Part shown: positions 1-60,156 of the stretch, in pieces
Layout of the letters: every line of letters starts with the position of its first letter
Position numbering within the stretch: the first letter of the stretch is position 1
From: Bacteroidales bacterium
GTDB taxonomy: Bacteria > Bacteroidota > Bacteroidia > Bacteroidales > JAADJA01
Length of the DNA: 60,156 bases
Direction: 5' to 3'
Assembly: GCA_020438135.1 (NCBI GenBank)
Contig: JAGQVF010000059.1
Location: forward strand, 4,216-64,371
The notes under the pieces: generated by a model
Told to the model about the DNA's origin: nothing
What the model saw: only the letters and a program-made list of their open reading frames with translations
Database searches by the model: none
Position numbers and translations under genes: made by a program

Positions 1-7
1 AAATTCT

Positions 8-643
8 TTAGTGACTCGAAAGATATGAAGCCACACCGCTGGCTGAAGGCTCCATGGCATCCTCACCCGGTTTCCAGTTGGCAGGGCAAACTTCACCATG
101 CTCTTCGAAATACTGCAGTGCATCAACCATGCGAAGGGTTTCATCAACACTTCTGCCAAGCGGCATATCATTCACCACCTGGTGGCGAACTACACCTTGT
201 TTATCGATCAGGAAAAGACCGCGGTACGCAGTAGGTTCACCGTCGAATACTGAAAGATCATTATCTTCATCATAATCATATTCACCTGCTAAAACATCAT
301 AGTTTTCAGAGATGGTTTTCGACAGATCGCTTACCAAAGGAAATTTAACCCCTTTGATCCCACCATCTTTTTGCTCGGTGTTGAGCCATGCCCAATGTGA
401 GAATTTTGAGTCGATTGAACAGCCTACAACTGCCACATCCCTTTTTTCGAATTCATCCAGTTTTTTCTGGAAAGCCAGAATTTCTGTCGGGCACACAAAC
501 GTAAAGTCCAGTGGATAAAAGAAGAAAACAACATACTTCTTTCCAATGTACTGGTCAAGTGAAAATTTTTCTACAAATTCGCCTCCATTCACTACTGCAT
601 CAGCTTCGAACAGAGGTGCTTTTTTTCCAACTAATACTCCCAT
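8..643 (-). CDS. Typical 2-Cys peroxiredoxin (AhpC/Prx1 family)
   Basis: 211-aa ORF. Peroxidatic Cys motif DFTFVCPTE, resolving Cys motif GEVCPANW, and conserved PLVSD/GLFLID blocks. Confidence 0.93.
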   Translation of the reverse strand: MGVLVGKKAPLFEADAVVNGGEFVEKFSLDQYIGKKYVVFFFYPLDFTFVCPTEILAFQKKLDEFEKRDVAVVGCSIDSKFSHWAWLNTEQKDGGIKGVKFPLVSDLSKTISENYDVLAGEYDYDEDNDLSVFDGEPTAYRGLFLIDKQGVVRHQVVNDMPLGRSVDETLRMVDALQYFEEHGEVCPANWKPGEDAMEPSASGVASYLSSH

Positions 644-691
644 TTTTTAGTCTTTTTGTTATGTTTATAATTATGTTTTTCAAAATTGCTG

Positions 692-699
692 CAAAGATA
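692..699 (-). promoter_or_regulatory. Candidate Bacteroidota -7 promoter box (TATCTTTG on minus strand) for the peroxiredoxin gene
   Basis: The plus strand reads CAAAGATA, which is TATCTTTG on the minus strand and matches the TAnnTTTG consensus. It lies about 50 nt upstream of the ATG at 643. Confidence 0.3.
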
Positions 700-880
700 T
701 AAAAATTGCCAACCCTTCGTATTTTGTAAATCACTACTCCGGGCACATACCATCTTTAAGTTATCCTCAACAGACCTGCAGTTGCTTTGTTCAAAAAGTT
801 CGGCATAGACCAGTTTATTTAACAAAAATTAAATATTGACTAAAATTGAGACCAAAAGATTCTCCTCTTTATTAAACCTC

Positions 881-888
881 TATTTTTG
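881..888 (+). promoter_or_regulatory. Candidate -7 promoter box TATTTTTG for the GreA-like gene
   Basis: TATTTTTG matches TAnnTTTG and lies 25 nt upstream of the ATG at 913. It overlaps the TTG at 886 used by the ORF track, which argues for 913 as the real start. Confidence 0.3.
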
Positions 889-912
889 CAGAATACAGTG
901 ATTTTGAAAAAT

Positions 913-1356
913 ATGACGGAGATTAAGAAGCAATTGCTGGAACATTGCAACAAAATACTGCGCGAGAAGCGGGATCATTTAAAGGAAGCAATGGACGACG
1001 CCCAGAAGGGTGCCAATGAGTATGGCCTTCCGAGAGATCGTTACGATTCGTTCAGAACACAGCTATTGCGGAAAAGAGATATGTTTGCGCAGCAACTTGC
1101 AGCAGTGGGCGAACAGTTGCAAACCCTCGAAAAGATCAGTTTGAAACCGTTGAGTAAAGCCGGTTTTGGAGCATTGGTCATCACAGAAAACCAAAAGATA
1201 TTTATTTCAGTGGGATTGGGTAAAATTGAGTTGGATGGTCAGGTATATGTTGCCGTGTCGCCGGTGGTTCCCATTGCCAGAGAACTTGAAAACAAAAGCA
1301 AAGGTGAGAGTTTTACCATAAATGGAAAATCATTCACCATCATCGATATTCTGTAA
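913..1356 (+). CDS. GreA/GreB-family (C-terminal domain) protein
   Basis: N-terminal coiled-coil-like helix followed by a C-terminal block, GALVITENQKIFISVGLGKIELDG...SPVVPIARELENKSKGESF, that resembles the GreA C-terminal FKBP-like domain. The start was moved from TTG 886 to the in-frame ATG at 913. Confidence 0.6.
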   Translation: MTEIKKQLLEHCNKILREKRDHLKEAMDDAQKGANEYGLPRDRYDSFRTQLLRKRDMFAQQLAAVGEQLQTLEKISLKPLSKAGFGALVITENQKIFISVGLGKIELDGQVYVAVSPVVPIARELENKSKGESFTINGKSFTIIDIL

Positions 1357-1382
1357 AGTCGTTCGGTGTGTGAACATTGGTG

Positions 1383-1823
1383 CTAATCCAGGTCGATGTT
1401 TCCGGTCATGTATTTTAAATGGTACACAAAGCTGCTGATTCGCCAGCCATTTCTGGTTTTCTCCAACCTCAGATCATAACTTCCTATAAATTCTCTTGTT
1501 TTTCCGTTTAAAGCACTTACTTTGTAATGACTCGCAATAGCGTTGGCAAATACAGTGGCACTGTCACCTTCAATTTCAACAAGGTAGTTCCCGGCCTGAT
1601 GGTGAACGGCATCCAGGTTTTTAAATCCATCTTCCCATATTTTGCAAATTTGTGCAGAAGATATTGTTTCCGGTTTTAATCCTCCGGCCGAAGTCATATC
1701 GAAATAGATATTTTCTGTAAAAACCTCTTCCTGAAGTTTTCCCCATAGCTGTTTATCTGTGAAAACAAAAAGTTTGTTAACCGTGTCGAGGATCAATTCC
1801 CTGTTCGAAAAGTTGGATTCCAT
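1383..1823 (-). CDS. SnoaL-like / NTF2-fold protein
   Basis: 146 aa. The size and pattern (LWGKL..EVFTENIYFDM ... GNYLVEIEGDSATV ... GWRISSFVY) are typical of NTF2-like small proteins. No finer assignment is possible. Confidence 0.55.
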   Translation of the reverse strand: MESNFSNRELILDTVNKLFVFTDKQLWGKLQEEVFTENIYFDMTSAGGLKPETISSAQICKIWEDGFKNLDAVHHQAGNYLVEIEGDSATVFANAIASHYKVSALNGKTREFIGSYDLRLEKTRNGWRISSFVYHLKYMTGNIDLD

Positions 1824-1962
1824 ATCTGATGAATTTAGATTTTACATATCAACAAAAGGATTTTCTAAAAGTTGTTAAAAAGGGAAGCAGAAAAATAGCT
1901 TTTAAATTATTTAATTTCGCGAAGTCGAAAGGCCGGATACTGAAAAAATATTTTGAAAAGCA

Positions 1963-2565
1963 ATGTCGAAAAAGAAAAAAAGAGCCGCTAAAGTTTCACC
2001 GAAAGGTGCCATGAAGAAAAAACGGAATGCAAAAGGTAAATCCAGAAATCTTTGGATAAGAATTTTTTTTATACTAATAATTATTCTTGCGTTTCTGATC
2101 CTGGTGTTAAAACCTGATTCGTTTCAAAACCGACCTGAAAAAGTTAATAAAATTTCAGAACCGGTCTTTAATCATGAGGGAACCCTGACTTTTTACAATG
2201 CAGAGGATAGTACAGCAATCGTTACCATAGATATTGAAATTGCAGACAATGATCAGGAGCGGAGCCGAGGGTTGATGTACAGAAAAAGCATGCAGGACGA
2301 TCAGGGGATGCTGTTTGTAATGGAGCGGGAGCAGCCACAGTCATTCTGGATGCGAAATACCTATATTTCGCTTGATATTGTTTTTCTTGATAAAGACCTT
2401 CGGATTGTAACAATTCAACGAAATACCGAACCCCAATCGTTAACTTCCATTCCTTCATTTAAACCAGCCAAATATGTTGTAGAGATAGTGGCCGGTTTCT
2501 GCAGGCAACATGGAATCAGTGAAGGAGATATCGTAAAGTATAAAAGGCTGCCTCCTGAAGTGTAG
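1963..2565 (+). CDS. DUF192 (COG1430) domain protein with a Lys-rich N-terminus and one TM helix
   Basis: The core ERSRGLMYRKSMQDDQGMLFVMEREQPQSFWMRNTYISLDIVFLDKDLRIV matches the DUF192 signature. A TM segment IFFILIIILAFLILVL is present. The start could also be the Met at 2011. Confidence 0.75.
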   Translation: MSKKKKRAAKVSPKGAMKKKRNAKGKSRNLWIRIFFILIIILAFLILVLKPDSFQNRPEKVNKISEPVFNHEGTLTFYNAEDSTAIVTIDIEIADNDQERSRGLMYRKSMQDDQGMLFVMEREQPQSFWMRNTYISLDIVFLDKDLRIVTIQRNTEPQSLTSIPSFKPAKYVVEIVAGFCRQHGISEGDIVKYKRLPPEV

Positions 2566-2729
2566 GTGCCAAATCTGACATTCCTGCAAAGCCGGTTATT
2601 CTGTATGTAAGAGAATGGGATGTTGAGGTACAAGTGCAGATTTACATTTGATATCTTATCCTGATAAACTTGTTATACTTAGGCCAACAAATTTTTTCAA
2701 CCTGTCTTACCCTTCGCGACGAAGTTACA

Positions 2730-3926
2730 TTACTCCCCCCGTTTGGCCCTTTCCCAGTTTACACTTTGTTGTTTTTTCAGGTACCTCTTAAATCCCAGGT
2801 ATACTGACAGGTTCATGATAAAAAAGTAATAAGGGACAAAAAGTGCTTTTACTTTCAATTTTCTGTTTTCGAGAAACCATCCGGTCAGCGCAGCAATGTA
2901 AAAAAGTGCCTGTCCGTAGAAAAGGATTTTATAAATGAAAGGATCGAGAAAAGTGGCATCAGCAAAAAACAAAATAAAGTTGAAAATAAGGATCAATAGC
3001 AGAAAAAGTGGAGCCAGTGTCCATCTGAGAACCCGATGTGAAATGTATTGGAATGACAGCATTCCGTACCTGAAAATGTTCAGCAGGGCCCGCAACCTGA
3101 TAACCGATTGAATTCCGCCGGCGCTGATCCTGATCTTTCGCTTGAGTTCCTCTTGTACGTTGGCAGATGCTGTTTCGATTGCATATGCTTGCGGATTGTA
3201 TTGTATCGTGTAGCCTTTCATGGCTGTTCTTAAGGATATGATAAAGTCGTCCAGAAGCGTATCGGGTTCAACTTCCTGGAAAAGCTCGGTTCGAATAGCA
3301 AACAATTCGCCGGCTGCACCAACCACTGAATATAACTCTGCATCCCATTTTTTTAAGGTAGATTCATATTTCCAGTACAAACCCTCTCCTGCTCCGGCAG
3401 CACTATCAGCATCTTTTGAGTAAATTCGTTTTTCACCTGAAACACATCCCACCCTGGGATTTGCAAAAAGATTCACTATTTCACGAATCGATTTTTCTCC
3501 TAAAATTGTGTTTGCATCAGAAAAAACAAGAATAGGAGTTTGAACCAGTTTGGCACCACGGTTCATAGCTGCTATCTTTCCCCTTCGCTCAGGTTGATGA
3601 TGCACTTCAACACCATTGTATTGCCTCAGGATGTCGGGTGTGCCATCATCCGAGCCATCGGTTATCCATACCTGGTGTAGTTTTTCCTGCGGATAATCCA
3701 ACGATTGGGTGTTCCTAACTTTCTGATCCACAAAATCCTTTTCGTTGTATGCTGAAATTAGAATCGTAACTTCGGGTTCATAGCCGTTTGAGTTGGTTGG
3801 ATTGTTTTTACGAAGTGCCCGTTTAACCCTCACCAGGGCAAAAAGCAGAATTCCATATCCCAGGTAGGCATAGAAGATAACAAATAGACCTATCCAAAAA
3901 AGTAGTTCAATTGTTTTCATAATCAA
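2730..3926 (-). CDS. Membrane-embedded family-2 glycosyltransferase (COG1215-like, synthase-type architecture)
   Basis: One N-terminal TM helix and a GT-A core (VTILISAYNE, ITDGSDDGT, FSDANT, GAAGELFAIR). An RKIRISAGG block sits where QxxRW is expected, and there are 3-4 C-terminal TM helices. Confidence 0.85.
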   Translation of the reverse strand: MIMKTIELLFWIGLFVIFYAYLGYGILLFALVRVKRALRKNNPTNSNGYEPEVTILISAYNEKDFVDQKVRNTQSLDYPQEKLHQVWITDGSDDGTPDILRQYNGVEVHHQPERRGKIAAMNRGAKLVQTPILVFSDANTILGEKSIREIVNLFANPRVGCVSGEKRIYSKDADSAAGAGEGLYWKYESTLKKWDAELYSVVGAAGELFAIRTELFQEVEPDTLLDDFIISLRTAMKGYTIQYNPQAYAIETASANVQEELKRKIRISAGGIQSVIRLRALLNIFRYGMLSFQYISHRVLRWTLAPLFLLLILIFNFILFFADATFLDPFIYKILFYGQALFYIAALTGWFLENRKLKVKALFVPYYFFIMNLSVYLGFKRYLKKQQSVNWERAKRGE

Positions 3927-3992
3927 TCAGGGTTTGTTCTTTAAATGTTTGTGATTATCTGTTTCCTGTTAATCCGGATGCATTCAAAATGA

Positions 3993-4652
3993 TCAATCAA
4001 TAATTACAGGGCTTTTTTCGGGTATCTCACTTTTTTTCTCCTTGCTCTTTGCCGGCGGTTTTTCCCATTGACCTGTTTCATGATTGTATTGCTTTATCAC
4101 ACGTGCCGGATTGCCGGCAACCACAGAGTAGGAGGGGACATCCCTGGTGACGACACTTCCTGAGGCGATGATGCAGTGAGTTCCAATCCTGAGGCCCTGA
4201 ATAATCACACTATTACCACCTATCCAAACATCATCCTCAACTACGGTTCTGTTGGGTGTAACTCCCTGATCTTTGATTGGTTTTGTGACATCCTCAAAAT
4301 TATGTGTTAACCCGGTGATCTGGGCCCCGCTACCAATAGTAACCATATTCCCGAGCGTAACCGGTCCGACCAGTTTCACCCTGCTGGTTATCCCACAACG
4401 GTCGCCAACAATGATATCACCCATGCCATTGTTTATGATGGCATAATCTTCAACAATGGTTCGGTAGCCTATTGCAAATTTTTTAGTCGGGATCAGGTCG
4501 AGCCTTGCTCTTCTTCTGATTATAGAGCCTTTCCCTCTTTTTATGATGAAAGGATATACAAACATCCGGGTCCAGAGCCTCGGTCGCGAAGAGTAAGGGT
4601 GGACCATCAAAAAGTGGATGAGTTTTTTCAGTTTGGGATTGTTGTGTATCAT
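3993..4652 (-). CDS. Hexapeptide-repeat (LbH) sugar O-acetyltransferase, WcaF-like
   Basis: Repeated [LIV]G-x4 hexapeptides (IVGDRCGITSRV, VTIGSGAQI, VWIGGNSVIIQGLRIGTHCIIASGSVV, VVAGNPARV). The ATG overlaps the upstream stop codon (ATGA). Confidence 0.85.
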   Translation of the reverse strand: MIHNNPKLKKLIHFLMVHPYSSRPRLWTRMFVYPFIIKRGKGSIIRRRARLDLIPTKKFAIGYRTIVEDYAIINNGMGDIIVGDRCGITSRVKLVGPVTLGNMVTIGSGAQITGLTHNFEDVTKPIKDQGVTPNRTVVEDDVWIGGNSVIIQGLRIGTHCIIASGSVVTRDVPSYSVVAGNPARVIKQYNHETGQWEKPPAKSKEKKSEIPEKSPVIID

Positions 4653-5884
4653 GATCTTACAATATTTATGTTTGTTTTTTCATTCTTTAATGATGTTTCC
4701 ATTACATCATAAATGGCTTTTACATTGTTTTCCCATGAATGTGTTAGCGCATAATCGCGGCGACGCATGGCCACCTCAGGGGTATTTTCTTCAAGTGCGC
4801 GACTTATTAGCCGAACGTAATCTTCTTTGGTTTTTCCGAGGTAGGTGAAATCCTTGAAATATTCCATAGCCTTCGTATACGTTGCCACTACCGGTTTTCC
4901 CATGGCAAGGTATTCATCAATTTTTCTCGGGTAGTTGCCAATGGTGGTGATGTTTAATACCTGCGGATTGATGCACACATCAAAACCACTGATGAACTCC
5001 GGCAAACTGTCGGGTGGTTTCGATCCTAGGAAATGGACATTCGGAAAACCATGCAGATCCGACTTCTTAAATGCTTCGTCTTCAGGGCCTACCAGTACCA
5101 GTTGCCAGGCTGGCTTTGATCTGACTATATGTTCCAGCAGATCGATATCAAGCCTGATGCCGGCCAGATTTCCAACATATCCGATCACCGGCGATGAGAT
5201 GTTTTTCAGCTCGGTTGCCGTCTTGATTTCACGGGTTTTAAAATCAAAAAGTGATGTATCGCAACCCTGTCCCACCATATAGCTATCCGGATTGTATTGT
5301 TTTGCATATTCAGCATAATAAAGCGAATTGGTTACCACAGCATTTGCTTTACTGATCAATTTCGGTTCAATCCTTTTTCCGTGTGTATTCCAATAGGGGA
5401 AAGGGCTGTTTACCAGGTTGTCGCGTATGTAATAAATATAACTTTCGCTGGTAAGATACTTATCGAGGTATAAACCCAGAAACATTGAACTATCGTTGAA
5501 CAGAATGAAGTTTTCCATTTTCAGATGTTCGATGGCTTTGTTAATCTCACGCCCAAATCTCCGGCTGTTTATTTTGTTCAGGTTATCGAAAACCATTGCC
5601 GAAGGAATCCGGTTTATTGATTCAGTGATGGTTTGCGGATTAAACTCCCAGAGCCGGTCATCGATCTGTGATAATGCTTTTCGTTTGCCTTTTACCACTT
5701 CTAACCGTTTAGCCACTTTCGGTGATTTTTTATCTTTCAGGGAGCTGATCCTGTCAAGCGGGCTGTTTACATAAAGTACGTTGTTGTCTTTGGCAAATTC
5801 GATGGCAATGTTTTTACAATTGCTGCCTATTTCGATATCCCAGGGTTGTATCCCGATAACCACTATATTCCGGTTTTTGATCAT
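4649..5884 (-). CDS. GT-B fold glycosyltransferase (GT4-like)
   Basis: The C-terminal half carries the GT1/GT4 pattern (IGYVGNLAGIRLDIDLL, LVLVGP, INPQ..., EYLAMGKPVVAT). The start was trimmed to MIKNRNIVVIG at 5884, 10 nt after the upstream stop. The 5965 start in the track would overlap the upstream gene by 71 nt. Confidence 0.8.
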   Translation of the reverse strand: MIKNRNIVVIGIQPWDIEIGSNCKNIAIEFAKDNNVLYVNSPLDRISSLKDKKSPKVAKRLEVVKGKRKALSQIDDRLWEFNPQTITESINRIPSAMVFDNLNKINSRRFGREINKAIEHLKMENFILFNDSSMFLGLYLDKYLTSESYIYYIRDNLVNSPFPYWNTHGKRIEPKLISKANAVVTNSLYYAEYAKQYNPDSYMVGQGCDTSLFDFKTREIKTATELKNISSPVIGYVGNLAGIRLDIDLLEHIVRSKPAWQLVLVGPEDEAFKKSDLHGFPNVHFLGSKPPDSLPEFISGFDVCINPQVLNITTIGNYPRKIDEYLAMGKPVVATYTKAMEYFKDFTYLGKTKEDYVRLISRALEENTPEVAMRRRDYALTHSWENNVKAIYDVMETSLKNEKTNINIVRS

Positions 5885-5894
5885 CGTTTTAGAT

Positions 5895-7022
5895 TTAAAT
5901 GTTTTTGTATAGTTCAAGTACTTGTTTTGCCATGTTCTCCCACGAAAATGCAGCAGCACGTTCAAAACCCTTTTGAGTCATTTCCTTCCGAAGAGTATGG
6001 TTCGATAAAATTTCCGACATGGCATCCGATATCTGTTCCGGATGATAAGGATCAATCAGCATGGCGCCATCGCCGCCAATTTCGGGCATTGAAGAGGTAT
6101 TTGAAGAGATCACCGGAACACCGCAACGCATTCCTTCCAGCAAGGGAATTCCAAAACTTTCGCGCAAAGAAGGATACAGAAATAAACTACTCAGGCTGTA
6201 TATGGCCGGTAAATCGGTGTTGCTGATATATCCTGAAATACGAATGTGCTCAATCAATGCCGGAGCACCTATTTCCCGAAGCATTTTCAGCAGGTTATCT
6301 TTTCCGAAGTCAATCAACACAAGCGGAAGTGGAGCCAAACTTTGATTAACATATGTGGCAAATGCTTTTAATACATTTCTGGTATTTTTTTTAGGATCGG
6401 TATTTCCCAGAAAAAAAATGAACTCCTCCGGTAGATTATATTTCTTTCGGATTTTCGCAAGAATCTCTTTGTCGGTTACAGGTTTGAAATGTTCGCTTAC
6501 CCCATTATAAACAGGTACGATTTTGTAGGCATAGTCCGGGAAACGACGATCAATAGTAGATTTTTCAAATTTACTGACCGTAATCACGTATTTTGCGTTT
6601 TTAATCACCCTGGGAACATTCCATCTTCGGTACAAATTGCCGAATTTTTGATAGGCAGTTCCTCCTTTTTTGAAGATACTTACACTTTCGAGGTAGATGA
6701 TGTCGTGTACGGTAACAACCAGCGGTATATCAAGGTTAACCGGGGCTGTGTTGGAGGTGCAGTGCAACAAATCGCAACCGTATTTTTTTACTGCTTTGGA
6801 TAATGCTGCCTGTTCCCAGTAAGGATAGGTCTTTCCCGGAAGCTCGATGATGTGAAAATTGGAGCTATCTTCAAGACATTTATCCTCATCGGGTTTTACA
6901 AAAACATAATACTCATTTTTTAGGTCGATATGCTGGAGATTTTTAACAAGTTCTAGCGCTACGAAATCCATTCCGTGCTTTTTCTTTCTGAACAACCGTT
7001 GACCTTCTATTGCTATTTTCAT
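5895..7022 (-). CDS. Glycosyltransferase family 4 (GT1-type)
   Basis: Starts MKIAIEGQRL. Carries the LFLYPSLRESFGIPLLEGMRCGVPVISSNTSSMPEIGGD (E-x7-E) motif. The start was trimmed to 7022, giving a 4-nt ATGA overlap with the stop of the upstream gene. Confidence 0.88.
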   Translation of the reverse strand: MKIAIEGQRLFRKKKHGMDFVALELVKNLQHIDLKNEYYVFVKPDEDKCLEDSSNFHIIELPGKTYPYWEQAALSKAVKKYGCDLLHCTSNTAPVNLDIPLVVTVHDIIYLESVSIFKKGGTAYQKFGNLYRRWNVPRVIKNAKYVITVSKFEKSTIDRRFPDYAYKIVPVYNGVSEHFKPVTDKEILAKIRKKYNLPEEFIFFLGNTDPKKNTRNVLKAFATYVNQSLAPLPLVLIDFGKDNLLKMLREIGAPALIEHIRISGYISNTDLPAIYSLSSLFLYPSLRESFGIPLLEGMRCGVPVISSNTSSMPEIGGDGAMLIDPYHPEQISDAMSEILSNHTLRKEMTQKGFERAAAFSWENMAKQVLELYKNI

Positions 7023-7684
7023 ATACTGATTCCGTTGGGGTGAAAAAATATGATTGAATACAAACAACCAATGGTTTCGCTCAGGATCATCCTGACCCCT
7101 TTGCTGGTTTTATACCATTGATTGTAATCGTAACTGTTATCGGGAACTGAGATCATGCCGACTTCTGCAAAATCTCTGAAAGCTTTTCGGTACAATATGC
7201 CTGTTCGCCTTGAATGACATGAGAAACTTACAACATTGATACGGCCTGGAAATATTTTATTCTGAATGAACCAGGCTTTAAGGGTGAGCGCTGCCGTGTA
7301 TGTGCGGTCCCTGTCAACCCTGCTTGCCGGAGCTTTAAATAATCTGCAATTTTCAATTGTTTTGGTCGACAAAACCTTGTAGGAGAATTCTGCTGTATTA
7401 AATTGCTCCGTCGGATTGTACGTATAATCGAGGTCAACACCGGTAGTAATCAGGTAAAGATAAGATTCCCGGTTAACCATGGCTACGATGCTGTCGTAAC
7501 CATATCCCGGCATCATGCCGTCAACCACCATAATTTTGGTGGGCAACGGCTGATTTTCAACCAGAAATGTGGCTATGTACCTCAAAAAGAGGAACAGGAT
7601 CAAAAAATTGATACTCAGCATGGTCAGCCATCCCCAGATGGTGAGCCTGTAACTAACTCTTTGTCTGACCAGCGTGATTTTCAT
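7019..7684 (-). CDS. DUF218 / YdcF(ElyC)-like membrane-anchored protein
   Basis: N-terminal TM helix, then MVVDGMMPGYGYD ... DRTYTAALTLKAWF ... INVVSFSCHSRRTGILYRKAF, which resembles the DUF218 pattern (VTSxxHxxRA). The start was trimmed to MKITLV at 7684. Confidence 0.55.
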   Translation of the reverse strand: MKITLVRQRVSYRLTIWGWLTMLSINFLILFLFLRYIATFLVENQPLPTKIMVVDGMMPGYGYDSIVAMVNRESYLYLITTGVDLDYTYNPTEQFNTAEFSYKVLSTKTIENCRLFKAPASRVDRDRTYTAALTLKAWFIQNKIFPGRINVVSFSCHSRRTGILYRKAFRDFAEVGMISVPDNSYDYNQWYKTSKGVRMILSETIGCLYSIIFFHPNGISI

Positions 7685-7689
7685 GGGTT

Positions 7690-9477
7690 TCAGATTTTTT
7701 CTATTACTTCGTTTCTTAGGTAGATTTTTTCCCAAATGGCCAAAACCAGCATATTGAATAATCTCGAATAATAAACTTGCTGATACCAAAACCAAACGTC
7801 CTGATTTTTAATGTTTGATTTAAGCGTTTGAATTATTTCTGTTTTGTCAACAAGTAGTTCATCCAATAATTTTGAGCTATTGATCAATTCGAAAAAATCG
7901 CTATTTCTGGCATCATCGTTAAAGAACATCGACAGGGGAACAAACCCGCCCTGCTTCTTCCTTGATGTGATTTTTTTTGGCATCTTATCGCGATAGGTCG
8001 CCTTGTGAATAAATTTCGCAACACCTTTTCCCTGCAATAACTCCTTTTGCGAACCTTTCACTTTGTATTTCACTGGCAGGGCATCAACAAAATCAAAAAC
8101 CGGTTTCGAAAGGTATGGGAAAGAAAGGGGGATGTCGAACAATTCTGCCATTTGTGAGGCTTTGAATAAGATTATATTAAATGCTGTATGTGTGAGATCG
8201 ACATTCTTTCTCCTGTTTTCATAGAGTTTTTCATAGGATGAAGTGAAAACCGGATCGATCCGGATCGTTTTGTGTTCTTCGGTTGGATACCTGAGCTGAT
8301 TTGCATTAAAACCCCATCGGTCGGGATACACCACCCGATCGATTTTCCGGTTATAAAAATTGATCTTTCGCAACAGATTGTTTTGTTCACTTTCACCGGC
8401 CAGACCTTTGATTATTTTTTGCGCCAGAATGATCCCTGACACATTGCTAAACCATTTCATTGCGAGTTCTTTGTTAGCCGTTCCGAATAACTGGTCGTTT
8501 CCATCTCCGCCAAGTACAATATCCGGGTTATCACCGGCAGCCGAGCGCATCACCAGGTAGTTAATCATCAGCCCACTTTCCTGAAAAGGAACTCCGGTTT
8601 GTTTTACAATCTGAGGGAGGTCAGCAATCTCAGAACCGTTTATTTCGTAGTGTTTTAACTCCGAATTAAACTCATCTGCCATAATCCTGGTAAACTCCAG
8701 TTCGCTGTGAGGATTGTCTTTAAAGCTAATCGTATAGCTTGTTAAATCACCTTCATAAAAGGAACGAATACCAGCCAGGTTGCCACCTGAGTCGTATCCG
8801 CCGCTGAGCAAAAGGCCGATTTTTGATTTGCCTGCTATCCGTTTACCAATAGCTTCTTTATGAAGATCAAAATACAGGTGGGAATAGTCCTGAGCCGAAC
8901 TGCTGCCATTCAATTCTATTTTGGGTTTGACAGAGTCCTGCAACTGTTCAGCCACAGGTACTCCCTTAGTAATATGGAGAAGATGTCCTCCCTTTAGTCT
9001 TTTAATACCTTCTATGCCGGTTTTTTCCGGTGGAATAAATCCGAACATCATAAAAAATGAAAGTGCTTTGAAATCAGGAATCGCATGAGCCCCGCTGATT
9101 TTCAGAAACAATCCCAGATCATTTGAGAAGTAACCATCATTGTAGAAAATCTGTGGACCGGTTCCTTTAAAATCGCGATAAATAACTACTTCGGATTCCT
9201 GTGAAATGATCAGCGTAAATTCGCCGTCAATAGCGGTCAGACCAGTTTTGCCCTTTGATTCGTAAAGTTTACGGATGGCTCTTAACAGTTCCTCGTTGTC
9301 GCCGTTGGGTTGGGTATATCCGGGAAGAGTGTAAACATTTCCCAGTAAAATATACCTATGTTGGCCCTCTTCCAAAATGGCTGGCTCTGCATCAGCATAA
9401 AATCCTTCATAATTAACGAAATCGGCCGGATATGCACCGGAAACCGTTTTATCATTAAAAAAGCCAAAAAATTTCAT
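7690..9477 (-). CDS. Asparagine synthetase B-like ATP-dependent amidotransferase/ligase lacking the N-terminal Cys nucleophile
   Basis: PP-loop LLLSGGYDSG, and a retained Ntn-type N-domain (DGEFTLII...IYRDFKGTGPQIFY). The N-terminus is MKFFGFF rather than MCGI. Confidence 0.85.
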   Translation of the reverse strand: MKFFGFFNDKTVSGAYPADFVNYEGFYADAEPAILEEGQHRYILLGNVYTLPGYTQPNGDNEELLRAIRKLYESKGKTGLTAIDGEFTLIISQESEVVIYRDFKGTGPQIFYNDGYFSNDLGLFLKISGAHAIPDFKALSFFMMFGFIPPEKTGIEGIKRLKGGHLLHITKGVPVAEQLQDSVKPKIELNGSSSAQDYSHLYFDLHKEAIGKRIAGKSKIGLLLSGGYDSGGNLAGIRSFYEGDLTSYTISFKDNPHSELEFTRIMADEFNSELKHYEINGSEIADLPQIVKQTGVPFQESGLMINYLVMRSAAGDNPDIVLGGDGNDQLFGTANKELAMKWFSNVSGIILAQKIIKGLAGESEQNNLLRKINFYNRKIDRVVYPDRWGFNANQLRYPTEEHKTIRIDPVFTSSYEKLYENRRKNVDLTHTAFNIILFKASQMAELFDIPLSFPYLSKPVFDFVDALPVKYKVKGSQKELLQGKGVAKFIHKATYRDKMPKKITSRKKQGGFVPLSMFFNDDARNSDFFELINSSKLLDELLVDKTEIIQTLKSNIKNQDVWFWYQQVYYSRLFNMLVLAIWEKIYLRNEVIEKI

Positions 9478-9488
9478 ATCGATTCTTT

Positions 9489-10700
9489 TTAATTGCTTCC
9501 ATGCCTGGTGTGTATAAATTTTTTATTTGCACCCCGAATGCGCAGAAGTGATAATGTCATTAACATAATTCCTTTGGGAAGGCTCATAGAAGCCCTCAGG
9601 GTTTTGATTGAATAAAATTTGCGTGGAATGGATAATAAAAATGCTGCTACAATTCCGCCAAACAATAAATACCAATAGATCGGTTTGATTAAAAACCAAT
9701 AATAAAAAGTTTGATTGGTTGTGAAGTTTTCAACAAGCAAGCAAAGTATTGCTGCCAAAAAGCCCACACCCAATAGCAATACACGTGGAAAGAGTGCCAG
9801 TTGCATCACTTTGTCGAAAAAGTCAATGTTTAACCGGGTGAAAAGCTGTACAAATCCCCTTCCGATATTCCTTGAGAAATAGATAAATTGTGCCGATAAC
9901 CACCTGCGTCGTTGGCCGCCAAATGCCCCTGAATGTTGAATCTTTTCATCCAAAACCAAAGCATCGTTCAGGTAGTGAATGGTGTGACCATCGCGCAATA
10001 AGATCAGCTCAAGTTCTTTATCAAAACCACCCACAGCTTTGATCTCCTTCATATACTGTTTCATTACCTTATAATCGAAAGCCATGCCCGAACCTATGAG
10101 TGCTGCACTCAATCCCAACACGCGGTGACCCTTGCGAAAAATGTGGTTGTTCACTTCCTCGCTGATGGCATCCAATATGGCAAAACTGGTATTATAGTTT
10201 TTTGCTGATCGATGGCCCTGTATAAAAGTTACCTCGCCAGTGAAATGGCAATTGATCTTGTGTAGGAAATCGTGCTCCATGATGTTATCGGCATCGAGAA
10301 TTACCCCCAGATCGTACCCGTCACCCAACTCATTAAATGCCCTGTTTAAGGATTTGGCTTTTGTGCTTTTATCGAAACTAACCTCAATCAGTTTAATGGG
10401 TAAGCTTTTCAATCTTTCGACCGTTTGGGGCATAAATGAATCGGCGATAACAATAACATCATAATAATCGGTAGGGTAGGATTGACGGAGCGCATTTTTC
10501 GCTACATCGATAATTACAGAATCTTCACGGTATCCTGGAATCAATACTGCAATTCTGTTGTTTTTCTGATTTTGCCCGGTTTTGTCCTTGTAAAACAAAC
10601 CTGCCAGTGCATACAGCAAAAAATAGGCAGAAGAATACGCCAGGTAAATGAATAGCAGAAGGAAAATGATATTCACCATATGTTTAAGGATCATTTCCAT
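9489..10700 (-). CDS. Membrane-embedded processive-type family-2 glycosyltransferase (QxxRW class)
   Basis: N-terminal TM helix and GT-A core (IAVLIPGYRED, VIVIADS, VILDADN, GSGMAFD). GGQRRRW matches the Q(Q/R)xRW motif. Four predicted C-terminal TM helices. Confidence 0.85.
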   Translation of the reverse strand: MEMILKHMVNIIFLLLFIYLAYSSAYFLLYALAGLFYKDKTGQNQKNNRIAVLIPGYREDSVIIDVAKNALRQSYPTDYYDVIVIADSFMPQTVERLKSLPIKLIEVSFDKSTKAKSLNRAFNELGDGYDLGVILDADNIMEHDFLHKINCHFTGEVTFIQGHRSAKNYNTSFAILDAISEEVNNHIFRKGHRVLGLSAALIGSGMAFDYKVMKQYMKEIKAVGGFDKELELILLRDGHTIHYLNDALVLDEKIQHSGAFGGQRRRWLSAQFIYFSRNIGRGFVQLFTRLNIDFFDKVMQLALFPRVLLLGVGFLAAILCLLVENFTTNQTFYYWFLIKPIYWYLLFGGIVAAFLLSIPRKFYSIKTLRASMSLPKGIMLMTLSLLRIRGANKKFIHTRHGSN

Positions 10701-10706
10701 ATGGCG

Positions 10707-11483
10707 TTACCTGGGTTTCCAAACTGTTAAAAAACCACTTGAAAAGGTCACCGGCAGTCGGTCGGCGATCCAACAATCAAGTTTTTGAAGAACCAGAGAA
10801 TATCTTGCAAACAAAGAGAATGGAAATACATTTTCAACGAAGTTGGCTGCTCTTACATCCTCAATTTCAAATCCACTGCTTTCTGCCAGGTTTTTCAGGC
10901 TCTTTTTCGAAAAAAACTGCACGTGAGTGAGGTCTTCCGCAGATGACTGAATGGTTTCTCCTTTGTAACCCATCATTTTTTTAAGACCCAGAACCACTTT
11001 AAATGTAAATCCCTTTTTCCGGATTAGGTTTTGCATCCTTTTGGTGATCAGTACCTCCCTGGGACCAAATCCGTTAGGAACTGTTACAATCACAGCCCCA
11101 CCCGGATTCAGATAGTTTTTAAAGAGTTGGGTCAGATCCTCCGGATGGTTTAAATGTTCTATCACTTCACTGCATACCAGTGCATCAAAACGGGTATCAT
11201 TGAAGGTGGCAAGATCCTCGGCTTTCACTGTTTTGAAGGTCAGGTTTGGAAGTTTGTAATTTCTTTTAGCCTCTTCGATTGCTTCAGTGCTGATATCAAT
11301 TCCTGTGACCTGGTAGCCGTACTTTGCCAGTTGAAAACTGATGTTTCCGTTACCACAACCGATGTCGAGCACTTTACCTCCCGGTTTTGTATGTTTTGAA
11401 AGGCTTTCGAGGATAAAGGATAATCTTTTAAGATCCTCAGCCCGGGTGTAGTGGGTGTAATTGATGAATTTTGCTTTTTTCAT
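10707..11483 (-). CDS. Class I SAM-dependent methyltransferase
   Basis: Motif I VLDIGCGNG, post-I GIDIS, and motif II/III FDALVCSEVIEHL. Confidence 0.85.
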   Translation of the reverse strand: MKKAKFINYTHYTRAEDLKRLSFILESLSKHTKPGGKVLDIGCGNGNISFQLAKYGYQVTGIDISTEAIEEAKRNYKLPNLTFKTVKAEDLATFNDTRFDALVCSEVIEHLNHPEDLTQLFKNYLNPGGAVIVTVPNGFGPREVLITKRMQNLIRKKGFTFKVVLGLKKMMGYKGETIQSSAEDLTHVQFFSKKSLKNLAESSGFEIEDVRAANFVENVFPFSLFARYSLVLQKLDCWIADRLPVTFSSGFLTVWKPR

Positions 11484-12390
11484 TAATCCGAAATCTTTTG
11501 TTTAGGGTTTTAACATGCCACATCACTGCCCTTATATAGGCTTTGAAGTGGTTAAACTGAAATTTTAATACATACAGCGTGAGACTTTTGGGTATGGCAA
11601 CAGTAACCATATAAATACACGACAACCTGGCTGCTATTCCTGTGATGTTTCGTCTGGCGAATAATATTCTGTTTCGTGTAAAATAATAGGTTTTTAAAGT
11701 ACTTGCTTTGCCTGTTGAAATCGATTCTTTGTGCATAACCACAGAAGCAGGCTGGTAAAAAATCCGGTATCCCCTGTTCTTGATACGCATACTCCAGTCA
11801 TGTTCTTCATAATAGAGGAAATAGTCTTCCGGCATCATACCGGCCTCACGGATCACTCTGTGAGGAACCATCATGGCACAACCATGTGCAAAGTTGGTTT
11901 CGGTAACCTGGTCGTACTTCCCGTCATCCTTTTCGCGGTACCCTATACCATTCATGCGAAGGGTAAAAATGTTGATCTTGCTAAAGCCAGCATACTGTAT
12001 GGTGTCGGGATGATAGTAAAACTTAATTTTGGGGCTTACCATCCCAATTTTATCATTGTTTTCAAACAGATTGACCATGGGCTCAAGGAAACCGGGTTCA
12101 ACCTCAGTATCATTATTGATAAACAGCATAAATTTGCCCCTGGCATGCATGATGCCGAGGTTGTTCCCACCGGCAAATCCCAGGTTTTGATCGCTTCTGA
12201 TCAGGTTTACCTCAGGATAATCCTTTGAAATCTGGTCAGCCGGTTCGTGGGAACCGTTGTCGACAACAATAATCTCCAGGTTAGGCCAGGTTACTTTACG
12301 AAGTGAATTGAGCAATTCGCATGTTACCTGTACCTGGTTATAATTGATCGTAATAACCGATATGAGCGGTTTGTCAGCCATATGTTTCAA
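11437..12390 (-). CDS. Family-2 glycosyltransferase (soluble, rhamnosyltransferase-like)
   Basis: ISVITINYNQ, VVDNGS, NLGFAGGNN, FINNDTEV (DxD-like). The 3' end overlaps the next gene by 47 nt. Confidence 0.85.
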   Translation of the reverse strand: MKHMADKPLISVITINYNQVQVTCELLNSLRKVTWPNLEIIVVDNGSHEPADQISKDYPEVNLIRSDQNLGFAGGNNLGIMHARGKFMLFINNDTEVEPGFLEPMVNLFENNDKIGMVSPKIKFYYHPDTIQYAGFSKINIFTLRMNGIGYREKDDGKYDQVTETNFAHGCAMMVPHRVIREAGMMPEDYFLYYEEHDWSMRIKNRGYRIFYQPASVVMHKESISTGKASTLKTYYFTRNRILFARRNITGIAARLSCIYMVTVAIPKSLTLYVLKFQFNHFKAYIRAVMWHVKTLNKRFRINEKSKIHQLHPLHPG

Positions 12391-12435
12391 TTGAATGAAA
12401 TATGGCTCTGGTTGGGGAAACTGGTGGTTTGTTGT

Positions 12436-13764
12436 TTATCCTTTTACCGGCGCACGTCCGATGCTGTAATAGGTGAATCCGAAATCAGCCATCTCCTCCG
12501 GATCGTAAATATTCCTTCCGTCGAAGATCACGGTTTGATTCATGAGCTTTTTCAGGATTTTGTAATTCGGAATCCTGAATTCATTCCATTCGGTTACCAG
12601 CAGCAAAGCATCGGCTTCGAGGGTTGCCTCATACATATCCGGTGTATATTCTATCACATCTCCCATACGTCTTTTGGCTTCTTCCATTGCAACCGGGTCA
12701 TAGGCCTTTATTTCCACACCTTCTGCAAGCAAATGTTCTATGATAACCATCGAAGGTGCTTCACGCATGTCATCGGTGCCAGGTTTAAAGCTGAGACCCC
12801 AAATGCCTATTTTTTTACCTTTGAGATTGCCGCCGAAATGTTCCTTCACTTTTTTATAGATAACAAGTTTTTGATCGTCATTTACATCTTCGACAGATTG
12901 TAATATACGCAGGGGATAATTGTTGTCCTGTGCGGTTTTTATCAATGCTTTAACATCTTTTGGGAAACATGATCCGCCATACCCAACGCCCGGATATATA
13001 AATTTTGGACCGATACGGCTATCGCTGCCGATTCCTTTTCTAACCATGTTAATGTCAGCACCTACGATCTCACTCAGATTTGCGATATCGTTAATAAAGC
13101 TGATTTTTGTAGCCAACATCGAATTGGCAGCATATTTTGTAAGTTCAGCTGAAGGAATGTTCATGAAAATGATTGGGTGACCATTCAGAACGAAAGGTTT
13201 ATACAACCTCTTCAACAGTTTTTCCGCCCTTTCCGATTCAGTCCCGATAACGATACGATCCGGCTTCAGGAAGTCGTTAACTGCATCACCCTCTTTCAGG
13301 AATTCAGGATTCGATGCCACATCAAAATCAATCCGGGCACCTCTTTTTTCGAGTTCACCGTTGATACGGGCTTTAACTTTTTTAGCTGTTCCGATCGGAA
13401 CTGTACTTTTGGTAACCACCACCAGGTAGTTTTCCATGTATTTTCCAATGTCGCCTGCAACAGCTAACACATATGATAGGTCAGCGCTTCCGTCTTCGTC
13501 GGGAGGTGTCCCAACGGCAATAAAAGCAGCTTCACATTCATTGATCACCTCTTTGATCTCTGTCGTGAAGAATAACCTCTCTTTTTCAACATTATTTTTT
13601 ACGAGCCTTTCCAATCCCGGTTCATAAATCGGGATGATACCTTGTTTCAGTCTTTCAATCTTATTAACATCAACATCCACACAATAAACAGTGGCTCCTG
13701 TTTCAGCCAGGCATGTTCCGGTTACCAAACCCACATAGCCTGTTCCGATGATTGCTATATTCAT
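12436..13764 (-). CDS. ugd: UDP-glucose 6-dehydrogenase
   Basis: MNIAIIGTGYVGLVTG Rossmann motif and catalytic GGSCFPKD. Full three-domain length (442 aa). Confidence 0.93.
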   Translation of the reverse strand: MNIAIIGTGYVGLVTGTCLAETGATVYCVDVDVNKIERLKQGIIPIYEPGLERLVKNNVEKERLFFTTEIKEVINECEAAFIAVGTPPDEDGSADLSYVLAVAGDIGKYMENYLVVVTKSTVPIGTAKKVKARINGELEKRGARIDFDVASNPEFLKEGDAVNDFLKPDRIVIGTESERAEKLLKRLYKPFVLNGHPIIFMNIPSAELTKYAANSMLATKISFINDIANLSEIVGADINMVRKGIGSDSRIGPKFIYPGVGYGGSCFPKDVKALIKTAQDNNYPLRILQSVEDVNDDQKLVIYKKVKEHFGGNLKGKKIGIWGLSFKPGTDDMREAPSMVIIEHLLAEGVEIKAYDPVAMEEAKRRMGDVIEYTPDMYEATLEADALLLVTEWNEFRIPNYKILKKLMNQTVIFDGRNIYDPEEMADFGFTYYSIGRAPVKG

Positions 13765-13802
13765 AATCTTTAATTAGTTATTTGTTTTTAAGCATTCTGA
13801 TT

Positions 13803-13860
13803 CAAACGTATTCAATAAATCTGTACGAACAGCAGATTGCAGTAAAAACGTGCAAATATA
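13803..13860 (-). promoter_or_regulatory. Two candidate -7 boxes (TACGTTTG, TATATTTG on the minus strand) upstream of ugd
   Basis: Plus-strand CAAACGTA at 13803-13810 and CAAATATA at 13853-13860 both match TAnnTTTG on the minus strand. They sit in the only sizeable gap (163 nt) inside locus A. Confidence 0.25.
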
Positions 13861-13927
13861 AGCAAGTGTGGAAAGTTTTATTCGAAATGAATAATAGTAA
13901 ATCTCGTTCATAATACGATTTATTGGG

Positions 13928-15397
13928 TTAAGGATTTGTACTTGAATTTTCTGAAATGGTTTTCATTTTTATCCGATTTTTTAACTGATCTTCCATTTTT
14001 TCACTCATAAATAAAAATGCCATACTCATATAGATGATCAACCCGGTTGGCATTTGTCCTAATATTCCATTTCCGTAAGAAGCTGCCATGATGCCGAATA
14101 TGCCGCATACCAGTGCAATCATCCTGTTTCTCAGCCATTTGTTTTTGATTTTGAATAAGATCACCCAGGATGAGCGCAGGATAATAAAAAAGAGAATCCC
14201 CAGGTGCAAGGCAAGTCCTATGATTCCCTGCTCTGCCCAAATCATCACATACCAACTATCGGTAGGTGTATTAGCCAGAAAGGTATTGGGTGAAAACCGT
14301 TGACCCCAGTTACCGGATGAACCGATGCCTCCGCCCAAAGGTTTCGAGGCCATGTAGGATTTTAGTTTTCGCTGGTTTTCAAGTCTCACCTGCAGTGAAG
14401 GATTATCCTTGTCGAAAGCTGTCCTTAAGCGGGCTATATCATAATTTCCCTGCCCTATATGGGTGTGAAAAATGAAGATGTAAAAAGCCATGCCGGCAAT
14501 ACTTCCGATAGCGATCAGCCGGATATTTTTACTCAGGATCAGGTATAACATAAACCCGCCTAGAGGTACAGCAATAGCACCTCTGGTTCCTGATATCAGC
14601 ATGCCATAAAAAAAAATGGCTGCAGCAAGCCCATACACAATACGGCTTATATTTTTAGTTGTAGTTAGTGCCAGAACGGTGAAAACCACACCTGCATGTC
14701 CCATGGCGGCTCCAAATTGCCCTGCATCACTAAAAAATGAGAATACCCTTAGTTTTCCAAACAAAACATGTGTCAGTGAACCGCCGCCATCAAGCCATGC
14801 TTGTTCCCATGGATCCGGACCGATAAATTTTTGCATCATTCCTTTCATCACACCAAGCAATGCAAAAAACATCCACAAATGGAAAAATTTACTGAGTTTT
14901 TCCGGGGTGTCGAGAAACATTAAAACCAAAGGAATGGTTAGCAACATATGCAAGGCAACTCCCCGCATGGCGTAAAACCATGCTACCCGGCTAACCGCCT
15001 CGGGGTTTACCAACTGGAACAGTGCGTATGAATACCACAAAGCTGCAAGTAACATCAGCGGATTTCGTGCTTTTTTGTAAATATCTTTATCATGAAAGTA
15101 TTTAAAGAAAACTGCGAGATGAATCAGAACAAGCATCGAATCGATAATCAAACCCAATGAACCAGGTAAATAGCGGGTGAGGCCCAGAACTATATAGTTG
15201 ATTCCGAAAAGTACCCATATGCCCCGCTCAGGATTTTTAAAAAGGGCAAAAAGAAGCAATAAGCCAACCGGTATAGCGATTCCCATCAAAGCAATGAGAA
15301 GGCCATGCAAAGCAATCAACCATGCAAAGGCTATAATTAGAAGCAAAAGGAACGGAATTATAATGATCTTTTTATTTTGCAGGCTCATTTCGAACAT
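13928..15397 (-). CDS. O-antigen ligase/polymerase family (Wzy-like) polytopic membrane protein
   Basis: At least 10 TM helices and the Wzy_C-like signature LISGTRGAIAVPLGGFMLY. Located next to the flippase gene. Confidence 0.75.
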   Translation of the reverse strand: MFEMSLQNKKIIIIPFLLLLIIAFAWLIALHGLLIALMGIAIPVGLLLLFALFKNPERGIWVLFGINYIVLGLTRYLPGSLGLIIDSMLVLIHLAVFFKYFHDKDIYKKARNPLMLLAALWYSYALFQLVNPEAVSRVAWFYAMRGVALHMLLTIPLVLMFLDTPEKLSKFFHLWMFFALLGVMKGMMQKFIGPDPWEQAWLDGGGSLTHVLFGKLRVFSFFSDAGQFGAAMGHAGVVFTVLALTTTKNISRIVYGLAAAIFFYGMLISGTRGAIAVPLGGFMLYLILSKNIRLIAIGSIAGMAFYIFIFHTHIGQGNYDIARLRTAFDKDNPSLQVRLENQRKLKSYMASKPLGGGIGSSGNWGQRFSPNTFLANTPTDSWYVMIWAEQGIIGLALHLGILFFIILRSSWVILFKIKNKWLRNRMIALVCGIFGIMAASYGNGILGQMPTGLIIYMSMAFLFMSEKMEDQLKNRIKMKTISENSSTNP

Positions 15398-15407
15398 GAT
15401 GGATCCT

Positions 15408-16748
15408 TTATTGAAGTTTTGACCTGACTGATAAGGCCAGCCTCCGGTAAAAAATAAAGCCTTCTGTGAATATATGAATGGGATTCAGATTCAATAGTCT
15501 GTTCAGGAATATCCAGCCGTAAATCATTCCTGTGATCGTAAAAACAACAGAAACGGCCGCTACCATCACCAGTGATTGAAAAATGAATACCGCCAAAAGA
15601 TTTCCGATAAGGTTCAAACCCAGCATGATGTATACTTTCAGTGCATTTTTGTCGGGCATTTCAGCTGAATCGAGTGCCACTCCTGTAAATCTGTCGAACG
15701 GAAGGATCAGCCCGTACAAGAGGATCATCATTAAAATGGCTGTCATGAGCGGCATATCGGCCAGGTAATCTTCACCAGCCAGAAATAAAAGAATATGTTG
15801 CGAAAAAATAACTGCTGCTGCAATAACAGGCAGAAACAGCATGCTAACAGCGCCGGTATAGGTCATCAGGGTATTTTTGAAACCTTCGATATTTTGAGTT
15901 AGAAAACTTTTCGACATTTTAGGGCTTGCGGTTGCCAGAAAAGCATTTAAGGGGATCTGGATCAAATCAACTACCTTAAAGGGTATGGAGTAAATAGCAA
16001 CCCCGGTTGCTCCCAAAATTGGCGATAAGCCGATGATCAACGTATCGGAACTGCGCAACAGACTGCTGCCGGTGCTCGTTAGTAAGGTGTATTTTCCGTA
16101 ATTGATGATCTTTTTTATGGTGACCTTGTTGCTCACTTTCAGATACGACCATCCATTCCATTTTAAAATTACGGAAATGATACTTGCCGGGATGTTCGAC
16201 AAAATAAAAAGGATGATCACCCTTTCCACCCCAAATTGCCAACGGAGATTTAACAGAACCAGAATAAAAAACGGAATATTGATTAGAATCCGGGTCCAGA
16301 GTATACGATCGAATCGCTGAATTGCATTTTGATTTGCGGTTGCATTGTTCCAGAAAACAGCAATAACCGACAGCAATGGGTAGTATTTAAAGAACAGGGT
16401 ATAGATTCCCAACTTACTTTCCAACACCAGATAAAGCAGGTAAATGAAGGCCGATGAAATTCCAGCCAGCACCAGGTCGATCGCAAAGCCACTGCCCTGG
16501 AAGGTTTTCATGTGTTGGGTTGCTGTTACAGAACTGTAATGTATGATTGCCCGTTTGGTTAACCCATAACGTACCAGGTCAATAAGGGTTGATGCTGTTA
16601 CGAAGATAACCCACTCGCCAAATGCTTCTTTACCGAGAGAGCGAACCAATAGCAGAAATGTGGCCAGGTTTATTCCCGCTACAAAAACGCTGGTGGCTAG
16701 CGATTGCAGATTTTTTTCCTGTACCAGTTTACGGGTAATCGTTTTCAT
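15408..16748 (-). CDS. wzx: Wzx-type oligosaccharide flippase (MOP superfamily)
   Basis: 446 aa, about 12 TM helices, with a typical N-terminus (...NLATFLLLVRSLGKEAFGEW). The ATG shares one nt with the upstream stop (TAATG). Confidence 0.8.
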   Translation of the reverse strand: MKTITRKLVQEKNLQSLATSVFVAGINLATFLLLVRSLGKEAFGEWVIFVTASTLIDLVRYGLTKRAIIHYSSVTATQHMKTFQGSGFAIDLVLAGISSAFIYLLYLVLESKLGIYTLFFKYYPLLSVIAVFWNNATANQNAIQRFDRILWTRILINIPFFILVLLNLRWQFGVERVIILFILSNIPASIISVILKWNGWSYLKVSNKVTIKKIINYGKYTLLTSTGSSLLRSSDTLIIGLSPILGATGVAIYSIPFKVVDLIQIPLNAFLATASPKMSKSFLTQNIEGFKNTLMTYTGAVSMLFLPVIAAAVIFSQHILLFLAGEDYLADMPLMTAILMMILLYGLILPFDRFTGVALDSAEMPDKNALKVYIMLGLNLIGNLLAVFIFQSLVMVAAVSVVFTITGMIYGWIFLNRLLNLNPIHIFTEGFIFYRRLALSVRSKLQ

Positions 16749-18844
16749 TATCCCTGTTTAAAGTCAAACTTTTCAAAAAATCGTAACAATGCAATTCTTT
16801 TCACCATTTTCCTGAAACCGGAGCGTTTTTTAGGGACAGGACCGATAAAATCACCCAAATTGTCGATATCAACTTTGTTTAAAATAAAACCGATGGGTGT
16901 ATCCTTCCTGATCTTTTGTACCACGTCAAGCATTTTTTTATCTGCTGTGTCCCAACCTCTGTCAGCACGCAATACATAGCCGATGAGATCGAAATCAGTA
17001 TAAAACTGTTCCGGTAAAATATTCCCTATCAATGGTGGAATTTCTTCAAATGTTACATTCCGGTTCTTTTCGTCAGCAATGACATGATTTCCCGACTCCG
17101 GCGAAATATATTTTTCGAAATTCGAAATGAGTGTTGTTTTCCCTTCTCCCGGGTAATGACTGATGATGGCTACCCGCATCGGTTTTTGGAAAGACCCCGT
17201 TCTGTATTTTAATAGATTGTTGAATATTGATTTAATTGTGGCAGATTTGAGATGATCTGGAGAAACAGCACTTTTACCTGAATTTTTTAATGCAGGGAAA
17301 TTCCCCAAACTTAAAAGACCTGTAATTTTTTCAGCTCTGTTTGAATTTTGAAGGGTAGTATCGAAGAAATGGAGCAATAAAAGAATGGCAAAAGTGCCGA
17401 TAAAGCCTGCCAGGGCTGCTGCGATGATAATGAATTTACGTTTGCTTGGTAGCGGGCTTATTGGTAGCACCGGGGGATCAACAATTTTGATATTGGATGA
17501 AAGTTCGATGTCTTGTTGTTTTAATTTTGCCAGGCTGAGGCTGTGAAGAAGTGACAGATATTCCCGTTCCACAACATCAATCTCCCGCTCAATTTTTTTC
17601 AGATTTGCACCCAACGGGGCAAAATGCTGAATCGTTTGTTCAAGTTCAAGTCTTCTTATTTTAAGGGCATTGAGTTTTGCTGCTGCCTCTTCATACGCAA
17701 TTACATTTTGCAACCAGTTGTTAATCACATCGTCCATGCGAAGACCCTCTTTGGTGTTTTCGTAGAAATGAAGTGAATCAATTGTGTTCCGCATTTTTTG
17801 TTTCAGGTCTTCAGCCCTGAATGCAAGTTCGTCAATTGTTTCGGTGGTGGTTACTGTGGAGTCGGTCTGCTGAAAGCGCTGCAAGGCAATTTTTTCATTC
17901 AAAAGATTAAGTTCCGATCTCATCTTAATGATGTTACTTCCCTGCAACTTTAGCTTAACACGGGCTCCCATACTTTCTTCCAGGTTGCTGATAACAGATT
18001 CGGCGGCTGCAAAATCAAGCATTACTGTTTGTCGCTCCAGTTCAAATTTTTCTTTTTCAGAAGCGATGTGTTTGGTTTGCTCATAATAATTGATGATCTT
18101 GTTATCCATGTTGAAATTGAGCAGCTTGCCTTCGGCATTTTGTAACTTATCGTGTGCAATGGCCAACTGTCCTTCGAAATATTGTACCACCTGATCGGTT
18201 TGGTTTTCTTTTAGTTTCGAGTAGCTGTCGATAAATGTGTGCACGAGCAGATTCAACACCTGGTAACATACTGCCGGATCGTCGGAGTCGTAAGTCAGTT
18301 CAATCATGTCGCTGTTGGCAATTCGCTTTGCTTTTACCTGAGAAATGGCCTTGTAACTGTAATGTCTGTGGTTTAGATTGATAAGTTTGTATACATGGTT
18401 CGATTCATCCTTGTTTTTATAGGCGAGCAGATTGTTATAGGTTTTTTCAAGCGAGTTTTTATCTACCAGTTTGAAAATTTCGGGAGGGGTTATTTTTTTT
18501 ACCTCCATCAGGGAGTTTTGAGTTATTACAGGAAGCATTGGTTCATCCTGCATGAGATGCAGGGCATACAGTTTTAGAGCAGTTTCTTCAATGGTGCTGC
18601 GGGCTGTAATCAGGTTGATCAGGTTATCGAATGCATTGTTGATAGCGAAATAATTAAAGGAGGCATTTTGTTGCGATTCGATGGAGTACCCTGAGGCAAT
18701 GCCGGTGTAAACCTTTGTTTTGGATGAATAGGTTTTTGGACTATCCGAGGTAAGCAAAAAAACAAAAAACGCAAGCACTACCGGTATGCCAAAAAGTAGT
18801 GCCAGATTTTTTCGCAATATTTTCAGAAACTCCAATATATTCAT
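16748..18844 (-). CDS. Polysaccharide co-polymerase (Wzz/GumC-like) with a degenerate C-terminal P-loop domain
   Basis: TM1 near the N-terminus, a long coiled-coil periplasmic region, TM2 (IIIAAALAGFIGTFAILLLL), then about 190 aa with a Walker A-like YPGEGKTT. No D(T/S)PP Walker B and no Tyr-rich tail. Confidence 0.8.
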   Translation of the reverse strand: MNILEFLKILRKNLALLFGIPVVLAFFVFLLTSDSPKTYSSKTKVYTGIASGYSIESQQNASFNYFAINNAFDNLINLITARSTIEETALKLYALHLMQDEPMLPVITQNSLMEVKKITPPEIFKLVDKNSLEKTYNNLLAYKNKDESNHVYKLINLNHRHYSYKAISQVKAKRIANSDMIELTYDSDDPAVCYQVLNLLVHTFIDSYSKLKENQTDQVVQYFEGQLAIAHDKLQNAEGKLLNFNMDNKIINYYEQTKHIASEKEKFELERQTVMLDFAAAESVISNLEESMGARVKLKLQGSNIIKMRSELNLLNEKIALQRFQQTDSTVTTTETIDELAFRAEDLKQKMRNTIDSLHFYENTKEGLRMDDVINNWLQNVIAYEEAAAKLNALKIRRLELEQTIQHFAPLGANLKKIEREIDVVEREYLSLLHSLSLAKLKQQDIELSSNIKIVDPPVLPISPLPSKRKFIIIAAALAGFIGTFAILLLLHFFDTTLQNSNRAEKITGLLSLGNFPALKNSGKSAVSPDHLKSATIKSIFNNLLKYRTGSFQKPMRVAIISHYPGEGKTTLISNFEKYISPESGNHVIADEKNRNVTFEEIPPLIGNILPEQFYTDFDLIGYVLRADRGWDTADKKMLDVVQKIRKDTPIGFILNKVDIDNLGDFIGPVPKKRSGFRKMVKRIALLRFFEKFDFKQG

Positions 18845-19599
18845 AACTTCTTGTATTCTAACTGTATGCCTGTAATTAAACTCAGTTTAGCCAGTGATTC
18901 CAGAAATTCCCCATGAGCTATTTCGAACTCAATCTGTGCTTTGTAGAGATTTCTTTCGGTAGATGAATAAGCTGCAAAAGGGATTTTGGAATCGATGAAA
19001 TCTTTTTCAGCTTTTTCTACTTCCAATTCTGACGATTCCATTTGTTTCTCCCTGATCAGCATCACCCTATAATCACTCAGCGATTTAAAATACAACTCGA
19101 TTACATAAGATGAAATTTGTTCTTTTGCCTGTTCCATCTCCTGCACTGCCTTGTCCACGTTGAGCGTAGCAATTTTGATGTTGTTCCTCCGGTTGATAAA
19201 TGCGCTGAGCGGAATTCGTGCAGCGATCCCGGCGCTGTATCGCATCTGTTTGCTGTTGGTAAGCAGGCTGTAGTCGTAATCGTACGAAAACCGGTTCAGC
19301 CATAACTGATCGAATTGGCCATATCCTGCGTCGCCGGTAATGTTAATGTATTCGAACCAATCTTTTTGTTGTTGTTTAAGTTCTTCCTCTTTTAGTTGTG
19401 TTTCGTAGAGATAATAGGAAAACGATCCTGAATGGCCGATGGCTGCATGGATCAGACTATCAAGAGGAGGGAGGTTTAATTCTTCATGAGGATCAGAAAA
19501 AAGTAAAGTATCGGCGGGTATTTGCTGGCCATAACCAAAAAATATTACCATAAAAAAACACACTATGAAAAAGAATGCCGATACCTTACCTGATGTCAT
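18841..19599 (-). CDS. Half-size TolC/OEP-like outer-membrane protein (single repeat)
   Basis: Has a signal/anchor sequence. One unit of the TolC pattern is present: LPPLDSLIHAAIGHS, RYSAGIAARIPL, then long helices (AKEQISSYVIELYFKSL..., NLYKAQIEFEIAHGEFLESLAKLSLITG). It is 252 aa, against about 450 aa for canonical TolC. Confidence 0.5.
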   Translation of the reverse strand: MTSGKVSAFFFIVCFFMVIFFGYGQQIPADTLLFSDPHEELNLPPLDSLIHAAIGHSGSFSYYLYETQLKEEELKQQQKDWFEYINITGDAGYGQFDQLWLNRFSYDYDYSLLTNSKQMRYSAGIAARIPLSAFINRRNNIKIATLNVDKAVQEMEQAKEQISSYVIELYFKSLSDYRVMLIREKQMESSELEVEKAEKDFIDSKIPFAAYSSTERNLYKAQIEFEIAHGEFLESLAKLSLITGIQLEYKKL

Positions 19600-19636
19600 T
19601 TACAAAAGTTTTTTGGGTTTAAGCGATGTTGTGCCA

Positions 19637-20788
19637 TCAAACCGATTCGCTTTGAAAAACAGCCCTGAAGGTTCGCAATATGATCCTGATATCTTTCCAG
19701 AACGTGTATGTGCGGGCATATTCGTTATCGAGTTGCTTGCGTTCTTCCGGAGACATTTCGGTGCTTTTAGCCCGTTTTTCAACCTGCCATAAACCTGTTA
19801 GTCCGGCAGGGGCAATAAATCGTTCGATCCATTCATCGGTCGTTAACAGTTCAGCCTCGTAAAGCGGAATGGGTCGGTTACCAACGATCGACATATCGCC
19901 TTTCAGAACATTGATAAGTTGTGGAAGCTCATCAATACTGCTGTTCCTTATAAATCTGCCAACCTTTGTAATTCTTGGATCATCCTTGATTTTAACAAAA
20001 GAAACCTCTTTCTCCTGCTGCTTCTTTTTGATGAACAACTCTTCGTCAACTTTACCCTCATCGTCAAACAGCTCATTTCTTCCATCGTGGATTGAAAAAT
20101 CAGGATCAAACTTCAATTCGTTTGTATCTGTGTTGACGGCGTATTGATTTAGTTTCTTTAAGTCTTTGATCTTCGCATCAGCATTCATATCCATCGACCT
20201 GAATTTGTAGAAGTCAAAAGTTTTAAAACCTGTTCCGATCCTTTTTGAGGCATAAAACACAGGGCCTCTGGATTCAAGTCTGATGAGAATGGCCACGATA
20301 AGAAAAACCGGCGATAGCAGCAAAAGTGCCGTACCTGCCAAAGCCACATCAAATGCACGTTTTATAAAGGGCATTTGATACTCGAAATATTCGGGTGATG
20401 GAGCCTTTGAAATTTTTGTATTCCTGAATTCTGCGATCAATTGAACACGCGCAGCAAGTTTAACCGGATCGGCCGGAATTGTGTACACATCGTCTACTCC
20501 CTGCGTTAACAATTTTGAATAAACCGAAGTGTTTTGCTTTTCCGTTAGCAGAATGATGATCGTCCGAATGGGGTCGATGCTTTTGTTTAGCCAATCGAGA
20601 TAAGCTGCAATGTTTTCTCCACAGGAAGCCGATTCCAGGACTATTAAGCCGGGTTTATTTTGCCTGAAATAGTCGCTGTTTTCCGTTGCATCCGGAAACA
20701 TGATAAAGTCCAGCGATGGCAATGCTTTAGCAAGCCTGCTATAAAAGTCTTTGTCGTTTCCGATATACGTACCTTTAGTCGGGTTCAT
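19637..20788 (-). CDS. Initiating phosphoglycosyl transferase (Bac_transf family) fused to an N-terminal degenerate receiver (REC-like) domain
   Basis: The C-terminal half carries FDVALAGTALLLLSPVFL (re-entrant helix), KFRSM, DDPRITKVGRFIRNSSIDELPQLINVLKGDMSIVGNRP. The N-terminal ~120 aa have a CheY-like beta-alpha pattern, but with E52 at the acceptor site, T82 kept, and I104 in place of the conserved Lys. Confidence 0.85.
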   Translation of the reverse strand: MNPTKGTYIGNDKDFYSRLAKALPSLDFIMFPDATENSDYFRQNKPGLIVLESASCGENIAAYLDWLNKSIDPIRTIIILLTEKQNTSVYSKLLTQGVDDVYTIPADPVKLAARVQLIAEFRNTKISKAPSPEYFEYQMPFIKRAFDVALAGTALLLLSPVFLIVAILIRLESRGPVFYASKRIGTGFKTFDFYKFRSMDMNADAKIKDLKKLNQYAVNTDTNELKFDPDFSIHDGRNELFDDEGKVDEELFIKKKQQEKEVSFVKIKDDPRITKVGRFIRNSSIDELPQLINVLKGDMSIVGNRPIPLYEAELLTTDEWIERFIAPAGLTGLWQVEKRAKSTEMSPEERKQLDNEYARTYTFWKDIRIILRTFRAVFQSESV

Positions 20789-20799
20789 GATAAATGGTT

Positions 20800-21174
20800 T
20801 TAATTTTTTATTAGCCTGGAAAGCCGGACCTTCAATTCTGCTGGATTAAATGGTTTAACCACATAATCATCTGCTCCCATGTCGAGCATTTTAATGCGTT
20901 CATCAGAGTTGTGGATGCTTGATAGCATGATAATCGGGATTTTGTTGAACATGCCGGATGATTTTACCAGGCTCAGAAATTTGCGTCCATCCAATTCAGG
21001 CATCTGAATGTCGGAAATGATCCCATCCGGAATATTCCCCGACTGAAGCCATGTGAAAGCCGTGTGACCGTTTTCGAAAGTAACTACCTCGTAGTCTTTT
21101 GAGAGGAACATATTCAGCAGGTTCCTGATCTCGTATTTGTCGTCGATTACTATTACCTTTTTTTTCATTTTCAT
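20800..21174 (-). CDS. Stand-alone CheY-like response regulator receiver
   Basis: 124 aa with all canonical residues: VIVIDD, ISDIQMPELDG (acceptor Asp), IIMLSS, DDYVVKPF. Confidence 0.9.
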   Translation of the reverse strand: MKMKKKVIVIDDKYEIRNLLNMFLSKDYEVVTFENGHTAFTWLQSGNIPDGIISDIQMPELDGRKFLSLVKSSGMFNKIPIIMLSSIHNSDERIKMLDMGADDYVVKPFNPAELKVRLSRLIKN

Positions 21175-21189
21175 TTTGATTTTCCCGGG

Positions 21190-23256
21190 TTATTTAACAT
21201 TCGATTGATATAAGTTTGCATTGTTACGATATCCTGAAAGGTTCCGGAACCAATCCGGGTAATTATCGCCTGCACTTTGCGACCAGGCACTGAATTTTAA
21301 ATGGGCATTTGTAATATTTATCTTCTCTGCCGGATAGGTAAAACTTTCCGGAAGGTTTGCTGCCCAGGGATAATTGAAGTATGAGAAATAATACTTTTCA
21401 TTGGCAATATCCGATTGGTCGTGACCCGTTCCAAACAAGCTAAAATCAACCAGATCTGTGGGTGGATATCCCGGCAGGTGAATTTCAACCGACCGGTTGT
21501 TGTTAACGATGATAAATGGATTGTAAGGAGGCAATCCAATTTGATCTTGTGAAAGCGGGTCGTTAAAGGATATTTTCATCCGGATGGTATCCGGTTCAAC
21601 ATAAGGATCTCCATTTCTTGTATTTACATATGTGCCACCCGATGGTACCTGCATCAGTTTGTATGCATCGTCGAAAACGATTACCACAGCCCTGGTTTGT
21701 GCTGCTTCTGTTCCGTTGCTCTGCAGGAAAATTTGGTTGTTAAATAGCGCCTGTCCTTCGACCTGTGAAACAGAAGCAGGATCAATATCCAAAGAAAACC
21801 CAAAGCCGTTTCTGAAACTTCCACCAATAGCCCTGAGAACGAACACGGGCATTAGCTCTACTACCTGATTGCCGGCATTGGTAACAGTTTTAAACTGGTA
21901 ATCGATCACTATATCATTAAAATCATAATCTCCACGAAAAGGCCAGAGATCTTCAAAAGCAAAAGTGCCATAATCGGATGATGAGGGATAATAATTGTTA
22001 TATGCTCTTTCGGGATCGTCAGGGTATTCATCAAATATGTTTGATACGCCATCACCGTCATCATCAAGCGGATCATCAATTATTTGTAAATTATCGGTAT
22101 TGATAGCAGTGATCGGATTTGCCGTAGCATAAAAAACGGCATCGTTAAAATCGTTATCGCATGAGCTGTAATCTCTTCTGATATCCTCAAAACCCAACAA
22201 TATGAGATCACGGTCAGGATCATACAAGAGCACATTGTGTTTCTGAAGATCGGGATCGGTTTCAATATTAAGCGATTGGTGAGAATAGTGCGTGTAATTA
22301 CCTTCATCAACTTGCTGGCCATTCCATCCGTTGCCAACGAGCAGCCATCCTATTGCATATCCGGCCGGGAATGTATCGTTCGGTTCCGTGCTTCCGGGTT
22401 CGAAAAATTTCAATCTTACTTTATTACCCGATTGTAATGCTCCTCCGGAACCGCCATACGAAACATTGGGAAAAATAATGATCCTTTTTTCTATCTCATC
22501 CACTGATTGCGGAGGGTTGTCGAGCGGATAGGTGTAATAACCCAGTGCATTTCGCCAACCTGCACCTTCATGAACAAAAGTTACCCATACTTCGCAGGTC
22601 TCATCAAGAACCAGGTTGGCCTCTAGGCCATTAACAAGGTATTGGGGATGCGATTGGGGTAGAGACGAATTTTCAGGGAGGGTAGCATTAATATCCGCTA
22701 AAAAGTCATTTGTCAATATGTCTCCATTGGGTTCGAGGTAATCAGGATATCCCTGATTGCTGTAACCACCCAGGTATGTAAACGAGGCCGCCTGCTGACT
22801 TTCCAGCCATGAAAAGGATTTGATAGGGCCATCTGTTGGTGTAACCGTGATTTCCGAAGATATGTCCGGAATTTCAACAGGGTATATTTGTCTGAGGCCG
22901 ATATACCTGGGGCACAAAAACAGCGTGTCGAGATAATCAGGAACATTTAACCCGAGTGTTATGCTGCCATTCTGATCAGCGTTTCCTTTGAACAAAAGCT
23001 TACCGGAGTTCTGGATGCTTGAAAAACTTAATCCTTCATTTACAAAAGGATTCTGGCTGTAAACTTCAAAATAGACATCCGCGATTTTTTCGTCCTGCTC
23101 ATTTCTAAAATGTAATGATAGGTACTTATTGGAGGTTGTTTCATAAAGGAAATCGCCCAACACAGTTGGTTCGGGGATATTATTCTCGAATTCCTGTTTC
23201 AGGCAACTGCTCAGCAACAGCAAGCAGGTTGCAAGCGCTGTCATAATTCTAATCAT
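21190..23256 (-). CDS. Lipoprotein with DUF4114-like and LruC domains
   Basis: Lipobox LLLSSC. DUF4114-like block CEVWVTFVHEGAGWRNALGYYTY...CDNDFNDAVFY. Asp-rich Ca-binding-like repeat DDDGDGVSNIFDEYPDDP. LruC-type block FEDLWPFRGDYDFNDIVIDYQF. Domain names are recalled from memory. Confidence 0.7.
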   Translation of the reverse strand: MIRIMTALATCLLLLSSCLKQEFENNIPEPTVLGDFLYETTSNKYLSLHFRNEQDEKIADVYFEVYSQNPFVNEGLSFSSIQNSGKLLFKGNADQNGSITLGLNVPDYLDTLFLCPRYIGLRQIYPVEIPDISSEITVTPTDGPIKSFSWLESQQAASFTYLGGYSNQGYPDYLEPNGDILTNDFLADINATLPENSSLPQSHPQYLVNGLEANLVLDETCEVWVTFVHEGAGWRNALGYYTYPLDNPPQSVDEIEKRIIIFPNVSYGGSGGALQSGNKVRLKFFEPGSTEPNDTFPAGYAIGWLLVGNGWNGQQVDEGNYTHYSHQSLNIETDPDLQKHNVLLYDPDRDLILLGFEDIRRDYSSCDNDFNDAVFYATANPITAINTDNLQIIDDPLDDDGDGVSNIFDEYPDDPERAYNNYYPSSSDYGTFAFEDLWPFRGDYDFNDIVIDYQFKTVTNAGNQVVELMPVFVLRAIGGSFRNGFGFSLDIDPASVSQVEGQALFNNQIFLQSNGTEAAQTRAVVIVFDDAYKLMQVPSGGTYVNTRNGDPYVEPDTIRMKISFNDPLSQDQIGLPPYNPFIIVNNNRSVEIHLPGYPPTDLVDFSLFGTGHDQSDIANEKYYFSYFNYPWAANLPESFTYPAEKINITNAHLKFSAWSQSAGDNYPDWFRNLSGYRNNANLYQSNVK

Positions 23257-23342
23257 TCTTCCTGGGTTTAAAAGAATTACCGTTTTCTACGGATTTTGTA
23301 GCTTTTTTACGTGTGTTACTAATTAATGTTACCTTGCCATAT

Positions 23343-24515
23343 TCACGATTGGTGAGCCGCAGCCGGTTCCTGTTTTGTTGTTCCTTCTTTAAAATTCTTA
23401 AAAGTAAATACCGGAAATGTTATAGTGAAGGTGCTCCCTTTTCCCATTTCACTTTTAAGCTCTATGTTTCCCTGATTGCTTCTAACAAAATCGAGGACCA
23501 GCATAAATCCCAATCCACTTCCTTTTTCCTTATCTGTACCGTAGGTTGTCCATTGGCCATTTCCATATAACAGCATTTTCTGATTTTCATGGCTGATGCC
23601 GATTCCATTGTCTTCAACGGAAATTTTAACATGGTTTTCGACCTCTGTAACAAGAATTGAAATACGCCCCCCACTCGGGGTGAATTTAATAGCGTTTGAC
23701 GTGAGATTTCTGATCACTGTCCCGATCATATTTCTGTCAGCATACAGCTCGATATCGGGGTCTGCTTCAATCAGTAAAGTGATATTCTTTTTGTCGGCTG
23801 CTGGTTTTAGTAAGCCGGCAATACGTTCAATTATTTCCAGAACGTTGAAATGGGTCCGTTCAATTTTTATACCCGAAAGTTTATTTTTTGACCAGAGCAA
23901 AAGGTTTTCGAGCAGGTCGAATGTTTCGTTGGTGGTGTTCAACAGCATTTCGACCAGTTCGTTAAAGTTCGCCCTGTCAATAAAGTTGCCCTGCAGCGCA
24001 GCCAGTACACTTTTAATATTGGCCAGCGGCGACCGAATATCGTGAGCAATGATTGCATACAATTTATCTCTGGATTTAATGGTCTCCTTGAGTTCTTCAG
24101 TTTGAATCGCCAGCAACCGTTTTTGCCGGAGGATTTCAAGCTGCGTGTCAACCCTGGCAAATAACTCTCTCTTTTTAAAGGGTTTCGTTATATAATCGAT
24201 GCCTCCTACTTCAAAACCCCTGACTATGTTATTGGTTTCTGTAAGCGCAGTAATAAAAATAACAGGAATGTCACGCGTGTTTTCATTTGATTTGAGAACC
24301 GAACAAACCTCGAATCCATCCATTCCGGGCATCATGATGTCGAGAAGAATCAGATCGATTTTTACAGATTCTACGGTTTTGAGTGCATCGGGGCCACTGA
24401 ATGCGACTGTCAGATCAAAGTTCTTCTCCCTCAATGCCAGACCCAACACCTTGATATTATCCTTGTTGTCGTCAACAATCAGTATTGAGTATTTCTCTTG
24501 TTCCATATTTTCCAC
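23343..24515 (-). CDS. Receiver-histidine kinase hybrid (REC-HisKA-HATPase_c)
   Basis: REC: ILIVDDNKDN, DLILLDIMMPGMDG, ITKPF. H-box: YAIIAHDIRSPLANI. N/G boxes: RNLTSNAIKFT, DNGIGI, GSGLGF. No TM helix. Confidence 0.9.
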   Translation of the reverse strand: MENMEQEKYSILIVDDNKDNIKVLGLALREKNFDLTVAFSGPDALKTVESVKIDLILLDIMMPGMDGFEVCSVLKSNENTRDIPVIFITALTETNNIVRGFEVGGIDYITKPFKKRELFARVDTQLEILRQKRLLAIQTEELKETIKSRDKLYAIIAHDIRSPLANIKSVLAALQGNFIDRANFNELVEMLLNTTNETFDLLENLLLWSKNKLSGIKIERTHFNVLEIIERIAGLLKPAADKKNITLLIEADPDIELYADRNMIGTVIRNLTSNAIKFTPSGGRISILVTEVENHVKISVEDNGIGISHENQKMLLYGNGQWTTYGTDKEKGSGLGFMLVLDFVRSNQGNIELKSEMGKGSTFTITFPVFTFKNFKEGTTKQEPAAAHQS

Positions 24516-24518
24516 GTT

Positions 24519-27500
24519 TTAAACAGTTACCTTCTTTTTCCCCTTTTTTAAGCCTTCCTTGTAGATGTTTTCAATTTTTTGAATCACCTCCGGGAATTTT
24601 GCAAGGCACTCTTCCAGGTGTTCAAAGTCAAAAACATCAAGGTGGCTTTTCAATTCATCTGCATATTGTATTAAGATTTTTAGCTCTGTTTTTTCGGCTT
24701 CATTTTTAAGTTTTGAAATAAAGGATTCAATTCTGTTGATTACCAACTTATCTTTTATGGCTTCCCATTCAGGCAAAAACAGATTTTTTAGTTTTTCGAT
24801 CAATGGCGGAATATTTTGTCTGATCTTTTCCGGGATTGACTCTGACCGGCCATCGTTTATTTTTTTGTTTTTTATGATCCTGTGAGGTGCATATTTCCTG
24901 AGTGTCGAACACAATTCAACATGATGAACAGGTTTGAAGATAACGTCATTGAACAGTCCTGAATCATTAATTTTTTTATTGTCGTCGTCAAATGCCGATG
25001 CAGTAAATGCGATGATCGGTATTTGATGAAGATGGTCCGTCTGCCGGATTTTGGTTGCCAGTTCGAATCCATCCATGCCCGGCATTCTTAAATCTAGAAA
25101 AACAATATCAGGTTTTGAGTTGGCAATAACTTTCAGGGCTATCTCACCATTTGTGGCCTCTAAAATGGTTAGTCCGGGGGCCTGAACCAATTCCCGGATC
25201 GTATCAATATTGGTTTTAATATCATCAACTACCAGAACGGTAACATTTTCATAAACAATCTTGCTGTAAATGTCTATTACTTCTACCTTTTGTTTAAAGT
25301 CTTCAGGGATATAGGTTGACTTTTTAACATCATTCAAAGTGATCGTAAATTTTGAACCTTTCCCAACTAAACTTTCCACCCCGATGGTTCCATTCATTTG
25401 TTCGAGTAGTTTGTTAACGATGGCCAGTCCCAGGCCGGTTCCTCCGTATTGTTTGTTGGTTTTCCTGTCCTGTTGATGAAAAGCATCGAAAATATGCTCC
25501 AGGTATTCTTCGGAAATGCCTATTCCGCTGTCTTCAAAGATTATATGAAGATCACCCAGGGTACCTTTATCAATAAATTTGGCAGAAACACTCACAAACC
25601 CCTTATCTGTAAATTTAACTGCGTTTCCGCCCAGGTTCACAAGGATTTGGCGCAGATGTGTTTCGTCAAGTATGAGGTATTGGGGCACTGAATCATCAAT
25701 TTGAATATTGAATGCCAGATCTTTTTTAGCGGTTTTGTCTCTGCAGATTTCCCGTGTTTCGTTTAGCAGATACCTGAGGTTTACGGGTTCAAACGAAAGC
25801 TGCATTTTACCTGCCTCAATTTTTGACATGTCGAGGATGTCGTTGATCAGATCGAGCAATAATTTGCCACTCGACATGATGGTATTCACCATTTTTTTAT
25901 GTTGTTCGTTTTCGGTGCGGTGAAACAGCGATTCGCTAAATCCGAGAATGGCATTTAAAGGTGTCCTGATTTCATGGCTCATATTGGCCAGAAATTCACT
26001 CTTAGCTTTATTGGCCTGTTCTGCTTTCTCTTTTTCTTCATTGAGCGATCGAATATATTGCTTTCGCTCACTTACATCCCTCACACTGGCTACAACTTCA
26101 CTGTTGCTCATGGATGCCATCCGGGCTTCATAATCATACAGTTGCTTATTCACCTTAAATTTAAATTCAAACAGGTAAGATCCTTCGCTGAGGCATTTTT
26201 GAATAGAATGAATAAACACATCAGCCGTTTTTTGATCGAAGAGGTTTTCTATTCTTTCAATCTTTCCTTCGAGGTTGAATGGAATTTGTTTACTCTTTTC
26301 GCTGATTGAGTGGTTTAAAACATGGCCGGAAGCATTAAGATATAACAGAAGGTCGGGTATTGATTCGATTATGGCCTTATTTTTTGCCTCACTTTCACGA
26401 AGTGATCGGTGACTGTGTTCTCTTTCAAAAGCATTTGAAACGATTCCACTCACTGTCCGGATCAGTTCAATTTCGGAGGTTGACCATTTCCGGTTTTCAT
26501 TACATTCGTCAAAACCAATAAAACCAAATCTTTTACCAGCACTGATCAGTGGAAACACAATGATCGACTTGATCTCCTGCGGTTCGAGGATGTCGACAAT
26601 GTCAGACGGAAATTCATGAATGTTTTCAGAATAGATGCGGCCATCCCTGTCGAGAAATTCTTTCCAGGATGGTATTAGATCGTATCCAATCTCCTGCAGA
26701 AGATCGATTTGTGGTGAAATCCCTTTATTGCACCATTCATATGTATTGGATGTAAATTTCCCATCCGCTGAATCCTCAAATATGTACGAACGACTAACAT
26801 CTGTGTATTCTCCGATGATTCCAAGGGCCTCATTCATTATTGTTGTAAATTCACCGGGTACATTAAACTTTAATGAAATCTCAGAGATAATGGCCTGGTG
26901 TTTTAACGACTTCTCAAGCGCTACCTGCTGATTGTGCAGTTCCTCCTCTGTAAACTTAATTTCGGAGATATCGATATTGGTACCGACAACCCTGACCGGT
27001 TTATTGTTTTCATCATATTCAGTGACCTTTCCGGTCCCCATAATCCATTTATAGGTGCCGCTTTTAGCTTTGATCCTGTACTTTGAGCGGAATATGTCTG
27101 ATTTGCCTGCCAGGTGATCATTGAGGTTTCGTTTCATTTCATCAAGATCAGAGGGATGAATCAGCTTGTGCCATGCATCAAGGGTTGGTGTTATTTCGTT
27201 TTGGTTGTATCCCAGGATTTTTTTCAGTCCGTCGCTCCGGTAAATAAACCCCGAAGGAATATCAAAATCCCACAATACCGAATTACTGCTCATCAGGGCC
27301 ATTTCAAGTCGTTCTTTCCCATGCCTCAGCTGTTCTTCGTGAATAATACGTTCCGAAATATCAACCATTACACCCCTCACCCCGGCCGGTCTGTTATTTC
27401 TGATGATAACACTTGTGTAAACAAGCACAGGGATCGTATTCCCGTTTTTTTTAACGGCGATGTATTCTCTGGGTGATGAGGTGCCTTTTTCAACCGATTC

Positions 27501-28184
27501 CCTGAATTTGAGGGAAGCAATTTTTCTTTGATCCGGATGGAAAAGATTAAACGCACTGAACCCCTTATCAAGGTCCTTTTGCTCATAACCCAATTTTCGG
27601 AGCGAATATTTATTGGCATAGGTAATTGTTCCATGCAAGTCGGTTTCGCAGATCATTTCAGGCAAAAGTTCAATCAGGTCGCGGTACCGCTTTTCGCTTT
27701 CAATCAGCCTGTTTTTATTGATACATGATAAACCGGCATTTGCCAGCTTGTGATTGAGTATCTTCAGTTTGTGCGCCAAAAATTCCAGTCTGTCAGGATT
27801 GTTGTCAAACAACACCAAAAATCCAAATCCCGGCAAGTCCATAACGGAATATGTTGAACTATTCGCCAGTATACCTTTTTTGGGAAGTTGATCTCTGAAT
27901 TTTTTCAGGTTTGCCGGTGTTGATTCTCCCGGAACCTCCTGCAGCTGATCAAGTTGGCCTGAATCAAGGGGCTTTCCTTTATATAAGCTAAATATGGGAT
28001 GAATAACAATTTTTTTTGTTGATGACAATTCAGCCCTAAAAACTACACCTCCATCAAGTTTTAATTTGTTGATGTAAGATTGCAAACTGTTTTCGACCAT
28101 TTTGGCCAAATCATCATGCACATCAATTTCTACTGCTATTTCAAGAAATGTCTTTAATTCATCCTGTCTGATTTCATGGGGCAT
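24519..28184 (-). CDS. Large cytoplasmic hybrid sensor histidine kinase (multiple PAS, GAF, HisKA, HATPase_c, REC, Hpt-like tail)
   Basis: 1221 aa. PAS-like repeats (residues ~170-430 and ~610-700) and a GAF-like block (...IIVFPLISAGKRFGFIGFDE). H-box FLANMSHEIRTPLNAILGF, HATPase (NLGGNAVKFT, DSGIGI, GGTGLGLAIV), REC (VLVVDD, IVFLDLRMPGMDG, IFKPV). No TM helix seen. Confidence 0.92.
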   Translation of the reverse strand: MPHEIRQDELKTFLEIAVEIDVHDDLAKMVENSLQSYINKLKLDGGVVFRAELSSTKKIVIHPIFSLYKGKPLDSGQLDQLQEVPGESTPANLKKFRDQLPKKGILANSSTYSVMDLPGFGFLVLFDNNPDRLEFLAHKLKILNHKLANAGLSCINKNRLIESEKRYRDLIELLPEMICETDLHGTITYANKYSLRKLGYEQKDLDKGFSAFNLFHPDQRKIASLKFRESVEKGTSSPREYIAVKKNGNTIPVLVYTSVIIRNNRPAGVRGVMVDISERIIHEEQLRHGKERLEMALMSSNSVLWDFDIPSGFIYRSDGLKKILGYNQNEITPTLDAWHKLIHPSDLDEMKRNLNDHLAGKSDIFRSKYRIKAKSGTYKWIMGTGKVTEYDENNKPVRVVGTNIDISEIKFTEEELHNQQVALEKSLKHQAIISEISLKFNVPGEFTTIMNEALGIIGEYTDVSRSYIFEDSADGKFTSNTYEWCNKGISPQIDLLQEIGYDLIPSWKEFLDRDGRIYSENIHEFPSDIVDILEPQEIKSIIVFPLISAGKRFGFIGFDECNENRKWSTSEIELIRTVSGIVSNAFEREHSHRSLRESEAKNKAIIESIPDLLLYLNASGHVLNHSISEKSKQIPFNLEGKIERIENLFDQKTADVFIHSIQKCLSEGSYLFEFKFKVNKQLYDYEARMASMSNSEVVASVRDVSERKQYIRSLNEEKEKAEQANKAKSEFLANMSHEIRTPLNAILGFSESLFHRTENEQHKKMVNTIMSSGKLLLDLINDILDMSKIEAGKMQLSFEPVNLRYLLNETREICRDKTAKKDLAFNIQIDDSVPQYLILDETHLRQILVNLGGNAVKFTDKGFVSVSAKFIDKGTLGDLHIIFEDSGIGISEEYLEHIFDAFHQQDRKTNKQYGGTGLGLAIVNKLLEQMNGTIGVESLVGKGSKFTITLNDVKKSTYIPEDFKQKVEVIDIYSKIVYENVTVLVVDDIKTNIDTIRELVQAPGLTILEATNGEIALKVIANSKPDIVFLDLRMPGMDGFELATKIRQTDHLHQIPIIAFTASAFDDDNKKINDSGLFNDVIFKPVHHVELCSTLRKYAPHRIIKNKKINDGRSESIPEKIRQNIPPLIEKLKNLFLPEWEAIKDKLVINRIESFISKLKNEAEKTELKILIQYADELKSHLDVFDFEHLEECLAKFPEVIQKIENIYKEGLKKGKKKVTV

Positions 28185-28538
28185 AATAATCCTGTTTTAC
28201 AAATTGATAACTCCCTGTTTTCGTTGCTCTTATTGTCTTGTCATGACGAAAAAGCCGCTTCGTGCAAAAGTGCAGAACCGAATCGATACCGGAGTTAAGC
28301 CTAATTTTAATTTTGAATTTGTGAACAGGAGAGGTGTGGCCCGATAAGAGATCATATCCGAAAACGATCAATTCCGGATGTAATGCGACCAGGTGCTTAT
28401 ACCTGAATATATAGGTATTAGCTGTGTTCATATTCGTTCTTTATCGGGTTGTTAAAGTCGTATTGTACGGCGATTTATGGAATTGGTTTAGCCGATCACA
28501 AATAATATTTCAGTAAAATGGCAGGCTGTAGTGAGGAG

Positions 28539-29978
28539 TTAGCGGTTATTATTCAACACAAACCGGTTATAAATAAAAAGTAAAACACCGGTGGCCAGGC
28601 CTATACCGGCAAAAATAAGCCAGATCTTTCCCGGCTGATAGGTTTGATAAAGTAACTGTGTGAGGTCTGTGCTGCTCAAATTCAGCTTTTCCATGGATTG
28701 ATTGAAAAGCAGTGCATCATCGGTTGTTCGTGCATCAGCCGGAAGCTGAATGTTGTTTTCAGCAAGATACCCTCGAAGGAGGTTGTATTTATCTGATAAT
28801 GATCCATATAAGTTGCCTGATAAAAGTCCACCCAGAAAATTTCCACCTGAGATGGGTAAAAAACTGTATCCCATGTAAAGCGCAACTTTTTCGCGGGGTG
28901 CAATTGTGCTGATATATTCCTGAATGCGTGGTGAACTGGCCATTTCGCCAAAAGCAAAAATCACCAGGCTTAAGGCAATCAACCAACCACTGGTATGAAA
29001 ATAAAGTTGCCCCAGGCCTATGGCAGTAACAAAAATTCCACCGATTATAGAAGATACGGGTCGGGTCCTTTTTAGAAAACTGGAAATGATCAATTGAAAA
29101 AGAATGATTGTCAGGGCAGGGATATTGATCATCATTTCAGGACGGATTATCCCTTTATTTTCTTCCACATAACCAAATACGGGTTGTAATATTCCCAACT
29201 TATTATAGATAACGGTTGTGTCGACCCATTGCGCAATAAAGATCGGCACTGTGAAGAAAAGTTGCATATACATGGTCCAGAATCCAACGATGATCAAGAG
29301 GAAAAATACAAACTTAAGATCGATGAAAATGGCTACAGTATTGGAAACTATTTCTTTGAGTGCCTTACCTATGCTTCCGGTTTGTGCCTTCCTTTGCGGT
29401 TCGCGGTAGAAGAACAAAAGGATGAGGTTGATGCCAATAACAGCGGCACACATCATAAAAACATATTGCCAGTTTATATCGCGCATTTTGGAAGCAGCCC
29501 ATGGCCCGATAAAACCACCAATATTCACGATCATATAAAATATTCCAAAGCCGACTGTTTCATTGCTTTTGTTGGTTGTTTTAGCCACCGTTCCCACGAT
29601 GATCGGCTTGAAAATAGCACCTCCTACTGCGATAATCAAAAAGGCTGCGAACACAGGTGCATATTGATGAAATTGCCCCATGGCAAAATAGCCGGAGATA
29701 AGCGTTACAAAGGCTGCAAGAAGTACCTTCCGGAAACCAAACCTATCAGCTATTGCTCCGCCAATCACAGGTAAGAGATATAAAATTCCTGTAACGACTC
29801 CCTGCATAATACCCCTTTGCTCCTGCGTGAAACCCAGGCCACCTTTCGAAACCGGATCGGTCAGGTAAATGGATAAAACGGTAAACATTCCGTAATAGGC
29901 CCATCTTTCAAAGAGCTCCATGGTATTCGCAATCCAGAATGTTCGCGGAAAATTTCTTATATCTTTATTAAATGACAT
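28539..29978 (-). CDS. Proton-dependent oligopeptide transporter (POT/PTR2 family, DtpT-like)
   Basis: N-terminal FWIANTMELFERWAYYGM signature (ExxERFxYY motif class), GGAIADRFGFRK, and about 14 TM helices. Confidence 0.88.
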   Translation of the reverse strand: MSFNKDIRNFPRTFWIANTMELFERWAYYGMFTVLSIYLTDPVSKGGLGFTQEQRGIMQGVVTGILYLLPVIGGAIADRFGFRKVLLAAFVTLISGYFAMGQFHQYAPVFAAFLIIAVGGAIFKPIIVGTVAKTTNKSNETVGFGIFYMIVNIGGFIGPWAASKMRDINWQYVFMMCAAVIGINLILLFFYREPQRKAQTGSIGKALKEIVSNTVAIFIDLKFVFFLLIIVGFWTMYMQLFFTVPIFIAQWVDTTVIYNKLGILQPVFGYVEENKGIIRPEMMINIPALTIILFQLIISSFLKRTRPVSSIIGGIFVTAIGLGQLYFHTSGWLIALSLVIFAFGEMASSPRIQEYISTIAPREKVALYMGYSFLPISGGNFLGGLLSGNLYGSLSDKYNLLRGYLAENNIQLPADARTTDDALLFNQSMEKLNLSSTDLTQLLYQTYQPGKIWLIFAGIGLATGVLLFIYNRFVLNNNR

Positions 29979-29990
29979 GGAGATAAAAAC

Positions 29991-30893
29991 TTAAGAATTT
30001 CTTTTTTTACCGAATAACGCGAGCAATTTCCATTTGAAAAATCCACCTATATAAGAGCCGTATCTTTTAAAAAGTACCATATAAGCGCCTGCTGATTCGG
30101 TATGTTTCCGGTAAAAAGCAAAATCTTTTCTTACATTGTAATTTGATTTTATCGACACCATTGATTTATATAATCTTAGGAAACTTTCATCGTGTTTTAG
30201 TCCGGTTTGTGTGGTGTCGTTGTATATAACAAGTTCGGGACGGGCTTCTATCTTAAATCCGGCTTTTTTGGCTCTGAGGGTAAAATCGGAATCTCCATGG
30301 TATTGTGGAAAGTTTTTTTCATCAACAAGCCCTATTTTCTGATAAACTTCTTTTGGAACAACAGTTCCCATTCCGGTCAGCCAATCGCACAACACAGGTT
30401 TGTTATACTTATCGCTATCGGGCTCAGTGGAGCCTACCATAGCTTTAAAACCTGTTTTGGTATTGAATATTCCCCCCATCGACCAAATGGTATCAGGATT
30501 ATGATAGAGTTTAACTTTTGATCCAAGCACAACAGGTTCAGTTAGCTGCTGAAGTAAGCCGGAGAGGTTTGGGAAAAAATCATCAGCAGATTTCACATCG
30601 TTGTTCCACCACAGGGTATAATCTGCCTGCAGTTCATCCAGTGCAAACCGTATTGCTTTGTTTATCCCACCGCTCCACCAAAGGCTACCATTGCCATGCT
30701 GCAGGTGAACATCCGGATAGTTTTTTCTGATCCAGTCAGACGTACCGTCGGAACTGCCATCATCCGTAATTACAACTTCGAAGCGGGTATTGGCTGGATT
30801 TGCCTTTTGGGTATGCTCAGCCAGATAGGTAAGGCATTTTTGAGTATATGATAGTCCGTTGAATACAGGAAAAACAATAGCAATTTTAATCAT
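29991..30893 (-). CDS. Family-2 glycosyltransferase
   Basis: IAIVFPVFNG, VITDDGSSDGT, WWNNDV (DxD-like). The start was trimmed to MIKIAIV at 30893, which leaves an 8-nt overlap with the upstream stop. Confidence 0.85.
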   Translation of the reverse strand: MIKIAIVFPVFNGLSYTQKCLTYLAEHTQKANPANTRFEVVITDDGSSDGTSDWIRKNYPDVHLQHGNGSLWWSGGINKAIRFALDELQADYTLWWNNDVKSADDFFPNLSGLLQQLTEPVVLGSKVKLYHNPDTIWSMGGIFNTKTGFKAMVGSTEPDSDKYNKPVLCDWLTGMGTVVPKEVYQKIGLVDEKNFPQYHGDSDFTLRAKKAGFKIEARPELVIYNDTTQTGLKHDESFLRLYKSMVSIKSNYNVRKDFAFYRKHTESAGAYMVLFKRYGSYIGGFFKWKLLALFGKKRNS

Positions 30894-32106
30894 GAACCGG
30901 TTGTGTTTGTAGTTTTTTTTGTTTCTTTTCGAGGTATTTGTATTTTTTATCGTGCCTATCGATATCGATGATATACATAATTGCCAAAATGGTGGTAAAT
31001 GCATCCGATCGGGCGAATATTCCCCCCATGATCATTCCGATCAGCGAAATAAAAATATAGTACTTAAAGTACATGTATTTGGGATCAATCTTCATGGCCA
31101 GGATTTTTCTGACGATAAGAATTACTGCAATTACATACAAAATCCCGTATTTTGTGTATTCACCCAATAATCCGATATCGTTCTGGAAGTAGCCGAAGTC
31201 AACCTTATAATACCAGATTCGCATGCCATATGCTGATGCCATATGTGATTCGCCATTTCCGATGATATAATTGAGTGGAGTAGGGGGAAATTCGTACAGA
31301 AAAAATTTGGCGGCCTTTACCCTGATGTCGTCACCCTCTTTGGCAGATTGCTCTTCAGAGACTTCAAGCAGGTTCAGGAAAATATCCTGGAAAATTACCA
31401 TGATGGATGCTGCACCTACAATTAATAAAAAAGCGATCAGCATTTTGGATTGAACCCTTTTGCTAAGAATTAACATGATTATGGTTCCCAGAAACAGCAG
31501 CGCAAGTGGAGTTCTGGTTCCCTGTAAAATGGTAACAGCAATGGCAGCGACACAAAAAAGGGCATATTTCAACTTTAGCTTTGCAAAAAACTCCTGCAAA
31601 CAATAAAAATATACCATTACAACAAAAGCTTTGGCAGGCAGAAAAATCCGAATGGTTCCCCGTTCCTCGTCGGCCCTGGTTCCAAACAACATCCTTGGAT
31701 AGCTCACATATTGTATCAGGAATATAACGATGTATATCACCGCAATGATGATGATCAGCTTTTCAAGGTCTTCGGGCCGGATCCGTATGGTGTGCAGAAA
31801 GAAATAGAACAGGTAAAAGTACATCATTCGCTGGGCCCAGGCTGTCAGCATAAAATTTTGATCATGTCCCCATTTAGCTCCGAAAGTGCTGAGCAGAATA
31901 GAAATAAAAATGAGGGATATCTCATACGTGAAATTTTGCTCAAATCGTCTGGATGGATCATAAATCAAACCCAAAAGAACAACCACAAGCATCAGCATGA
32001 TAGCTCCGAAAGCTACCATTAAAATCAGGTTTTTGGGTACCAATGCAAACCAGAAAAACTGGGAAGCCGATATGAGGATGTAAAAGACGCTGATGTTTCG
32101 GAGCAT
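30886..32106 (-). CDS. Wzy-type O-antigen/EPS polymerase-like polytopic membrane protein
   Basis: About 10-11 TM helices and a central LQGTRTPLALLFLG block followed by a loop. Positioned between GT genes near the flippase. Confidence 0.65.
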   Translation of the reverse strand: MLRNISVFYILISASQFFWFALVPKNLILMVAFGAIMLMLVVVLLGLIYDPSRRFEQNFTYEISLIFISILLSTFGAKWGHDQNFMLTAWAQRMMYFYLFYFFLHTIRIRPEDLEKLIIIIAVIYIVIFLIQYVSYPRMLFGTRADEERGTIRIFLPAKAFVVMVYFYCLQEFFAKLKLKYALFCVAAIAVTILQGTRTPLALLFLGTIIMLILSKRVQSKMLIAFLLIVGAASIMVIFQDIFLNLLEVSEEQSAKEGDDIRVKAAKFFLYEFPPTPLNYIIGNGESHMASAYGMRIWYYKVDFGYFQNDIGLLGEYTKYGILYVIAVILIVRKILAMKIDPKYMYFKYYIFISLIGMIMGGIFARSDAFTTILAIMYIIDIDRHDKKYKYLEKKQKKLQTQPVHD

Positions 32107-32161
32107 TTCTGAAACCGTTAGTTAAAATCGCAAAGGTAAAGATTGTTTCACATACGTGGAT

Positions 32162-33337
32162 TTATCCTTTTCGTTTTAGTTTTTTTAATAACCTTCGTTT
32201 CAGGATTTTCAGCAATATGGGCGTTTTGTAAATACTTCGGTGGAAGTAGGTTTGTTCCTCCAGAAATTCCTCCAGGTTCTGTGATCTGCTTGTTACATTT
32301 TCTGATTTTACAAAATGGATCAGGTCCCCCTTGATATTCATGATCACATTCATTTCATGCGGTTTCATGGTGCGGTCGAAACTGAATAGCGCATCTGAAC
32401 AGGCTCTGCTGGTTAATACGTAGGGTTTGTTGTATTTGGTTTTCCATCCATACAGATCTGTTTCGTAATCATAGTCTTTAAACTGACTTGTTAACCTGTT
32501 CAGGCGATCGGGAAGCAATTCTGCAAATACATCATAAACATTTACTGCATCATCCAGTTCCTTGAATACAGGTTCGGCAAGCTTTAGTTTTAAAGGTGCC
32601 TGCAGGTAAAACGATCTGGTAACCATATTGGTTCCTATGTCAGGAAAAGTTGTTGAAAAAGAATACCGTGGAAAAACAAAATATTTATTGAACTTAACCA
32701 CGTATGCAGTAAAATATCTTTTCCACGAATGCTCAGGCCATTTCATGATTGGTTCTGGGATGCCTGAAATTGTGTTCAGATCGGGATCAGTTTCGTACCA
32801 GTTTCTGAAACCTGTCCATTGTTCTTTGGTCCACACCTGCCCAAGTGATGCAGGCATCTGTTTGAAAAATACGCTTGAATCATCATCAATTGATGCGAAA
32901 GGCAGTTTGGATGTTTCTGAATAGGGCAGGGAATACAATGAAATACCAGCGATCCGGTTATCATGAGCATAAAAATTGATCGCTTCGAGGGCATACTCAT
33001 AAAATACCGGAGAGAGAAAAAGGTCATCTTCAAGAATGATCACTGATCCGTATGTATTCACCAGGTCACCGCATTTAATCACATGATTTCGCAGTCCTAA
33101 CCTTTCCGGGTGATAAATAACTTTTTTTTCTCCGAATTTCCAGATATAAGCGTTGGCAAAGTCTGCAACATCCTGGTTGGTTCCATTGTTGTCTATGGAT
33201 ATCACCAGGGTTGTATTGGCAGGATAGGAAGCCTGATCCAGCGAACGTAAAATCCGGGCGAGTGAGTTGATCCGGTTAAATGCAACCACAACTAATGCAG
33301 GCTGATAGTTATTTCCCATATTCTTCCAGTTCAGCAA
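32162..33337 (-). CDS. GNT-I (GT13)-like glycosyltransferase
   Basis: PALVVVAFNRINSLARILRSL and VIILEDDLFLSPVFYEYA resemble the MGAT1 blocks (...VVEDDLEVAPDFFEYF). The comparison is from memory. Confidence 0.55.
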   Translation of the reverse strand: MLNWKNMGNNYQPALVVVAFNRINSLARILRSLDQASYPANTTLVISIDNNGTNQDVADFANAYIWKFGEKKVIYHPERLGLRNHVIKCGDLVNTYGSVIILEDDLFLSPVFYEYALEAINFYAHDNRIAGISLYSLPYSETSKLPFASIDDDSSVFFKQMPASLGQVWTKEQWTGFRNWYETDPDLNTISGIPEPIMKWPEHSWKRYFTAYVVKFNKYFVFPRYSFSTTFPDIGTNMVTRSFYLQAPLKLKLAEPVFKELDDAVNVYDVFAELLPDRLNRLTSQFKDYDYETDLYGWKTKYNKPYVLTSRACSDALFSFDRTMKPHEMNVIMNIKGDLIHFVKSENVTSRSQNLEEFLEEQTYFHRSIYKTPILLKILKRRLLKKLKRKG

Positions 33338-33367
33338 TTTTAGGAATTCTGAAATTCAGGGGATTAC

Positions 33368-34789
33368 TCACTTTTTTTTAAGTTTTCTTAAGGTAAGTTC
33401 CCTGATTTTCAATAATTCATTTCGCTGGTTATACAGCAAATGTAAGAGATAAATTCCCAACAAAAAGTAAAGATACACCTGTTTCTCAAAATAAACACTG
33501 ATCATCAGGCCAAGACCCATAATTAATTTGGGAAGCCAGAATTTGAGAATCTGCCCCATCGAATACCCGAATATCTTATAAAAACCAAAATAAAGGAAGA
33601 TGGGTACTATAAAGATCATATAGCTAAATGCATAGGCAATAGCCACCATGAGCATCGAATAAAAAGCACCTGAAATTATTGCCAGCACCATGATGATTGC
33701 AGAAGTTACACCAAGGTACATGAATCTTTTTTCCTCCTCGAGCAGGATAAATACATGTCCGGTCGTCGAAATCATGGTTTGAAACATGATCAATATGCCA
33801 AAGTAGGGAAGGAGTTCAGCCACGCCCAACCAGTTTTCGCCCCAAAGTACCTGAACAAAGGTGTGAGGAATAAGAATCAAAACGGCACCTATCGGAAAAT
33901 TGATCAAACTGATAATCCCCAAAATGCTCATGTATTCACTGTTAACATCTCCTCCCTCCGATTTGAATTTTTTGAGGCTGGGATAAAGCACAGTTCCGAA
34001 TAAACCTGTGATTACATTCAGTGAAAGTTGTAACATTTTGTAGGCCCGGTTGTAAATCCCAAGGTCGTAGCTGCTGTAAAATTTACCAATGATCAGGTTG
34101 TCAGCATTCCGGGCCCAGTAGTTGATCAGGTTAAATCCACTCAGGTTGGTGATGAGGCTTTTTGTTTTCCTGAATGCCACGAGGGTGTAACTTATCGGAT
34201 AAAACCTGAACCCAAGCCTGAGTTTCAGGTCAAACATGATGTATTGAACAAGGTTGAGAACAATTTGTGGAATGATCAGGGACCAGTAGCTGAATCCGAG
34301 AAAAGCCATGATGATCATCAATGCAATGCTCACCAGGTTGGAGATCAGCTTAACCTTGCCGATATAATTAAAATTCAGGTTTTTGGAAAAAACAGCCATG
34401 GGTGCTATCCGAAACGCTCCCGCTATAAAGGTAAGTGCCATAACCATGGTGGGGAAAACAAGGGTCATGTCATCATAAAAAAGCGCTATGGGATATGCCA
34501 GGAGCAACATGATGACAAAAAGCAACATCCCGAAATAAAAGGAGAGGTTTGTGATGGCCCGTTGAAATGTGTAGCCATAATCACTCCGGATGATCGCGAA
34601 CGAAAGTCCAGCATCAGCAAATATGGTAACAAAACCGGTAAAAACGGTTATCAACGCAACATATCCGTATTCTTCAGGGAGTAGTAACCTTGAAAGTACG
34701 ATAGAAGCAAGGAAGTTGGCTGCCTGTGAGCTGTAATTGTATCCTCCCAGCGTCAGAATATTCTTAAACAACGACTTTTTAAAACTCAC
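33368..34789 (-). CDS. wzx: Wzx-type oligosaccharide flippase (MOP superfamily)
   Basis: 473 aa, about 12-14 TM helices, with a typical N-terminus (...QAANFLASIVLSRLLLPEEYGYVAL). Confidence 0.8.
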   Translation of the reverse strand: MSFKKSLFKNILTLGGYNYSSQAANFLASIVLSRLLLPEEYGYVALITVFTGFVTIFADAGLSFAIIRSDYGYTFQRAITNLSFYFGMLLFVIMLLLAYPIALFYDDMTLVFPTMVMALTFIAGAFRIAPMAVFSKNLNFNYIGKVKLISNLVSIALMIIMAFLGFSYWSLIIPQIVLNLVQYIMFDLKLRLGFRFYPISYTLVAFRKTKSLITNLSGFNLINYWARNADNLIIGKFYSSYDLGIYNRAYKMLQLSLNVITGLFGTVLYPSLKKFKSEGGDVNSEYMSILGIISLINFPIGAVLILIPHTFVQVLWGENWLGVAELLPYFGILIMFQTMISTTGHVFILLEEEKRFMYLGVTSAIIMVLAIISGAFYSMLMVAIAYAFSYMIFIVPIFLYFGFYKIFGYSMGQILKFWLPKLIMGLGLMISVYFEKQVYLYFLLGIYLLHLLYNQRNELLKIRELTLRKLKKK

Positions 34790-34854
34790 ATTAAAAAATT
34801 TGGAAATTCAATAAAATCTGTAAATTTCTGTAATACGAAAGAAATACGGGAGGG

Positions 34855-35823
34855 TTATTTCTGATCATCCTGTTCATGACATCTCCTGCCCGGTAAATTG
34901 TTGCAAATAATGGCGCCAACAACTTCGGCAAAAGTAAATTTATTTTCGAGATGAGTTTTATGCCATTTTAGCCAATCTTTCCTCCGGTTCAGAAAACGTT
35001 TGGCAAACAAAATGGCATATTTTACACGATGATTCCGGTAATGTTTTTTAAAATCATCAATCAGGTTTTTATGTTTAATTAATTGGTTGTCGCGAAAACA
35101 AATGGAAGTATTGAGCCTGTAAACCATCGAATTGGTGATGCTCTCATTGTGTCGTCTTGTGTAGCTAAGCACTTTAAAAATAAATCCAAAGTCGGATCGG
35201 GATAAAATATCATAGGCTAATTCAGTATCGACATGTAAACTTACCTCGCTGAATATTTTGGGGTAAATTGGTAGTTCCCTGAGTACGCTGTTCCGGAATA
35301 TGACCGTATTACCTGAACCCGTAACGTCTATTCTGAGCAATAATTCATCAGTTACTATTTTTTTCCCGTTGAAAATCTGACCTTTATAGATGTCGAGGCC
35401 ATTTCCCCTAACTTTAGAGCCATCAATCCGGTAGGACGAGCATATACCCACACCGGCATTATTCTCCAGTAGCGTTACCGTTTCGGAGAGATATTCGGGC
35501 ATTAGCCAGTCGTCAGCAGGAACGATCTTAAAATAAACTGCTTCAGGTGAAGTGTTGCGATAGGTTTCGTTCCAGTTTTGCATCACATCAAGGAAATCCT
35601 TGTTTTTAACAAGTTTTATTCTTTGATCTTTAGCCATATAGGAAGTAACAATGGCATTTGTGTTGTCAGTACTGCAATTATCGATAATAACACATTCCCA
35701 AGTTTGATATGTCTGGGCTATGATTGAATCAAGACATTCAGAGATATATTTGTCGCCATTATATACCGGCACTCCGATTGATACCAATGGTCCCTCAGTT
35801 AGCTTTTTGTTGTTTTTGATCAT
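34855..35823 (-). CDS. Family-2 glycosyltransferase
   Basis: VSIGVPVYNGDKYISECLDSIIAQTY, CVIIDNCSTDNT, VPADDW (DxD-like). Confidence 0.85.
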   Translation of the reverse strand: MIKNNKKLTEGPLVSIGVPVYNGDKYISECLDSIIAQTYQTWECVIIDNCSTDNTNAIVTSYMAKDQRIKLVKNKDFLDVMQNWNETYRNTSPEAVYFKIVPADDWLMPEYLSETVTLLENNAGVGICSSYRIDGSKVRGNGLDIYKGQIFNGKKIVTDELLLRIDVTGSGNTVIFRNSVLRELPIYPKIFSEVSLHVDTELAYDILSRSDFGFIFKVLSYTRRHNESITNSMVYRLNTSICFRDNQLIKHKNLIDDFKKHYRNHRVKYAILFAKRFLNRRKDWLKWHKTHLENKFTFAEVVGAIICNNLPGRRCHEQDDQK

Positions 35824-35955
35824 AGACGTCGTGCAGCAGCGTAATTCCCTTATGTTTTTTAATCGAGTGCAAATTAGTAATTTATAAAATCAAATACAAA
35901 TTAAACCATTTTTAATGTATTGACTAATTCCCCGTTTGTAAATAAGAACAAATAG

Positions 35956-36729
35956 TTAAAAAAAAATGTTGAGGAATTGCTTCAGGTTTGAATATCCCTC
36001 TACAGTTCCCGTATCTAAGCATTGAACATCATCCATCGGAAAACCCTGTATTTTAAATCCCTGGTCTGCCGCTTTCATAAATATCTTACCCAGTTGGGGT
36101 TCTTCGTTCAATTTTGCTTGATCTGTTACTTTAAGGTAATCGTGCAAAAATTGTGAAAATTTAAAATTCCAGATTGCAGAAAACCAGGCGTACCTGAGGT
36201 TAGCGGCTGATTCGCTTTTAATAACAATTTTTTTGATTTGATTATTCTTATCAATGTCAACCATGTCCCATTTTGTAAAAGCATTTTGGGGGAATAAGCC
36301 AAGCAAAACATCAGGCTTTTCCCTGATAAAAGATGCTTTTAATTTAGAAATTGCCTGTTTTGAGCTAATCACAATATCGGGGAATCCAACGACGATGTTT
36401 TTATTTTTAATAAAGGGGTAAGCAGCATCAATACTGAAGGGTGGTCCCTGCAGGTTTTCGGTAACATGGTATGCAAAATCAACCCATTCACGTTTTCCTC
36501 CCTGGTAATAGGCTGGAATATCCCATTTTCCCGCGCGAAGTACAAAATGAATGTTGGATATTCCGGCTATTTGTAAATTTTCGATCAGGAATGAAGAAAT
36601 AACCCTGAGTTTTGCTTGACCATGACTATCATTTTCCGCTCCTGCAGGAAGCAATTCCTTACTAAACGGAAGAGGCGACAACCGCGTAGCCATTCCGGCT
36701 GCAGGTATGATTGCTGCAAATTCTTCCAT
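35956..36729 (-). CDS. Sugar-phosphate nucleotidyltransferase (NTP_transferase fold)
   Basis: N-terminal AAIIPAAGMATRLSPLPFSKELLP (GxGxRLxPxxxxxPKxL class). The size (257 aa) fits a single-domain nucleotidyltransferase. The substrate is unknown. Confidence 0.7.
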   Translation of the reverse strand: MEEFAAIIPAAGMATRLSPLPFSKELLPAGAENDSHGQAKLRVISSFLIENLQIAGISNIHFVLRAGKWDIPAYYQGGKREWVDFAYHVTENLQGPPFSIDAAYPFIKNKNIVVGFPDIVISSKQAISKLKASFIREKPDVLLGLFPQNAFTKWDMVDIDKNNQIKKIVIKSESAANLRYAWFSAIWNFKFSQFLHDYLKVTDQAKLNEEPQLGKIFMKAADQGFKIQGFPMDDVQCLDTGTVEGYSNLKQFLNIFF

Positions 36730-36731
36730 GT

Positions 36732-37463
36732 CTACTGTCTTTTTTTAGTGATAATTCTGCCTTGCAGGGATCTGATCACAATTTCGGAAACAACAGTTTT
36801 GGACGACCTGAACAGCAGATCAACTATTATTTCAGCTACTTCCCTTGCCGGAATTAATTTTTCGGGATCATAATTTCTGTTTTCAGCCAGGTGGATTTTC
36901 TGCTGCATTGGTGTGTCGGTAGCTGCAGGATACACACTGGTTACTTTTATGCCATCGCCTTCCAATTCGGCCTGGAAACTACCTGCAATCGCACTTAATG
37001 CATGTTTGGATGCAGCATATTGTCCGATGCTTTCCCAGGAATTAATTCCGGCTGTTGAATTGATAAAAACAACTCTTCCCTGGCTTTTTTGTAATGGTTC
37101 AAGTAATTCCTTTGTGATGAAAAAAGGTGCCCGCGTATTTACCTTGTAGAGTTCATCGAAGTTTTCGATTGAAGCTTCCTCAATCCGGCCCGCATAAAAT
37201 ACGCCGGCCGAATGGACCAGGTAATGAATTTTTTTTGCTGTTTTTTTTGCCGCTTCAACCAGTTTTACCAAATCCTTATCAATGGTAAAGTCAGCTTTAA
37301 TATACGAAACAGGTGCACCGGCGGGCAATTCATGAGCTATTTTTTCCTGAACAGAATTAAAATTCCTGCCGCAAATGATCACGTGCACTCCTTTCCGCAA
37401 CAGCATCAAACTGATCTGCAAGCCGATTCCACTGGTGCCTCCGGTGACAAGTGCAGTTTTCAT
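36732..37463 (-). CDS. Classical short-chain dehydrogenase/reductase (SDR)
   Basis: TGGTSGIG cofactor motif, NSTAG, and catalytic YAASKHAL (YxxxK). Confidence 0.88.
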   Translation of the reverse strand: MKTALVTGGTSGIGLQISLMLLRKGVHVIICGRNFNSVQEKIAHELPAGAPVSYIKADFTIDKDLVKLVEAAKKTAKKIHYLVHSAGVFYAGRIEEASIENFDELYKVNTRAPFFITKELLEPLQKSQGRVVFINSTAGINSWESIGQYAASKHALSAIAGSFQAELEGDGIKVTSVYPAATDTPMQQKIHLAENRNYDPEKLIPAREVAEIIVDLLFRSSKTVVSEIVIRSLQGRIITKKRQ

Positions 37464-37475
37464 GTAGTTCAGGTA

Positions 37476-38786
37476 TTAATTAATTTCTTTTAACAAATCC
37501 GCCTTTTCCAAATCATGTGCAGCGTTAACGAGCAGATTGAATGGCAATCCTGCCTTATTGGCAATATCAAGCATGGTGTGGTTGCCATCGGATAAACTTA
37601 AAACCCAAAGAATAGCCATCTGGTAGTCCTGCTGATTGCTTTGTCCCCCAACATTTTTATATAGTCCCCTTTTACCCAGTTGAGGTTCACCCTTTGGATT
37701 TAAATTGATCCACTTGCGGTTACCCTCCATCACTGTGAATACATCCAGTAAAAGCAAATACGATTGGGCCATGTTTGAACCGGAAATAAAATCAAGGTTG
37801 TCGGCTGAGGTATGATATTCAGGAAATTCACCATGTGGTTTACGTGAAAGTCTTCCGACTGGAAGATCAAAACCGGGTGAGCAAAATTGCCGTTCATCAT
37901 AGCCATAGGGCGACCAGTTTCTTATTTCAGAGCCCTCTTTATCCGCTAAAACATATGCTAATATTGTATCAGTAGCGGTATTTTCCCTCCGGGATTTTTT
38001 ATAGTGAAACGGACTGGAATCACCCAGCAAATTGAGCACCAAACCATACCTGATGTTTTTTAAAATATTCTCGTTTCGGCTCAGCCATGTAATCGATCCG
38101 ATTGTTCCGGGAATAAAAATAAACCGGTATGAAAAATGAGGTTTGATGGTTGTTAAAAATGCTGCAAGATGTACTGCTACAGCTATACCACTTAGGTTGT
38201 CATTACAAAGTGAGGGATGACATACATGACAACTGACCAGAATTTCTGCTTTTGTTTCACCTTGTATATAAAACTCTCCATACGTCAATGATCCCGGTTT
38301 AATATCCGAATCAATTTTTACTTTATAATTTTTATTTTCGAGCCCCACAAGCTGATTGTGGCTCATGCAAAATCCCCATTGCCGGTTGTGGTATGAAGTT
38401 CTGTATGGAACCAGGTCAGGTTGCCCGGGAAGTGTGAAAATATGCTTTTTAAGTTCTTCAAGAGGTATCGTCTCCTCCACAGGGGTACTGTAATTCAGCA
38501 CATGGAGGTTTAGTTTTTTAAAGTCGATGATCTTTTCTCCCTTGTCATCTTTGATCCAGGCATCGCGGATGTTCCATTCTTCAGGTATTTCCCAATCGAA
38601 CACTTTTGTGCCTGTTGGCACTTCAATAATATCAAGCGGAATATATGATTTGATGATTTGAAGTGTTTCTCTGACTCCATTGCCGGTAATGCTCCGGCAG
38701 ATAGGGTATAACCGCTCAGCAAGTGCATACATTGAATTGCCGGCCTGTATTGTGTCGATGTTTTTGATTTGGTTGGTAATTTCCAT
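37476..38786 (-). CDS. DUF4910/DUF2172 aminopeptidase-like (M28-fold) protein with a C-terminal winged-helix-like tail
   Basis: Blocks YPICRSITGNGVRETL, ILVSCHVCHPSLCNDNLSGIAV, and the C-terminus AILWVLSLSDGNHTMLDIANKAGLPF. Family names are recalled from memory. Confidence 0.65.
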   Translation of the reverse strand: MEITNQIKNIDTIQAGNSMYALAERLYPICRSITGNGVRETLQIIKSYIPLDIIEVPTGTKVFDWEIPEEWNIRDAWIKDDKGEKIIDFKKLNLHVLNYSTPVEETIPLEELKKHIFTLPGQPDLVPYRTSYHNRQWGFCMSHNQLVGLENKNYKVKIDSDIKPGSLTYGEFYIQGETKAEILVSCHVCHPSLCNDNLSGIAVAVHLAAFLTTIKPHFSYRFIFIPGTIGSITWLSRNENILKNIRYGLVLNLLGDSSPFHYKKSRRENTATDTILAYVLADKEGSEIRNWSPYGYDERQFCSPGFDLPVGRLSRKPHGEFPEYHTSADNLDFISGSNMAQSYLLLLDVFTVMEGNRKWINLNPKGEPQLGKRGLYKNVGGQSNQQDYQMAILWVLSLSDGNHTMLDIANKAGLPFNLLVNAAHDLEKADLLKEIN

Positions 38787-40018
38787 TAAAATTCCTCATT
38801 TTCAGGTATAAAAATCACAAATCTACCGCCCCATTCCCGAATGTAATTCAATTGGCTGCTGATCTCGTTTTTGAGGTTCCAGGGCAGGATGATCACAATA
38901 TCCGGCTTGTATTCGCTGATTTTATCTTTACCAAAAACCGGAATATGGCTACCCGGAAGAAATTTGTTCTGTTTATAGGGAGAGGCATCCACAACAAAGG
39001 TGATCAGATCGGTACCTTTGATGCCCAGATAATTAAGCAATGTATTGCCTTTGGCTGCTGCGCCGTATCCGATGATCTTGTTGCCGGCTCTTTTACGGTT
39101 GATCAAATATTCAAGTGCATTGTATTTGATTTCATCAACCTTTTGCTGAAACCCACTGTAATACTCCAGGGTGTTGACACCTGCCTCCACTTCTTTTTGC
39201 AGAAGTGCCTTTACAGCAGGACCGATCGGTTTCGTAGAATCATCTTCATGCTTTGCATAAATCCGCAATGATCCGCCATGCGTTGAAAGTTCTTCAACGT
39301 CGAACATCTCCAGCCCCTGTGATTTAAAAATGTTTTTTACTGCATAAAATGAGAGGTAGGAAAAATGTTCATGATAGATTGTGTCAAACTGATTTTCAGC
39401 AACCAGTTTCAACAAATGCGGGAATTCCATCGTAATAACTCCCCCGGGATTTAAGGCAATTTTCATCCCTTTAACAAAATCGTTGATGTCAGGTACGTGA
39501 GCGAGCACATTGTTCCCAAGCAACAGATCCGCACCGATGCCTTTATCTGCAAGTTTTTCCCTGGCCAATTTGGAACCAAAAAAATCCACGATGGTTTTAA
39601 TTCCTTTTTTCTCTGCTTCAGCGGCTGTATTCGCTGTTGGATCGACCCCAAGAACCGGCACCCCCGATTCTTTAAAATATTGCAACAGATAACCGTCGTT
39701 GGAAGCGATTTCAATCACCTGGCTATTTTGATCATAACCAAAACGATCGATCATTTTTTCGGTATATTTTTTAGCATGTTCAAGCCAGGAGGTCGAAAAG
39801 GATGAAAAGTAAGTATACTCTTCATCAAAAATTTTATCGGCCTTTTGCATTTCATCCACCTGAACCAGCCAACAATTGTGGCAAATGAATATTTTTAAAG
39901 GAAAATACAATTCAGGTTCGCTGAGATTTTCAGCATTTAACATGGCATTGGAAACCGGAGAAAAAGAGAGGTCAACAAATACGTGTTCTAATTCGGTTTT
40001 ACAGTGTCTGCATTTCAT
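38786..40018 (-). CDS. NDP-hexose C-methyltransferase family (Zn-ribbon + class I SAM MT + C-terminal C-MT domain)
   Basis: N-terminal four-Cys ribbon (CRHC...CHNC), SAM motif VIEIASNDG, and TylC3-like length (410 aa). Stop/start codons overlap on both sides. Confidence 0.8.
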   Translation of the reverse strand: MKCRHCKTELEHVFVDLSFSPVSNAMLNAENLSEPELYFPLKIFICHNCWLVQVDEMQKADKIFDEEYTYFSSFSTSWLEHAKKYTEKMIDRFGYDQNSQVIEIASNDGYLLQYFKESGVPVLGVDPTANTAAEAEKKGIKTIVDFFGSKLAREKLADKGIGADLLLGNNVLAHVPDINDFVKGMKIALNPGGVITMEFPHLLKLVAENQFDTIYHEHFSYLSFYAVKNIFKSQGLEMFDVEELSTHGGSLRIYAKHEDDSTKPIGPAVKALLQKEVEAGVNTLEYYSGFQQKVDEIKYNALEYLINRKRAGNKIIGYGAAAKGNTLLNYLGIKGTDLITFVVDASPYKQNKFLPGSHIPVFGKDKISEYKPDIVIILPWNLKNEISSQLNYIREWGGRFVIFIPENEEF

Positions 40019-40569
40019 ATTACCAGTCCTTCAAATTGTGATTCTGAGATTAAAGGGAATTCTGTATCACGATCCGAGATAATTTTGGGGTTAAAGGGCA
40101 GGTTGATCTTCAATTCAGGGTCGTTATGCCTGAGACCGCCTTCAAATCCCGGTTTATAAAATTCGGTGTGAAAATAGACCAATCCCGAGTTATCTTCCAG
40201 GGTGATGTATCCATGGGCAAATCCTTCGGGTACAAGAATCATTTCTGCTTTATCCGCCGATAGATCAATGGCAAAATGTTGCAGGAATGTGGGAGAGTTT
40301 TTTCGAATATCGATGATGTAATCACGAACTTTACCGCTCATGCATCTGATCAGCTTTGTTTCGCTGAATGGTGGAATCTGGTAATGAAATCCCCTGAATG
40401 TGTGCCTGAATTTATTCAGCGAATGGTTCACCTGAACAAATTCCTTGTTGAAACCAATCTCTTTAAATTCCTTTTTGCAGTACATCCTCACGAAATAGCC
40501 CCGCTCATCCTCGAAAGGTGACAATTTTATTAAAAAAGCATTCCTGAGATGGATTTCGTTAAAGGTCAT
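40015..40569 (-). CDS. dTDP-4-dehydrorhamnose 3,5-epimerase family (RfbC/RmlC-like cupin)
   Basis: FEDERGYF, GFHYQIPPFSETKLIRCMSGKVRDYIIDIRKNSPTF, PEGFAHGY. The catalytic His and Tyr contexts are retained. Confidence 0.85.
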   Translation of the reverse strand: MTFNEIHLRNAFLIKLSPFEDERGYFVRMYCKKEFKEIGFNKEFVQVNHSLNKFRHTFRGFHYQIPPFSETKLIRCMSGKVRDYIIDIRKNSPTFLQHFAIDLSADKAEMILVPEGFAHGYITLEDNSGLVYFHTEFYKPGFEGGLRHNDPELKINLPFNPKIISDRDTEFPLISESQFEGLVI

Positions 40570-41612
40570 ACCACAACAAACAATTGATCGTTAATAATGT
40601 TTTTTTCAAGGAGGTCAGTAATGACGTGAAGCCTCATATAATGAGAATTCCGGAAGTTTTTGTCTTTAAATTCCATCATCATTAATCCGTCGAAGAGGCC
40701 TTTTACAGAAGCCGTAAGATCAAATGCCGGCTGATGTTCAGGAGCAAGTTTTTTAAACAAGCCAAAATCAACCCTGTAAGATCGTTTATCGGGCGCTGCA
40801 TTTTTATTTACAGAAACATTTACGTTAGGATAAAGTTCTTTGATTTTTTCAGCGAGTTCAACCACTCTGTAATTCCAAACATCACTTCCTGTATTTACAA
40901 CAAGGAAATCTCCTCCGTTGGAAGCTTCGCGCTCATGCGACCACCGGATAGCGCGGGCCATATCAAGAACATTGATCAGCGGTCGCCACGGGGTTCCGTC
41001 ACTCAGAATGGTGATTTCGCCAGAGGTGATGGCACAAGTTACGAAATCGTTCAATACAAGATCGAGTCGCAGCCGTTCGCTCATGCCACATGCCGTAGCA
41101 AAACGATGACATGTAATTTTAAAGTTTTTGTCGGCAAGGGGTGCCAGATCATTTTCAGTATACACTTTCGATTTGGCGTAGGCCGTTAACGGATTAACCT
41201 CTGAACTTTCTGTCCGGGGTGCATCTTCGGCTGCTCCATAAACACTGCAGCTCGATGCATAAATATAGTTTTTAACGCCGGCTTTTTTCGCTTTTTTTGC
41301 AATATCAACTGCAGCCTTGTAGTTTATGGCCAGTGTGGGTTCTTCAAACTTATTACCAATCGGATCATTGGAAATGGCTGCCAGGCTCACAACCGTGTCA
41401 ACACCTTCCAGTAAATGATCGGGGAAGTTTCTCACGTCTCCGTAAACCTGCATGTTAAGATACGACTCGGGGATAATTCTGTCGCTCGTAATATATTTTG
41501 AGAAGTAGCCTGTGTCGAAGCCAATTAATTCAGCATCCGGATAATGTTTTCTGAATTCTCTGACTACACCCGGTCCTACGTAGCCAAGATTTCCGGTAAT
41601 TAGTACTTTCAT
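40566..41612 (-). CDS. Extended-SDR NAD-dependent epimerase/reductase (not an obvious 4,6-dehydratase)
   Basis: MKVLITGNLGYVG Rossmann motif and YAKSK (YxxxK). The block before the catalytic Tyr is ASSCSVYG rather than the (S/T)TDEVYG of 4,6-dehydratases. Confidence 0.8.
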   Translation of the reverse strand: MKVLITGNLGYVGPGVVREFRKHYPDAELIGFDTGYFSKYITSDRIIPESYLNMQVYGDVRNFPDHLLEGVDTVVSLAAISNDPIGNKFEEPTLAINYKAAVDIAKKAKKAGVKNYIYASSCSVYGAAEDAPRTESSEVNPLTAYAKSKVYTENDLAPLADKNFKITCHRFATACGMSERLRLDLVLNDFVTCAITSGEITILSDGTPWRPLINVLDMARAIRWSHEREASNGGDFLVVNTGSDVWNYRVVELAEKIKELYPNVNVSVNKNAAPDKRSYRVDFGLFKKLAPEHQPAFDLTASVKGLFDGLMMMEFKDKNFRNSHYMRLHVITDLLEKNIINDQLFVVV

Positions 41613-41636
41613 GTAGAGTTAAATTAATAAGATTTA

Positions 41637-42419
41637 TTATTTCCATTTTTTCCAGGGAGTATTGGGCGATGCCCAAACATCCTCCAGTACGTTTTTATCT
41701 CTCAGTGTGTCCATATTTTGCCAGTATCCACCATGCTGGTAAGCAGCAAGTTTGCCTTCTCTGGCCATGTTTTCAAGTGGTTCTCGTTCCCAAATAGTAG
41801 AATCCCCTTCGATATAATCAAAAATTTGAGGTTCCAGTACAAAAAAACCACCATTGATCCAGGCAGAATCGTGATCGCCTTTTGGCTTTTCCCTGAAACT
41901 TGAAATTTTGTTTGTTCCTGTTTCCATGCTAAATGCTCCGAAACGTCCGGGAGGCTGAACAGCAGTAAGGGTGGCAAATACATTTTGTTTTTTATGGAAA
42001 TCGAGTAGTGTATGAAAATCAATATCACTTACCCCATCTCCATAGGTCAGGAAAAAAGTTTCATCACCGATATATTCCTGAATCCGCTTGATACGCCCAC
42101 CGGTCATGGTGTTTTGTCCTGTGTCGATCAGCGTCACCTTCCAGGGTTCAACCTTATTGTTGTGAATTTCAAACGAATTATCCCTGAGGTTAAAAGTTAT
42201 ATCACTTTGTAAGAGGTAATAGTTTGAAAAATACTCTTTAATCATTTCACCTTTGTAGCCGCAACAGATCACAAAATCATTGAAGCCTTCGGCAGAATAC
42301 ATCTTCATGATGTGCCAAAGAATCGGCATACCTCCAATTTCAACCATGGGTTTTGGTCTTACGCCTGTTTCCTCACTGATGCGGGTTCCGAAGCCTCCTG
42401 CTAAAATTACAGTTTTCAC
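41637..42419 (-). CDS. rfbF: Glucose-1-phosphate cytidylyltransferase
   Basis: MKTVILAGGFGTRISEETGVRPKPMVEIGGMPILWHIMK is near-canonical RfbF. The 260-aa length also fits. Confidence 0.9.
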   Translation of the reverse strand: MKTVILAGGFGTRISEETGVRPKPMVEIGGMPILWHIMKMYSAEGFNDFVICCGYKGEMIKEYFSNYYLLQSDITFNLRDNSFEIHNNKVEPWKVTLIDTGQNTMTGGRIKRIQEYIGDETFFLTYGDGVSDIDFHTLLDFHKKQNVFATLTAVQPPGRFGAFSMETGTNKISSFREKPKGDHDSAWINGGFFVLEPQIFDYIEGDSTIWEREPLENMAREGKLAAYQHGGYWQNMDTLRDKNVLEDVWASPNTPWKKWK

Positions 42420-42449
42420 AATAGTTGTTTTTTAAAGTGTATAAGTTAA

Positions 42450-43577
42450 TTAGTTATTCAGCAATAAAGATAATCTGACCTTGCCGCTTAAACTCGGATT
42501 TTCGGATAAATGTTCCAACAATCTTTCAACAGCGATATCCACTCCATTCTTATTCCAATGCGTATCAGTCCCGTAAAAGAGTTGCCTATCCGATCGGGCA
42601 AAATCATCATAAACATTTACATATTTGATATTTCTTTTTTCCATTTCGTTATAGAGCCTGGGAAGAAAATTATCATAATCTGCATCAGGATCAATTTTGT
42701 CGTAATATAAGGTGTACTTGTTTGGTATTGGCAGAAAAAGCATGTCAAGGTTAAAGTCCTTTTTAAGTTTGTTAGCCAAATCTGTGATATTGTCGCAGTA
42801 AGTATCGATCATTTCATCGGTATGCTCATAATAAAAGCTGGTATAGCTGTCGTTTACCGTGAGATCATAAAACAACACCGGATATCCAAATTGGTCCAGG
42901 TCATACACAGGAGTTCGGGATGAAATGTAACCGAGCGCATCAAATTTGAACGTTGCAATATTTGTATACAGCCACTCAGTCAGATAACTTCCCTTGAGCA
43001 TAACCGAATACAATTCTTCGTCATTTTCAGGAAATATGAATTTTTTGACTTTGTTACCCATTCCTCTAAAACCAACATGGGGTTCAGGTGGATTTAAGGT
43101 GAGTGTTCGGGTATGTGGTTGTTTAAACCGGAATGGGATATTCCTTTCCACAACTTCAAAAATGATAACTTTCGGATCAGCTTTTTCATAACCAATATGA
43201 TAGAAATAGCTGTAAGGAAACCAGGCATTAACAGCATGAACAGCCACATCCAAAGTGTCGTGCAGTCTTTCTGCAACGGTTTTTTGCCTGTTGAAGTCAA
43301 AAAAACTGTCACCAAAGGCGATGATATCAGCATCCTGTGCTGAAGATTGTTTTTCAGACAAACGGTATTTTCCTTTGGGAAATGGAAGCTCTTCGCGGAA
43401 ATGTTTGATCTGACTGAAATAATACAGCTCACCGTATTTGGTGAATTCAAAATAGTCAGGATGTCTGTCTTCGATCAGGACAAGATTGAACATCGGCAGA
43501 ATACGCACTGCAAAAAATGCATACAAACCGATGATACCGGCAATATAGATCAGATATTTCAGCAGTTTTTCATTCAT
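42450..43577 (-). CDS. AlgJ/AlgX-like (DHHW-type, SGNH-like) polysaccharide O-acetyltransferase, membrane anchored
   Basis: N-terminal TM helix, GDSFFDF and GTDTHWN motifs, and a position immediately downstream of the MBOAT gene. The start was trimmed to MNEKLLKY at 43577. Confidence 0.65.
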   Translation of the reverse strand: MNEKLLKYLIYIAGIIGLYAFFAVRILPMFNLVLIEDRHPDYFEFTKYGELYYFSQIKHFREELPFPKGKYRLSEKQSSAQDADIIAFGDSFFDFNRQKTVAERLHDTLDVAVHAVNAWFPYSYFYHIGYEKADPKVIIFEVVERNIPFRFKQPHTRTLTLNPPEPHVGFRGMGNKVKKFIFPENDEELYSVMLKGSYLTEWLYTNIATFKFDALGYISSRTPVYDLDQFGYPVLFYDLTVNDSYTSFYYEHTDEMIDTYCDNITDLANKLKKDFNLDMLFLPIPNKYTLYYDKIDPDADYDNFLPRLYNEMEKRNIKYVNVYDDFARSDRQLFYGTDTHWNKNGVDIAVERLLEHLSENPSLSGKVRLSLLLNN

Positions 43578-43581
43578 ACGT

Positions 43582-45024
43582 TTAAAACTGAAAATATAGA
43601 AAATCGCTTTCATCCCATTTGCCAAGGACAAAAATCATTAGCACAATAATAATAAATATTACCCATTTGATAAGCCTTGTTTGATTTGCCAAACGGCCAT
43701 TGAGGCTGTAATATTCCTGCAGAATTTCAACCATCATCAGAAATCCGATCAATCCGAATGCAAGGTAAAAATCAGAAGCAAAATGGAATAACTGTGTGGC
43801 TCCGCCATAAGTTGAGAAATCAAGGATATTTCCAATGATCAGGATAGCATCCTGTATCGAATTTGCTCTGAAAAATATCCATGCAAAATAAACAAGGGCA
43901 AATGTCCAGGCCAGGTTGATTAAATTATTGATCCATTTAAATCTATACAATCCTGCAGCGAGCGCTAATTTATCACGTGACTTGGCTGTTACAATGGCCA
44001 AAACAAGATAAGACCCGTGCAGTGCTCCCCAAATAACAAATGTCCAGTTGGCTCCGTGCCATAAGCCACTTATCAGGAAAGTAATAAAAAGATTGTAGTA
44101 CCACCGCCATTTCACAACCCTGTTTCCACCCAGCGGAATATACAGATAATCGCGAAACCAGGTCGACAGGGAAATGTGCCATCGCGACCAGAATTCACGA
44201 ATGCTTTTTGATAAATAGGGCCTTCGGAAGTTGGTCATCAGATCGTAGCCAAGAACCATTGCCGATCCGATCGCAATGTCAGAGTACCCTGAAAAATCAC
44301 AATAAATCTGACTTCCGAAGAAGAACGTTGCGATAAGGTCCTGTAAACCACCATAATCATGTGGATTGTTATACACCTGGTTCACATATTCAGCGAGACG
44401 GTCGGCAATTACCACTTTTTTGAAAAATCCCCATGCCATCAGTACGATACCGGTTTTTATCCGGTTATAGTCGAATGTGAAAACCTGGTGAAACTGCGGT
44501 AATAACCTGGCTGATCGTTCTATCGGTCCGGCAACCAATTGAGGGAAAAATGCAACATAGAGGGCAAATATACCGAAATGTTTTTCGGGTTCTTTTTTGC
44601 CCATATACACGTCAATGGTGTAGCTCAATGTTTGAAATGTATAAAACGAAATACCCACAGGGAGCAAAAATGCATATTCAGGGACGTTGTAAAAAATATT
44701 CAGACTGTCGAAAACTGCATTTACATTTTCTCCGAAAAAATTAAAATATTTAAAGAAAAACAACAATCCCAGATTGGAGAACAGGCTGGCGAATAAATAA
44801 AACTTCTTTGTTCGTTTGCTTTTTGCAGCAAACATGGCACGGGCTGCAACGTAATCAACCAGGGTTGAAAAGATGATCAGAATAATGTATTTGTAGTTCC
44901 AGCACATATAAAAATAGTAGCTGGCGATCAGTAATAAAATCCATCTGAACCTTGAGGGTAGCGCAAAATATGCGGCCACCACTAATGGAAAGAAAACTAT
45001 AAATTCAAGTGAATTAAATAACAT
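43582..45024 (-). CDS. MBOAT-family membrane O-acyltransferase (AlgI/DltB-like)
   Basis: MLFNSLEFIVFFP N-terminus, SFYTFQ, FWSRWHISLSTWFRDYLYIPLGGNR (catalytic His context), and LISGLWHGA. Confidence 0.9.
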   Translation of the reverse strand: MLFNSLEFIVFFPLVVAAYFALPSRFRWILLLIASYYFYMCWNYKYIILIIFSTLVDYVAARAMFAAKSKRTKKFYLFASLFSNLGLLFFFKYFNFFGENVNAVFDSLNIFYNVPEYAFLLPVGISFYTFQTLSYTIDVYMGKKEPEKHFGIFALYVAFFPQLVAGPIERSARLLPQFHQVFTFDYNRIKTGIVLMAWGFFKKVVIADRLAEYVNQVYNNPHDYGGLQDLIATFFFGSQIYCDFSGYSDIAIGSAMVLGYDLMTNFRRPYLSKSIREFWSRWHISLSTWFRDYLYIPLGGNRVVKWRWYYNLFITFLISGLWHGANWTFVIWGALHGSYLVLAIVTAKSRDKLALAAGLYRFKWINNLINLAWTFALVYFAWIFFRANSIQDAILIIGNILDFSTYGGATQLFHFASDFYLAFGLIGFLMMVEILQEYYSLNGRLANQTRLIKWVIFIIIVLMIFVLGKWDESDFLYFQF

Positions 45025-45072
45025 TTGTTTTGGTTTGAATAAACAACATTATCTGATTTCCCTTGCGGTTTA

Positions 45073-45906
45073 TTACGTTTTGATTTTTGTTAGCAAATAT
45101 GCTCCTTTTTCGGTGTCTATCCATTCTTCGGTGTAATGGCTATATTCATTCAACCATTGTTTAACAACCTCACTATCTTCTTCTCTTTTGCAATCATCGA
45201 TTAAAATAATGGCCTTGTTATTCAGGTTTTTATCCAAGAGTGGCAAAGCCGGATACCGCGATTTCGGCTGAAGTTGAAAAGGCGGACCGTCGATGATCAG
45301 CATATCAAATAGTTGCCCGTTTCCGATCCCGCTGTAATCGTACCATTGCCAGGTATTATTATGGATGGAATGTGAAATGAGCTCGCTTTGAAGTATGGTT
45401 ACATATTCCGAAAGATTATTTTTTTCCAGTTGAGTCTGCGTTTTTTTCGCATATTCAGCGTCGTGTTCAAGGGTGTAAAGATGCCCGCTTCCTCTTTGCT
45501 TCAGGAGGTAGCCAATAATAATTGTGCTAACACCGCTACCACATTCGAGGATCTGTTCAGCTTTGTTGTTCCTGATTTTTTTCAGGATGATGGAAGCAAA
45601 ATCCGGAGAAATGGCCCATCCACGGAAAGGCGGGAGTATGCCATCGATCTTTAGTAAATTGTATATAGCAAAAAGGGATTCAATCTGGCTGTATTGTGCA
45701 AAGATCTCCGTATTTAGAAACTCGGTTTTTTTGTCAATTTTATCTGAAATATGTTTGGTTGCATAATATACGAAAAGGAAAATGCCTGTAAAAGAAACGA
45801 TTGCCAGGAAGGTGTAAACTATCCTTTCCGGTAACAATACCGCAGAAAGAATGGCTACAAAAATATATAGCAGGAGTGTGATTATGATCAGAGTCAGCTT
45901 GTTCAT
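45073..45906 (-). CDS. Membrane-anchored class I SAM-dependent methyltransferase (Methyltransf_24/O-MT-like)
   Basis: Two N-terminal TM helices, then ILECGSGVSTI (motif I), LYTLEHD, and FDMLIIDGPP. Confidence 0.7.
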   Translation of the reverse strand: MNKLTLIIITLLLYIFVAILSAVLLPERIVYTFLAIVSFTGIFLFVYYATKHISDKIDKKTEFLNTEIFAQYSQIESLFAIYNLLKIDGILPPFRGWAISPDFASIILKKIRNNKAEQILECGSGVSTIIIGYLLKQRGSGHLYTLEHDAEYAKKTQTQLEKNNLSEYVTILQSELISHSIHNNTWQWYDYSGIGNGQLFDMLIIDGPPFQLQPKSRYPALPLLDKNLNNKAIILIDDCKREEDSEVVKQWLNEYSHYTEEWIDTEKGAYLLTKIKT

Positions 45907-45955
45907 ATTAGCAAATTAGCGTTTTAAGTAAAGTATTATTAAAACAAATTTCAGA

Positions 45956-48394
45956 TCATTTCCGCTTGAATGATATTAATCTTCTGAAGAATCCTTTTTT
46001 CTTTTCATTTACATAATAGGCCGATTGATAAGCATAGCCATAGTTGTTCTTCTTGATTTTAATATCATTCAGCAGGATTGAAACGTCTTCAATATTTTTC
46101 CTCTTGATGTTTTTGAGATTGGCTTTAACGGCTTCTTTAATCGTATAGCCCTGACGGATGGTAAAGATATTAATATCGGCATAGCTGAATAAAAGGAAAG
46201 AATCGGTTACGGCTCCAATGGGGGAGGAGTCGATGATGATGTAGTCGTATCGTTTTTTTAATTCGGTGAAGAAATCAGCAGTTCGCTGAGATGCGATCAA
46301 TTCTACCGGATTAGGTGGGATCGGTCCGGCTGAGATAAGGTCGAGATTTTTGATTTGGGTAGGTTGTATAATTTCGTCGATGTCGTGGCTTTTGATCAGA
46401 AAAGAAGTAATCCCCTTTTCATTTTTAAGTCCGAGGTCTTTATAGAGTGCAGGTCGCCTGAGGTCAAATCCCAGTAAACAGGTTTTTTTACCCAGCAGGG
46501 CATACACCGACGCCAGGTTGATGCTGCAAAATGATTTTCCTTCACCGCTCATTGATGAGGTTAATAAAATGATCATCTTGTCGTCGCCCCTGGAGAAGAA
46601 TTTCAGATTTGTTCGAATTGATCTGAATGAATCTGCAAGCGGCGATTTGGGGTAATCTTTAATGATCGCATTGGATTTGTACTTATTGTGCAGCACCTGT
46701 CCGATAACCGGCATGTTAGTAAGAAATTCAATGTCTTTTATATCGCTCACCTTGTTGTTAAGGAAATCCCTCACCACGATGTAAATAAATGGAAAGAACA
46801 AGCCGAGGAAGATAGCAATGATGTAATTAAGCATCTTTTTAGGGGCGATTAAACCGGCTTTAAAATATTGTGCTTCCTCGATGATTTCGTAATCGCTGGT
46901 GTTGGATGCCTGTGCAATTTGTGCTTCGGCCCTCTTCTGCAGCAGGAAGGTATAAATGGCATCGTTTAGTTTAAATTGCCTTTCCATTCCTATCAATTCT
47001 CTTTCGGTTCGCGGCAAACTCGAAATCTGGCTGTTCAGTTTTGCCATACGGCTATCAATATCCTGTAAAGCAATCTCTGTTGTTTTTGTATTGTAGCGGA
47101 TATTTTCAAGAATAGTGCTTTTCAGGTTTTCAATTTGTATTTCAAGATCTTTAAGGAACAAATTCTTGGATTGGTCTTGTTGCAGATAATTCATACGTTG
47201 CGAGTTGAGACTAAGCAGGTTGCTGATCAACTCATTTAATACCGGATCCTGAACTTCCATGGAAGAAGGAGCTACCAGGTCGGATACATCATTATTGCGT
47301 TCAAAATACTCTTGTATGTAGTTATAGTATTTTTGTTTAACAAGGATTGTGGCACGATCATTCTCCAGTGAATTGATTTTTTCGTACAACTTCTGCCCCT
47401 GGAAACTCAGATTCATTACCTGTTTGGAGGTTCTGAAATTCTGTAGTTTATTTTCTGCATACATCAGCGAATCAGCAATATCTGCTATTCGTGAATCGAT
47501 AAATTTCACAGTATTGAACGCGATCTTATTCTTCTTTTCAAGATTTCGTTCAAGATATACTTTGGTTAGCGAATTGAGAAAATCAGTGATTTTGGCCGGA
47601 TGTGTTCCTGAAAGGGTAACCTGAACCAATGATGAGGTTGCCGAAAGTGTTCCGACACCGACTCTCGCCTGGTAGTTACCGGCCATCCAAATCAGGTTGT
47701 TGAATGAAAAATACAAACGTTTTTCACGAAATTGTGCCGGGATATAGTTTTCAAGCAGATGAACACTGAAACTGTAATTCGGTCCAACGATTTTATCACC
47801 GAATTTGAGAACCCTGTTGATACTGATAGAATCGATATAATCAGTCACCTCATTGGTGAGGTAGTTATACAATCCCACTCTTTCGCCAGTAGCCTGCAAC
47901 CTGTAAGTACTATCGTTGATCACATCCACGTATAACCGCACGCCAACAGGCTGTAGATGCGTTTGATCCATAATTACATGGATGGGTGCACTTTTGTAAA
48001 GCTCAGTATACGATTTAAAGGGAAGAAAATCAAAGGGAAACATGTTTTGCTCCGTGCCGTAGGTCGTTTCGAGATTTAATTCCAGAACGGCCTGATTGAT
48101 AACCGGAAACGATTTAATAATTGTAAGTTCATTTTCAACATTGCTGATTCCTCCAAACAGATCGAAGCTTTGCATAAGGTCTCCCGAGCCGCCCATTAAT
48201 CCTCCCCGTTTTTCTTCTTTAACCAGTAATATGGTTTTGTTGAAATATTTTGGAGTGCTGTATTTATTGGCGAGATAAGCAAATCCGATGGCAATGATTA
48301 CTGTTATGATAAAATAATGCTTGTATCGTAACAGGTTAAATATTATCTCCTTGATATCGGTTTTTTGCTGGAATATTTCTTCGGATGAATCCAC
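45956..48394 (-). CDS. wzc: Polysaccharide co-polymerase / BY-tyrosine autokinase (Wzc-type, PCP-2a)
   Basis: Two TM helices flank a coiled-coil periplasmic domain. Walker A SGEGKSF, Walker A' LLGFDLRRP, Walker B YIIIDSSP, and a C-terminal Tyr cluster NNYGYAYQSAYY. Confidence 0.9.
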   Translation of the reverse strand: MDSSEEIFQQKTDIKEIIFNLLRYKHYFIITVIIAIGFAYLANKYSTPKYFNKTILLVKEEKRGGLMGGSGDLMQSFDLFGGISNVENELTIIKSFPVINQAVLELNLETTYGTEQNMFPFDFLPFKSYTELYKSAPIHVIMDQTHLQPVGVRLYVDVINDSTYRLQATGERVGLYNYLTNEVTDYIDSISINRVLKFGDKIVGPNYSFSVHLLENYIPAQFREKRLYFSFNNLIWMAGNYQARVGVGTLSATSSLVQVTLSGTHPAKITDFLNSLTKVYLERNLEKKNKIAFNTVKFIDSRIADIADSLMYAENKLQNFRTSKQVMNLSFQGQKLYEKINSLENDRATILVKQKYYNYIQEYFERNNDVSDLVAPSSMEVQDPVLNELISNLLSLNSQRMNYLQQDQSKNLFLKDLEIQIENLKSTILENIRYNTKTTEIALQDIDSRMAKLNSQISSLPRTERELIGMERQFKLNDAIYTFLLQKRAEAQIAQASNTSDYEIIEEAQYFKAGLIAPKKMLNYIIAIFLGLFFPFIYIVVRDFLNNKVSDIKDIEFLTNMPVIGQVLHNKYKSNAIIKDYPKSPLADSFRSIRTNLKFFSRGDDKMIILLTSSMSGEGKSFCSINLASVYALLGKKTCLLGFDLRRPALYKDLGLKNEKGITSFLIKSHDIDEIIQPTQIKNLDLISAGPIPPNPVELIASQRTADFFTELKKRYDYIIIDSSPIGAVTDSFLLFSYADINIFTIRQGYTIKEAVKANLKNIKRKNIEDVSILLNDIKIKKNNYGYAYQSAYYVNEKKKGFFRRLISFKRK

Positions 48395-48405
48395 TCAGTT
48401 GTTTT

Positions 48406-49164
48406 TTAGTTTCTAAATAGCAAATACAGGGTTACAGCAGTGGTTATGGTGGTTAAAAATACAGGTACATTTACCAGGCTCAGGTTTCTGAATTTTTGTC
48501 TGATGGGTCTCACAATGATCACGTCATTGGGGATGATGTAATAAAATTCAGACGAAACAATATTTTTATCAGTCAGGTCCAGGTAATGATAGTTGATTTT
48601 ATTATTTGCCTCTCTTACCAGGATGATGGTTTCTTTGTTTCCATATTCCGTAAAACCTCCGGCATACGCAATTGCCTGGAAAACTGTAACCTGGTCTCTG
48701 TAGAATGCATGTTCGCCCGGCCTTCTGACCTCACCCAGCACCGTTACGGCATTATTAACAAACTTTACGGAAATGGAAATATTGGGCAAATATTCACTTA
48801 CCAGTTTCTCTATCGTTTCCTGAGCCTCATTCAGGGTCATATCCTTTACAAATATTTTTCCTACAAATGGAAAATCAACATAGCCCGATTGGTCAATTGT
48901 ATAGCTTAACAGGTTAATGTTCGATTGGGATGCAGCACCACTCCCCATCGAAAAAATATTGGCTGTTTTCTCGTCAATACTGCTTACCTTAATGTATATG
49001 TTGTCGAATGGTTGTATGGTTTTCTCAGGACGTACATTTACATATTCATTTTTTTCATCTTTGGGTTTTTGATCATGGGTATAGATCAGTTTTTTACGTG
49101 GAATGCATGAGGATAGCACCGCAATTATCAGAATAACCTCTGTCAGTATGAAAACCCTTTTCAA
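48406..49164 (-). CDS. wza: Polysaccharide export outer-membrane lipoprotein (Wza-like: Poly_export + SLBB)
   Basis: Lipobox AVLSSC, SGYVDFPFVGKIFVKDMTLNEAQETI (Poly_export), and VTVLGEVRRPG. The start as read from the sequence is TTG. Confidence 0.85.
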   Translation of the reverse strand: MKRVFILTEVILIIAVLSSCIPRKKLIYTHDQKPKDEKNEYVNVRPEKTIQPFDNIYIKVSSIDEKTANIFSMGSGAASQSNINLLSYTIDQSGYVDFPFVGKIFVKDMTLNEAQETIEKLVSEYLPNISISVKFVNNAVTVLGEVRRPGEHAFYRDQVTVFQAIAYAGGFTEYGNKETIILVREANNKINYHYLDLTDKNIVSSEFYYIIPNDVIIVRPIRQKFRNLSLVNVPVFLTTITTAVTLYLLFRN

Positions 49165-49185
49165 TCCGCGATAATTTAATGTGGT

Positions 49186-49214
49186 AAAAAAAAAGTACCT
49201 AAATAGATAGGTAC
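49186..49214 (-). terminator. Candidate intrinsic terminator/attenuator between the initiating transferase gene and wza
   Basis: The minus strand reads GTACCTA-TCTATT-TAGGTAC followed directly by T9: a 7-bp stem, 6-nt loop and U9 tail. It lies 58 nt after the stop at 49272. Confidence 0.4.
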
Positions 49215-49271
49215 AAAATTAAGTTAAAATTGATGATTTCAAAATTTATTACCAATTTCCGGTTTGGGAAA

Positions 49272-50678
49272 CTATGAACCTGACCCTTTGAAAACAGTTT
49301 TTATTGTTTTGAAGAACAGCACCAGGTCAAGTTTGTTCGACCAGTTGTCGATGTAATGCAGATCCATTTTCATCCAGTCTTCAAAAGAAATGTCGTTACG
49401 GTTCGGTTTGATTTGCCAGGTACAGGTAATTCCCGGTTTCATCGATAAACGACGCAATTGCCATCTTTCGTACTGTTTAACTTCATCAGGAACCGGAGGC
49501 CTTGGTCCGACCAGGCTCATGTCGCCTTTCAGTACGTTGATAAATTGGGGTAACTCATCTAAACCTGATTTTCTGAGGAACCTGCCAATAGCAGTGATCC
49601 TGGGATCTTTTTTGATTTTAAAAACAGGTCCGTCTGCTTCGTTCAGTTCCATCAGGCTGGCTTTCAATTCTTCGGCGTTCACCACCATCGTCCTGAATTT
49701 ATACATATAGAAAGTACGCCCTCTTAACCCAACTCTCTTTTGTTTAAACATTACAGGGCCGGGACTTGTAAGCTTGATGCCGAGAGCGATCATTAACATA
49801 ACCGGCGACCAGATCAGTAAAATCAGAAAAGCTGCAGTTATTGAAAAGGTGTTTTTGACTTTCAGTGCGAAATGATCGGAAGGCGTATTGTCGAAGGTGA
49901 TAAATGGTGTGTCGTCGAAGTGGTTGAGGTGGGTTTTGGTATTGGATTTACTGAACAGTTGCGACTGCATTCGAAATACCACACCAACTTCCTGACAATC
50001 ATGTATGATGCTTTGCAGATTGGATTGATTGATATCGTTTTTGCAATAGATCACTTCATCAACAACATCAATGTCGATAAGATTTCTGAGGTTGATTCGT
50101 TCAGGATGAACACTGATGGTGTCTTTGTATTTCTTATAAAGATAACTCGAATTGGTTATGATATATTTGCAGATATATCCCCATTCCTTGTTGCTTAAAA
50201 TTCTTTCGATGAAATCTTCGGACGATTCATCCGCAATCACGATAACATTCCTTGAATTGTATCCTTTTACACGGAAATATTTTAAAATCCTGTATACAGA
50301 AATTCTCACTGCCACAAGGGAAATGAAATTAATCACTCCAAAAGAGAGGATTACCATCCTGCTGATGTTGTGAAGTTTAAACAGAAATACGGATAAGAAA
50401 ATGATTCCCATGCCAACGACAACTACCCGAAGGTAAGATGCCATGATCATTGAATACGTTTTTGTTCGGTGCAACTCTGCCATGTGTACCGATTTAATGA
50501 GAATAAACCAGGTAGGAATTATGAGCAGTGCTATTATGAGATATTCATTGCCTCCCGAGATGGGTGGTTCAAAAAATATGTCTCTGATTAAATATGCGGC
50601 AACAAACGATAATACTGATAAAATCACATCAGCTACACCGAGAATGTTATTGATTTGTTGCTCCCTTTCCTTTATCAT
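49272..50678 (-). CDS. WbaP/WcaJ-type undecaprenyl-phosphate hexose-1-phosphate transferase (large PGT)
   Basis: Four N-terminal TM helices, a central CoA_binding_3-like region, and a canonical C-terminal domain (KFRTM, DGPVFKIKKDPRIT, SGLDELPQFINVLKGDMSLVGPRP). Confidence 0.9.
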   Translation of the reverse strand: MIKEREQQINNILGVADVILSVLSFVAAYLIRDIFFEPPISGGNEYLIIALLIIPTWFILIKSVHMAELHRTKTYSMIMASYLRVVVVGMGIIFLSVFLFKLHNISRMVILSFGVINFISLVAVRISVYRILKYFRVKGYNSRNVIVIADESSEDFIERILSNKEWGYICKYIITNSSYLYKKYKDTISVHPERINLRNLIDIDVVDEVIYCKNDINQSNLQSIIHDCQEVGVVFRMQSQLFSKSNTKTHLNHFDDTPFITFDNTPSDHFALKVKNTFSITAAFLILLIWSPVMLMIALGIKLTSPGPVMFKQKRVGLRGRTFYMYKFRTMVVNAEELKASLMELNEADGPVFKIKKDPRITAIGRFLRKSGLDELPQFINVLKGDMSLVGPRPPVPDEVKQYERWQLRRLSMKPGITCTWQIKPNRNDISFEDWMKMDLHYIDNWSNKLDLVLFFKTIKTVFKGSGS

Positions 50679-50885
50679 AGTTGTTTGGTTCTATTTTTTT
50701 CAATTTAAAAGCTAGTCGAATTGTTTGTTTCAGTTTTGGCAAAAATCATTCCCAGTCGTTATCGGAATATAGAGCGTTGATTTTCAGTAATGTGTTTGTT
50801 AAAAAATTTCCATATTTGGGAGAAAATTATATTTTCTGGAATTTTATAAGGTTAATTAAACAATCGGTATCTGATAATGTTGATA

Positions 50886-50893
50886 TAAGTTTG
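50886..50893 (+). promoter_or_regulatory. Candidate -7 box TAAGTTTG for the divergent GT operon
   Basis: Matches TAnnTTTG and lies 62 nt upstream of the ATG at 50955. Confidence 0.25.
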
Positions 50894-50954
50894 TCAAAAC
50901 TTTTTACTGCTTCCCGTGTATAAATGCATTAAGAACTGAGAATCCGGAATACAA

Positions 50955-51818
50955 ATGAATGATTACATTATAGTTACACCTGTCAGGAACGAGGAGGATT
51001 ATTTTGGGAAAACGCTTGAATCTGTTGCCAATCAAACAATCAAGCCGAAGGAGTGGATAATCGTGAACGATGGAAGTACGGACAAAACACCAGATTTGAT
51101 CGATGATTACAGGTCGCAATACAGTTGGATCAAACGGGTTGACCGGCCTCAGAACGATCACAGACCCGGGCCCGGCGTTGTTCTGGCATTTTATGATGGC
51201 TTCGAAAAACGAACGGATAAAAATTTTGATTTCGTTATTAAGCTTGACGCCGATCTTTCATTTGAGCCGGATTACTTCGAATTTTTATTAAATGAATTTG
51301 CACAAAATCCGAAGATGGGAATGGCCAGTGGCACCACTTACAACGTCTTTGGCGAAAATCTCGTTATCGATAAAATGCCTGAAGATCACGTACGTGGCGC
51401 AGCAAAAATGTACAGGAAAGAATGTTTCGATCAAATTGGCGGGATTCAGGTTGTGCTGGGTTGGGATACGCTCGATGAACTCAAAGCACAGATGCTTGGT
51501 TGGGAAACCAGGAGTTACAAACACCTGGTTTTGAAGCACTACAAACCAATCGGTTTTAAACAAAAGAATACACTTAAAAGAGAATTATTGGCAGGAGAAA
51601 GATTAAATTATCTGGGGTATCATCCCCTGTTTGCCATACTTAAATGTTTCTATAATTTAAGAAGAAAGCCTTTTTTGGTAGGTGGAGCCCTGATGTTTGC
51701 GGGTTACCTGGGTGCTGTGCTGGGTGGAGGTGAAAAAAACCCGGATAAAGAAATGGTGAAATTCTACAGGAAAAAGCAGATGAAAAGGCTTTCAGAAATG
51801 GTTGGGTTTTCCAAATAA
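50955..51818 (+). CDS. Family-2 glycosyltransferase with C-terminal TM helices
   Basis: IIVTPVRNEEDY, IIVNDGSTDKT, KLDADLS (DxD), and a hydrophobic C-terminal segment. Confidence 0.85.
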   Translation: MNDYIIVTPVRNEEDYFGKTLESVANQTIKPKEWIIVNDGSTDKTPDLIDDYRSQYSWIKRVDRPQNDHRPGPGVVLAFYDGFEKRTDKNFDFVIKLDADLSFEPDYFEFLLNEFAQNPKMGMASGTTYNVFGENLVIDKMPEDHVRGAAKMYRKECFDQIGGIQVVLGWDTLDELKAQMLGWETRSYKHLVLKHYKPIGFKQKNTLKRELLAGERLNYLGYHPLFAILKCFYNLRRKPFLVGGALMFAGYLGAVLGGGEKNPDKEMVKFYRKKQMKRLSEMVGFSK

Positions 51819-51841
51819 TAGATATCCTAAACTAAAGAAAA

Positions 51842-52942
51842 TTGAAGATACTGCATGTTGTCAGACAGTTTTATCCGATGATCGGAGGAATGGAAAACTA
51901 TGTTTATTTGCTCTCCATTCATCAGATTGCCAGTGGTGATGAAGTAACCGTTCTTACACTGGACCGAAATTTTATGACCAACGAAAAACTTCCTTCGTCC
52001 GGTTTGCATGACGGCATCCAAATAATTCGAATTCCCTATTTGGGAATAAATAAATACCCGATTGCATTTTCAGCCATTCGTTTTGTAAAGGGTTATGATA
52101 TCGTTCACATTCATGGCGTTGATTTTTTTGTGGATTACCTGGCCTTTACTCGTTTTTTGCATCGACAAAGGATAATCCTTCATACCCACGGTGGGTTTTT
52201 CCATACCCGCTGGGGATATTGGTTTAAAAAGATCTTTTTCAATACTGTTACCCGGGTTACCGTAAACCTTACTGATCGTGTGATTGCCATCAGCAACAAC
52301 GATTATAAGCCATTTGCCGGTTTAACTAAAAAAATTGTTCAGATTGAAAACGGTATTCACTATGATCAGTATCAATCGCCGAAAAGTGTTAAAAAGGGCA
52401 CTTTGCTCACCGTAGGGCGAATTGACATTCACAAACGTATTGACTTATTAATTAAAGTAACGCTTACCTTGATCGACCGTGGTCATGATGTTACACTACG
52501 AATTGTTGGCCCCGACTGGAAAAAAATGCAATCAGATCTTGAAAAGCTGATCCCCAAAGATAAAAAGGATAAAATTATTTTTACCGGACCGGTGGATGAT
52601 GCACAGCTACTGCAAGAGTACGTTCATGCTGAGGTTTTTCTGTCGGCCAGCGAATACGAAGGATTTGGATTAACAGCGGTTGAGGCAATGGCCTCCGGCA
52701 CACCGGTTGTACTGAACAATATCGATAGTTTCAGGGTTTTTCTTGAAAATAAGGATTTTGGCAGTATCGCTGAATTTAAAGATGTTGAGGCAACCGCAAC
52801 TAAAATTGAGAACTTTATCACACTGGATCAAAACAAATATCGATTGGTGAGCGGGCAGGCAAGAGAGTATGCTTCCAACTATTCCTGGAAAACCATCGAA
52901 AAACGGATCAGGGAGGTTTACCTCAATGTTCTGAATAAATAA
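51842..52942 (+). CDS. Glycosyltransferase family 4 (GT1-type)
   Basis: MKILHVVRQFYPMIGGMENY N-terminus (TTG start as read) and FLSASEYEGFGLTAVEAMASGTPVV (E-x7-E). Confidence 0.88.
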   Translation: MKILHVVRQFYPMIGGMENYVYLLSIHQIASGDEVTVLTLDRNFMTNEKLPSSGLHDGIQIIRIPYLGINKYPIAFSAIRFVKGYDIVHIHGVDFFVDYLAFTRFLHRQRIILHTHGGFFHTRWGYWFKKIFFNTVTRVTVNLTDRVIAISNNDYKPFAGLTKKIVQIENGIHYDQYQSPKSVKKGTLLTVGRIDIHKRIDLLIKVTLTLIDRGHDVTLRIVGPDWKKMQSDLEKLIPKDKKDKIIFTGPVDDAQLLQEYVHAEVFLSASEYEGFGLTAVEAMASGTPVVLNNIDSFRVFLENKDFGSIAEFKDVEATATKIENFITLDQNKYRLVSGQAREYASNYSWKTIEKRIREVYLNVLNK

Positions 52943-52964
52943 CTTGTAGTGCCTTGAATTAATA

Positions 52965-53981
52965 ATGAAAAAAATATACATCTATCCCAACTCACTAAAA
53001 GACAGACTTCTTAAGAGGTACAACCCATATATGGATGACCTTATCGGTGCTGCAGATACTCATTTTACCGTAATAAACAGAGATAAACCGGCCAATTCGG
53101 GAATTTTTGATTTTTTGAAATATGTTTTTAAAACGGACATTATCTATTTTAACTGGATCGAAAAACTAGCTGAAAAAAAAGGGGGGGTAGTCCAAACGAT
53201 GTTATTGCTTTCTATGGTTTATCTTCATAAATTGTTTGGATTTGAGATTGTGTGGACGATGCATAATAAACTAACTCACTCAGGAAGGTTCTCATTTTGG
53301 TCATCTGCCATTTTTAAAGCCATGCTCCGAAATGCCAAAATCGTGATCACACATTCCAGTGAGGGGATTGCATTTGGTGAAACTGTTGTTCCCGGTTCAG
53401 GTAATAAAATTGTTTATTTCCCGCATCCGGCAAAAGACAGGAGAACATTGATTGCCGATCAACCCGGATCGTACACATACGATATTCTTATTTGGGGATC
53501 GGTTGCTAAATATAAAAATATTCACAATTTCCTGAAATATCTATACGATAACGGTCTTGAGCATTCTTTCAGAATTATGATCATCGGAAAGGTGTATGAA
53601 AACTACCTCGAAGAGATTATGTCGTATAAAAATGAACACATTCAGATTGTCGATGAATTTGCCAGCAATGAGGAGTTGGTTGCCCTGATCAATGAATCGG
53701 CAGTTGTTTTATTTACCTATTCGATGAATTCAGTGCTGAGTTCTGGTGTCTTGATGGATTCGCTGGGCTATGGCGCGAACATTGTCGGGCCGCACGTGGG
53801 TGCTTTTGCCGATGTAGCTGAGCTTGGAATTATTAAAACGTTTAAAAATTTTGATGAAGTAATTCCCATCATTGAATCCCAAATGCAGATTACCCACGAA
53901 GAAAGGAGCCGGAAATTAGACTCTTTTCTTGCCGGCAATTCCTGGGAACAGTTTGCAGAAAAACTGCGCAAAATCCTGTAA
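52965..53981 (+). CDS. GT-B-like putative glycosyltransferase, family unclear
   Basis: Two-lobed Rossmann-like pattern (IVWTMHN...; ILIWGSVAKYKN...; SGVLMDSLGYGANIVGPHVGAF). It lacks a clear E-x7-E motif. The call rests mainly on operon context with two GTs. Confidence 0.45.
   Translation: MKKIYIYPNSLKDRLLKRYNPYMDDLIGAADTHFTVINRDKPANSGIFDFLKYVFKTDIIYFNWIEKLAEKKGGVVQTMLLLSMVYLHKLFGFEIVWTMHNKLTHSGRFSFWSSAIFKAMLRNAKIVITHSSEGIAFGETVVPGSGNKIVYFPHPAKDRRTLIADQPGSYTYDILIWGSVAKYKNIHNFLKYLYDNGLEHSFRIMIIGKVYENYLEEIMSYKNEHIQIVDEFASNEELVALINESAVVLFTYSMNSVLSSGVLMDSLGYGANIVGPHVGAFADVAELGIIKTFKNFDEVIPIIESQMQITHEERSRKLDSFLAGNSWEQFAEKLRKIL
53173..53187 (+). repeat. Composite homopolymer tract A8G7 inside the coding sequence of the GT-B-like gene
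   Basis: Read directly: ...gctg aaaaaaaa ggggggg tag..., encoding E-K-K-G-G-V. Confidence 0.95.
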
Positions 53982-54113
53982 GTAATCCCGGTTAATTTCT
54001 TTTGCGGTTGGCTTTCTGTAAACAGGAAAAGCTGGCTATTTTTGCAATCAAAACAATGTAAATCCTTTTTGTAAGTTTTAGTTTCATTGATACAATAAAC
54101 TGAAAATATAATT

Positions 54114-55109
54114 ATGAAAGTTGCTGTTGTGGGAGCCACCGGTTTGGTTGGCCGTGAAATGCTGAAAGTTCTTGAAGAAAGAAATTTTCCGGTTAGCAGA
54201 TTAATTCCTGTGGCTTCGGAAAAATCAGCAGGAATAAAAATTGCCTATGCAGGTAATGAATATGAGGTTGTAACACCCGGCAAAGCTATTACACTAGCGC
54301 CGCATATTGCTCTGTTTTCAGCTGGTGGAGACACCTCGCTTGAATGGGCCCCTCAGTTCGCAAAAGCTGGTACTTATGTTATTGATAACTCCTCTGCATG
54401 GCGGATGGATCCGGAAAAAAAACTGGTTGTTCCGGAAATCAATGCTGCAGAATTAACAAAGGAAGACCTGATCATTGCCAATCCCAATTGTTCAACCATA
54501 CAGATGGTAATGGCGCTTGCACCTTTACACCGAAAATATGGAATAAGCCGTATTGTGGTTTCAACTTACCAGGCAGTTTCAGGATCAGGTATTAAAGCAG
54601 TGACACAACTTGAAAATGAGAAGGAAGGCAAGGAAACAGAAAAGAAATTTGCCCATCAGATTTTTAATAACTGTCTTCCGCATTGTGATGATTTTAAAGA
54701 CCTTGGTTACACAAAAGAAGAATGGAAACTTATCAATGAAACCAAAAAGATTTTGCGCGATCCCAATTTGAAAATTACCTCAACCTGTGTGCGTGTTCCG
54801 GTGCTGACAGGCCATTCTGAAAGCGTAAATGTTGAGTTTGAAAAGGATTATATGATCGATGACATTCGTGGGTTGTTACACGCTACACCCGGCATCGTAG
54901 TGCAGGATGCACCCTTGTTAAACGAATATCCCATGCCGGTTAATGCTGTGGGTAAAAATGAGGTTTTCGTAGGCCGGATCCGCCGGGATTTTTCCTCGAA
55001 AAATTGCCTGAATATGTGGATTGTTTCGGATAATCTGAGAAAAGGTGCTGCCACAAATGCCGTACAGATTGCAGAATATGTTGCAAATCAATTTCTGACC
55101 CGAAATTAG
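54114..55109 (+). CDS. asd: Aspartate-semialdehyde dehydrogenase
   Basis: MKVAVVGATGLVG and the active-site context IANPNCSTIQM, with SGSG and GHSESV blocks. Confidence 0.93.
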   Translation: MKVAVVGATGLVGREMLKVLEERNFPVSRLIPVASEKSAGIKIAYAGNEYEVVTPGKAITLAPHIALFSAGGDTSLEWAPQFAKAGTYVIDNSSAWRMDPEKKLVVPEINAAELTKEDLIIANPNCSTIQMVMALAPLHRKYGISRIVVSTYQAVSGSGIKAVTQLENEKEGKETEKKFAHQIFNNCLPHCDDFKDLGYTKEEWKLINETKKILRDPNLKITSTCVRVPVLTGHSESVNVEFEKDYMIDDIRGLLHATPGIVVQDAPLLNEYPMPVNAVGKNEVFVGRIRRDFSSKNCLNMWIVSDNLRKGAATNAVQIAEYVANQFLTRN

Positions 55110-56371
55110 TTTTTATCTTCTACAAGGAACTGAACGGTGTGTCTGCTTCGTTGTTCGATCAGTATTTTTTTTGCCTGGGTTAACTCTTCTATAATCGCAT
55201 CAGTGTAGTTCCGGATGGTAATCAGTTGCAATCCCTCATTATAGAGAACCTTGAAGTTTTTCCGCAATGCAGTAATCAAATCATTTACAGCTTTTCCCTT
55301 TGGTGTATCTACTCCCACCGAAAAACTAATGGCCGAGTGCTGTAGCAGATTGGCTTTGATCCTGAAATCATCCAGAAGGGCAAATAACCTGCTCACGCTT
55401 TGCTCAGAAATAAAGGATAAGTCAGTGTGCGAAATGCTCACCAGAATTTGCTGATCTTTTATAATAATGATGGGAATGCTTCTTGTACGAAGTGATGATT
55501 TATGCACCAATGTTCCGCTCAGTGCAGGTTCCAAAAAACTTCTGACATACAACGGGATCTCTTTTTCATAAAGCGGTTTGATGGTCTTGGGATGAATCAC
55601 TTTGGCGCCGTAATAAGTCAGTTCGATCACTTCGTGGTAACTTAATTCTGCAATGTGTTCAACTTTATTGAACATAGCAGGATCGGCGTTAAAAATCCCG
55701 GGAACATCTTTCCATAAAGTCACAGCATCGGCTTCAAGGAAATTTGCCAGCAGCGCAGCCGAATAATCAGAGCCTTCCCGACCAAGTGTTGTTGTATTGC
55801 CATCATTATCAGATCCAATAAATCCCTGGGTTATGTAACAAGCAACATTTTCGAAAGTGAATAATGTTTTGCATTTGGTGGCCGAAGCTTGTAAATCGAC
55901 GGCTGCATCCCGAAAATTGCTATTGGTTTTTAAAAATTTTCTGATATCGATCCAGGTATTGACAATATTTTTGGTTTGCAAATAATGGCTGACAATCTTT
56001 GTAGAAAGCAATTCCCCAAAAGACACCACCTGGTCGTAAGCATAATTATAATCGGTATTGACTGATTTTGCAAGGAATCCGAGCAGGTTTGTAAAAATTG
56101 TGTCCATCGCTTGTACTACTTCAGCTTTCCTGTTTGAAATCAGTTGATCAACGATTGCAAGGTGATCATTTTTTAATTGTTGAACCATTGCAATGTAATT
56201 CCCTGAATTTCTGATCGCTTCATCCAGAATCATCTCCAGCCGGTTGGTTGTTTTCCCCATGGCCGAAACAACCACAATGATCGGCTCCGGACAAACCGAG
56301 ATGATATCCCCAAGCTTGCGTACTGAATCTGCATCTTTTACGGATGCGCCGCCGAATTTATAAATGATCAT
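55106..56371 (-). CDS. lysC: Aspartate kinase (monofunctional, with C-terminal ACT domains)
   Basis: MIIYKFGGASVKD, VVVSAMGKTTN, TTLGREGSDYSAA, and C-terminal ACT-like repeats. Confidence 0.92.
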   Translation of the reverse strand: MIIYKFGGASVKDADSVRKLGDIISVCPEPIIVVVSAMGKTTNRLEMILDEAIRNSGNYIAMVQQLKNDHLAIVDQLISNRKAEVVQAMDTIFTNLLGFLAKSVNTDYNYAYDQVVSFGELLSTKIVSHYLQTKNIVNTWIDIRKFLKTNSNFRDAAVDLQASATKCKTLFTFENVACYITQGFIGSDNDGNTTTLGREGSDYSAALLANFLEADAVTLWKDVPGIFNADPAMFNKVEHIAELSYHEVIELTYYGAKVIHPKTIKPLYEKEIPLYVRSFLEPALSGTLVHKSSLRTRSIPIIIIKDQQILVSISHTDLSFISEQSVSRLFALLDDFRIKANLLQHSAISFSVGVDTPKGKAVNDLITALRKNFKVLYNEGLQLITIRNYTDAIIEELTQAKKILIEQRSRHTVQFLVEDKN

Positions 56372-56572
56372 ATTTCGAGTGCGTTAGCAGTCGGCAAAGG
56401 TAATCAATCGGGCTGCGTAAAAAACGCAATCGGTTTTCTTATTACATTTTGTTATTCCCTTAGTCATATCCTTGTTCATAAGTTTTCCGGATAATCCCTT
56501 AAAATATGGCCTGCCGGACAAAACCGAAAGAGAGAAATTGTATAATTTCGCAAATTCAAAAACAGAAACGAT

Positions 56573-57343
56573 ATGAAAAAGTACATCATCCATTTTTTAA
56601 TTCTTCTGTTCATCGGGGCCTCTCTTCCAGGCCTGAAGGCCCAGGGGGTCTTCAACAAGATAAAAAATAAAACAGAAGATAAGATTGTTGATAAAATTTT
56701 TGGTGAGGAGGATAACAACAATGGATCAAACAAAAATTCCGGCGACAATAATTCATCCAGTGGTGTATCCAATACCCGCGGTGGTGGCCTGAATGCCAAA
56801 ACGCCTGACGTAAAAGAAAATATAGATCTTGCTTCAAAATCTTTTGATGACAAGGAATACAGTGATGCCCGGTATGCGGTTCGGGAGGCGATTCTTGGAA
56901 TTGAGCTGGAAATCGGTAAAAATATCTTGGCCGACCTTCCTGAAAAGATTGAAAGTTTACCTGCTGTTACCGATGAAGATAATGTTACCAGTTCGGGTAT
57001 CGGGTTTGTCGGATTGGTAGTTTCGAGGGTTTACCGGAGTGATGATATGGAATTAAGGGTGACGGTGGCCAATGATGCAGCCATGCTTTCTGCCGTGAAT
57101 ATCTATTTCTCTTCCGGCTATGCTTCTACCTCCGATGATGAAAACATTCAGCGCACAAAATTCCAGGATGAAAACGCCATTATTGAGTGGGACGAAAACA
57201 GCGGTTATAAACTTAGTGTACCATTCGGTCAGTCATCGCTGCTTATGATTGAGGGCGTCAACTTTGAAACACAGGAGGCTTTCACGGCAGCATGCGGGAA
57301 ATTTAATCTGGATCATATTAAAAATCAATTGGGAGAAAAATGA
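56573..57343 (+). CDS. Secreted protein of unknown function (paralog of the next gene), with an N/S/G-rich low-complexity linker
   Basis: Signal peptide MKKYIIHFLILLFIGASLPGLKAQG and linker NNNGSNKNSGDNNSSSGVSNTRGGG. The core aligns with the following ORF. Confidence 0.6.
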   Translation: MKKYIIHFLILLFIGASLPGLKAQGVFNKIKNKTEDKIVDKIFGEEDNNNGSNKNSGDNNSSSGVSNTRGGGLNAKTPDVKENIDLASKSFDDKEYSDARYAVREAILGIELEIGKNILADLPEKIESLPAVTDEDNVTSSGIGFVGLVVSRVYRSDDMELRVTVANDAAMLSAVNIYFSSGYASTSDDENIQRTKFQDENAIIEWDENSGYKLSVPFGQSSLLMIEGVNFETQEAFTAACGKFNLDHIKNQLGEK

Positions 57344-57945
57344 AAAAAGGAATAATTATACTGTTGACAGGATTGTTATTTGCAACAGCCGGTTTACAAT
57401 CGCAGGATTTGCAGGCACGACTTGATGAGGCCGAATCGTCATATAATTCAGGAGACCTTGAGAATGCCAGGTTTGCTCTTCAGGAAGCATTAAATGAGAT
57501 CAACAAAGCCATTGGAAACGATATTCTTGCCATTCTCCCGGATGAACTGGGGGGGATACCCAAAGTAGAAAATTCAGATAATGTTACCGGAACCAATATG
57601 GGTTTTGCCGGATTGTATGTGAACCGCGACTTTCAGGCTGAAGGAAAAGATGCAAATTTTCAGATTATCAGCGATTCTCCTTTGTTGTCGAGTATAAGCT
57701 CGATGCTGAGCCTGTCTGTTTTTATGGCTGCTGATCCAAACCAGAAAAGAATAAAGGTTGACGGCTATAAAGCGCTCATGACGCGAAGCGAAAATGAAGA
57801 TGGATCGACCTATTCATGGGACGTAAGCCTGCCTTTCGGCGATTCAATGATAACGCTGCAATGTCACGGAATTGAAGATGGCAAAACTGTCGAAAAAATA
57901 ATGAATGATATTCCGGTTGCCCGTATCATTGAAATTGCCAAATAA
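57340..57945 (+). CDS. Secreted protein of unknown function (paralog of the previous gene)
   Basis: Has a signal peptide. The shared core is ARxAxxEA...IGxxILAxLPxxxxxxPxVxxxDNVTxxxxGFxGLxVxR. ATGA overlap with the previous gene. Confidence 0.6.
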   Translation: MKKGIIILLTGLLFATAGLQSQDLQARLDEAESSYNSGDLENARFALQEALNEINKAIGNDILAILPDELGGIPKVENSDNVTGTNMGFAGLYVNRDFQAEGKDANFQIISDSPLLSSISSMLSLSVFMAADPNQKRIKVDGYKALMTRSENEDGSTYSWDVSLPFGDSMITLQCHGIEDGKTVEKIMNDIPVARIIEIAK

Positions 57946-58005
57946 TGCTTTAAACCTTTTGACAATTAGCCGTGTCTATGGTTTTAAAAGCTTGATTTCT
58001 TAATA

Positions 58006-59121
58006 ATGAAAAGATATTTTAGTAGCCTTATTGCATATACAACATTGATTCTTTTTGCTCAGTTATTGATGGGATGGGGATATACCGGGCATTATAAGAT
58101 CAATTTCAATGCACAGTTGTCATACAATCAAAGTATGGTTCAGTTTTATGATTGGTCGCAGCAGCTAGCCAATCATGCATCCGATGCCGATGAGCGTAAA
58201 TCCTGGGATCCGGATGAGGGACCTAAACATTACATCGATATCGACAATTACCCCGGGTTTATTGAAAATGGGAATATCTCACAAAATATCAGCGATCTGA
58301 TTGCTACGTATGGTTGGTCTTTTGTGGAAGATCAGGGAATTTTGCCCTGGGCAACCAAAACCACATTCGATTCTTTACAAAGTTGTTTTGAACGTCAGGA
58401 TTGGGATAAGGCTCTGTTGTTTGCCGCCGACCTCGGTCATTATGTGGCTGATGGTCATATGCCTTTGCACATCACCCGTAACTATAACGGACAATATACC
58501 GGGAATGATGGAATACATTCAAGATACGAATCGGGCATGGTGAATGCCTACAACTCCAATATTCTTTACTCAGGAATGCCTGTGGTTGTTATTCCCGATG
58601 TGCCGGACTACATTTTTAACTACATCTATCAGAATTATACTTTTATCGATCCATTGTTAGCAGCCGATGATTATGCATCTGATATAGCCGGAAGTACATC
58701 CTCTGATTATTACTATGAATTGTTGTGGCAGGAAACTGCTGAATTTACAAACGAATTGTTTCAACAGGCATCTCACCGGCTGGCGGAACTTATCTTTACA
58801 GCCTGGGTAAATGCAGGAAGTCCTCAAATCAATGCCACATACTACCCCGATCTTCTTTTAGAAAAAGAACATTTTCGATGTTTTCCGAATCCGGCTTCCG
58901 AAACACTTACGGTTGATGTGCATAATAGCCTCAAAGGCCCGGCAATATTTACGATCTATGACAGGTCAGGTCTAGTTGCCAACCGGTTTGAAAAGGTGGG
59001 ATCTATTTCTGATGACGGATTTTTACAAATGGATATTTCTGCACTACCACAAGGTCTCTATTTTATAGTATGTGAAACAAACTCTGGTAAATCTTCCCGT
59101 AAATTAATGATTTCCCGTTAA
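58006..59121 (+). CDS. S1/P1 nuclease / zinc phospholipase C superfamily enzyme with a T9SS C-terminal sorting domain
   Basis: The mature N-terminus GWGYTGH (WGxxGH), HYIDIDNYP, and LGHYVADGHMPLH (HxxxDxxxPLH) are Zn ligand contexts. The C-terminal ~80 aa FPNPASETLTVDV...LPQGLYFIVCET...KLMISR is a typical Por/T9SS CTD. Confidence 0.8.
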   Translation: MKRYFSSLIAYTTLILFAQLLMGWGYTGHYKINFNAQLSYNQSMVQFYDWSQQLANHASDADERKSWDPDEGPKHYIDIDNYPGFIENGNISQNISDLIATYGWSFVEDQGILPWATKTTFDSLQSCFERQDWDKALLFAADLGHYVADGHMPLHITRNYNGQYTGNDGIHSRYESGMVNAYNSNILYSGMPVVVIPDVPDYIFNYIYQNYTFIDPLLAADDYASDIAGSTSSDYYYELLWQETAEFTNELFQQASHRLAELIFTAWVNAGSPQINATYYPDLLLEKEHFRCFPNPASETLTVDVHNSLKGPAIFTIYDRSGLVANRFEKVGSISDDGFLQMDISALPQGLYFIVCETNSGKSSRKLMISR

Positions 59122-59149
59122 CATTTTTTAAGAAACTATCAGGGGGTTT

Positions 59150-59174
59150 CGCTGGTGTTTACCAGCGTTATTTG
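59150..59174 (+). terminator. Candidate intrinsic terminator after the nuclease gene
   Basis: CGCTGGT-GTTT-ACCAGCG (7-bp stem with 5 GC pairs) followed by TTATTTG. It starts 29 nt after the stop. Confidence 0.4.
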
Positions 59175-59218
59175 CTGAACAATTACATTGATATTTCTGT
59201 TTTTTCTGTTAATAATTT

Positions 59219-60156
59219 ATGACAAAGATTGGATATATAGTAGCAGGTTTGATGGTTGTTTTTTCTGTGGAATTTAGCTCAGGAATGCCGGCCATCGAGA
59301 AAGTCGTGATCGACGAAGGTGACGTAAAGGGAGAGGTACATGAATCAGGAAAAGATATTCCGGTTGAATATGCCAACATCATTTTGTTCCGTTCATCCGA
59401 TTCAAGTATGGTAACCGGTGGGATTTCAGGAAATGACGGAACTTTCCACCTTAAAAAGGTACCTTATGGCAATTATTACATGACCATCGATTTTATCGGG
59501 TTTAAGAAAAAAACAATCAGCGATATCGTTGTTTCAAAAAGTAACAAACATATCGATTTGGGCAAATTGCTATTGAATATGACCGCCGTTGATTTGCAGG
59601 GAGCAGAGATCACTGCCGATAAAATGGCTGTTGAGTACCAGCTTGATCGCAAAGTTATCAACGTTGATCAAAACCTGGGATCAGCCGGTAATTCGGCCGT
59701 TGAAGTGCTTGAACGGGCACCTTCGATCCGGGTGGATATAACAGGAGAAGTGCAATTACGAGGGAGTTCAAACTTTACCGTGTTGATTGATGGCAAACCA
59801 AGTATTCTGGATGGCAGCGAGGCTTTGCAGCAAATACCGGCCAGCACCATCGAATCGATTGAGATCATCACCAATCCCTCTGTTAAATACGATCCTGACG
59901 GAACTTCCGGAATCATCAATATTAAATTGAAAAAGAACAAGCTTGAGGGATTAAGTGGTGTTGCTACTGCTTCGGCGGCAACAGGCGATAAATATAAATC
60001 AGACCTTTACCTGAATTATAAAACAGGAAAATTTAATATTCTGGGTGGTGTTGAGTGGAACGACAGGCGTTTCCCGGGAGAAATGAAGGAAAGACGCGAA
60101 ACCTATGGCGATACAACCTTGTACAAAAATTCCACCGGTGACGGAGCATGGTTGCG
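59219..60156 (+). CDS. TonB-dependent receptor (CarboxypepD_reg-like N-domain + plug), 5' partial that runs off the window
   Basis: Hand-translated, since it is not in the ORF track (no stop). MTKIGYIVAGLMVVFS..., GEVHESGKDIPVEYANIILF...GTFHLKKVPYGNYYMTIDFIGF (CarboxypepD_reg pattern), then SAVEVLERAPSIRVD..GEVQLRGSSNFTVLIDGKP...IESIEIITNPSVKYDPDGTSGIINI (plug). Confidence 0.85.
   Translation, partial: MTKIGYIVAGLMVVFSVEFSSGMPAIEKVVIDEGDVKGEVHESGKDIPVEYANIILFRSSDSSMVTGGISGNDGTFHLKKVPYGNYYMTIDFIGFKKKTISDIVVSKSNKHIDLGKLLLNMTAVDLQGAEITADKMAVEYQLDRKVINVDQNLGSAGNSAVEVLERAPSIRVDITGEVQLRGSSNFTVLIDGKPSILDGSEALQQIPASTIESIEIITNPSVKYDPDGTSGIINIKLKKNKLEGLSGVATASAATGDKYKSDLYLNYKTGKFNILGGVEWNDRRFPGEMKERRETYGDTTLYKNSTGDGAWL

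What the first reader, a model, noticed from the sequence alone, without database searches (positions are those of the whole stretch)
16748..28184. Candidate undescribed system: a phosphorelay module feeding a receiver-fused initiating transferase plus an atypical export pair
Eight consecutive minus-strand genes run with gaps of 37 nt or less, or with overlapping stop/start codons. The one exception is the 86-nt gap before the LruC gene.

In transcription order the genes are:
- a 1221-aa cytoplasmic PAS/GAF hybrid kinase
- a REC-HK hybrid
- a DUF4114/LruC lipoprotein
- a canonical stand-alone CheY-like receiver
- a phosphoglycosyl transferase carrying a degenerate receiver
- a half-size TolC-like protein
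- a PCP with a decayed kinase domain
- Wzx

There is no DNA-binding response regulator anywhere in the window. The only apparent outputs of the relay are therefore the stand-alone receiver and the receiver-like domain on the first committed enzyme. That suggests post-translational gating of polysaccharide initiation rather than transcriptional control.

The neighbouring locus B uses the textbook WbaP/Wza/Wzc set, so the contrast sits within one genome. I know of no characterised example of this combination.
Basis: partly seen in the sequence, partly recalled or inferred. Interest (0 to 1): 0.78.

Follow-up and report, generated by a model that had tools for sequence, protein, structure and literature searches.

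The report
Receiver-gated polysaccharide cassette with half-TolC exporter
This is a widespread but apparently unstudied Bacteroidota gene cassette for making and exporting a surface polysaccharide, in which a small phosphorylatable signalling protein probably switches on the first enzyme directly, and a half-length TolC-like protein takes the place of the usual outer-membrane exporter.

Summary
The genes, spacing and domain calls are real. The given coordinates cover seven genes. Wzx lies just outside them, and the same-strand cluster runs on to about 2730.

The conserved unit is narrower than proposed. It is a canonical stand-alone receiver gene immediately upstream of a small PglC-type phosphoglycosyl transferase with an N-terminal receiver-fold domain. 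A one-repeat "half TolC", a PslE-like co-polymerase without a tyrosine cluster, Wzx and Wzy follow.

In the loci surveyed, 25 of 25 fused transferases have the receiver gene upstream, against 0 of 50 transferase loci from other phyla. The fused domain is a family-wide pseudo-receiver: Glu replaces the phospho-Asp in 60 of 72 members and the conserved Lys is mostly absent. It keeps the Asp/Arg pair that I recall as part of the PhoB dimer interface.

The two kinases and LruC keep their order in close relatives but are variable elsewhere. The hybrid kinase's HPt-like tail lacks its His, so this is not a canonical phosphorelay.

Direct activation of an initiating transferase by a single-domain regulator was shown in Myxococcus (EpsW/EpsZ, 2025). 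The principle therefore has a precedent; this architecture and a TolC-type exporter in a Wzx/Wzy pathway seem undescribed. I rate it a new variant of a known kind, of moderately high interest.

The parts
24519..28184 (-). Hybrid histidine kinase, 1221 aa, with no Pfam-detected membrane domain. Domains: PAS, PAS_3, GAF, HisKA, HATPase, REC. The C-terminal ~120 aa form an HPt-like tail that lacks the His. Lineage-variable input module.
   Evidence: Pfam. H-box, N-box, G-boxes and the receiver Asp are visible in the translation. The tail has no Hpt match. The His position is Ser here, Q/S/R in close relatives and His only in L029. Orthologues sit in the same position in L081, L084 and L085.
23343..24515 (-). 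REC-HisKA-HATPase kinase, 390 aa. Likely direct kinase for the stand-alone receiver (inferred).
   Evidence: Pfam. The canonical receiver residues (DD, D, T, K) and the H-box AHDIRSPL are visible. It is conserved next to the hybrid kinase in L081, L084, L085 and L019.
21190..23256 (-). LruC-domain lipoprotein (DUF4114 + DUF4842), 688 aa. Recurrent accessory gene of unknown role.
   Evidence: Pfam. NCBIfam LruC_dom scores 255 bits against a cut-off of 36. Lipobox LSSC. Linked to the cassette in L003, L011, L025, L026, L081 and L085, absent in L084, and absent from all 50 control loci.
20800..21174 (-). Stand-alone OmpR/PhoB-type receiver (CheY-like), 124 aa, predicted to be phosphorylatable.
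   Evidence: Response_reg E=2e-24. D11, D12, D55, S85 and K107 are present and are conserved in 24-31 of 31 aligned sequences (the window plus 30 PGT-adjacent orthologues). R93, D103, E113 and R117, which I recall as PhoB interface positions, are the commonest residue at their positions (16-22 of 31). Best NCBIfam matches are RpaB, PhoB and OmpR receivers.
20411..20788 (-). Pseudo-receiver domain of the PGT (residues 1-126). Glu52 sits at the phospho-acceptor position.
   Evidence: AF2 predicts a (beta-alpha)5 fold with pLDDT of 83-95. Foldseek matches BfmR, PhoP, PmrA and PhoB receivers with target TM of about 0.8, and also the CpaE N-terminal domain (4n0p). Pfam Response_reg scores only 12.8 bits against a cut-off of 30.2. 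Across 72 family members: E 60 / D 12 at the phospho-site, K at beta5 in 13 of 72, G10 in 71 of 72, D100 in 66 of 72 and R114 in 72 of 72.
19637..20362 (-). Small monotopic phosphoglycosyl transferase (PglC type): re-entrant helix plus catalytic domain, with a ~60-aa insert.
   Evidence: Bac_transf E=1.8e-58. Foldseek matches PglC 8e37 at E=4e-13 with target TM 0.83. The KRxFD motif, S159-P160 and the D286-E287 dyad are invariant or nearly so. The insert at about 205-265 has low confidence.
18841..19599 (-). Half-size TolC-like outer-membrane protein, 252 aa: signal peptide plus one OEP repeat. Occupies the position of Wza.
   Evidence: OEP E=1.7e-17. AF2 pLDDT is 85.7, showing helices, one beta-hairpin (86-103 / 111-128), a 72-residue helix and a further helix. 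The top 39 Foldseek hits are all TolC/CusC/OprM-type channels, aligned over about 205 columns, roughly half of each target. The family has 979 members, and the 120 listed are 245-300 aa.
16748..18844 (-). PslE-like polysaccharide co-polymerase, 698 aa, with a short C-terminal P-loop domain. It keeps the Walker A Lys but has no Walker A' and no Tyr cluster.
   Evidence: GNVR scores 26.3 bits, below the cut-off. A weak Wzz match covers the N-terminus. Best PDB matches are PslE at E=1.8e-5 and Wzc at 1.5e-3. The orthologue alignment shows the motifs. Contrast with locus B Wzc.
15408..16748 (-). Wzx-type flippase, 446 aa.
   Evidence: Weak matches to MatE and WZX_like. Orthologues in L081, L083 and L085 hit Polysacc_synt.
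13928..15397 (-). Wzy-type polymerase, 489 aa.
   Evidence: Wzy_C E=4.4e-11. Conserved downstream of Wzx or the PCP in many loci.
2730..13764 (-). Rest of locus A: UDP-glucose dehydrogenase, GT2 genes, a methyltransferase, an AsnB-like gene, a DUF218 gene, GT4/GT1 genes and a hexapeptide acyltransferase.
   Evidence: Pfam. The same set and order (UGDH, GT2, methyltransferase, GT2, AsnB-like) appears in L081 and L083.

Best explanation
Locus A is a Bacteroidota-wide Wzx/Wzy-dependent polysaccharide cassette with two unusual modules.

**1. Initiation switch.**
- The first enzyme is a small PglC-type phosphoglycosyl transferase fused to an N-terminal pseudo-receiver. This domain has Glu at the phospho-site and no conserved Lys, so it is probably not phosphorylated.
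- The gene immediately upstream encodes a canonical single-domain receiver of the OmpR/PhoB type.
- Inference: the phosphorylated receiver pairs with the pseudo-receiver through the alpha4-beta5-alpha5 face. Both proteins keep the Asp/Arg pair that I recall as the PhoB D101-R115 interface salt bridge. The pairing changes transferase activity after translation, most likely turning it on, as EpsW~P does for EpsZ.
- In this genome the phosphorylation state is probably set by the adjacent PAS/GAF hybrid kinase and the REC-HK. That would be a kinase-to-kinase cascade, not a His-Asp-His-Asp relay, because the HPt-like tail lacks its His.

**2. Export.**
- Repeat units are flipped by Wzx and polymerised by Wzy, presumably inside a PslE-like co-polymerase ring (ring architecture assumed from PslE and Wzc, not tested here). 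The co-polymerase's P-loop domain cannot autophosphorylate on a Tyr tail.
- The polymer crosses the outer membrane through an oligomer of a one-repeat TolC-like protein, which stands where Wza stands in locus B.
- LruC is a recurrent lipoprotein accessory of unknown role.

**Shown:** the domains, the folds, the synteny, the residue conservation, and the absence of an OPX gene and of a DNA-binding regulator.

**Inferred:** the receiver/pseudo-receiver contact, the direction of regulation, the kinase-receiver pairing, and the role and stoichiometry of the TolC-like channel.
For: **Gene content and order:**

**Receiver fold of the N-domain and PglC-like catalytic domain:**

**Family-wide pseudo-receiver signature:**
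- E 60 / D 12 at the phospho-site; K in 13 of 72; D100 in 66 of 72; R114 in 72 of 72.
Among the 120 listed, most carry both PF00072 and PF02397.

**Adjacent receiver:**
- Canonical residues are conserved, with PhoB-type interface residues present.
- A CheY-like gene lies directly upstream in 25 of 25 fused-PGT loci and in 2 of 5 Bacteroidota loci with a short PGT. It is absent from all 50 PGT loci of other phyla. Pooled, that is 25 of 25 against 2 of 55, Fisher p about 1e-18. The loci are not phylogenetically independent.

**Export pair:**
- The order PGT, half-OEP, PCP is found in 21 of 34 loci, including divergent 222-226 aa versions in Pedobacter and Dyadobacter (hhalign 97%).
- Half-TolC structure.
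- PslE is the best solved relative of the PCP. PslE is known to be a functional kinase-dead octameric co-polymerase (PMC13434223).
- No Poly_export gene occurs in locus A, whereas locus B has WbaP-Wza-Wzc in the same order.

**Kinases:** the kinase genes keep their order in three relatives whose PGT is 50-63% identical. A hybrid kinase abuts the receiver gene in the distant loci L001 and L029.

**Experimental precedent:** EpsW~P binds and activates the PGT EpsZ post-translationally (PMC12802240).
Against: - No interaction, phosphotransfer, transcript or phenotype data exist for any member that I could find.
- I could not run a multimer prediction.
- In L025 and L026 the receiver gene precedes a short PGT without a pseudo-receiver, so the contact, if any, need not go through that domain.
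- In several Chitinophagaceae-type loci the upstream receiver itself has lost its acidic residues.
- According to PMC12802240, small monoPGTs work as monomers, so the dimer-promoting logic of EpsW/EpsZ may not transfer.
- Of the interface positions recalled from PhoB, only one pair (D100/R114) is kept in the pseudo-receiver. The positions equivalent to the R91-E111 pair are Tyr and Lys.
- Kinases are linked in only about a third of loci, and a DNA-binding partner elsewhere in the genome cannot be excluded from a 60-kb window.
- A TolC-like protein next to a PCP could serve another export task. No oligomer model was tested.
Confidence: 0.55

Rival explanations
1. The kinases control transcription through a DNA-binding response regulator encoded outside the window. 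The 124-aa receiver is a phosphate sink or connector. The pseudo-receiver on the PGT is only a structural or oligomerisation domain with no signalling role.
For: Kinases are linked in only 10 of 30 Bacteroidota loci. The window is 60 kb of a larger genome. The pseudo-receiver cannot be phosphorylated in most members. A 388-aa REC protein with an unknown output sits among the kinases in L081.
Against: The near-perfect adjacency of the receiver gene with the fused PGT (25 of 25, against 0 of 50 PGT loci from other phyla) is hard to explain if the two do not work together. The pseudo-receiver keeps D100 and R114, which I recall as dimer-interface positions. No DNA-binding regulator lies within 10 kb upstream in L081, L084 or L085.
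Confidence: 0.2
2. The receiver acts negatively or on another target. One version: the Glu-bearing pseudo-receiver is a constitutively "on" dimerisation module that keeps the PGT active, and the phosphorylated receiver competes for that face and shuts initiation off. Another version: the receiver binds the P-loop domain of the PCP rather than the PGT.
For: D-to-E changes at the phospho-site often mimic activation in response regulators (my own knowledge). The same interface could support homo- or heterodimers. In L025 and L026 the receiver persists without a pseudo-receiver, so another target is possible. The PCP keeps a conserved P-loop domain and a basic tail of unknown function.
Against: The only studied analogue is an activator (PMC12802240). 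The receiver gene is adjacent to the PGT, not the PCP, and persists in loci where no PCP was found nearby (L015, L018, L021, L022, L030).
Confidence: 0.15
3. The half-TolC is not the polysaccharide channel. It is part of an unrelated efflux or secretion function, or a periplasmic/outer-membrane accessory. The polymer leaves through a shared OPX such as the locus B Wza, or stays cell-associated.
For: No functional data. TolC-family proteins normally serve tripartite pumps. A Wza is encoded 29 kb away in the same window.
Against: The gene sits between the PGT and the PCP in 21 of 34 loci across several Bacteroidota classes. That is the same slot as Wza in WbaP-Wza-Wzc. In the window it overlaps the PCP gene by 4 nt. 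No pump or adaptor genes are in the cassette. No Poly_export gene was called within 10 kb in L081, L084 or L085.
Confidence: 0.15

Closest known systems
Myxococcus xanthus EpsW / EpsZ (single-domain response regulator activating the initiating PGT; PMC12802240)
   Same: A phosphorylatable single-domain receiver is associated with a Wzx/Wzy pathway and acts on the first committed enzyme after translation. There is no DNA-binding output.
   Different: EpsZ is a large WbaP-type monoPGT without a receiver domain. EpsW is fed by the Dif chemosensory kinase and is proposed to stabilise an EpsZ dimer. Here the PGT is a small PglC-type enzyme carrying its own pseudo-receiver, the receiver gene is immediately adjacent, and the inputs are PAS/GAF kinases. 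No experiment exists for this system.
Small monotopic PGTs (PglC, PDB 8e37) and their catalogued receiver-domain fusions (O'Toole et al. 2021, as cited in PMC12802240)
   Same: Re-entrant helix with a Ser-Pro break, an Asp-Glu dyad and the PglC fold (target TM 0.83).
   Different: An N-terminal pseudo-receiver and a ~60-aa insert in the catalytic domain. The fusions were listed bioinformatically. I could not retrieve that paper to see whether the paired receiver gene or the Glu substitution was noted.
Pseudomonas aeruginosa PslE / PslD (PMC13434223)
   Same: A PCP-2-type co-polymerase whose cytoplasmic kinase-like domain lacks kinase function and a Tyr cluster yet is functional. It is the best solved sequence relative of PCP698 (E=1.8e-5).
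   Different: PslE lacks the Walker A Lys, which PCP698 keeps. PslE docks to an OPX protein (PslD). Here the partner in that gene position is a TolC-type protein.
TolC / outer membrane factor family (TolC 1ek9, CusC 3pik, OprM)
   Same: OEP Pfam domain. The predicted helix, beta-hairpin, long-helix fold matches one structural repeat.
   Different: One repeat instead of two, at about 250 aa against about 430-490 aa. A trimer would give only 6 strands, so a hexamer or another stoichiometry is needed. The gene context is a Wzx/Wzy locus next to a PCP, not an efflux pump or type I secretion system.
Wza / Wzc / WbaP group 1 capsule-type set (present as locus B of this window)
   Same: The same gene grammar: PGT, outer-membrane exporter, co-polymerase, then flippase, polymerase and glycosyltransferases.
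   Different: Locus A has no Poly_export/OPX protein, no BY-kinase Tyr cluster and no CoA_binding_3 domain on the PGT. It adds a receiver/pseudo-receiver pair.
OmpR/PhoB receiver dimers, and the CpaE N-terminal domain (PDB 4n0p) as a possible pseudo-receiver comparison
   Same: Both the 124-aa receiver and the PGT N-domain keep the positions that I recall as the PhoB D101 and R115 interface residues. Foldseek's top receiver hits are OmpR/PhoB members, and the CpaE N-domain also appears.
   Different: Neither protein has a DNA-binding domain. One partner is permanently unphosphorylatable and tethered to a membrane enzyme.

Membership tests
Wzx/Wzy-dependent polysaccharide pathway | Initiating polyprenyl-phosphate phosphoglycosyl transferase | tested here: met
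   Bac_transf E=1.8e-58. PglC fold. Catalytic DE dyad invariant.
Wzx/Wzy-dependent polysaccharide pathway | Wzx flippase and Wzy polymerase | tested here: met
   Wzy_C E=4.4e-11. The Wzx match is weak in the window (MatE, WZX_like), but orthologues hit Polysacc_synt.
Wzx/Wzy-dependent polysaccharide pathway | Polysaccharide co-polymerase | tested here: met
   Similarity to PslE and Wzc. GNVR and Wzz matches fall just below the cut-offs. BLASTP alignment to locus B Wzc, E=1e-7.
Wzx/Wzy-dependent polysaccharide pathway | OPX (Poly_export) outer-membrane exporter in the locus | tested here: not met
   No Poly_export hit in any locus A ORF of 150 aa or more. A one-repeat OEP protein occupies that position.
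Response regulator receiver domain (PGT N-domain) | (beta-alpha)5 CheY-like fold | tested here: met
   AF2 pLDDT 83-95. Foldseek target TM about 0.8 and rmsd 2.2-2.7 A to many receivers.
Response regulator receiver domain (PGT N-domain) | Phospho-acceptor Asp, acidic pair, conserved Thr/Ser and Lys; Pfam gathering score | tested here: not met
   Glu52 at the phospho-site (E 60 / D 12 of 72). Gly10 replaces the first acidic residue. Lys in 13 of 72. Pfam 12.8 bits against 30.2.
[quoted passage not shown] | Canonical, phosphorylatable single-domain receiver genetically tied to the PGT | tested here: met
   Adjacency in 25 of 25 fused-PGT loci.
[quoted passage not shown] | Target is a large WbaP-type monoPGT lacking the dimerisation beta-hairpin | tested here: not met
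   The PGT is the small PglC type with a pseudo-receiver. It has no CoA_binding_3 domain.
[quoted passage not shown] | Direct phosphorylation-dependent binding and stimulation of PGT activity | not testable with these tools
   Needs multimer modelling, binding assays and enzyme assays.
TolC / outer membrane factor | OEP domain and TolC-like helix/beta-hairpin fold | tested here: met
   PF02321 scores 64.3 bits against a cut-off of 22. The top 39 Foldseek hits are all outer membrane factors.
TolC / outer membrane factor | Two tandem structural repeats per protomer (4 strands), forming a trimeric 12-strand barrel | tested here: not met
   One repeat and two strands. About half of each target is covered. 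The 120 family members listed are 245-300 aa. The oligomeric state could not be tested.
BY-kinase PCP-2a (Wzc) | Walker A, A' and B motifs and a C-terminal Tyr cluster | tested here: not met
   Walker A GEGKT is kept. Walker A' is missing. A Walker-B-like Glu is present. There is no Tyr cluster, and a basic tail takes its place. Locus B Wzc has all four features.
His-Asp-His-Asp phosphorelay | Hybrid kinase with receiver | tested here: met
   HisKA, HATPase and REC with canonical residues.
His-Asp-His-Asp phosphorelay | HPt domain with phosphorylatable His | tested here: not met
   No Hpt Pfam match. The HPt-like tail has Ser at the His position, and Q/S/R in close relatives. No separate HPt gene was found among the ORFs scanned.

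The most novel reading that the evidence does not exclude
Bacteroidota use a so far unrecognised version of the Wzx/Wzy pathway with two new parts.

1. A receiver/pseudo-receiver heterodimer switch built into a small monotopic PGT. The Glu-bearing pseudo-receiver offers a permanently "active-like" face that only the phosphorylated partner can bind.
2. A fourth kind of outer-membrane polysaccharide translocon: one-repeat TolC-like protomers whose free stoichiometry (for example 8 x 2 strands) could match an octameric co-polymerase ring (stoichiometry assumed from PslE and Wzc, not tested here) and give a wider channel than trimeric TolC.
Probability: 0.35. Interest if true: 0.82.

Novelty: new variant of a known kind. 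Interest (0 to 1): 0.62.

Why it matters
**Regulation.** Initiating transferases compete for scarce undecaprenyl phosphate. How cells gate them is largely unknown beyond one 2025 Myxococcus study. This cassette offers a compact, genetically linked receiver/pseudo-receiver/enzyme trio in which direct signal-to-enzyme control could be tested.

**Reach.** The cassette occurs in many Bacteroidota. These include gut genera (Bacteroides, Prevotella and, for the half-TolC family, Parabacteroides and Muribaculaceae) and tractable Flavobacterium and Pedobacter strains.

**Export.** If the half-TolC is the exporter, the list of outer-membrane polysaccharide translocons grows. It currently holds Wza-type, composite OPX/beta-barrel and synthase-dependent porins. 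The finding would also raise a clean structural question about how a one-repeat TolC assembles and docks to a co-polymerase.

**Annotation.** These genes are currently labelled only "sugar transferase", "response regulator" and "TolC family protein".

Tried and rejected
- **phmmer with the 140-aa N-domain alone** against 1.8 billion representatives gave only 6 hits. The domain diverges too fast for single-sequence searches, so family size could not be estimated this way.
- **NCBIfam** gave no match above a curated cut-off except LruC_dom.
- **Pfam on the kinase's N-terminal 167 aa and C-terminal 121 aa, and on the LruC N-terminus,** gave nothing useful.
- **The sigma-70 promoter scan** found fewer sites than the shuffled controls. 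Bacteroidota promoters are not covered by that tool. No terminator-like site lies in an intergenic gap on the coding strand. Together this is weak, only negative, support for co-transcription.
- **O'Toole 2021 (PMC7848588)** is not held. I rely on how PMC12802240 cites it.
- **Literature searches** for TolC-type proteins in Wzx/Wzy or Bacteroidota polysaccharide loci found nothing relevant. This is absence of evidence within the searchable library only.
- **A fused-chain trick for co-folding the receiver with the PGT** is not possible.
- **Rejected: the PGT N-domain is a decayed remnant.** The Glu, Gly10, D100 and R114 are conserved across the family.
- **Rejected: the locus is a canonical phosphorelay**.

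Full report
**1. Observation**

The stated interval 16748-28184 excludes Wzx (15408-16748).

The co-directional run does not stop there. It continues with Wzy (13928-15397), a UDP-glucose dehydrogenase, GT2 genes, a methyltransferase, an AsnB-like gene, a DUF218 gene, GT4/GT1 genes, a hexapeptide acyltransferase and a last GT2 ending at 2730.

Pfam confirms each domain call. NCBIfam adds only the LruC_dom model above a curated cut-off.

None of the ORFs of 150 aa or more in the window has a DNA-binding response-regulator output. The only winged helix is HTH_47, inside a DUF4910 aminopeptidase-like protein of locus B.

Locus B (50678 down to about 29991) has these genes:
- a WbaP with CoA_binding_3;
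- a 252-aa lipoprotein Wza with Poly_export, SLBB and a C-terminal hydrophobic helix;
- a Wzc with Walker A, A' and B motifs and the tail YGYAYQSAYY.

**2. The transferase**

The 120 listed are mostly 380-400 aa, and most carry both PF00072 and PF02397.

The window's N-domain scores only 12.8 bits against Response_reg. AlphaFold2 with a 72-sequence alignment nevertheless predicts a clean (beta-alpha)5 domain, with pLDDT of 83-95. A long re-entrant helix and a PglC-like catalytic domain follow.

Foldseek against the PDB gives two sets of matches:
- PglC (8e37) at E=4e-13, target TM 0.83, for the C-terminal half;
- dozens of OmpR/PhoB-type receivers (BfmR, PhoP, PmrA, PhoB, MtrA, CpxR) at target TM of about 0.8 and rmsd of 2.2-2.7 A for the N-terminal half. 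The CpaE N-terminal domain also appears.

Residue counts over 72 family members show a stable, non-canonical receiver:

| Position | Count in 72 members |
|---|---|
| Phospho-acceptor | Glu 60, Asp 12 |
| First acidic residue (Gly10) | Gly 71 |
| beta4 Thr/Ser | 24 |
| beta5 Lys | 13 |
| Asp100 | 66 |
| Arg114 | 72 |
| Tyr102 | 60 |
| Pro105 | 63 |

Counting from the conserved Pro, Asp100 and Arg114 fall at the positions of PhoB D101 and R115. I recall that pair as a salt bridge of the alpha4-beta5-alpha5 dimer (my own knowledge; the numbering was checked against a PhoB sequence that I supplied from memory).

The catalytic hallmarks are invariant or nearly so: KRxFD, the Ser-Pro helix break and the Asp-Glu dyad. 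The enzyme therefore looks active.

**3. The partner receiver**

The 124-aa protein has all five canonical receiver residues. I aligned the window protein with 30 orthologues taken from directly upstream of the PGT, 31 sequences in all. The canonical residues are kept in 24-31 of the 31. The residues I recall as PhoB-type interface positions (R93, D103, E113, R117) are the commonest residue at their positions, in 16-22 of 31.

It is thus an OmpR/PhoB-type receiver without an output domain. Its best NCBIfam matches, RpaB, PhoB and OmpR, agree.

**4. Conservation of the neighbourhood**

A scan of one genome per species returned 80 PGT loci, and the top 30 are Bacteroidota. I added four close relatives fetched by exact protein look-up. 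I then classified ORFs with HMMs and phmmer.

- **Receiver gene.** All 25 loci of the 30 whose PGT carries the N-domain have a CheY-like gene immediately upstream. One is split by an IS66-like insertion (L002) and one has a frameshifted PGT (L029).
- **Short PGTs.** Of five Bacteroidota loci with a short PGT, three lack the receiver gene. Two (L025 Ekhidna, L026) have it.
- **Controls.** None of 50 PGT loci from other phyla has it. Pooled, that is 25 of 25 against 2 of 55, Fisher p about 1e-18. The loci are related to one another, so this is not a true probability.
- **Export pair.** A half-size OEP gene and then a PCP gene follow the PGT in 21 of 34 loci. This count includes Pedobacter and Dyadobacter, whose 222-226 aa versions were recognised only by profile-profile comparison (hhalign 97%, E=1e-10).
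- **Kinases.** Kinase cores lie within 10 kb of the PGT in 10 of 30 Bacteroidota loci, against 3 of 50 controls. Two of the ten, L019 and L024, have an unfused PGT and no CheY-like gene. In L001 and L029 a hybrid kinase abuts the receiver gene.
- **LruC.** It occurs in 4 of 30 loci and in none of the 50 controls. Its position varies.
- **Close relatives.** The closest relatives have PGTs 50-63% identical (L081/L082, L084, L085). They keep the order hybrid kinase, REC-HK, (LruC), CheY, PGT, OEP, PCP, Wzx, Wzy, UGDH, GT2. They have extra FIST and multi-PAS kinase genes upstream that the window lacks. L084 lacks LruC.

**5. The export pair**

AF2 (51 sequences, pLDDT 85.7) predicts a signal peptide, two helices, one long beta-hairpin (86-103 / 111-128), a 72-residue helix and a further helix. 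That is one TolC structural repeat.

The top 39 Foldseek hits are all outer membrane factors (TolC, CusC, OprM, CmeC, MtrE, VceC). They align over about 205 columns, roughly half of each target. A profile search found 979 such proteins. The 120 listed are 245-300 aa, and some come from Parabacteroides, Muribaculaceae and Bacteroides.

PCP698's best solved relatives are PslE (E=1.8e-5) and Wzc. An alignment with 14 orthologues shows:
- a conserved Walker A, GEGK[ST];
- a Walker-B-like acidic residue;
- an RAxRxW..AD motif;
- a basic tail, LPKKRSxFRK, with no Tyr cluster. The window's version also lacks the Walker A' region.

PslE is a functional octameric co-polymerase with a kinase-like domain that lacks activity (PMC13434223).

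Locus A has no Poly_export gene. The order PGT, OEP, PCP mirrors WbaP, Wza, Wzc in locus B. I infer from this that the half-TolC replaces the OPX.

**6. The kinases**

Both have intact H, N and G boxes and canonical receiver residues. The hybrid kinase's last ~120 residues align as an HPt-like helical domain. The His position is Ser here, Q/S/R in the three close relatives, and His only in the distant L029. Pfam finds no Hpt domain.

A canonical His-Asp-His-Asp relay is therefore not supported. One plausible route is that HK1221 acts on the receiver of REC-HK390, which in turn phosphorylates the 124-aa receiver. This is untested.

**7. Known work**

Schwabe et al. (mBio 2025, PMC12802240) showed three things about the M. 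xanthus single-domain regulator EpsW. Its phosphorylated form acts post-translationally, it is proximity-labelled with the PGT EpsZ, and it stimulates EpsZ activity in Salmonella. They propose that it stabilises an EpsZ dimer.

They note that small monoPGTs fused to receiver domains were catalogued (O'Toole 2021). They also note that, because small PGTs are monomers, the mechanism may differ. I could not retrieve O'Toole 2021.

The three papers in the search results that deal with OPX structural classes or OPX/beta-barrel translocons had no occurrences of "TolC". My other searches for a TolC-type exporter in such loci found nothing.

**8. Verdict**

The core is receiver + pseudo-receiver-PGT + half-TolC + PslE-like PCP + Wzx/Wzy. 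The kinases and LruC are lineage-variable additions.
- "Phosphorelay" should be dropped.
- The regulatory principle now has an experimental precedent.
- What remains new is the receiver/pseudo-receiver architecture on a small PGT, its strict gene pairing, and a one-repeat TolC in the exporter slot.
- I rate it a new variant of a known kind, interest 0.62, with 0.55 confidence in the full mechanistic reading. Confidence is higher that this is a conserved polysaccharide cassette with these parts.

Noticed in passing
window 24519-24890 (C-terminal ~120 aa of the 1221-aa kinase); L029, L081, L084, L085: The tail aligns as an HPt-like helical domain. The phospho-His position is Ser in the window and Q/S/R in close relatives. 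Only the distant L029 keeps His. This looks like a pseudo-HPt on a hybrid kinase.
   Followed up: partly
window 19990-20175 (PGT residues ~205-265); alignment A1 columns ~240-290: Many family members carry a four-Cys motif (CPxC...CSP...C) in an insert within the Bac_transf domain, which looks like a zinc ribbon. The window's clade has the insert but not the cysteines, and it is modelled with low confidence.
   Followed up: no
L025 9460-12720 (Ekhidna sp.) and L026 2350-5691: A canonical CheY-like gene sits directly upstream of a short PGT that has no pseudo-receiver. An LruC gene follows immediately. This may be an ancestral or derived form of the switch.
   Followed up: partly
L002 7049-9700: The CheY-like gene is split by a ~2.3-kb insertion. 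The insertion carries a 113-aa ORF and a 490-aa ORF that look like IS66-family TnpB and transposase genes, judged by eye only.
   Followed up: partly
L029 9704-10728: The PGT is split into two ORFs (150 + 186 aa), probably by a frameshift or an assembly error, in an otherwise intact cassette.
   Followed up: no
L081 214-1365; L084 3522-4643; L085 1897-3015: A FIST/FIST_C sensor-domain gene precedes the hybrid kinase in all three close relatives, with a 1400-1500 aa multi-PAS kinase as well in two of them. The window has a 354-nt gap and an MFS transporter gene (28539-29978) there instead.
   Followed up: no
window 16748-17200 (PCP C-terminus) and orthologues: A conserved basic tail (LPKKRSxFRKxxKR) and an RAxRxW..AD motif sit where Wzc has its Tyr cluster. 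The PslE C-terminal tail contacts the polymerase, so this tail may do likewise.
   Followed up: no
window 37476-38786: Locus B encodes a DUF4910/DUF2172 aminopeptidase-like protein with a C-terminal HTH_47 winged helix. It sits among dTDP-sugar modification genes (a C-methyltransferase, an epimerase and others). This is the only helix-turn-helix found in the window.
   Followed up: no
window 42450-45024: Locus B carries an MBOAT and AlgX-like SGNH pair, which suggests O-acetylation of that polysaccharide.
   Followed up: no
window 58006-59121: An S1/P1-nuclease-like protein has a type IX secretion C-terminal sorting domain. This fits a Bacteroidota origin for the window.
   Followed up: no
window 29991-32106: The listed ORFs 29991-31004 (GT2) and 30886-32106 (Wzy-like) overlap by 119 nt. 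The upstream start of the GT2 is probably mis-assigned by the mechanical ORF call.
   Followed up: no

What the first reader, a model, noticed from the sequence alone, without database searches (positions are those of the whole stretch)
19637..20788. Initiating phosphoglycosyl transferase with a pseudo-receiver (Glu at the acceptor site, Lys lost) and an insertion in the catalytic domain
Residues 1-120 follow the CheY beta-alpha pattern, with these differences:
- The beta1 acidic pair reads N11-D12.
- The phospho-acceptor position is E52 (LIVLESA; codon at 20633-20635).
- T82 is kept.
- The conserved beta5 Lys is I104 (DDVYTIP).

Asp-to-Glu substitutions at this site behave as phosphomimics in some receivers, for example NtrC D54E. 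This could therefore be a locked or partner-binding domain rather than a phosphorylatable one.

The catalytic half is also unusual. About 65 residues separate KFRSM from DDPRIT, against about 25 in the canonical WbaP-type enzyme encoded at 49272-50678 in this same window. In addition, the conserved VGPRP reads VGNRP.
Basis: partly seen in the sequence, partly recalled or inferred. Interest (0 to 1): 0.7.

Follow-up and report, generated by a model that had tools for sequence, protein, structure and literature searches.

The report
Pseudo-receiver sugar transferase with partner regulator
This gene encodes the enzyme that starts building an exported polysaccharide, fused to a signalling domain that can no longer be phosphorylated; it always sits next to a small intact signalling protein that probably docks onto that dead domain to switch the enzyme, and this pairing is conserved across the phylum Bacteroidota.

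Summary
ORF 19637-20788 (-) encodes a 383-aa small monotopic phosphoglycosyl transferase (PGT). Its first ~125 residues fold as a receiver domain but lack the phosphotransfer residues.

- Profile-profile alignment and an AlphaFold model place E52 at the acceptor Asp, T82 at the Thr and I104 at the Lys.
- The 69-residue KFRSM-DDPRIT spacing and VGNRP are real.

None of this is peculiar to this gene. In 233 relatives the acceptor is Glu in 73% and Asp in 17%, the first acidic position is Gly in 88%, and VGNRP is invariant.

What I add:
- In 80 of 80 Bacteroidota genomes inspected, a canonical single-domain response regulator gene lies upstream on the same strand, within 175 bp in 77. Here it is 20800-21174.
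- Natural fusions exist, both regulator + pseudo-receiver + PGT and regulator + PGT.
- The pseudo-receiver keeps the Asp/Arg pair of the OmpR/PhoB-type alpha4-beta5-alpha5 dimer face.

Most likely the phosphorylated regulator docks on the pseudo-receiver and gates the first step of the downstream polysaccharide locus. The docking itself is inferred, not shown.

I rate this a new variant of known kinds, with moderate-to-high interest.

The parts
19637..20788 (-). Gene for the pseudo-receiver-fused small monotopic phosphoglycosyl transferase (383 aa)
   Evidence: ORF and translation. Pfam Bac_transf over residues 143-379, E = 1.8e-58. Solved WbaP and PglC structures are the best sequence and fold matches.
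20414..20788 (-). Pseudo-receiver domain, residues 1-125, (beta-alpha)5 fold
   Evidence: AlphaFold2 pLDDT 84-94 with strands and helices in receiver order. Foldseek matches to OmpR/PhoB-type receivers. hhalign probability 99.8% against the neighbouring regulator family.
20756..20761 (-). G10-N11, the positions of the metal-binding acidic pair (DD), both non-acidic
   Evidence: Profile alignments. Gly at the first position in 206 of 233 relatives.
20633..20635 (-). E52 (GAA) at the phospho-acceptor position, at the end of strand beta3
   Evidence: In the family this position is Glu in 169, Asp in 39 and other residues in 25 of 233.
20474..20479 (-). I104-P105 at the conserved Lys-Pro position after beta5 (Lys lost)
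   Evidence: Lys at this position in only 54 of 233 relatives.
20447..20491 (-). D100 to R114: the retained Asp (K-4) and Arg (K+10) of the alpha4-beta5-alpha5 face
   Evidence: Asp/Glu in 229 of 233 and Arg/Lys in 226 of 233 relatives; these are the most conserved polar positions of the domain. They are equivalent to PhoB D101 and R115, whose charge-swap mutants compensate each other (PMC4511772).
20270..20368 (-). Predicted membrane helix, residues 141-173, with the Ser159-Pro160 motif
   Evidence: Helix 141-173 in the model. P160 invariant and S159 nearly invariant. Aligns to the re-entrant helix region of WbaP.
20003..20149 (-). Family-specific insertion in the catalytic domain, about residues 214-262: loop, beta-hairpin, helix. 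This is a cysteine-free version.
   Evidence: 69 versus 26 residues between KFRSM and DDPRIT. The insertion is present in nearly all relatives. Model pLDDT is 53-78, with a hairpin at 240-247 and a helix at 249-262.
19928..19933 (-). D286-E287, at the position of the Asp-Glu catalytic dyad (DELPQ)
   Evidence: Invariant in 70 relatives. The same motif occurs in the window's WbaP.
19871..19885 (-). VGNRP, with Asn in place of the first Pro of the usual VGPRP
   Evidence: Asn in 233 of 233 relatives. The window's WbaP has VGPRP, and the solved WbaP chain reads vgPRPi where the query reads vgNRPi.
20800..21174 (-). Canonical single-domain response regulator (124 aa), the proposed partner. Its stop lies 11 bp upstream of the PGT start.
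   Evidence: Pfam Response_reg E = 2e-24. D11-D12, D55, S85 and K107 are present. An equivalent gene lies upstream on the same strand in 80 of 80 loci, and 79-81 of the 81 sequences compared (80 loci plus the window's own regulator) are canonical at each key position.
18841..19599 (-). Half-size TolC-like outer-membrane protein (OEP), the next gene of the module
   Evidence: Pfam OEP E = 1.7e-17. A homologue lies within about 170 bp downstream of the PGT in 50 of 80 loci, and in 51 of 80 anywhere in the flank.
16748..18844 (-). Polysaccharide co-polymerase-like protein (GNVR motif), overlapping the previous gene by 4 bp
   Evidence: Pfam GNVR hit, E = 7.1e-06 and 26.3 bits, just below Pfam's curated cut-off of 27.7. 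A homologue lies downstream in 64 of 80 loci.
13928..16748 (-). A 446-aa membrane protein with a weak MatE/flippase-like hit, and a Wzy_C polymerase-like protein
   Evidence: Homologues occur in 36 and 52 of 80 loci.
23343..28184 (-). Two co-oriented sensor kinases: a PAS-GAF-HisKA-HATPase-receiver hybrid (24519-28184) and a receiver-HisKA-HATPase protein (23343-24515). They are candidate phosphodonors.
   Evidence: Pfam. A kinase-like ORF lies within the flanks in only 22 of 80 related loci, so this linkage is not conserved.

Best explanation
The gene encodes a small (PglC-type, single membrane helix) monotopic phosphoglycosyl transferase. It starts synthesis of the polysaccharide made by the downstream Wzx/Wzy-type locus.

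Its N-terminal domain descends from a receiver domain but has lost the phosphotransfer chemistry: no acidic pair, Glu for the acceptor Asp, Ile for the Lys. It keeps the Asp/Arg pair used by OmpR/PhoB-type receivers to dimerise through the alpha4-beta5-alpha5 face.

Proposed mechanism:
1. The signal enters through the canonical 124-aa response regulator encoded 11 bp upstream. It would be phosphorylated on D55 by a sensor kinase, possibly the two encoded just upstream.
2. The phosphorylated regulator docks on the pseudo-receiver as a receiver:pseudo-receiver heterodimer.
3. Docking changes the activity of the attached enzyme, most likely switching it on. Polysaccharide synthesis is thereby gated after translation, at its first committed step.
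4. E52 is a structural stand-in and is not phosphorylated.

Shown here: the identity of both domains, the loss of the catalytic receiver residues, the family-wide nature of these traits, the universal gene pairing, the natural fusions and the retained interface residues.

Inferred: physical docking, the interface used, and the direction of regulation.
For: Domain identity.

Family-wide degeneracy, in 233 unique relatives:
- Acceptor is Glu in 169, Asp in 39.
- First acidic position is Gly in 206.
- Lys is kept in only 54.
- Only 3 are fully canonical, and those 3 are a different architecture.

Partner gene:
- A 119-150-aa receiver-only gene lies upstream on the same strand in 80 of 80 genomes spanning the Bacteroidota orders. 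It is within 175 bp in 77 of them.
- Across 81 sequences (80 loci plus the window's own regulator) it carries [D/E]D in 81, the acceptor Asp in 81, Ser/Thr in 80 and Lys in 80.

Natural fusions:
- P0127, P0128 and P0130 carry a canonical receiver, a Glu-type pseudo-receiver and the PGT in one chain. P0127 is encoded on 5 contigs; the 3 places shown come from three different samples (two NCBI assemblies and one SRA run), and none has a separate regulator gene upstream.
- P0136 (Sediminitomix flava), P0140 and P0143 carry the regulator-type canonical receiver fused directly to the PGT. In the two whose contexts I checked (P0136 and P0140) there is no separate regulator gene, and P0136 has the same OEP/Wzz/Wzy_C genes downstream.

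Interface residues:
- The pseudo-receiver keeps Asp/Glu at K-4 in 229 of 233 and Arg/Lys at K+10 in 226 of 233.
- The partner keeps Asp in 78 of 81, Arg/Lys in 78 of 81 and Glu at K+6 in 79 of 81.
- In PhoB these positions (D101, R115) show compensating charge-swap mutations (PMC4511772).
- The nearest folds are OmpR/PhoB-type receivers.

Precedents:
- Phosphorylated single-domain regulator EpsW activates the PGT EpsZ by direct contact (PMC12802240).
- In PleD, a phosphorylated receiver acts through an adjacent pseudo-receiver, and receiver:pseudo-receiver heterodimers have been proposed as a general mechanism (PMC12632262).

Catalytic residues (DE dyad, KFRSM, Arg-Pro of NRP, Ser-Pro helix) are invariant, so the enzyme is probably active.
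Against: - No direct test of binding was possible.
- The variant with the regulator fused directly to the catalytic domain shows that the pseudo-receiver is dispensable in some lineages. The regulator's real contact could therefore be the catalytic domain.
- Small monotopic PGTs are reported to work as monomers (discussion in PMC12802240), so the dimer-promoting logic of EpsW/EpsZ need not apply.
- The Asp/Arg pair can also stabilise beta5/alpha5 within one chain (RegX3). Its conservation is therefore not proof of an interface.
- A distance-matrix co-evolution test did not separate regulator/pseudo-receiver from control pairs.
- Kinase genes are nearby in only 22 of 80 loci.
Confidence: 0.55

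Rival explanations
1. The regulator acts directly on the catalytic domain, as modelled for EpsW on EpsZ. The pseudo-receiver is only an intramolecular structural or autoinhibitory module and does not touch the regulator.
For: - In P0136, P0140 and P0143 the canonical regulator-type receiver is fused directly to the catalytic domain with no pseudo-receiver; P0136 has the same downstream module.
- In the EpsZ-EpsW model the regulator contacts the catalytic domain (PMC12802240).
Against: - The pseudo-receiver is retained in about 230 of 233 relatives, with its alpha4-beta5-alpha5 Asp/Arg pair conserved better than anything else in the domain.
- In the triple fusions the regulator is joined to the pseudo-receiver by a linker of only about 8 residues, as in receiver/pseudo-receiver tandems.
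Confidence: 0.2
2. Phosphomimic lock. E52 holds the N-domain in a permanently active-like state, for example a constitutive homodimer. The enzyme is then always on, and the neighbouring regulator serves another target or acts as a phosphate sink.
For: - Glu is the majority residue at the acceptor site, 73% of 233 relatives.
- Asp-to-Glu changes partly activate some regulators, and Glu is the commonest substitution in aspartate-less receivers (PMC4395418; PMC12632262).
- Fifteen solved pseudo-receiver structures are dimers without phosphorylation.
Against: - The residues a phosphomimic Glu would engage are not conserved: Thr/Ser in 94 of 233 and Lys in 54 of 233.
- 25 of 233 relatives have Gln, Phe, His, Tyr, Ala and other residues at the site.
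- This reading does not explain the universal adjacency or the fusions with a fully phosphorylatable regulator.
- Asp-to-Glu alone is often insufficient for activation, and in ChxR changing the Glu had no effect.
Confidence: 0.12
3. The N-domain is a decaying remnant with no regulatory role. Only the catalytic half matters.
For: - The phosphotransfer residues are lost.
- This protein's clade has also lost the LPG-x-NG loop motif and no longer matches Pfam Response_reg.
- A search of 1.84 billion representative proteins with the N-domain alone found only 6 hits at E <= 0.001.
Against: - The domain is kept at full length across all orders of the phylum.
- It has a confident fold (pLDDT 84-94) and specific conserved positions: G10, D100, R114 and an aromatic at 117.
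- A useless 125-residue domain would not persist this widely.
Confidence: 0.05
4. The N-domain is still modified covalently, for example phosphorylated on the nearby D12 or on E52, or methylated on E52.
For: - D12 lies one residue after the acidic-pair position, and that column is Asp or Asn in 176 of 233 relatives.
- Other modifications of aspartate-less receivers have been suggested in the literature.
Against: - There are no metal-binding acidic residues and no Lys.
- No known bacterial signalling uses Glu phosphorylation.
- The D12 column is Asn nearly as often as Asp.
Confidence: 0.03

Closest known systems
EpsW / EpsZ of Myxococcus xanthus (phosphorylated single-domain response regulator that activates the initiating PGT; PMC12802240)
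   Same: - A stand-alone, phosphorylatable receiver-only protein is tied to the priming PGT of a Wzx/Wzy-type exopolysaccharide pathway.
- Control is post-translational, at the first committed step.
   Different: - EpsZ is a large WbaP-type PGT with a transmembrane bundle and a cytoplasmic DUF. The regulator is modelled on that DUF and on the catalytic domain, and is thought to promote dimerisation.
- Here the enzyme is a small PglC-type PGT with its own pseudo-receiver domain as the likely docking site.
- The two genes are adjacent in 80 of 80 genomes inspected and are sometimes fused.
- The lineage is Bacteroidota, not Myxococcota.
Receiver-domain fusions of small monotopic PGTs, catalogued by sequence-similarity networks (O'Toole, Imperiali & Allen 2021, as cited in PMC12802240), and the Response_reg~Bac_transf row of the aspartate-less receiver census (Maule et al. 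2015, Table S2)
   Same: - Same domain architecture.
- The 2015 table lists both Response_reg~Bac_transf proteins then known (Chlorobi; Bacteroidetes) as aspartate-less.
   Different: - Those works list the architecture. As far as I could read or search, they do not describe the obligatory neighbouring canonical regulator, the retained dimer-face residues, the triple fusions or the catalytic-domain insertion.
- The 2021 paper was not available to me, so this point is not fully checked.
PleD-type receiver / pseudo-receiver tandem (Caulobacter crescentus PleD)
   Same: A phosphorylatable receiver works through an adjacent non-phosphorylatable receiver-like adaptor to control an enzyme domain (summary in PMC12632262). 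The fused relatives P0127 and P0128 have exactly this order of domains.
   Different: - In the window the two receiver-like units are separate polypeptides.
- The output is a membrane PGT, not a diguanylate cyclase.
- There is no evidence that dimerisation of the output is required.
Glu-type pseudo-receivers (plant pseudo-response regulators, fungal Rim15p, Chlamydia ChxR)
   Same: Glu replaces the acceptor Asp, and Asn sits at the second acidic position. These are the commonest substitutions in pseudo-receivers.
   Different: - The outputs and lineages are unrelated.
- Those proteins are not paired with a dedicated canonical receiver gene.
PglC (Campylobacter) and WbaP (Salmonella), structurally solved monotopic PGTs
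   Same: - Same catalytic fold and motifs: membrane helix with Ser-Pro, KFRxM, DE dyad, Arg-Pro.
- Foldseek E about 1e-10; sequence E = 1e-24 to 1e-35.
   Different: - An insertion of about 43 residues between KFRSM and DDPRIT.
- Asn replaces the first Pro of PRP.
- An N-terminal pseudo-receiver replaces either nothing (PglC) or the transmembrane bundle plus DUF (WbaP).

Membership tests
Monotopic phosphoglycosyl transferase (Pfam Bac_transf, PF02397) | Significant full-length match to the family profile | tested here: met
   197.5 bits, E = 1.8e-58, profile positions 1-179 of 179, against a cut-off of 27.
Monotopic phosphoglycosyl transferase (Pfam Bac_transf, PF02397) | Single N-terminal membrane helix with a Ser-Pro break (re-entrant helix) | tested here: inconclusive
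   Helix 141-173 is predicted, and S159-P160 is conserved (P160 invariant). Re-entrant rather than spanning topology cannot be decided from these outputs.
Monotopic phosphoglycosyl transferase (Pfam Bac_transf, PF02397) | Asp-Glu catalytic dyad and the basic residues of KFRxM | tested here: met
   D286-E287, K195 and R197 are present. R197, D286 and E287 are invariant and K195 is nearly invariant in 70 relatives. The catalytic role of the dyad is from established knowledge of PglC.
Monotopic phosphoglycosyl transferase (Pfam Bac_transf, PF02397) | Pro-Arg-Pro motif | tested here: not met
   The motif reads Asn-Arg-Pro. Asn is found in 233 of 233 relatives. Arg and the second Pro are kept, so this is a family-specific variant rather than a loss.
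Large (WbaP-type) monotopic PGT | N-terminal transmembrane bundle plus a cytoplasmic CoA_binding_3-like DUF before the catalytic domain | tested here: not met
   No such domains are present in the 383-aa protein. The window's true WbaP (49272-50678) has CoA_binding_3 and 468 aa.
True (phosphorylatable) receiver domain, PF00072 | Acidic pair after beta1 | tested here: not met
   G10-N11.
True (phosphorylatable) receiver domain, PF00072 | Acceptor Asp at the end of beta3 | tested here: not met
   E52.
True (phosphorylatable) receiver domain, PF00072 | Thr/Ser at the end of beta4 and Lys after beta5 | tested here: not met
   T82 is present but the Lys position is I104.
True (phosphorylatable) receiver domain, PF00072 | Match to the Pfam profile above its cut-off | tested here: not met
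   No hit at E <= 1 for this protein. Most relatives at 45-55% identity do carry a precomputed PF00072 hit.
Pseudo-receiver / aspartate-less receiver | Receiver fold and detectable homology to receivers, but without the phosphorylatable Asp | tested here: met
   hhalign 99.8%. Foldseek matches to receivers at TM about 0.8. E52 sits at the acceptor position.
EpsW/EpsZ-type regulation of a PGT by a single-domain regulator | A dedicated phosphorylatable single-domain regulator co-occurs with the PGT | tested here: met
   80 of 80 loci, with canonical residues.
EpsW/EpsZ-type regulation of a PGT by a single-domain regulator | Direct, phosphorylation-enhanced binding and stimulation of enzyme activity | not testable with these tools
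   Needs binding and activity assays or multimer modelling.
EpsW/EpsZ-type regulation of a PGT by a single-domain regulator | The target is a large monotopic PGT whose DUF lacks the dimerising beta-hairpin | tested here: not met
   The target here is a small PGT with no DUF.
PleD-like receiver / pseudo-receiver tandem | Canonical receiver followed by a pseudo-receiver in one chain, upstream of an enzyme domain | tested here: not met
   In the window the two are separate genes. The feature is met only in the fused relatives P0127, P0128 and P0130.

The most novel reading that the evidence does not exclude
[quoted passage not shown] This would be a natural, genetically tractable case of receiver-to-pseudo-receiver signalling to a membrane enzyme. 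It would also be a general post-translational on/off switch for exopolysaccharide synthesis in environmental, gut (Bacteroides, Prevotella, Alistipes) and marine Bacteroidota. The family-specific catalytic-domain insertion, a four-cysteine probable metal-binding element in half or more of the family, could be a second regulatory input.
Probability: 0.45. Interest if true: 0.75.

Novelty: new variant of a known kind. Interest (0 to 1): 0.6.

Why it matters
Two open questions meet here.

**How bacterial pseudo-receivers are controlled.** A 2025 review calls their activation mechanisms a mystery. It proposes, without a worked example, that pseudo-receivers may form phosphorylation-dependent heterodimers with true receivers (PMC12632262). 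This module offers many natural pairs, natural fusions and an enzymatic read-out with which to test that idea.

**How cells ration undecaprenyl phosphate among polysaccharide pathways.** Control of the priming PGT by a regulator was shown only recently, in one myxobacterium (PMC12802240). A conserved, differently built version across Bacteroidota, including gut genera, would make post-translational gating of the first step a widespread principle. It would also give a handle on capsule and biofilm polysaccharide production in these bacteria.

For this particular gene, the practical message is that its odd residues are family traits, not lesions.

Tried and rejected
- **Pfam Response_reg on the protein:** no hit at E <= 1. 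Domain identity had to come from family profiles, hhalign and structure instead.
- **phmmer with the N-domain alone against 1.84 billion representative proteins:** only 6 hits at E <= 0.001. This says only that the domain is very divergent. It could not show whether the domain occurs in other architectures.
- **Mirror-tree / partial Mantel test for regulator/pseudo-receiver co-evolution:** partial r = 0.41, but the control pairs gave the same or higher values (OEP versus pseudo-receiver 0.45, regulator versus catalytic domain 0.44). The test only reflects shared ancestry and I discard it.
- **Sigma-70 promoter and terminator scan of 16500-28600:** counts at or below shuffled expectation, and the promoter consensus is in any case inappropriate for Bacteroidota.
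- **Literature searches for an experimental study of this module in Bacteroidota:** nothing found. O'Toole et al. 2021 is not held, so what it says about these fusions is known to me only through its citation in PMC12802240.
- **'Another flavodoxin-like family':** rejected, because the best non-PGT fold matches are all receiver domains.
- **'A shifted alignment hides a real acceptor Asp':** rejected by three independent alignments and the model.
Full report
**1. What is at the coordinates**

ORF 19637..20788 on the minus strand is real: 383 aa with an ATG start. Its N-terminus lines up with the starts of its homologues.

Pfam gives a full-length Bac_transf match over residues 143-379 (E = 1.8e-58). 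It gives nothing for the first 140 residues, even at E <= 1. NCBIfam places the protein in the polyprenyl glycosylphosphotransferase families but below their full-length cut-offs. It adds only faint OmpR/MtrA receiver hits at E about 0.003.

The best solved relatives by sequence are Salmonella WbaP and Campylobacter PglC. In both, the match is split in two by an unaligned stretch of the query.

The E52 codon is GAA at 20633-20635. KFRSM and DDPRIT are 69 residues apart, against 26 in the window's WbaP-type enzyme (49272-50678, minus strand). That enzyme reads VGPRP where this one reads VGNRP.

**2. Is the N-domain a receiver, and which residue is at the acceptor site?**

Four independent lines agree.

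- *Family HMM.* An HMM built from the N-domains of 116 homologues matches E. coli CheY and the three canonical receivers of this window at E = 1e-14 to 1e-23. The family's Glu aligns with CheY D57.
- *Profile-profile comparison.* hhalign of that family against the family of neighbouring regulators gives probability 99.8% and E = 1.2e-29 over 116 columns. It pairs G10-N11 with the acidic pair, E52 with the acceptor Asp, T82 with the Ser/Thr and I104-P105 with Lys-Pro.
- *Structure model.* An AlphaFold2 model built with 70 homologues gives a (beta-alpha)5 domain with pLDDT 84-94. E52 is the last residue of beta3, T82 the last of beta4, and I104 follows beta5.
- *Fold search.* After PglC and WbaP, Foldseek against the PDB returns more than 40 receiver domains, mostly of the OmpR/PhoB type (BfmR, PhoP, RstA, VicR, PhoB, MtrA). 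TM is about 0.8 and rmsd about 2.4 A over about 120 residues.

**3. These traits belong to a family, not to this gene**

A homology search returned thousands of relatives of 380-400 aa. Most at 45-55% identity carry precomputed Response_reg + Bac_transf hits. The nearest clade (>= 50% identity) carries only Bac_transf. That clade has also lost the LPG-x-NG loop motif after the acceptor site, which explains the Pfam miss.

A scan of one genome per species found 594 pattern-matched relatives. I inspected the best 80. They come from Bacteroidales, Marinilabiliales, Flavobacteriales, Cytophagales, Sphingobacteriales and Chitinophagales, including Bacteroides, Prevotella and Alistipes.

| Position, pooled 233 unique full-length proteins | Residues found |
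|---|---|
| Acceptor | Glu 169, Asp 39, Gln 8, Phe 4, His 3, Tyr 3, others |
| First acidic position | Gly 206 |
| Lys position | Lys 54 |
| Thr position | Ser/Thr 94 |
| VG**N**RP | Asn 233 |

In the 74 full-length proteins from species-representative genomes the acceptor is Glu 42, Asp 9, Gln 7 and others 16.

The long KFRSM-DDPRIT spacing (66-100 residues) is present in nearly all relatives.

This fits the literature:
- Glu is the commonest replacement of the acceptor Asp in aspartate-less receivers (26%; PMC4395418).
- Asn is a common replacement at the second acidic position (PMC12632262).
- The 2015 census table lists both Response_reg~Bac_transf proteins then known as aspartate-less.
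- Receiver fusions of small monotopic PGTs have been catalogued (O'Toole et al. 2021, as cited in PMC12802240). I could not read that paper.

**4. The neighbourhood supplies the missing phosphorylation site**

The gene 11 bp upstream (20800-21174) encodes a 124-aa receiver-only protein with every canonical residue: D11-D12, D55, S85, K107-P108.

In all 80 related loci a 119-150-aa receiver-only gene lies upstream on the same strand. It is within 175 bp in 77 of them, often overlapping the PGT start. The other three have split PGT reading frames.

I compared 81 of these regulators: the 80 from the related loci plus the window's own. They carry [D/E]D in 81, the acceptor Asp in 81, Ser/Thr in 80, Lys in 80 and Pro in 81.

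Downstream, the module continues:
- a half-size TolC-like OEP protein (51 of 80 loci);
- a GNVR co-polymerase-like protein (64 of 80);
- a 446-aa membrane protein with a weak MatE/flippase-like hit;
- a Wzy_C-type polymerase-like protein (52 of 80).

In the window this is followed by UDP-glucose dehydrogenase, glycosyltransferases, a methyltransferase and an acetyltransferase, down to about position 2730.

Two sensor kinases lie upstream in the window (23343-28184). A kinase-like ORF is nearby in only 22 of 80 loci. The conserved unit is therefore regulator + pseudo-receiver-PGT, not kinase + regulator.

**5. Natural fusions**

Searching with the regulator and PGT sequences joined end to end recovered proteins that cover the whole query: P0127 (506 aa), P0128 (510 aa) and the N-terminally truncated P0130.

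Their sequences read as a canonical receiver, a linker of about 8 residues, a Glu-type pseudo-receiver, then the PGT with VGNRP. P0127 is encoded on 5 contigs. The 3 places shown come from three different samples (two NCBI assemblies and one SRA run), and none has a separate regulator gene upstream.

A second variant has the regulator-type canonical receiver fused directly to the catalytic domain, with no pseudo-receiver. It is represented by P0136 of Sediminitomix flava, P0140 and P0143. For the two whose contexts I checked (P0136 and P0140) there is no separate regulator gene. P0136 has the same OEP/Wzz/Wzy_C genes downstream.

By the usual gene-fusion argument, the regulator and the PGT act together physically.

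**6. What the pseudo-receiver has kept**

Apart from core hydrophobic positions and G10, the best conserved positions are D100 (Asp/Glu in 229 of 233) and R114 (Arg/Lys in 226 of 233). Next comes an aromatic at 117.

Relative to the Lys position, D100 and R114 are K-4 and K+10. These correspond to PhoB D101 and R115. R115D cripples PhoB and D101R partly rescues it, which marks an inter-subunit contact of the alpha4-beta5-alpha5 dimer (PMC4511772).

The partner regulators keep the same pair (Asp 78 of 81, Arg/Lys 78 of 81) plus Glu at K+6 (79 of 81). So the domain lost its chemistry but kept a dimerisation face. This is suggestive rather than conclusive, because the pair can also form within one chain.

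**7. Mechanism proposed**

1. Phosphoryl groups reach D55 of the 124-aa regulator.
2. The phosphorylated regulator docks on the pseudo-receiver through the alpha4-beta5-alpha5 faces.
3. This changes PGT activity, most likely activating it, and commits undecaprenyl phosphate to this polysaccharide.

Precedents are EpsW~P activating EpsZ in Myxococcus (PMC12802240) and PleD, where a phosphorylated receiver acts through an adjacent pseudo-receiver.

Shown: domain identities, loss of catalytic receiver residues, universal pairing, fusions and retained interface residues. Inferred: contact, interface and the sign of regulation.

Main rival: the regulator touches the catalytic domain directly and the pseudo-receiver is only an internal module. 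The direct-fusion variant favours this reading.

The phosphomimic-lock idea is weaker. Thr and Lys are not conserved, 11% of relatives have non-acidic residues at the site, and the idea leaves the partner gene unexplained.

**8. The catalytic half**

The catalytic motifs are invariant: the KR-x-FD start, Ser-Pro in the membrane helix, KFRSM, the DE dyad, and the Arg-Pro of NRP. An active enzyme is therefore expected. Its sugar substrate cannot be told from these data.

The insertion (about residues 214-262) is modelled as a loop, a beta-hairpin (240-247) and a helix (249-262), at modest confidence (pLDDT 53-78).

In 76 of 120 close relatives, and in 39 of 80 genomes, the same element carries four cysteines in the pattern CPxC-x(8-10)-C-x(11)-C. 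These are invariant within the 50-sequence four-cysteine subset I aligned.

In a model of one such relative (P0016) the region is more confident (pLDDT about 80-88) and has the same hairpin-helix shape. That fits a small metal-binding element. The window's protein belongs to a cysteine-free branch. The function of this insertion, and of the invariant Asn in VGNRP, remains unexplained.

**9. Verdict**

The protein is an ordinary member of its family, and the architecture and its aspartate-less nature are already on record. What I could not find described are:
- the universal pairing with a canonical single-domain regulator across Bacteroidota;
- the two kinds of natural fusion;
- the retained dimer-face residues;
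- the cysteine-bearing insertion.

I rate this a new variant of known kinds, with interest 0.6.

Noticed in passing
window 20003-20149 (residues 214-262); relatives such as P0016 residues 242-266: The family-specific insertion carries four cysteines in the pattern CPxC-x(8-10)-C-x(11)-C. They occur in 76 of 120 close relatives and 39 of 80 genomes, and are invariant within the four-cysteine subset. The window's protein and its clade have none. The element is modelled as a knuckle, a beta-hairpin and a helix, and is probably metal-binding. Its function is unknown.
   Followed up: partly
L084 5001-6188 (P0136, Sediminitomix flava); L085 and L086 (P0140): In a variant architecture the canonical regulator-type receiver is fused directly to the PGT catalytic domain, with no pseudo-receiver. 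In the two contexts checked there is no separate regulator gene, and P0136 has the same OEP/Wzz/Wzy_C genes downstream. P0143 has the same sequence architecture, but I did not check its context.
   Followed up: partly
L081 6001-7521, L082, L083 (P0127); also P0128 and P0130: Single-chain fusions of a canonical receiver, a Glu-type pseudo-receiver and the PGT (about 506-510 aa). P0127 is found on contigs from independent samples. A DUF4842 gene lies just upstream, as in the window.
   Followed up: yes
window 21190-23256 (-): A 688-aa protein with DUF4114 and DUF4842 domains and a signal/lipoprotein-like N-terminus sits between the kinases and the regulator. A homologue is upstream of the module in 5 of 80 loci and in the P0127 fusion loci. 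Its role is unknown.
   Followed up: partly
window 18841-19599 (-): A half-size (252 aa) TolC-like OEP protein immediately follows the PGT and is conserved there in 51 of 80 loci. None of the ORFs I scanned between 2730 and 28184 has a Wza-type Poly_export domain. This protein may therefore be the outer-membrane exit of the module.
   Followed up: partly
window 29991-50678 (-): A second, conventional Wzx/Wzy polysaccharide locus headed by a large WbaP-type PGT (49272-50678). It also has Wza (48406-49164), Wzc (45956-48394), an MBOAT acyltransferase, a Wzx-type flippase (33368-34789) and a Wzy-like protein. No regulator is attached to it. One genome region thus holds a regulated and an apparently unregulated priming enzyme.
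   Followed up: partly
window 23343-28184 (-): The candidate kinases are a PAS-GAF hybrid kinase with a C-terminal receiver and a receiver-first kinase. No Hpt phosphotransfer domain was seen among the ORFs scanned, so the route of phosphoryl groups to the 124-aa regulator is unclear.
   Followed up: no
L039 (CAYFRO010000064.1): One related locus comes from a metagenome-assembled genome labelled 'uncultured Actinomyces sp.', whereas every other carrier is Bacteroidota. This is probably a binning error.
   Followed up: no
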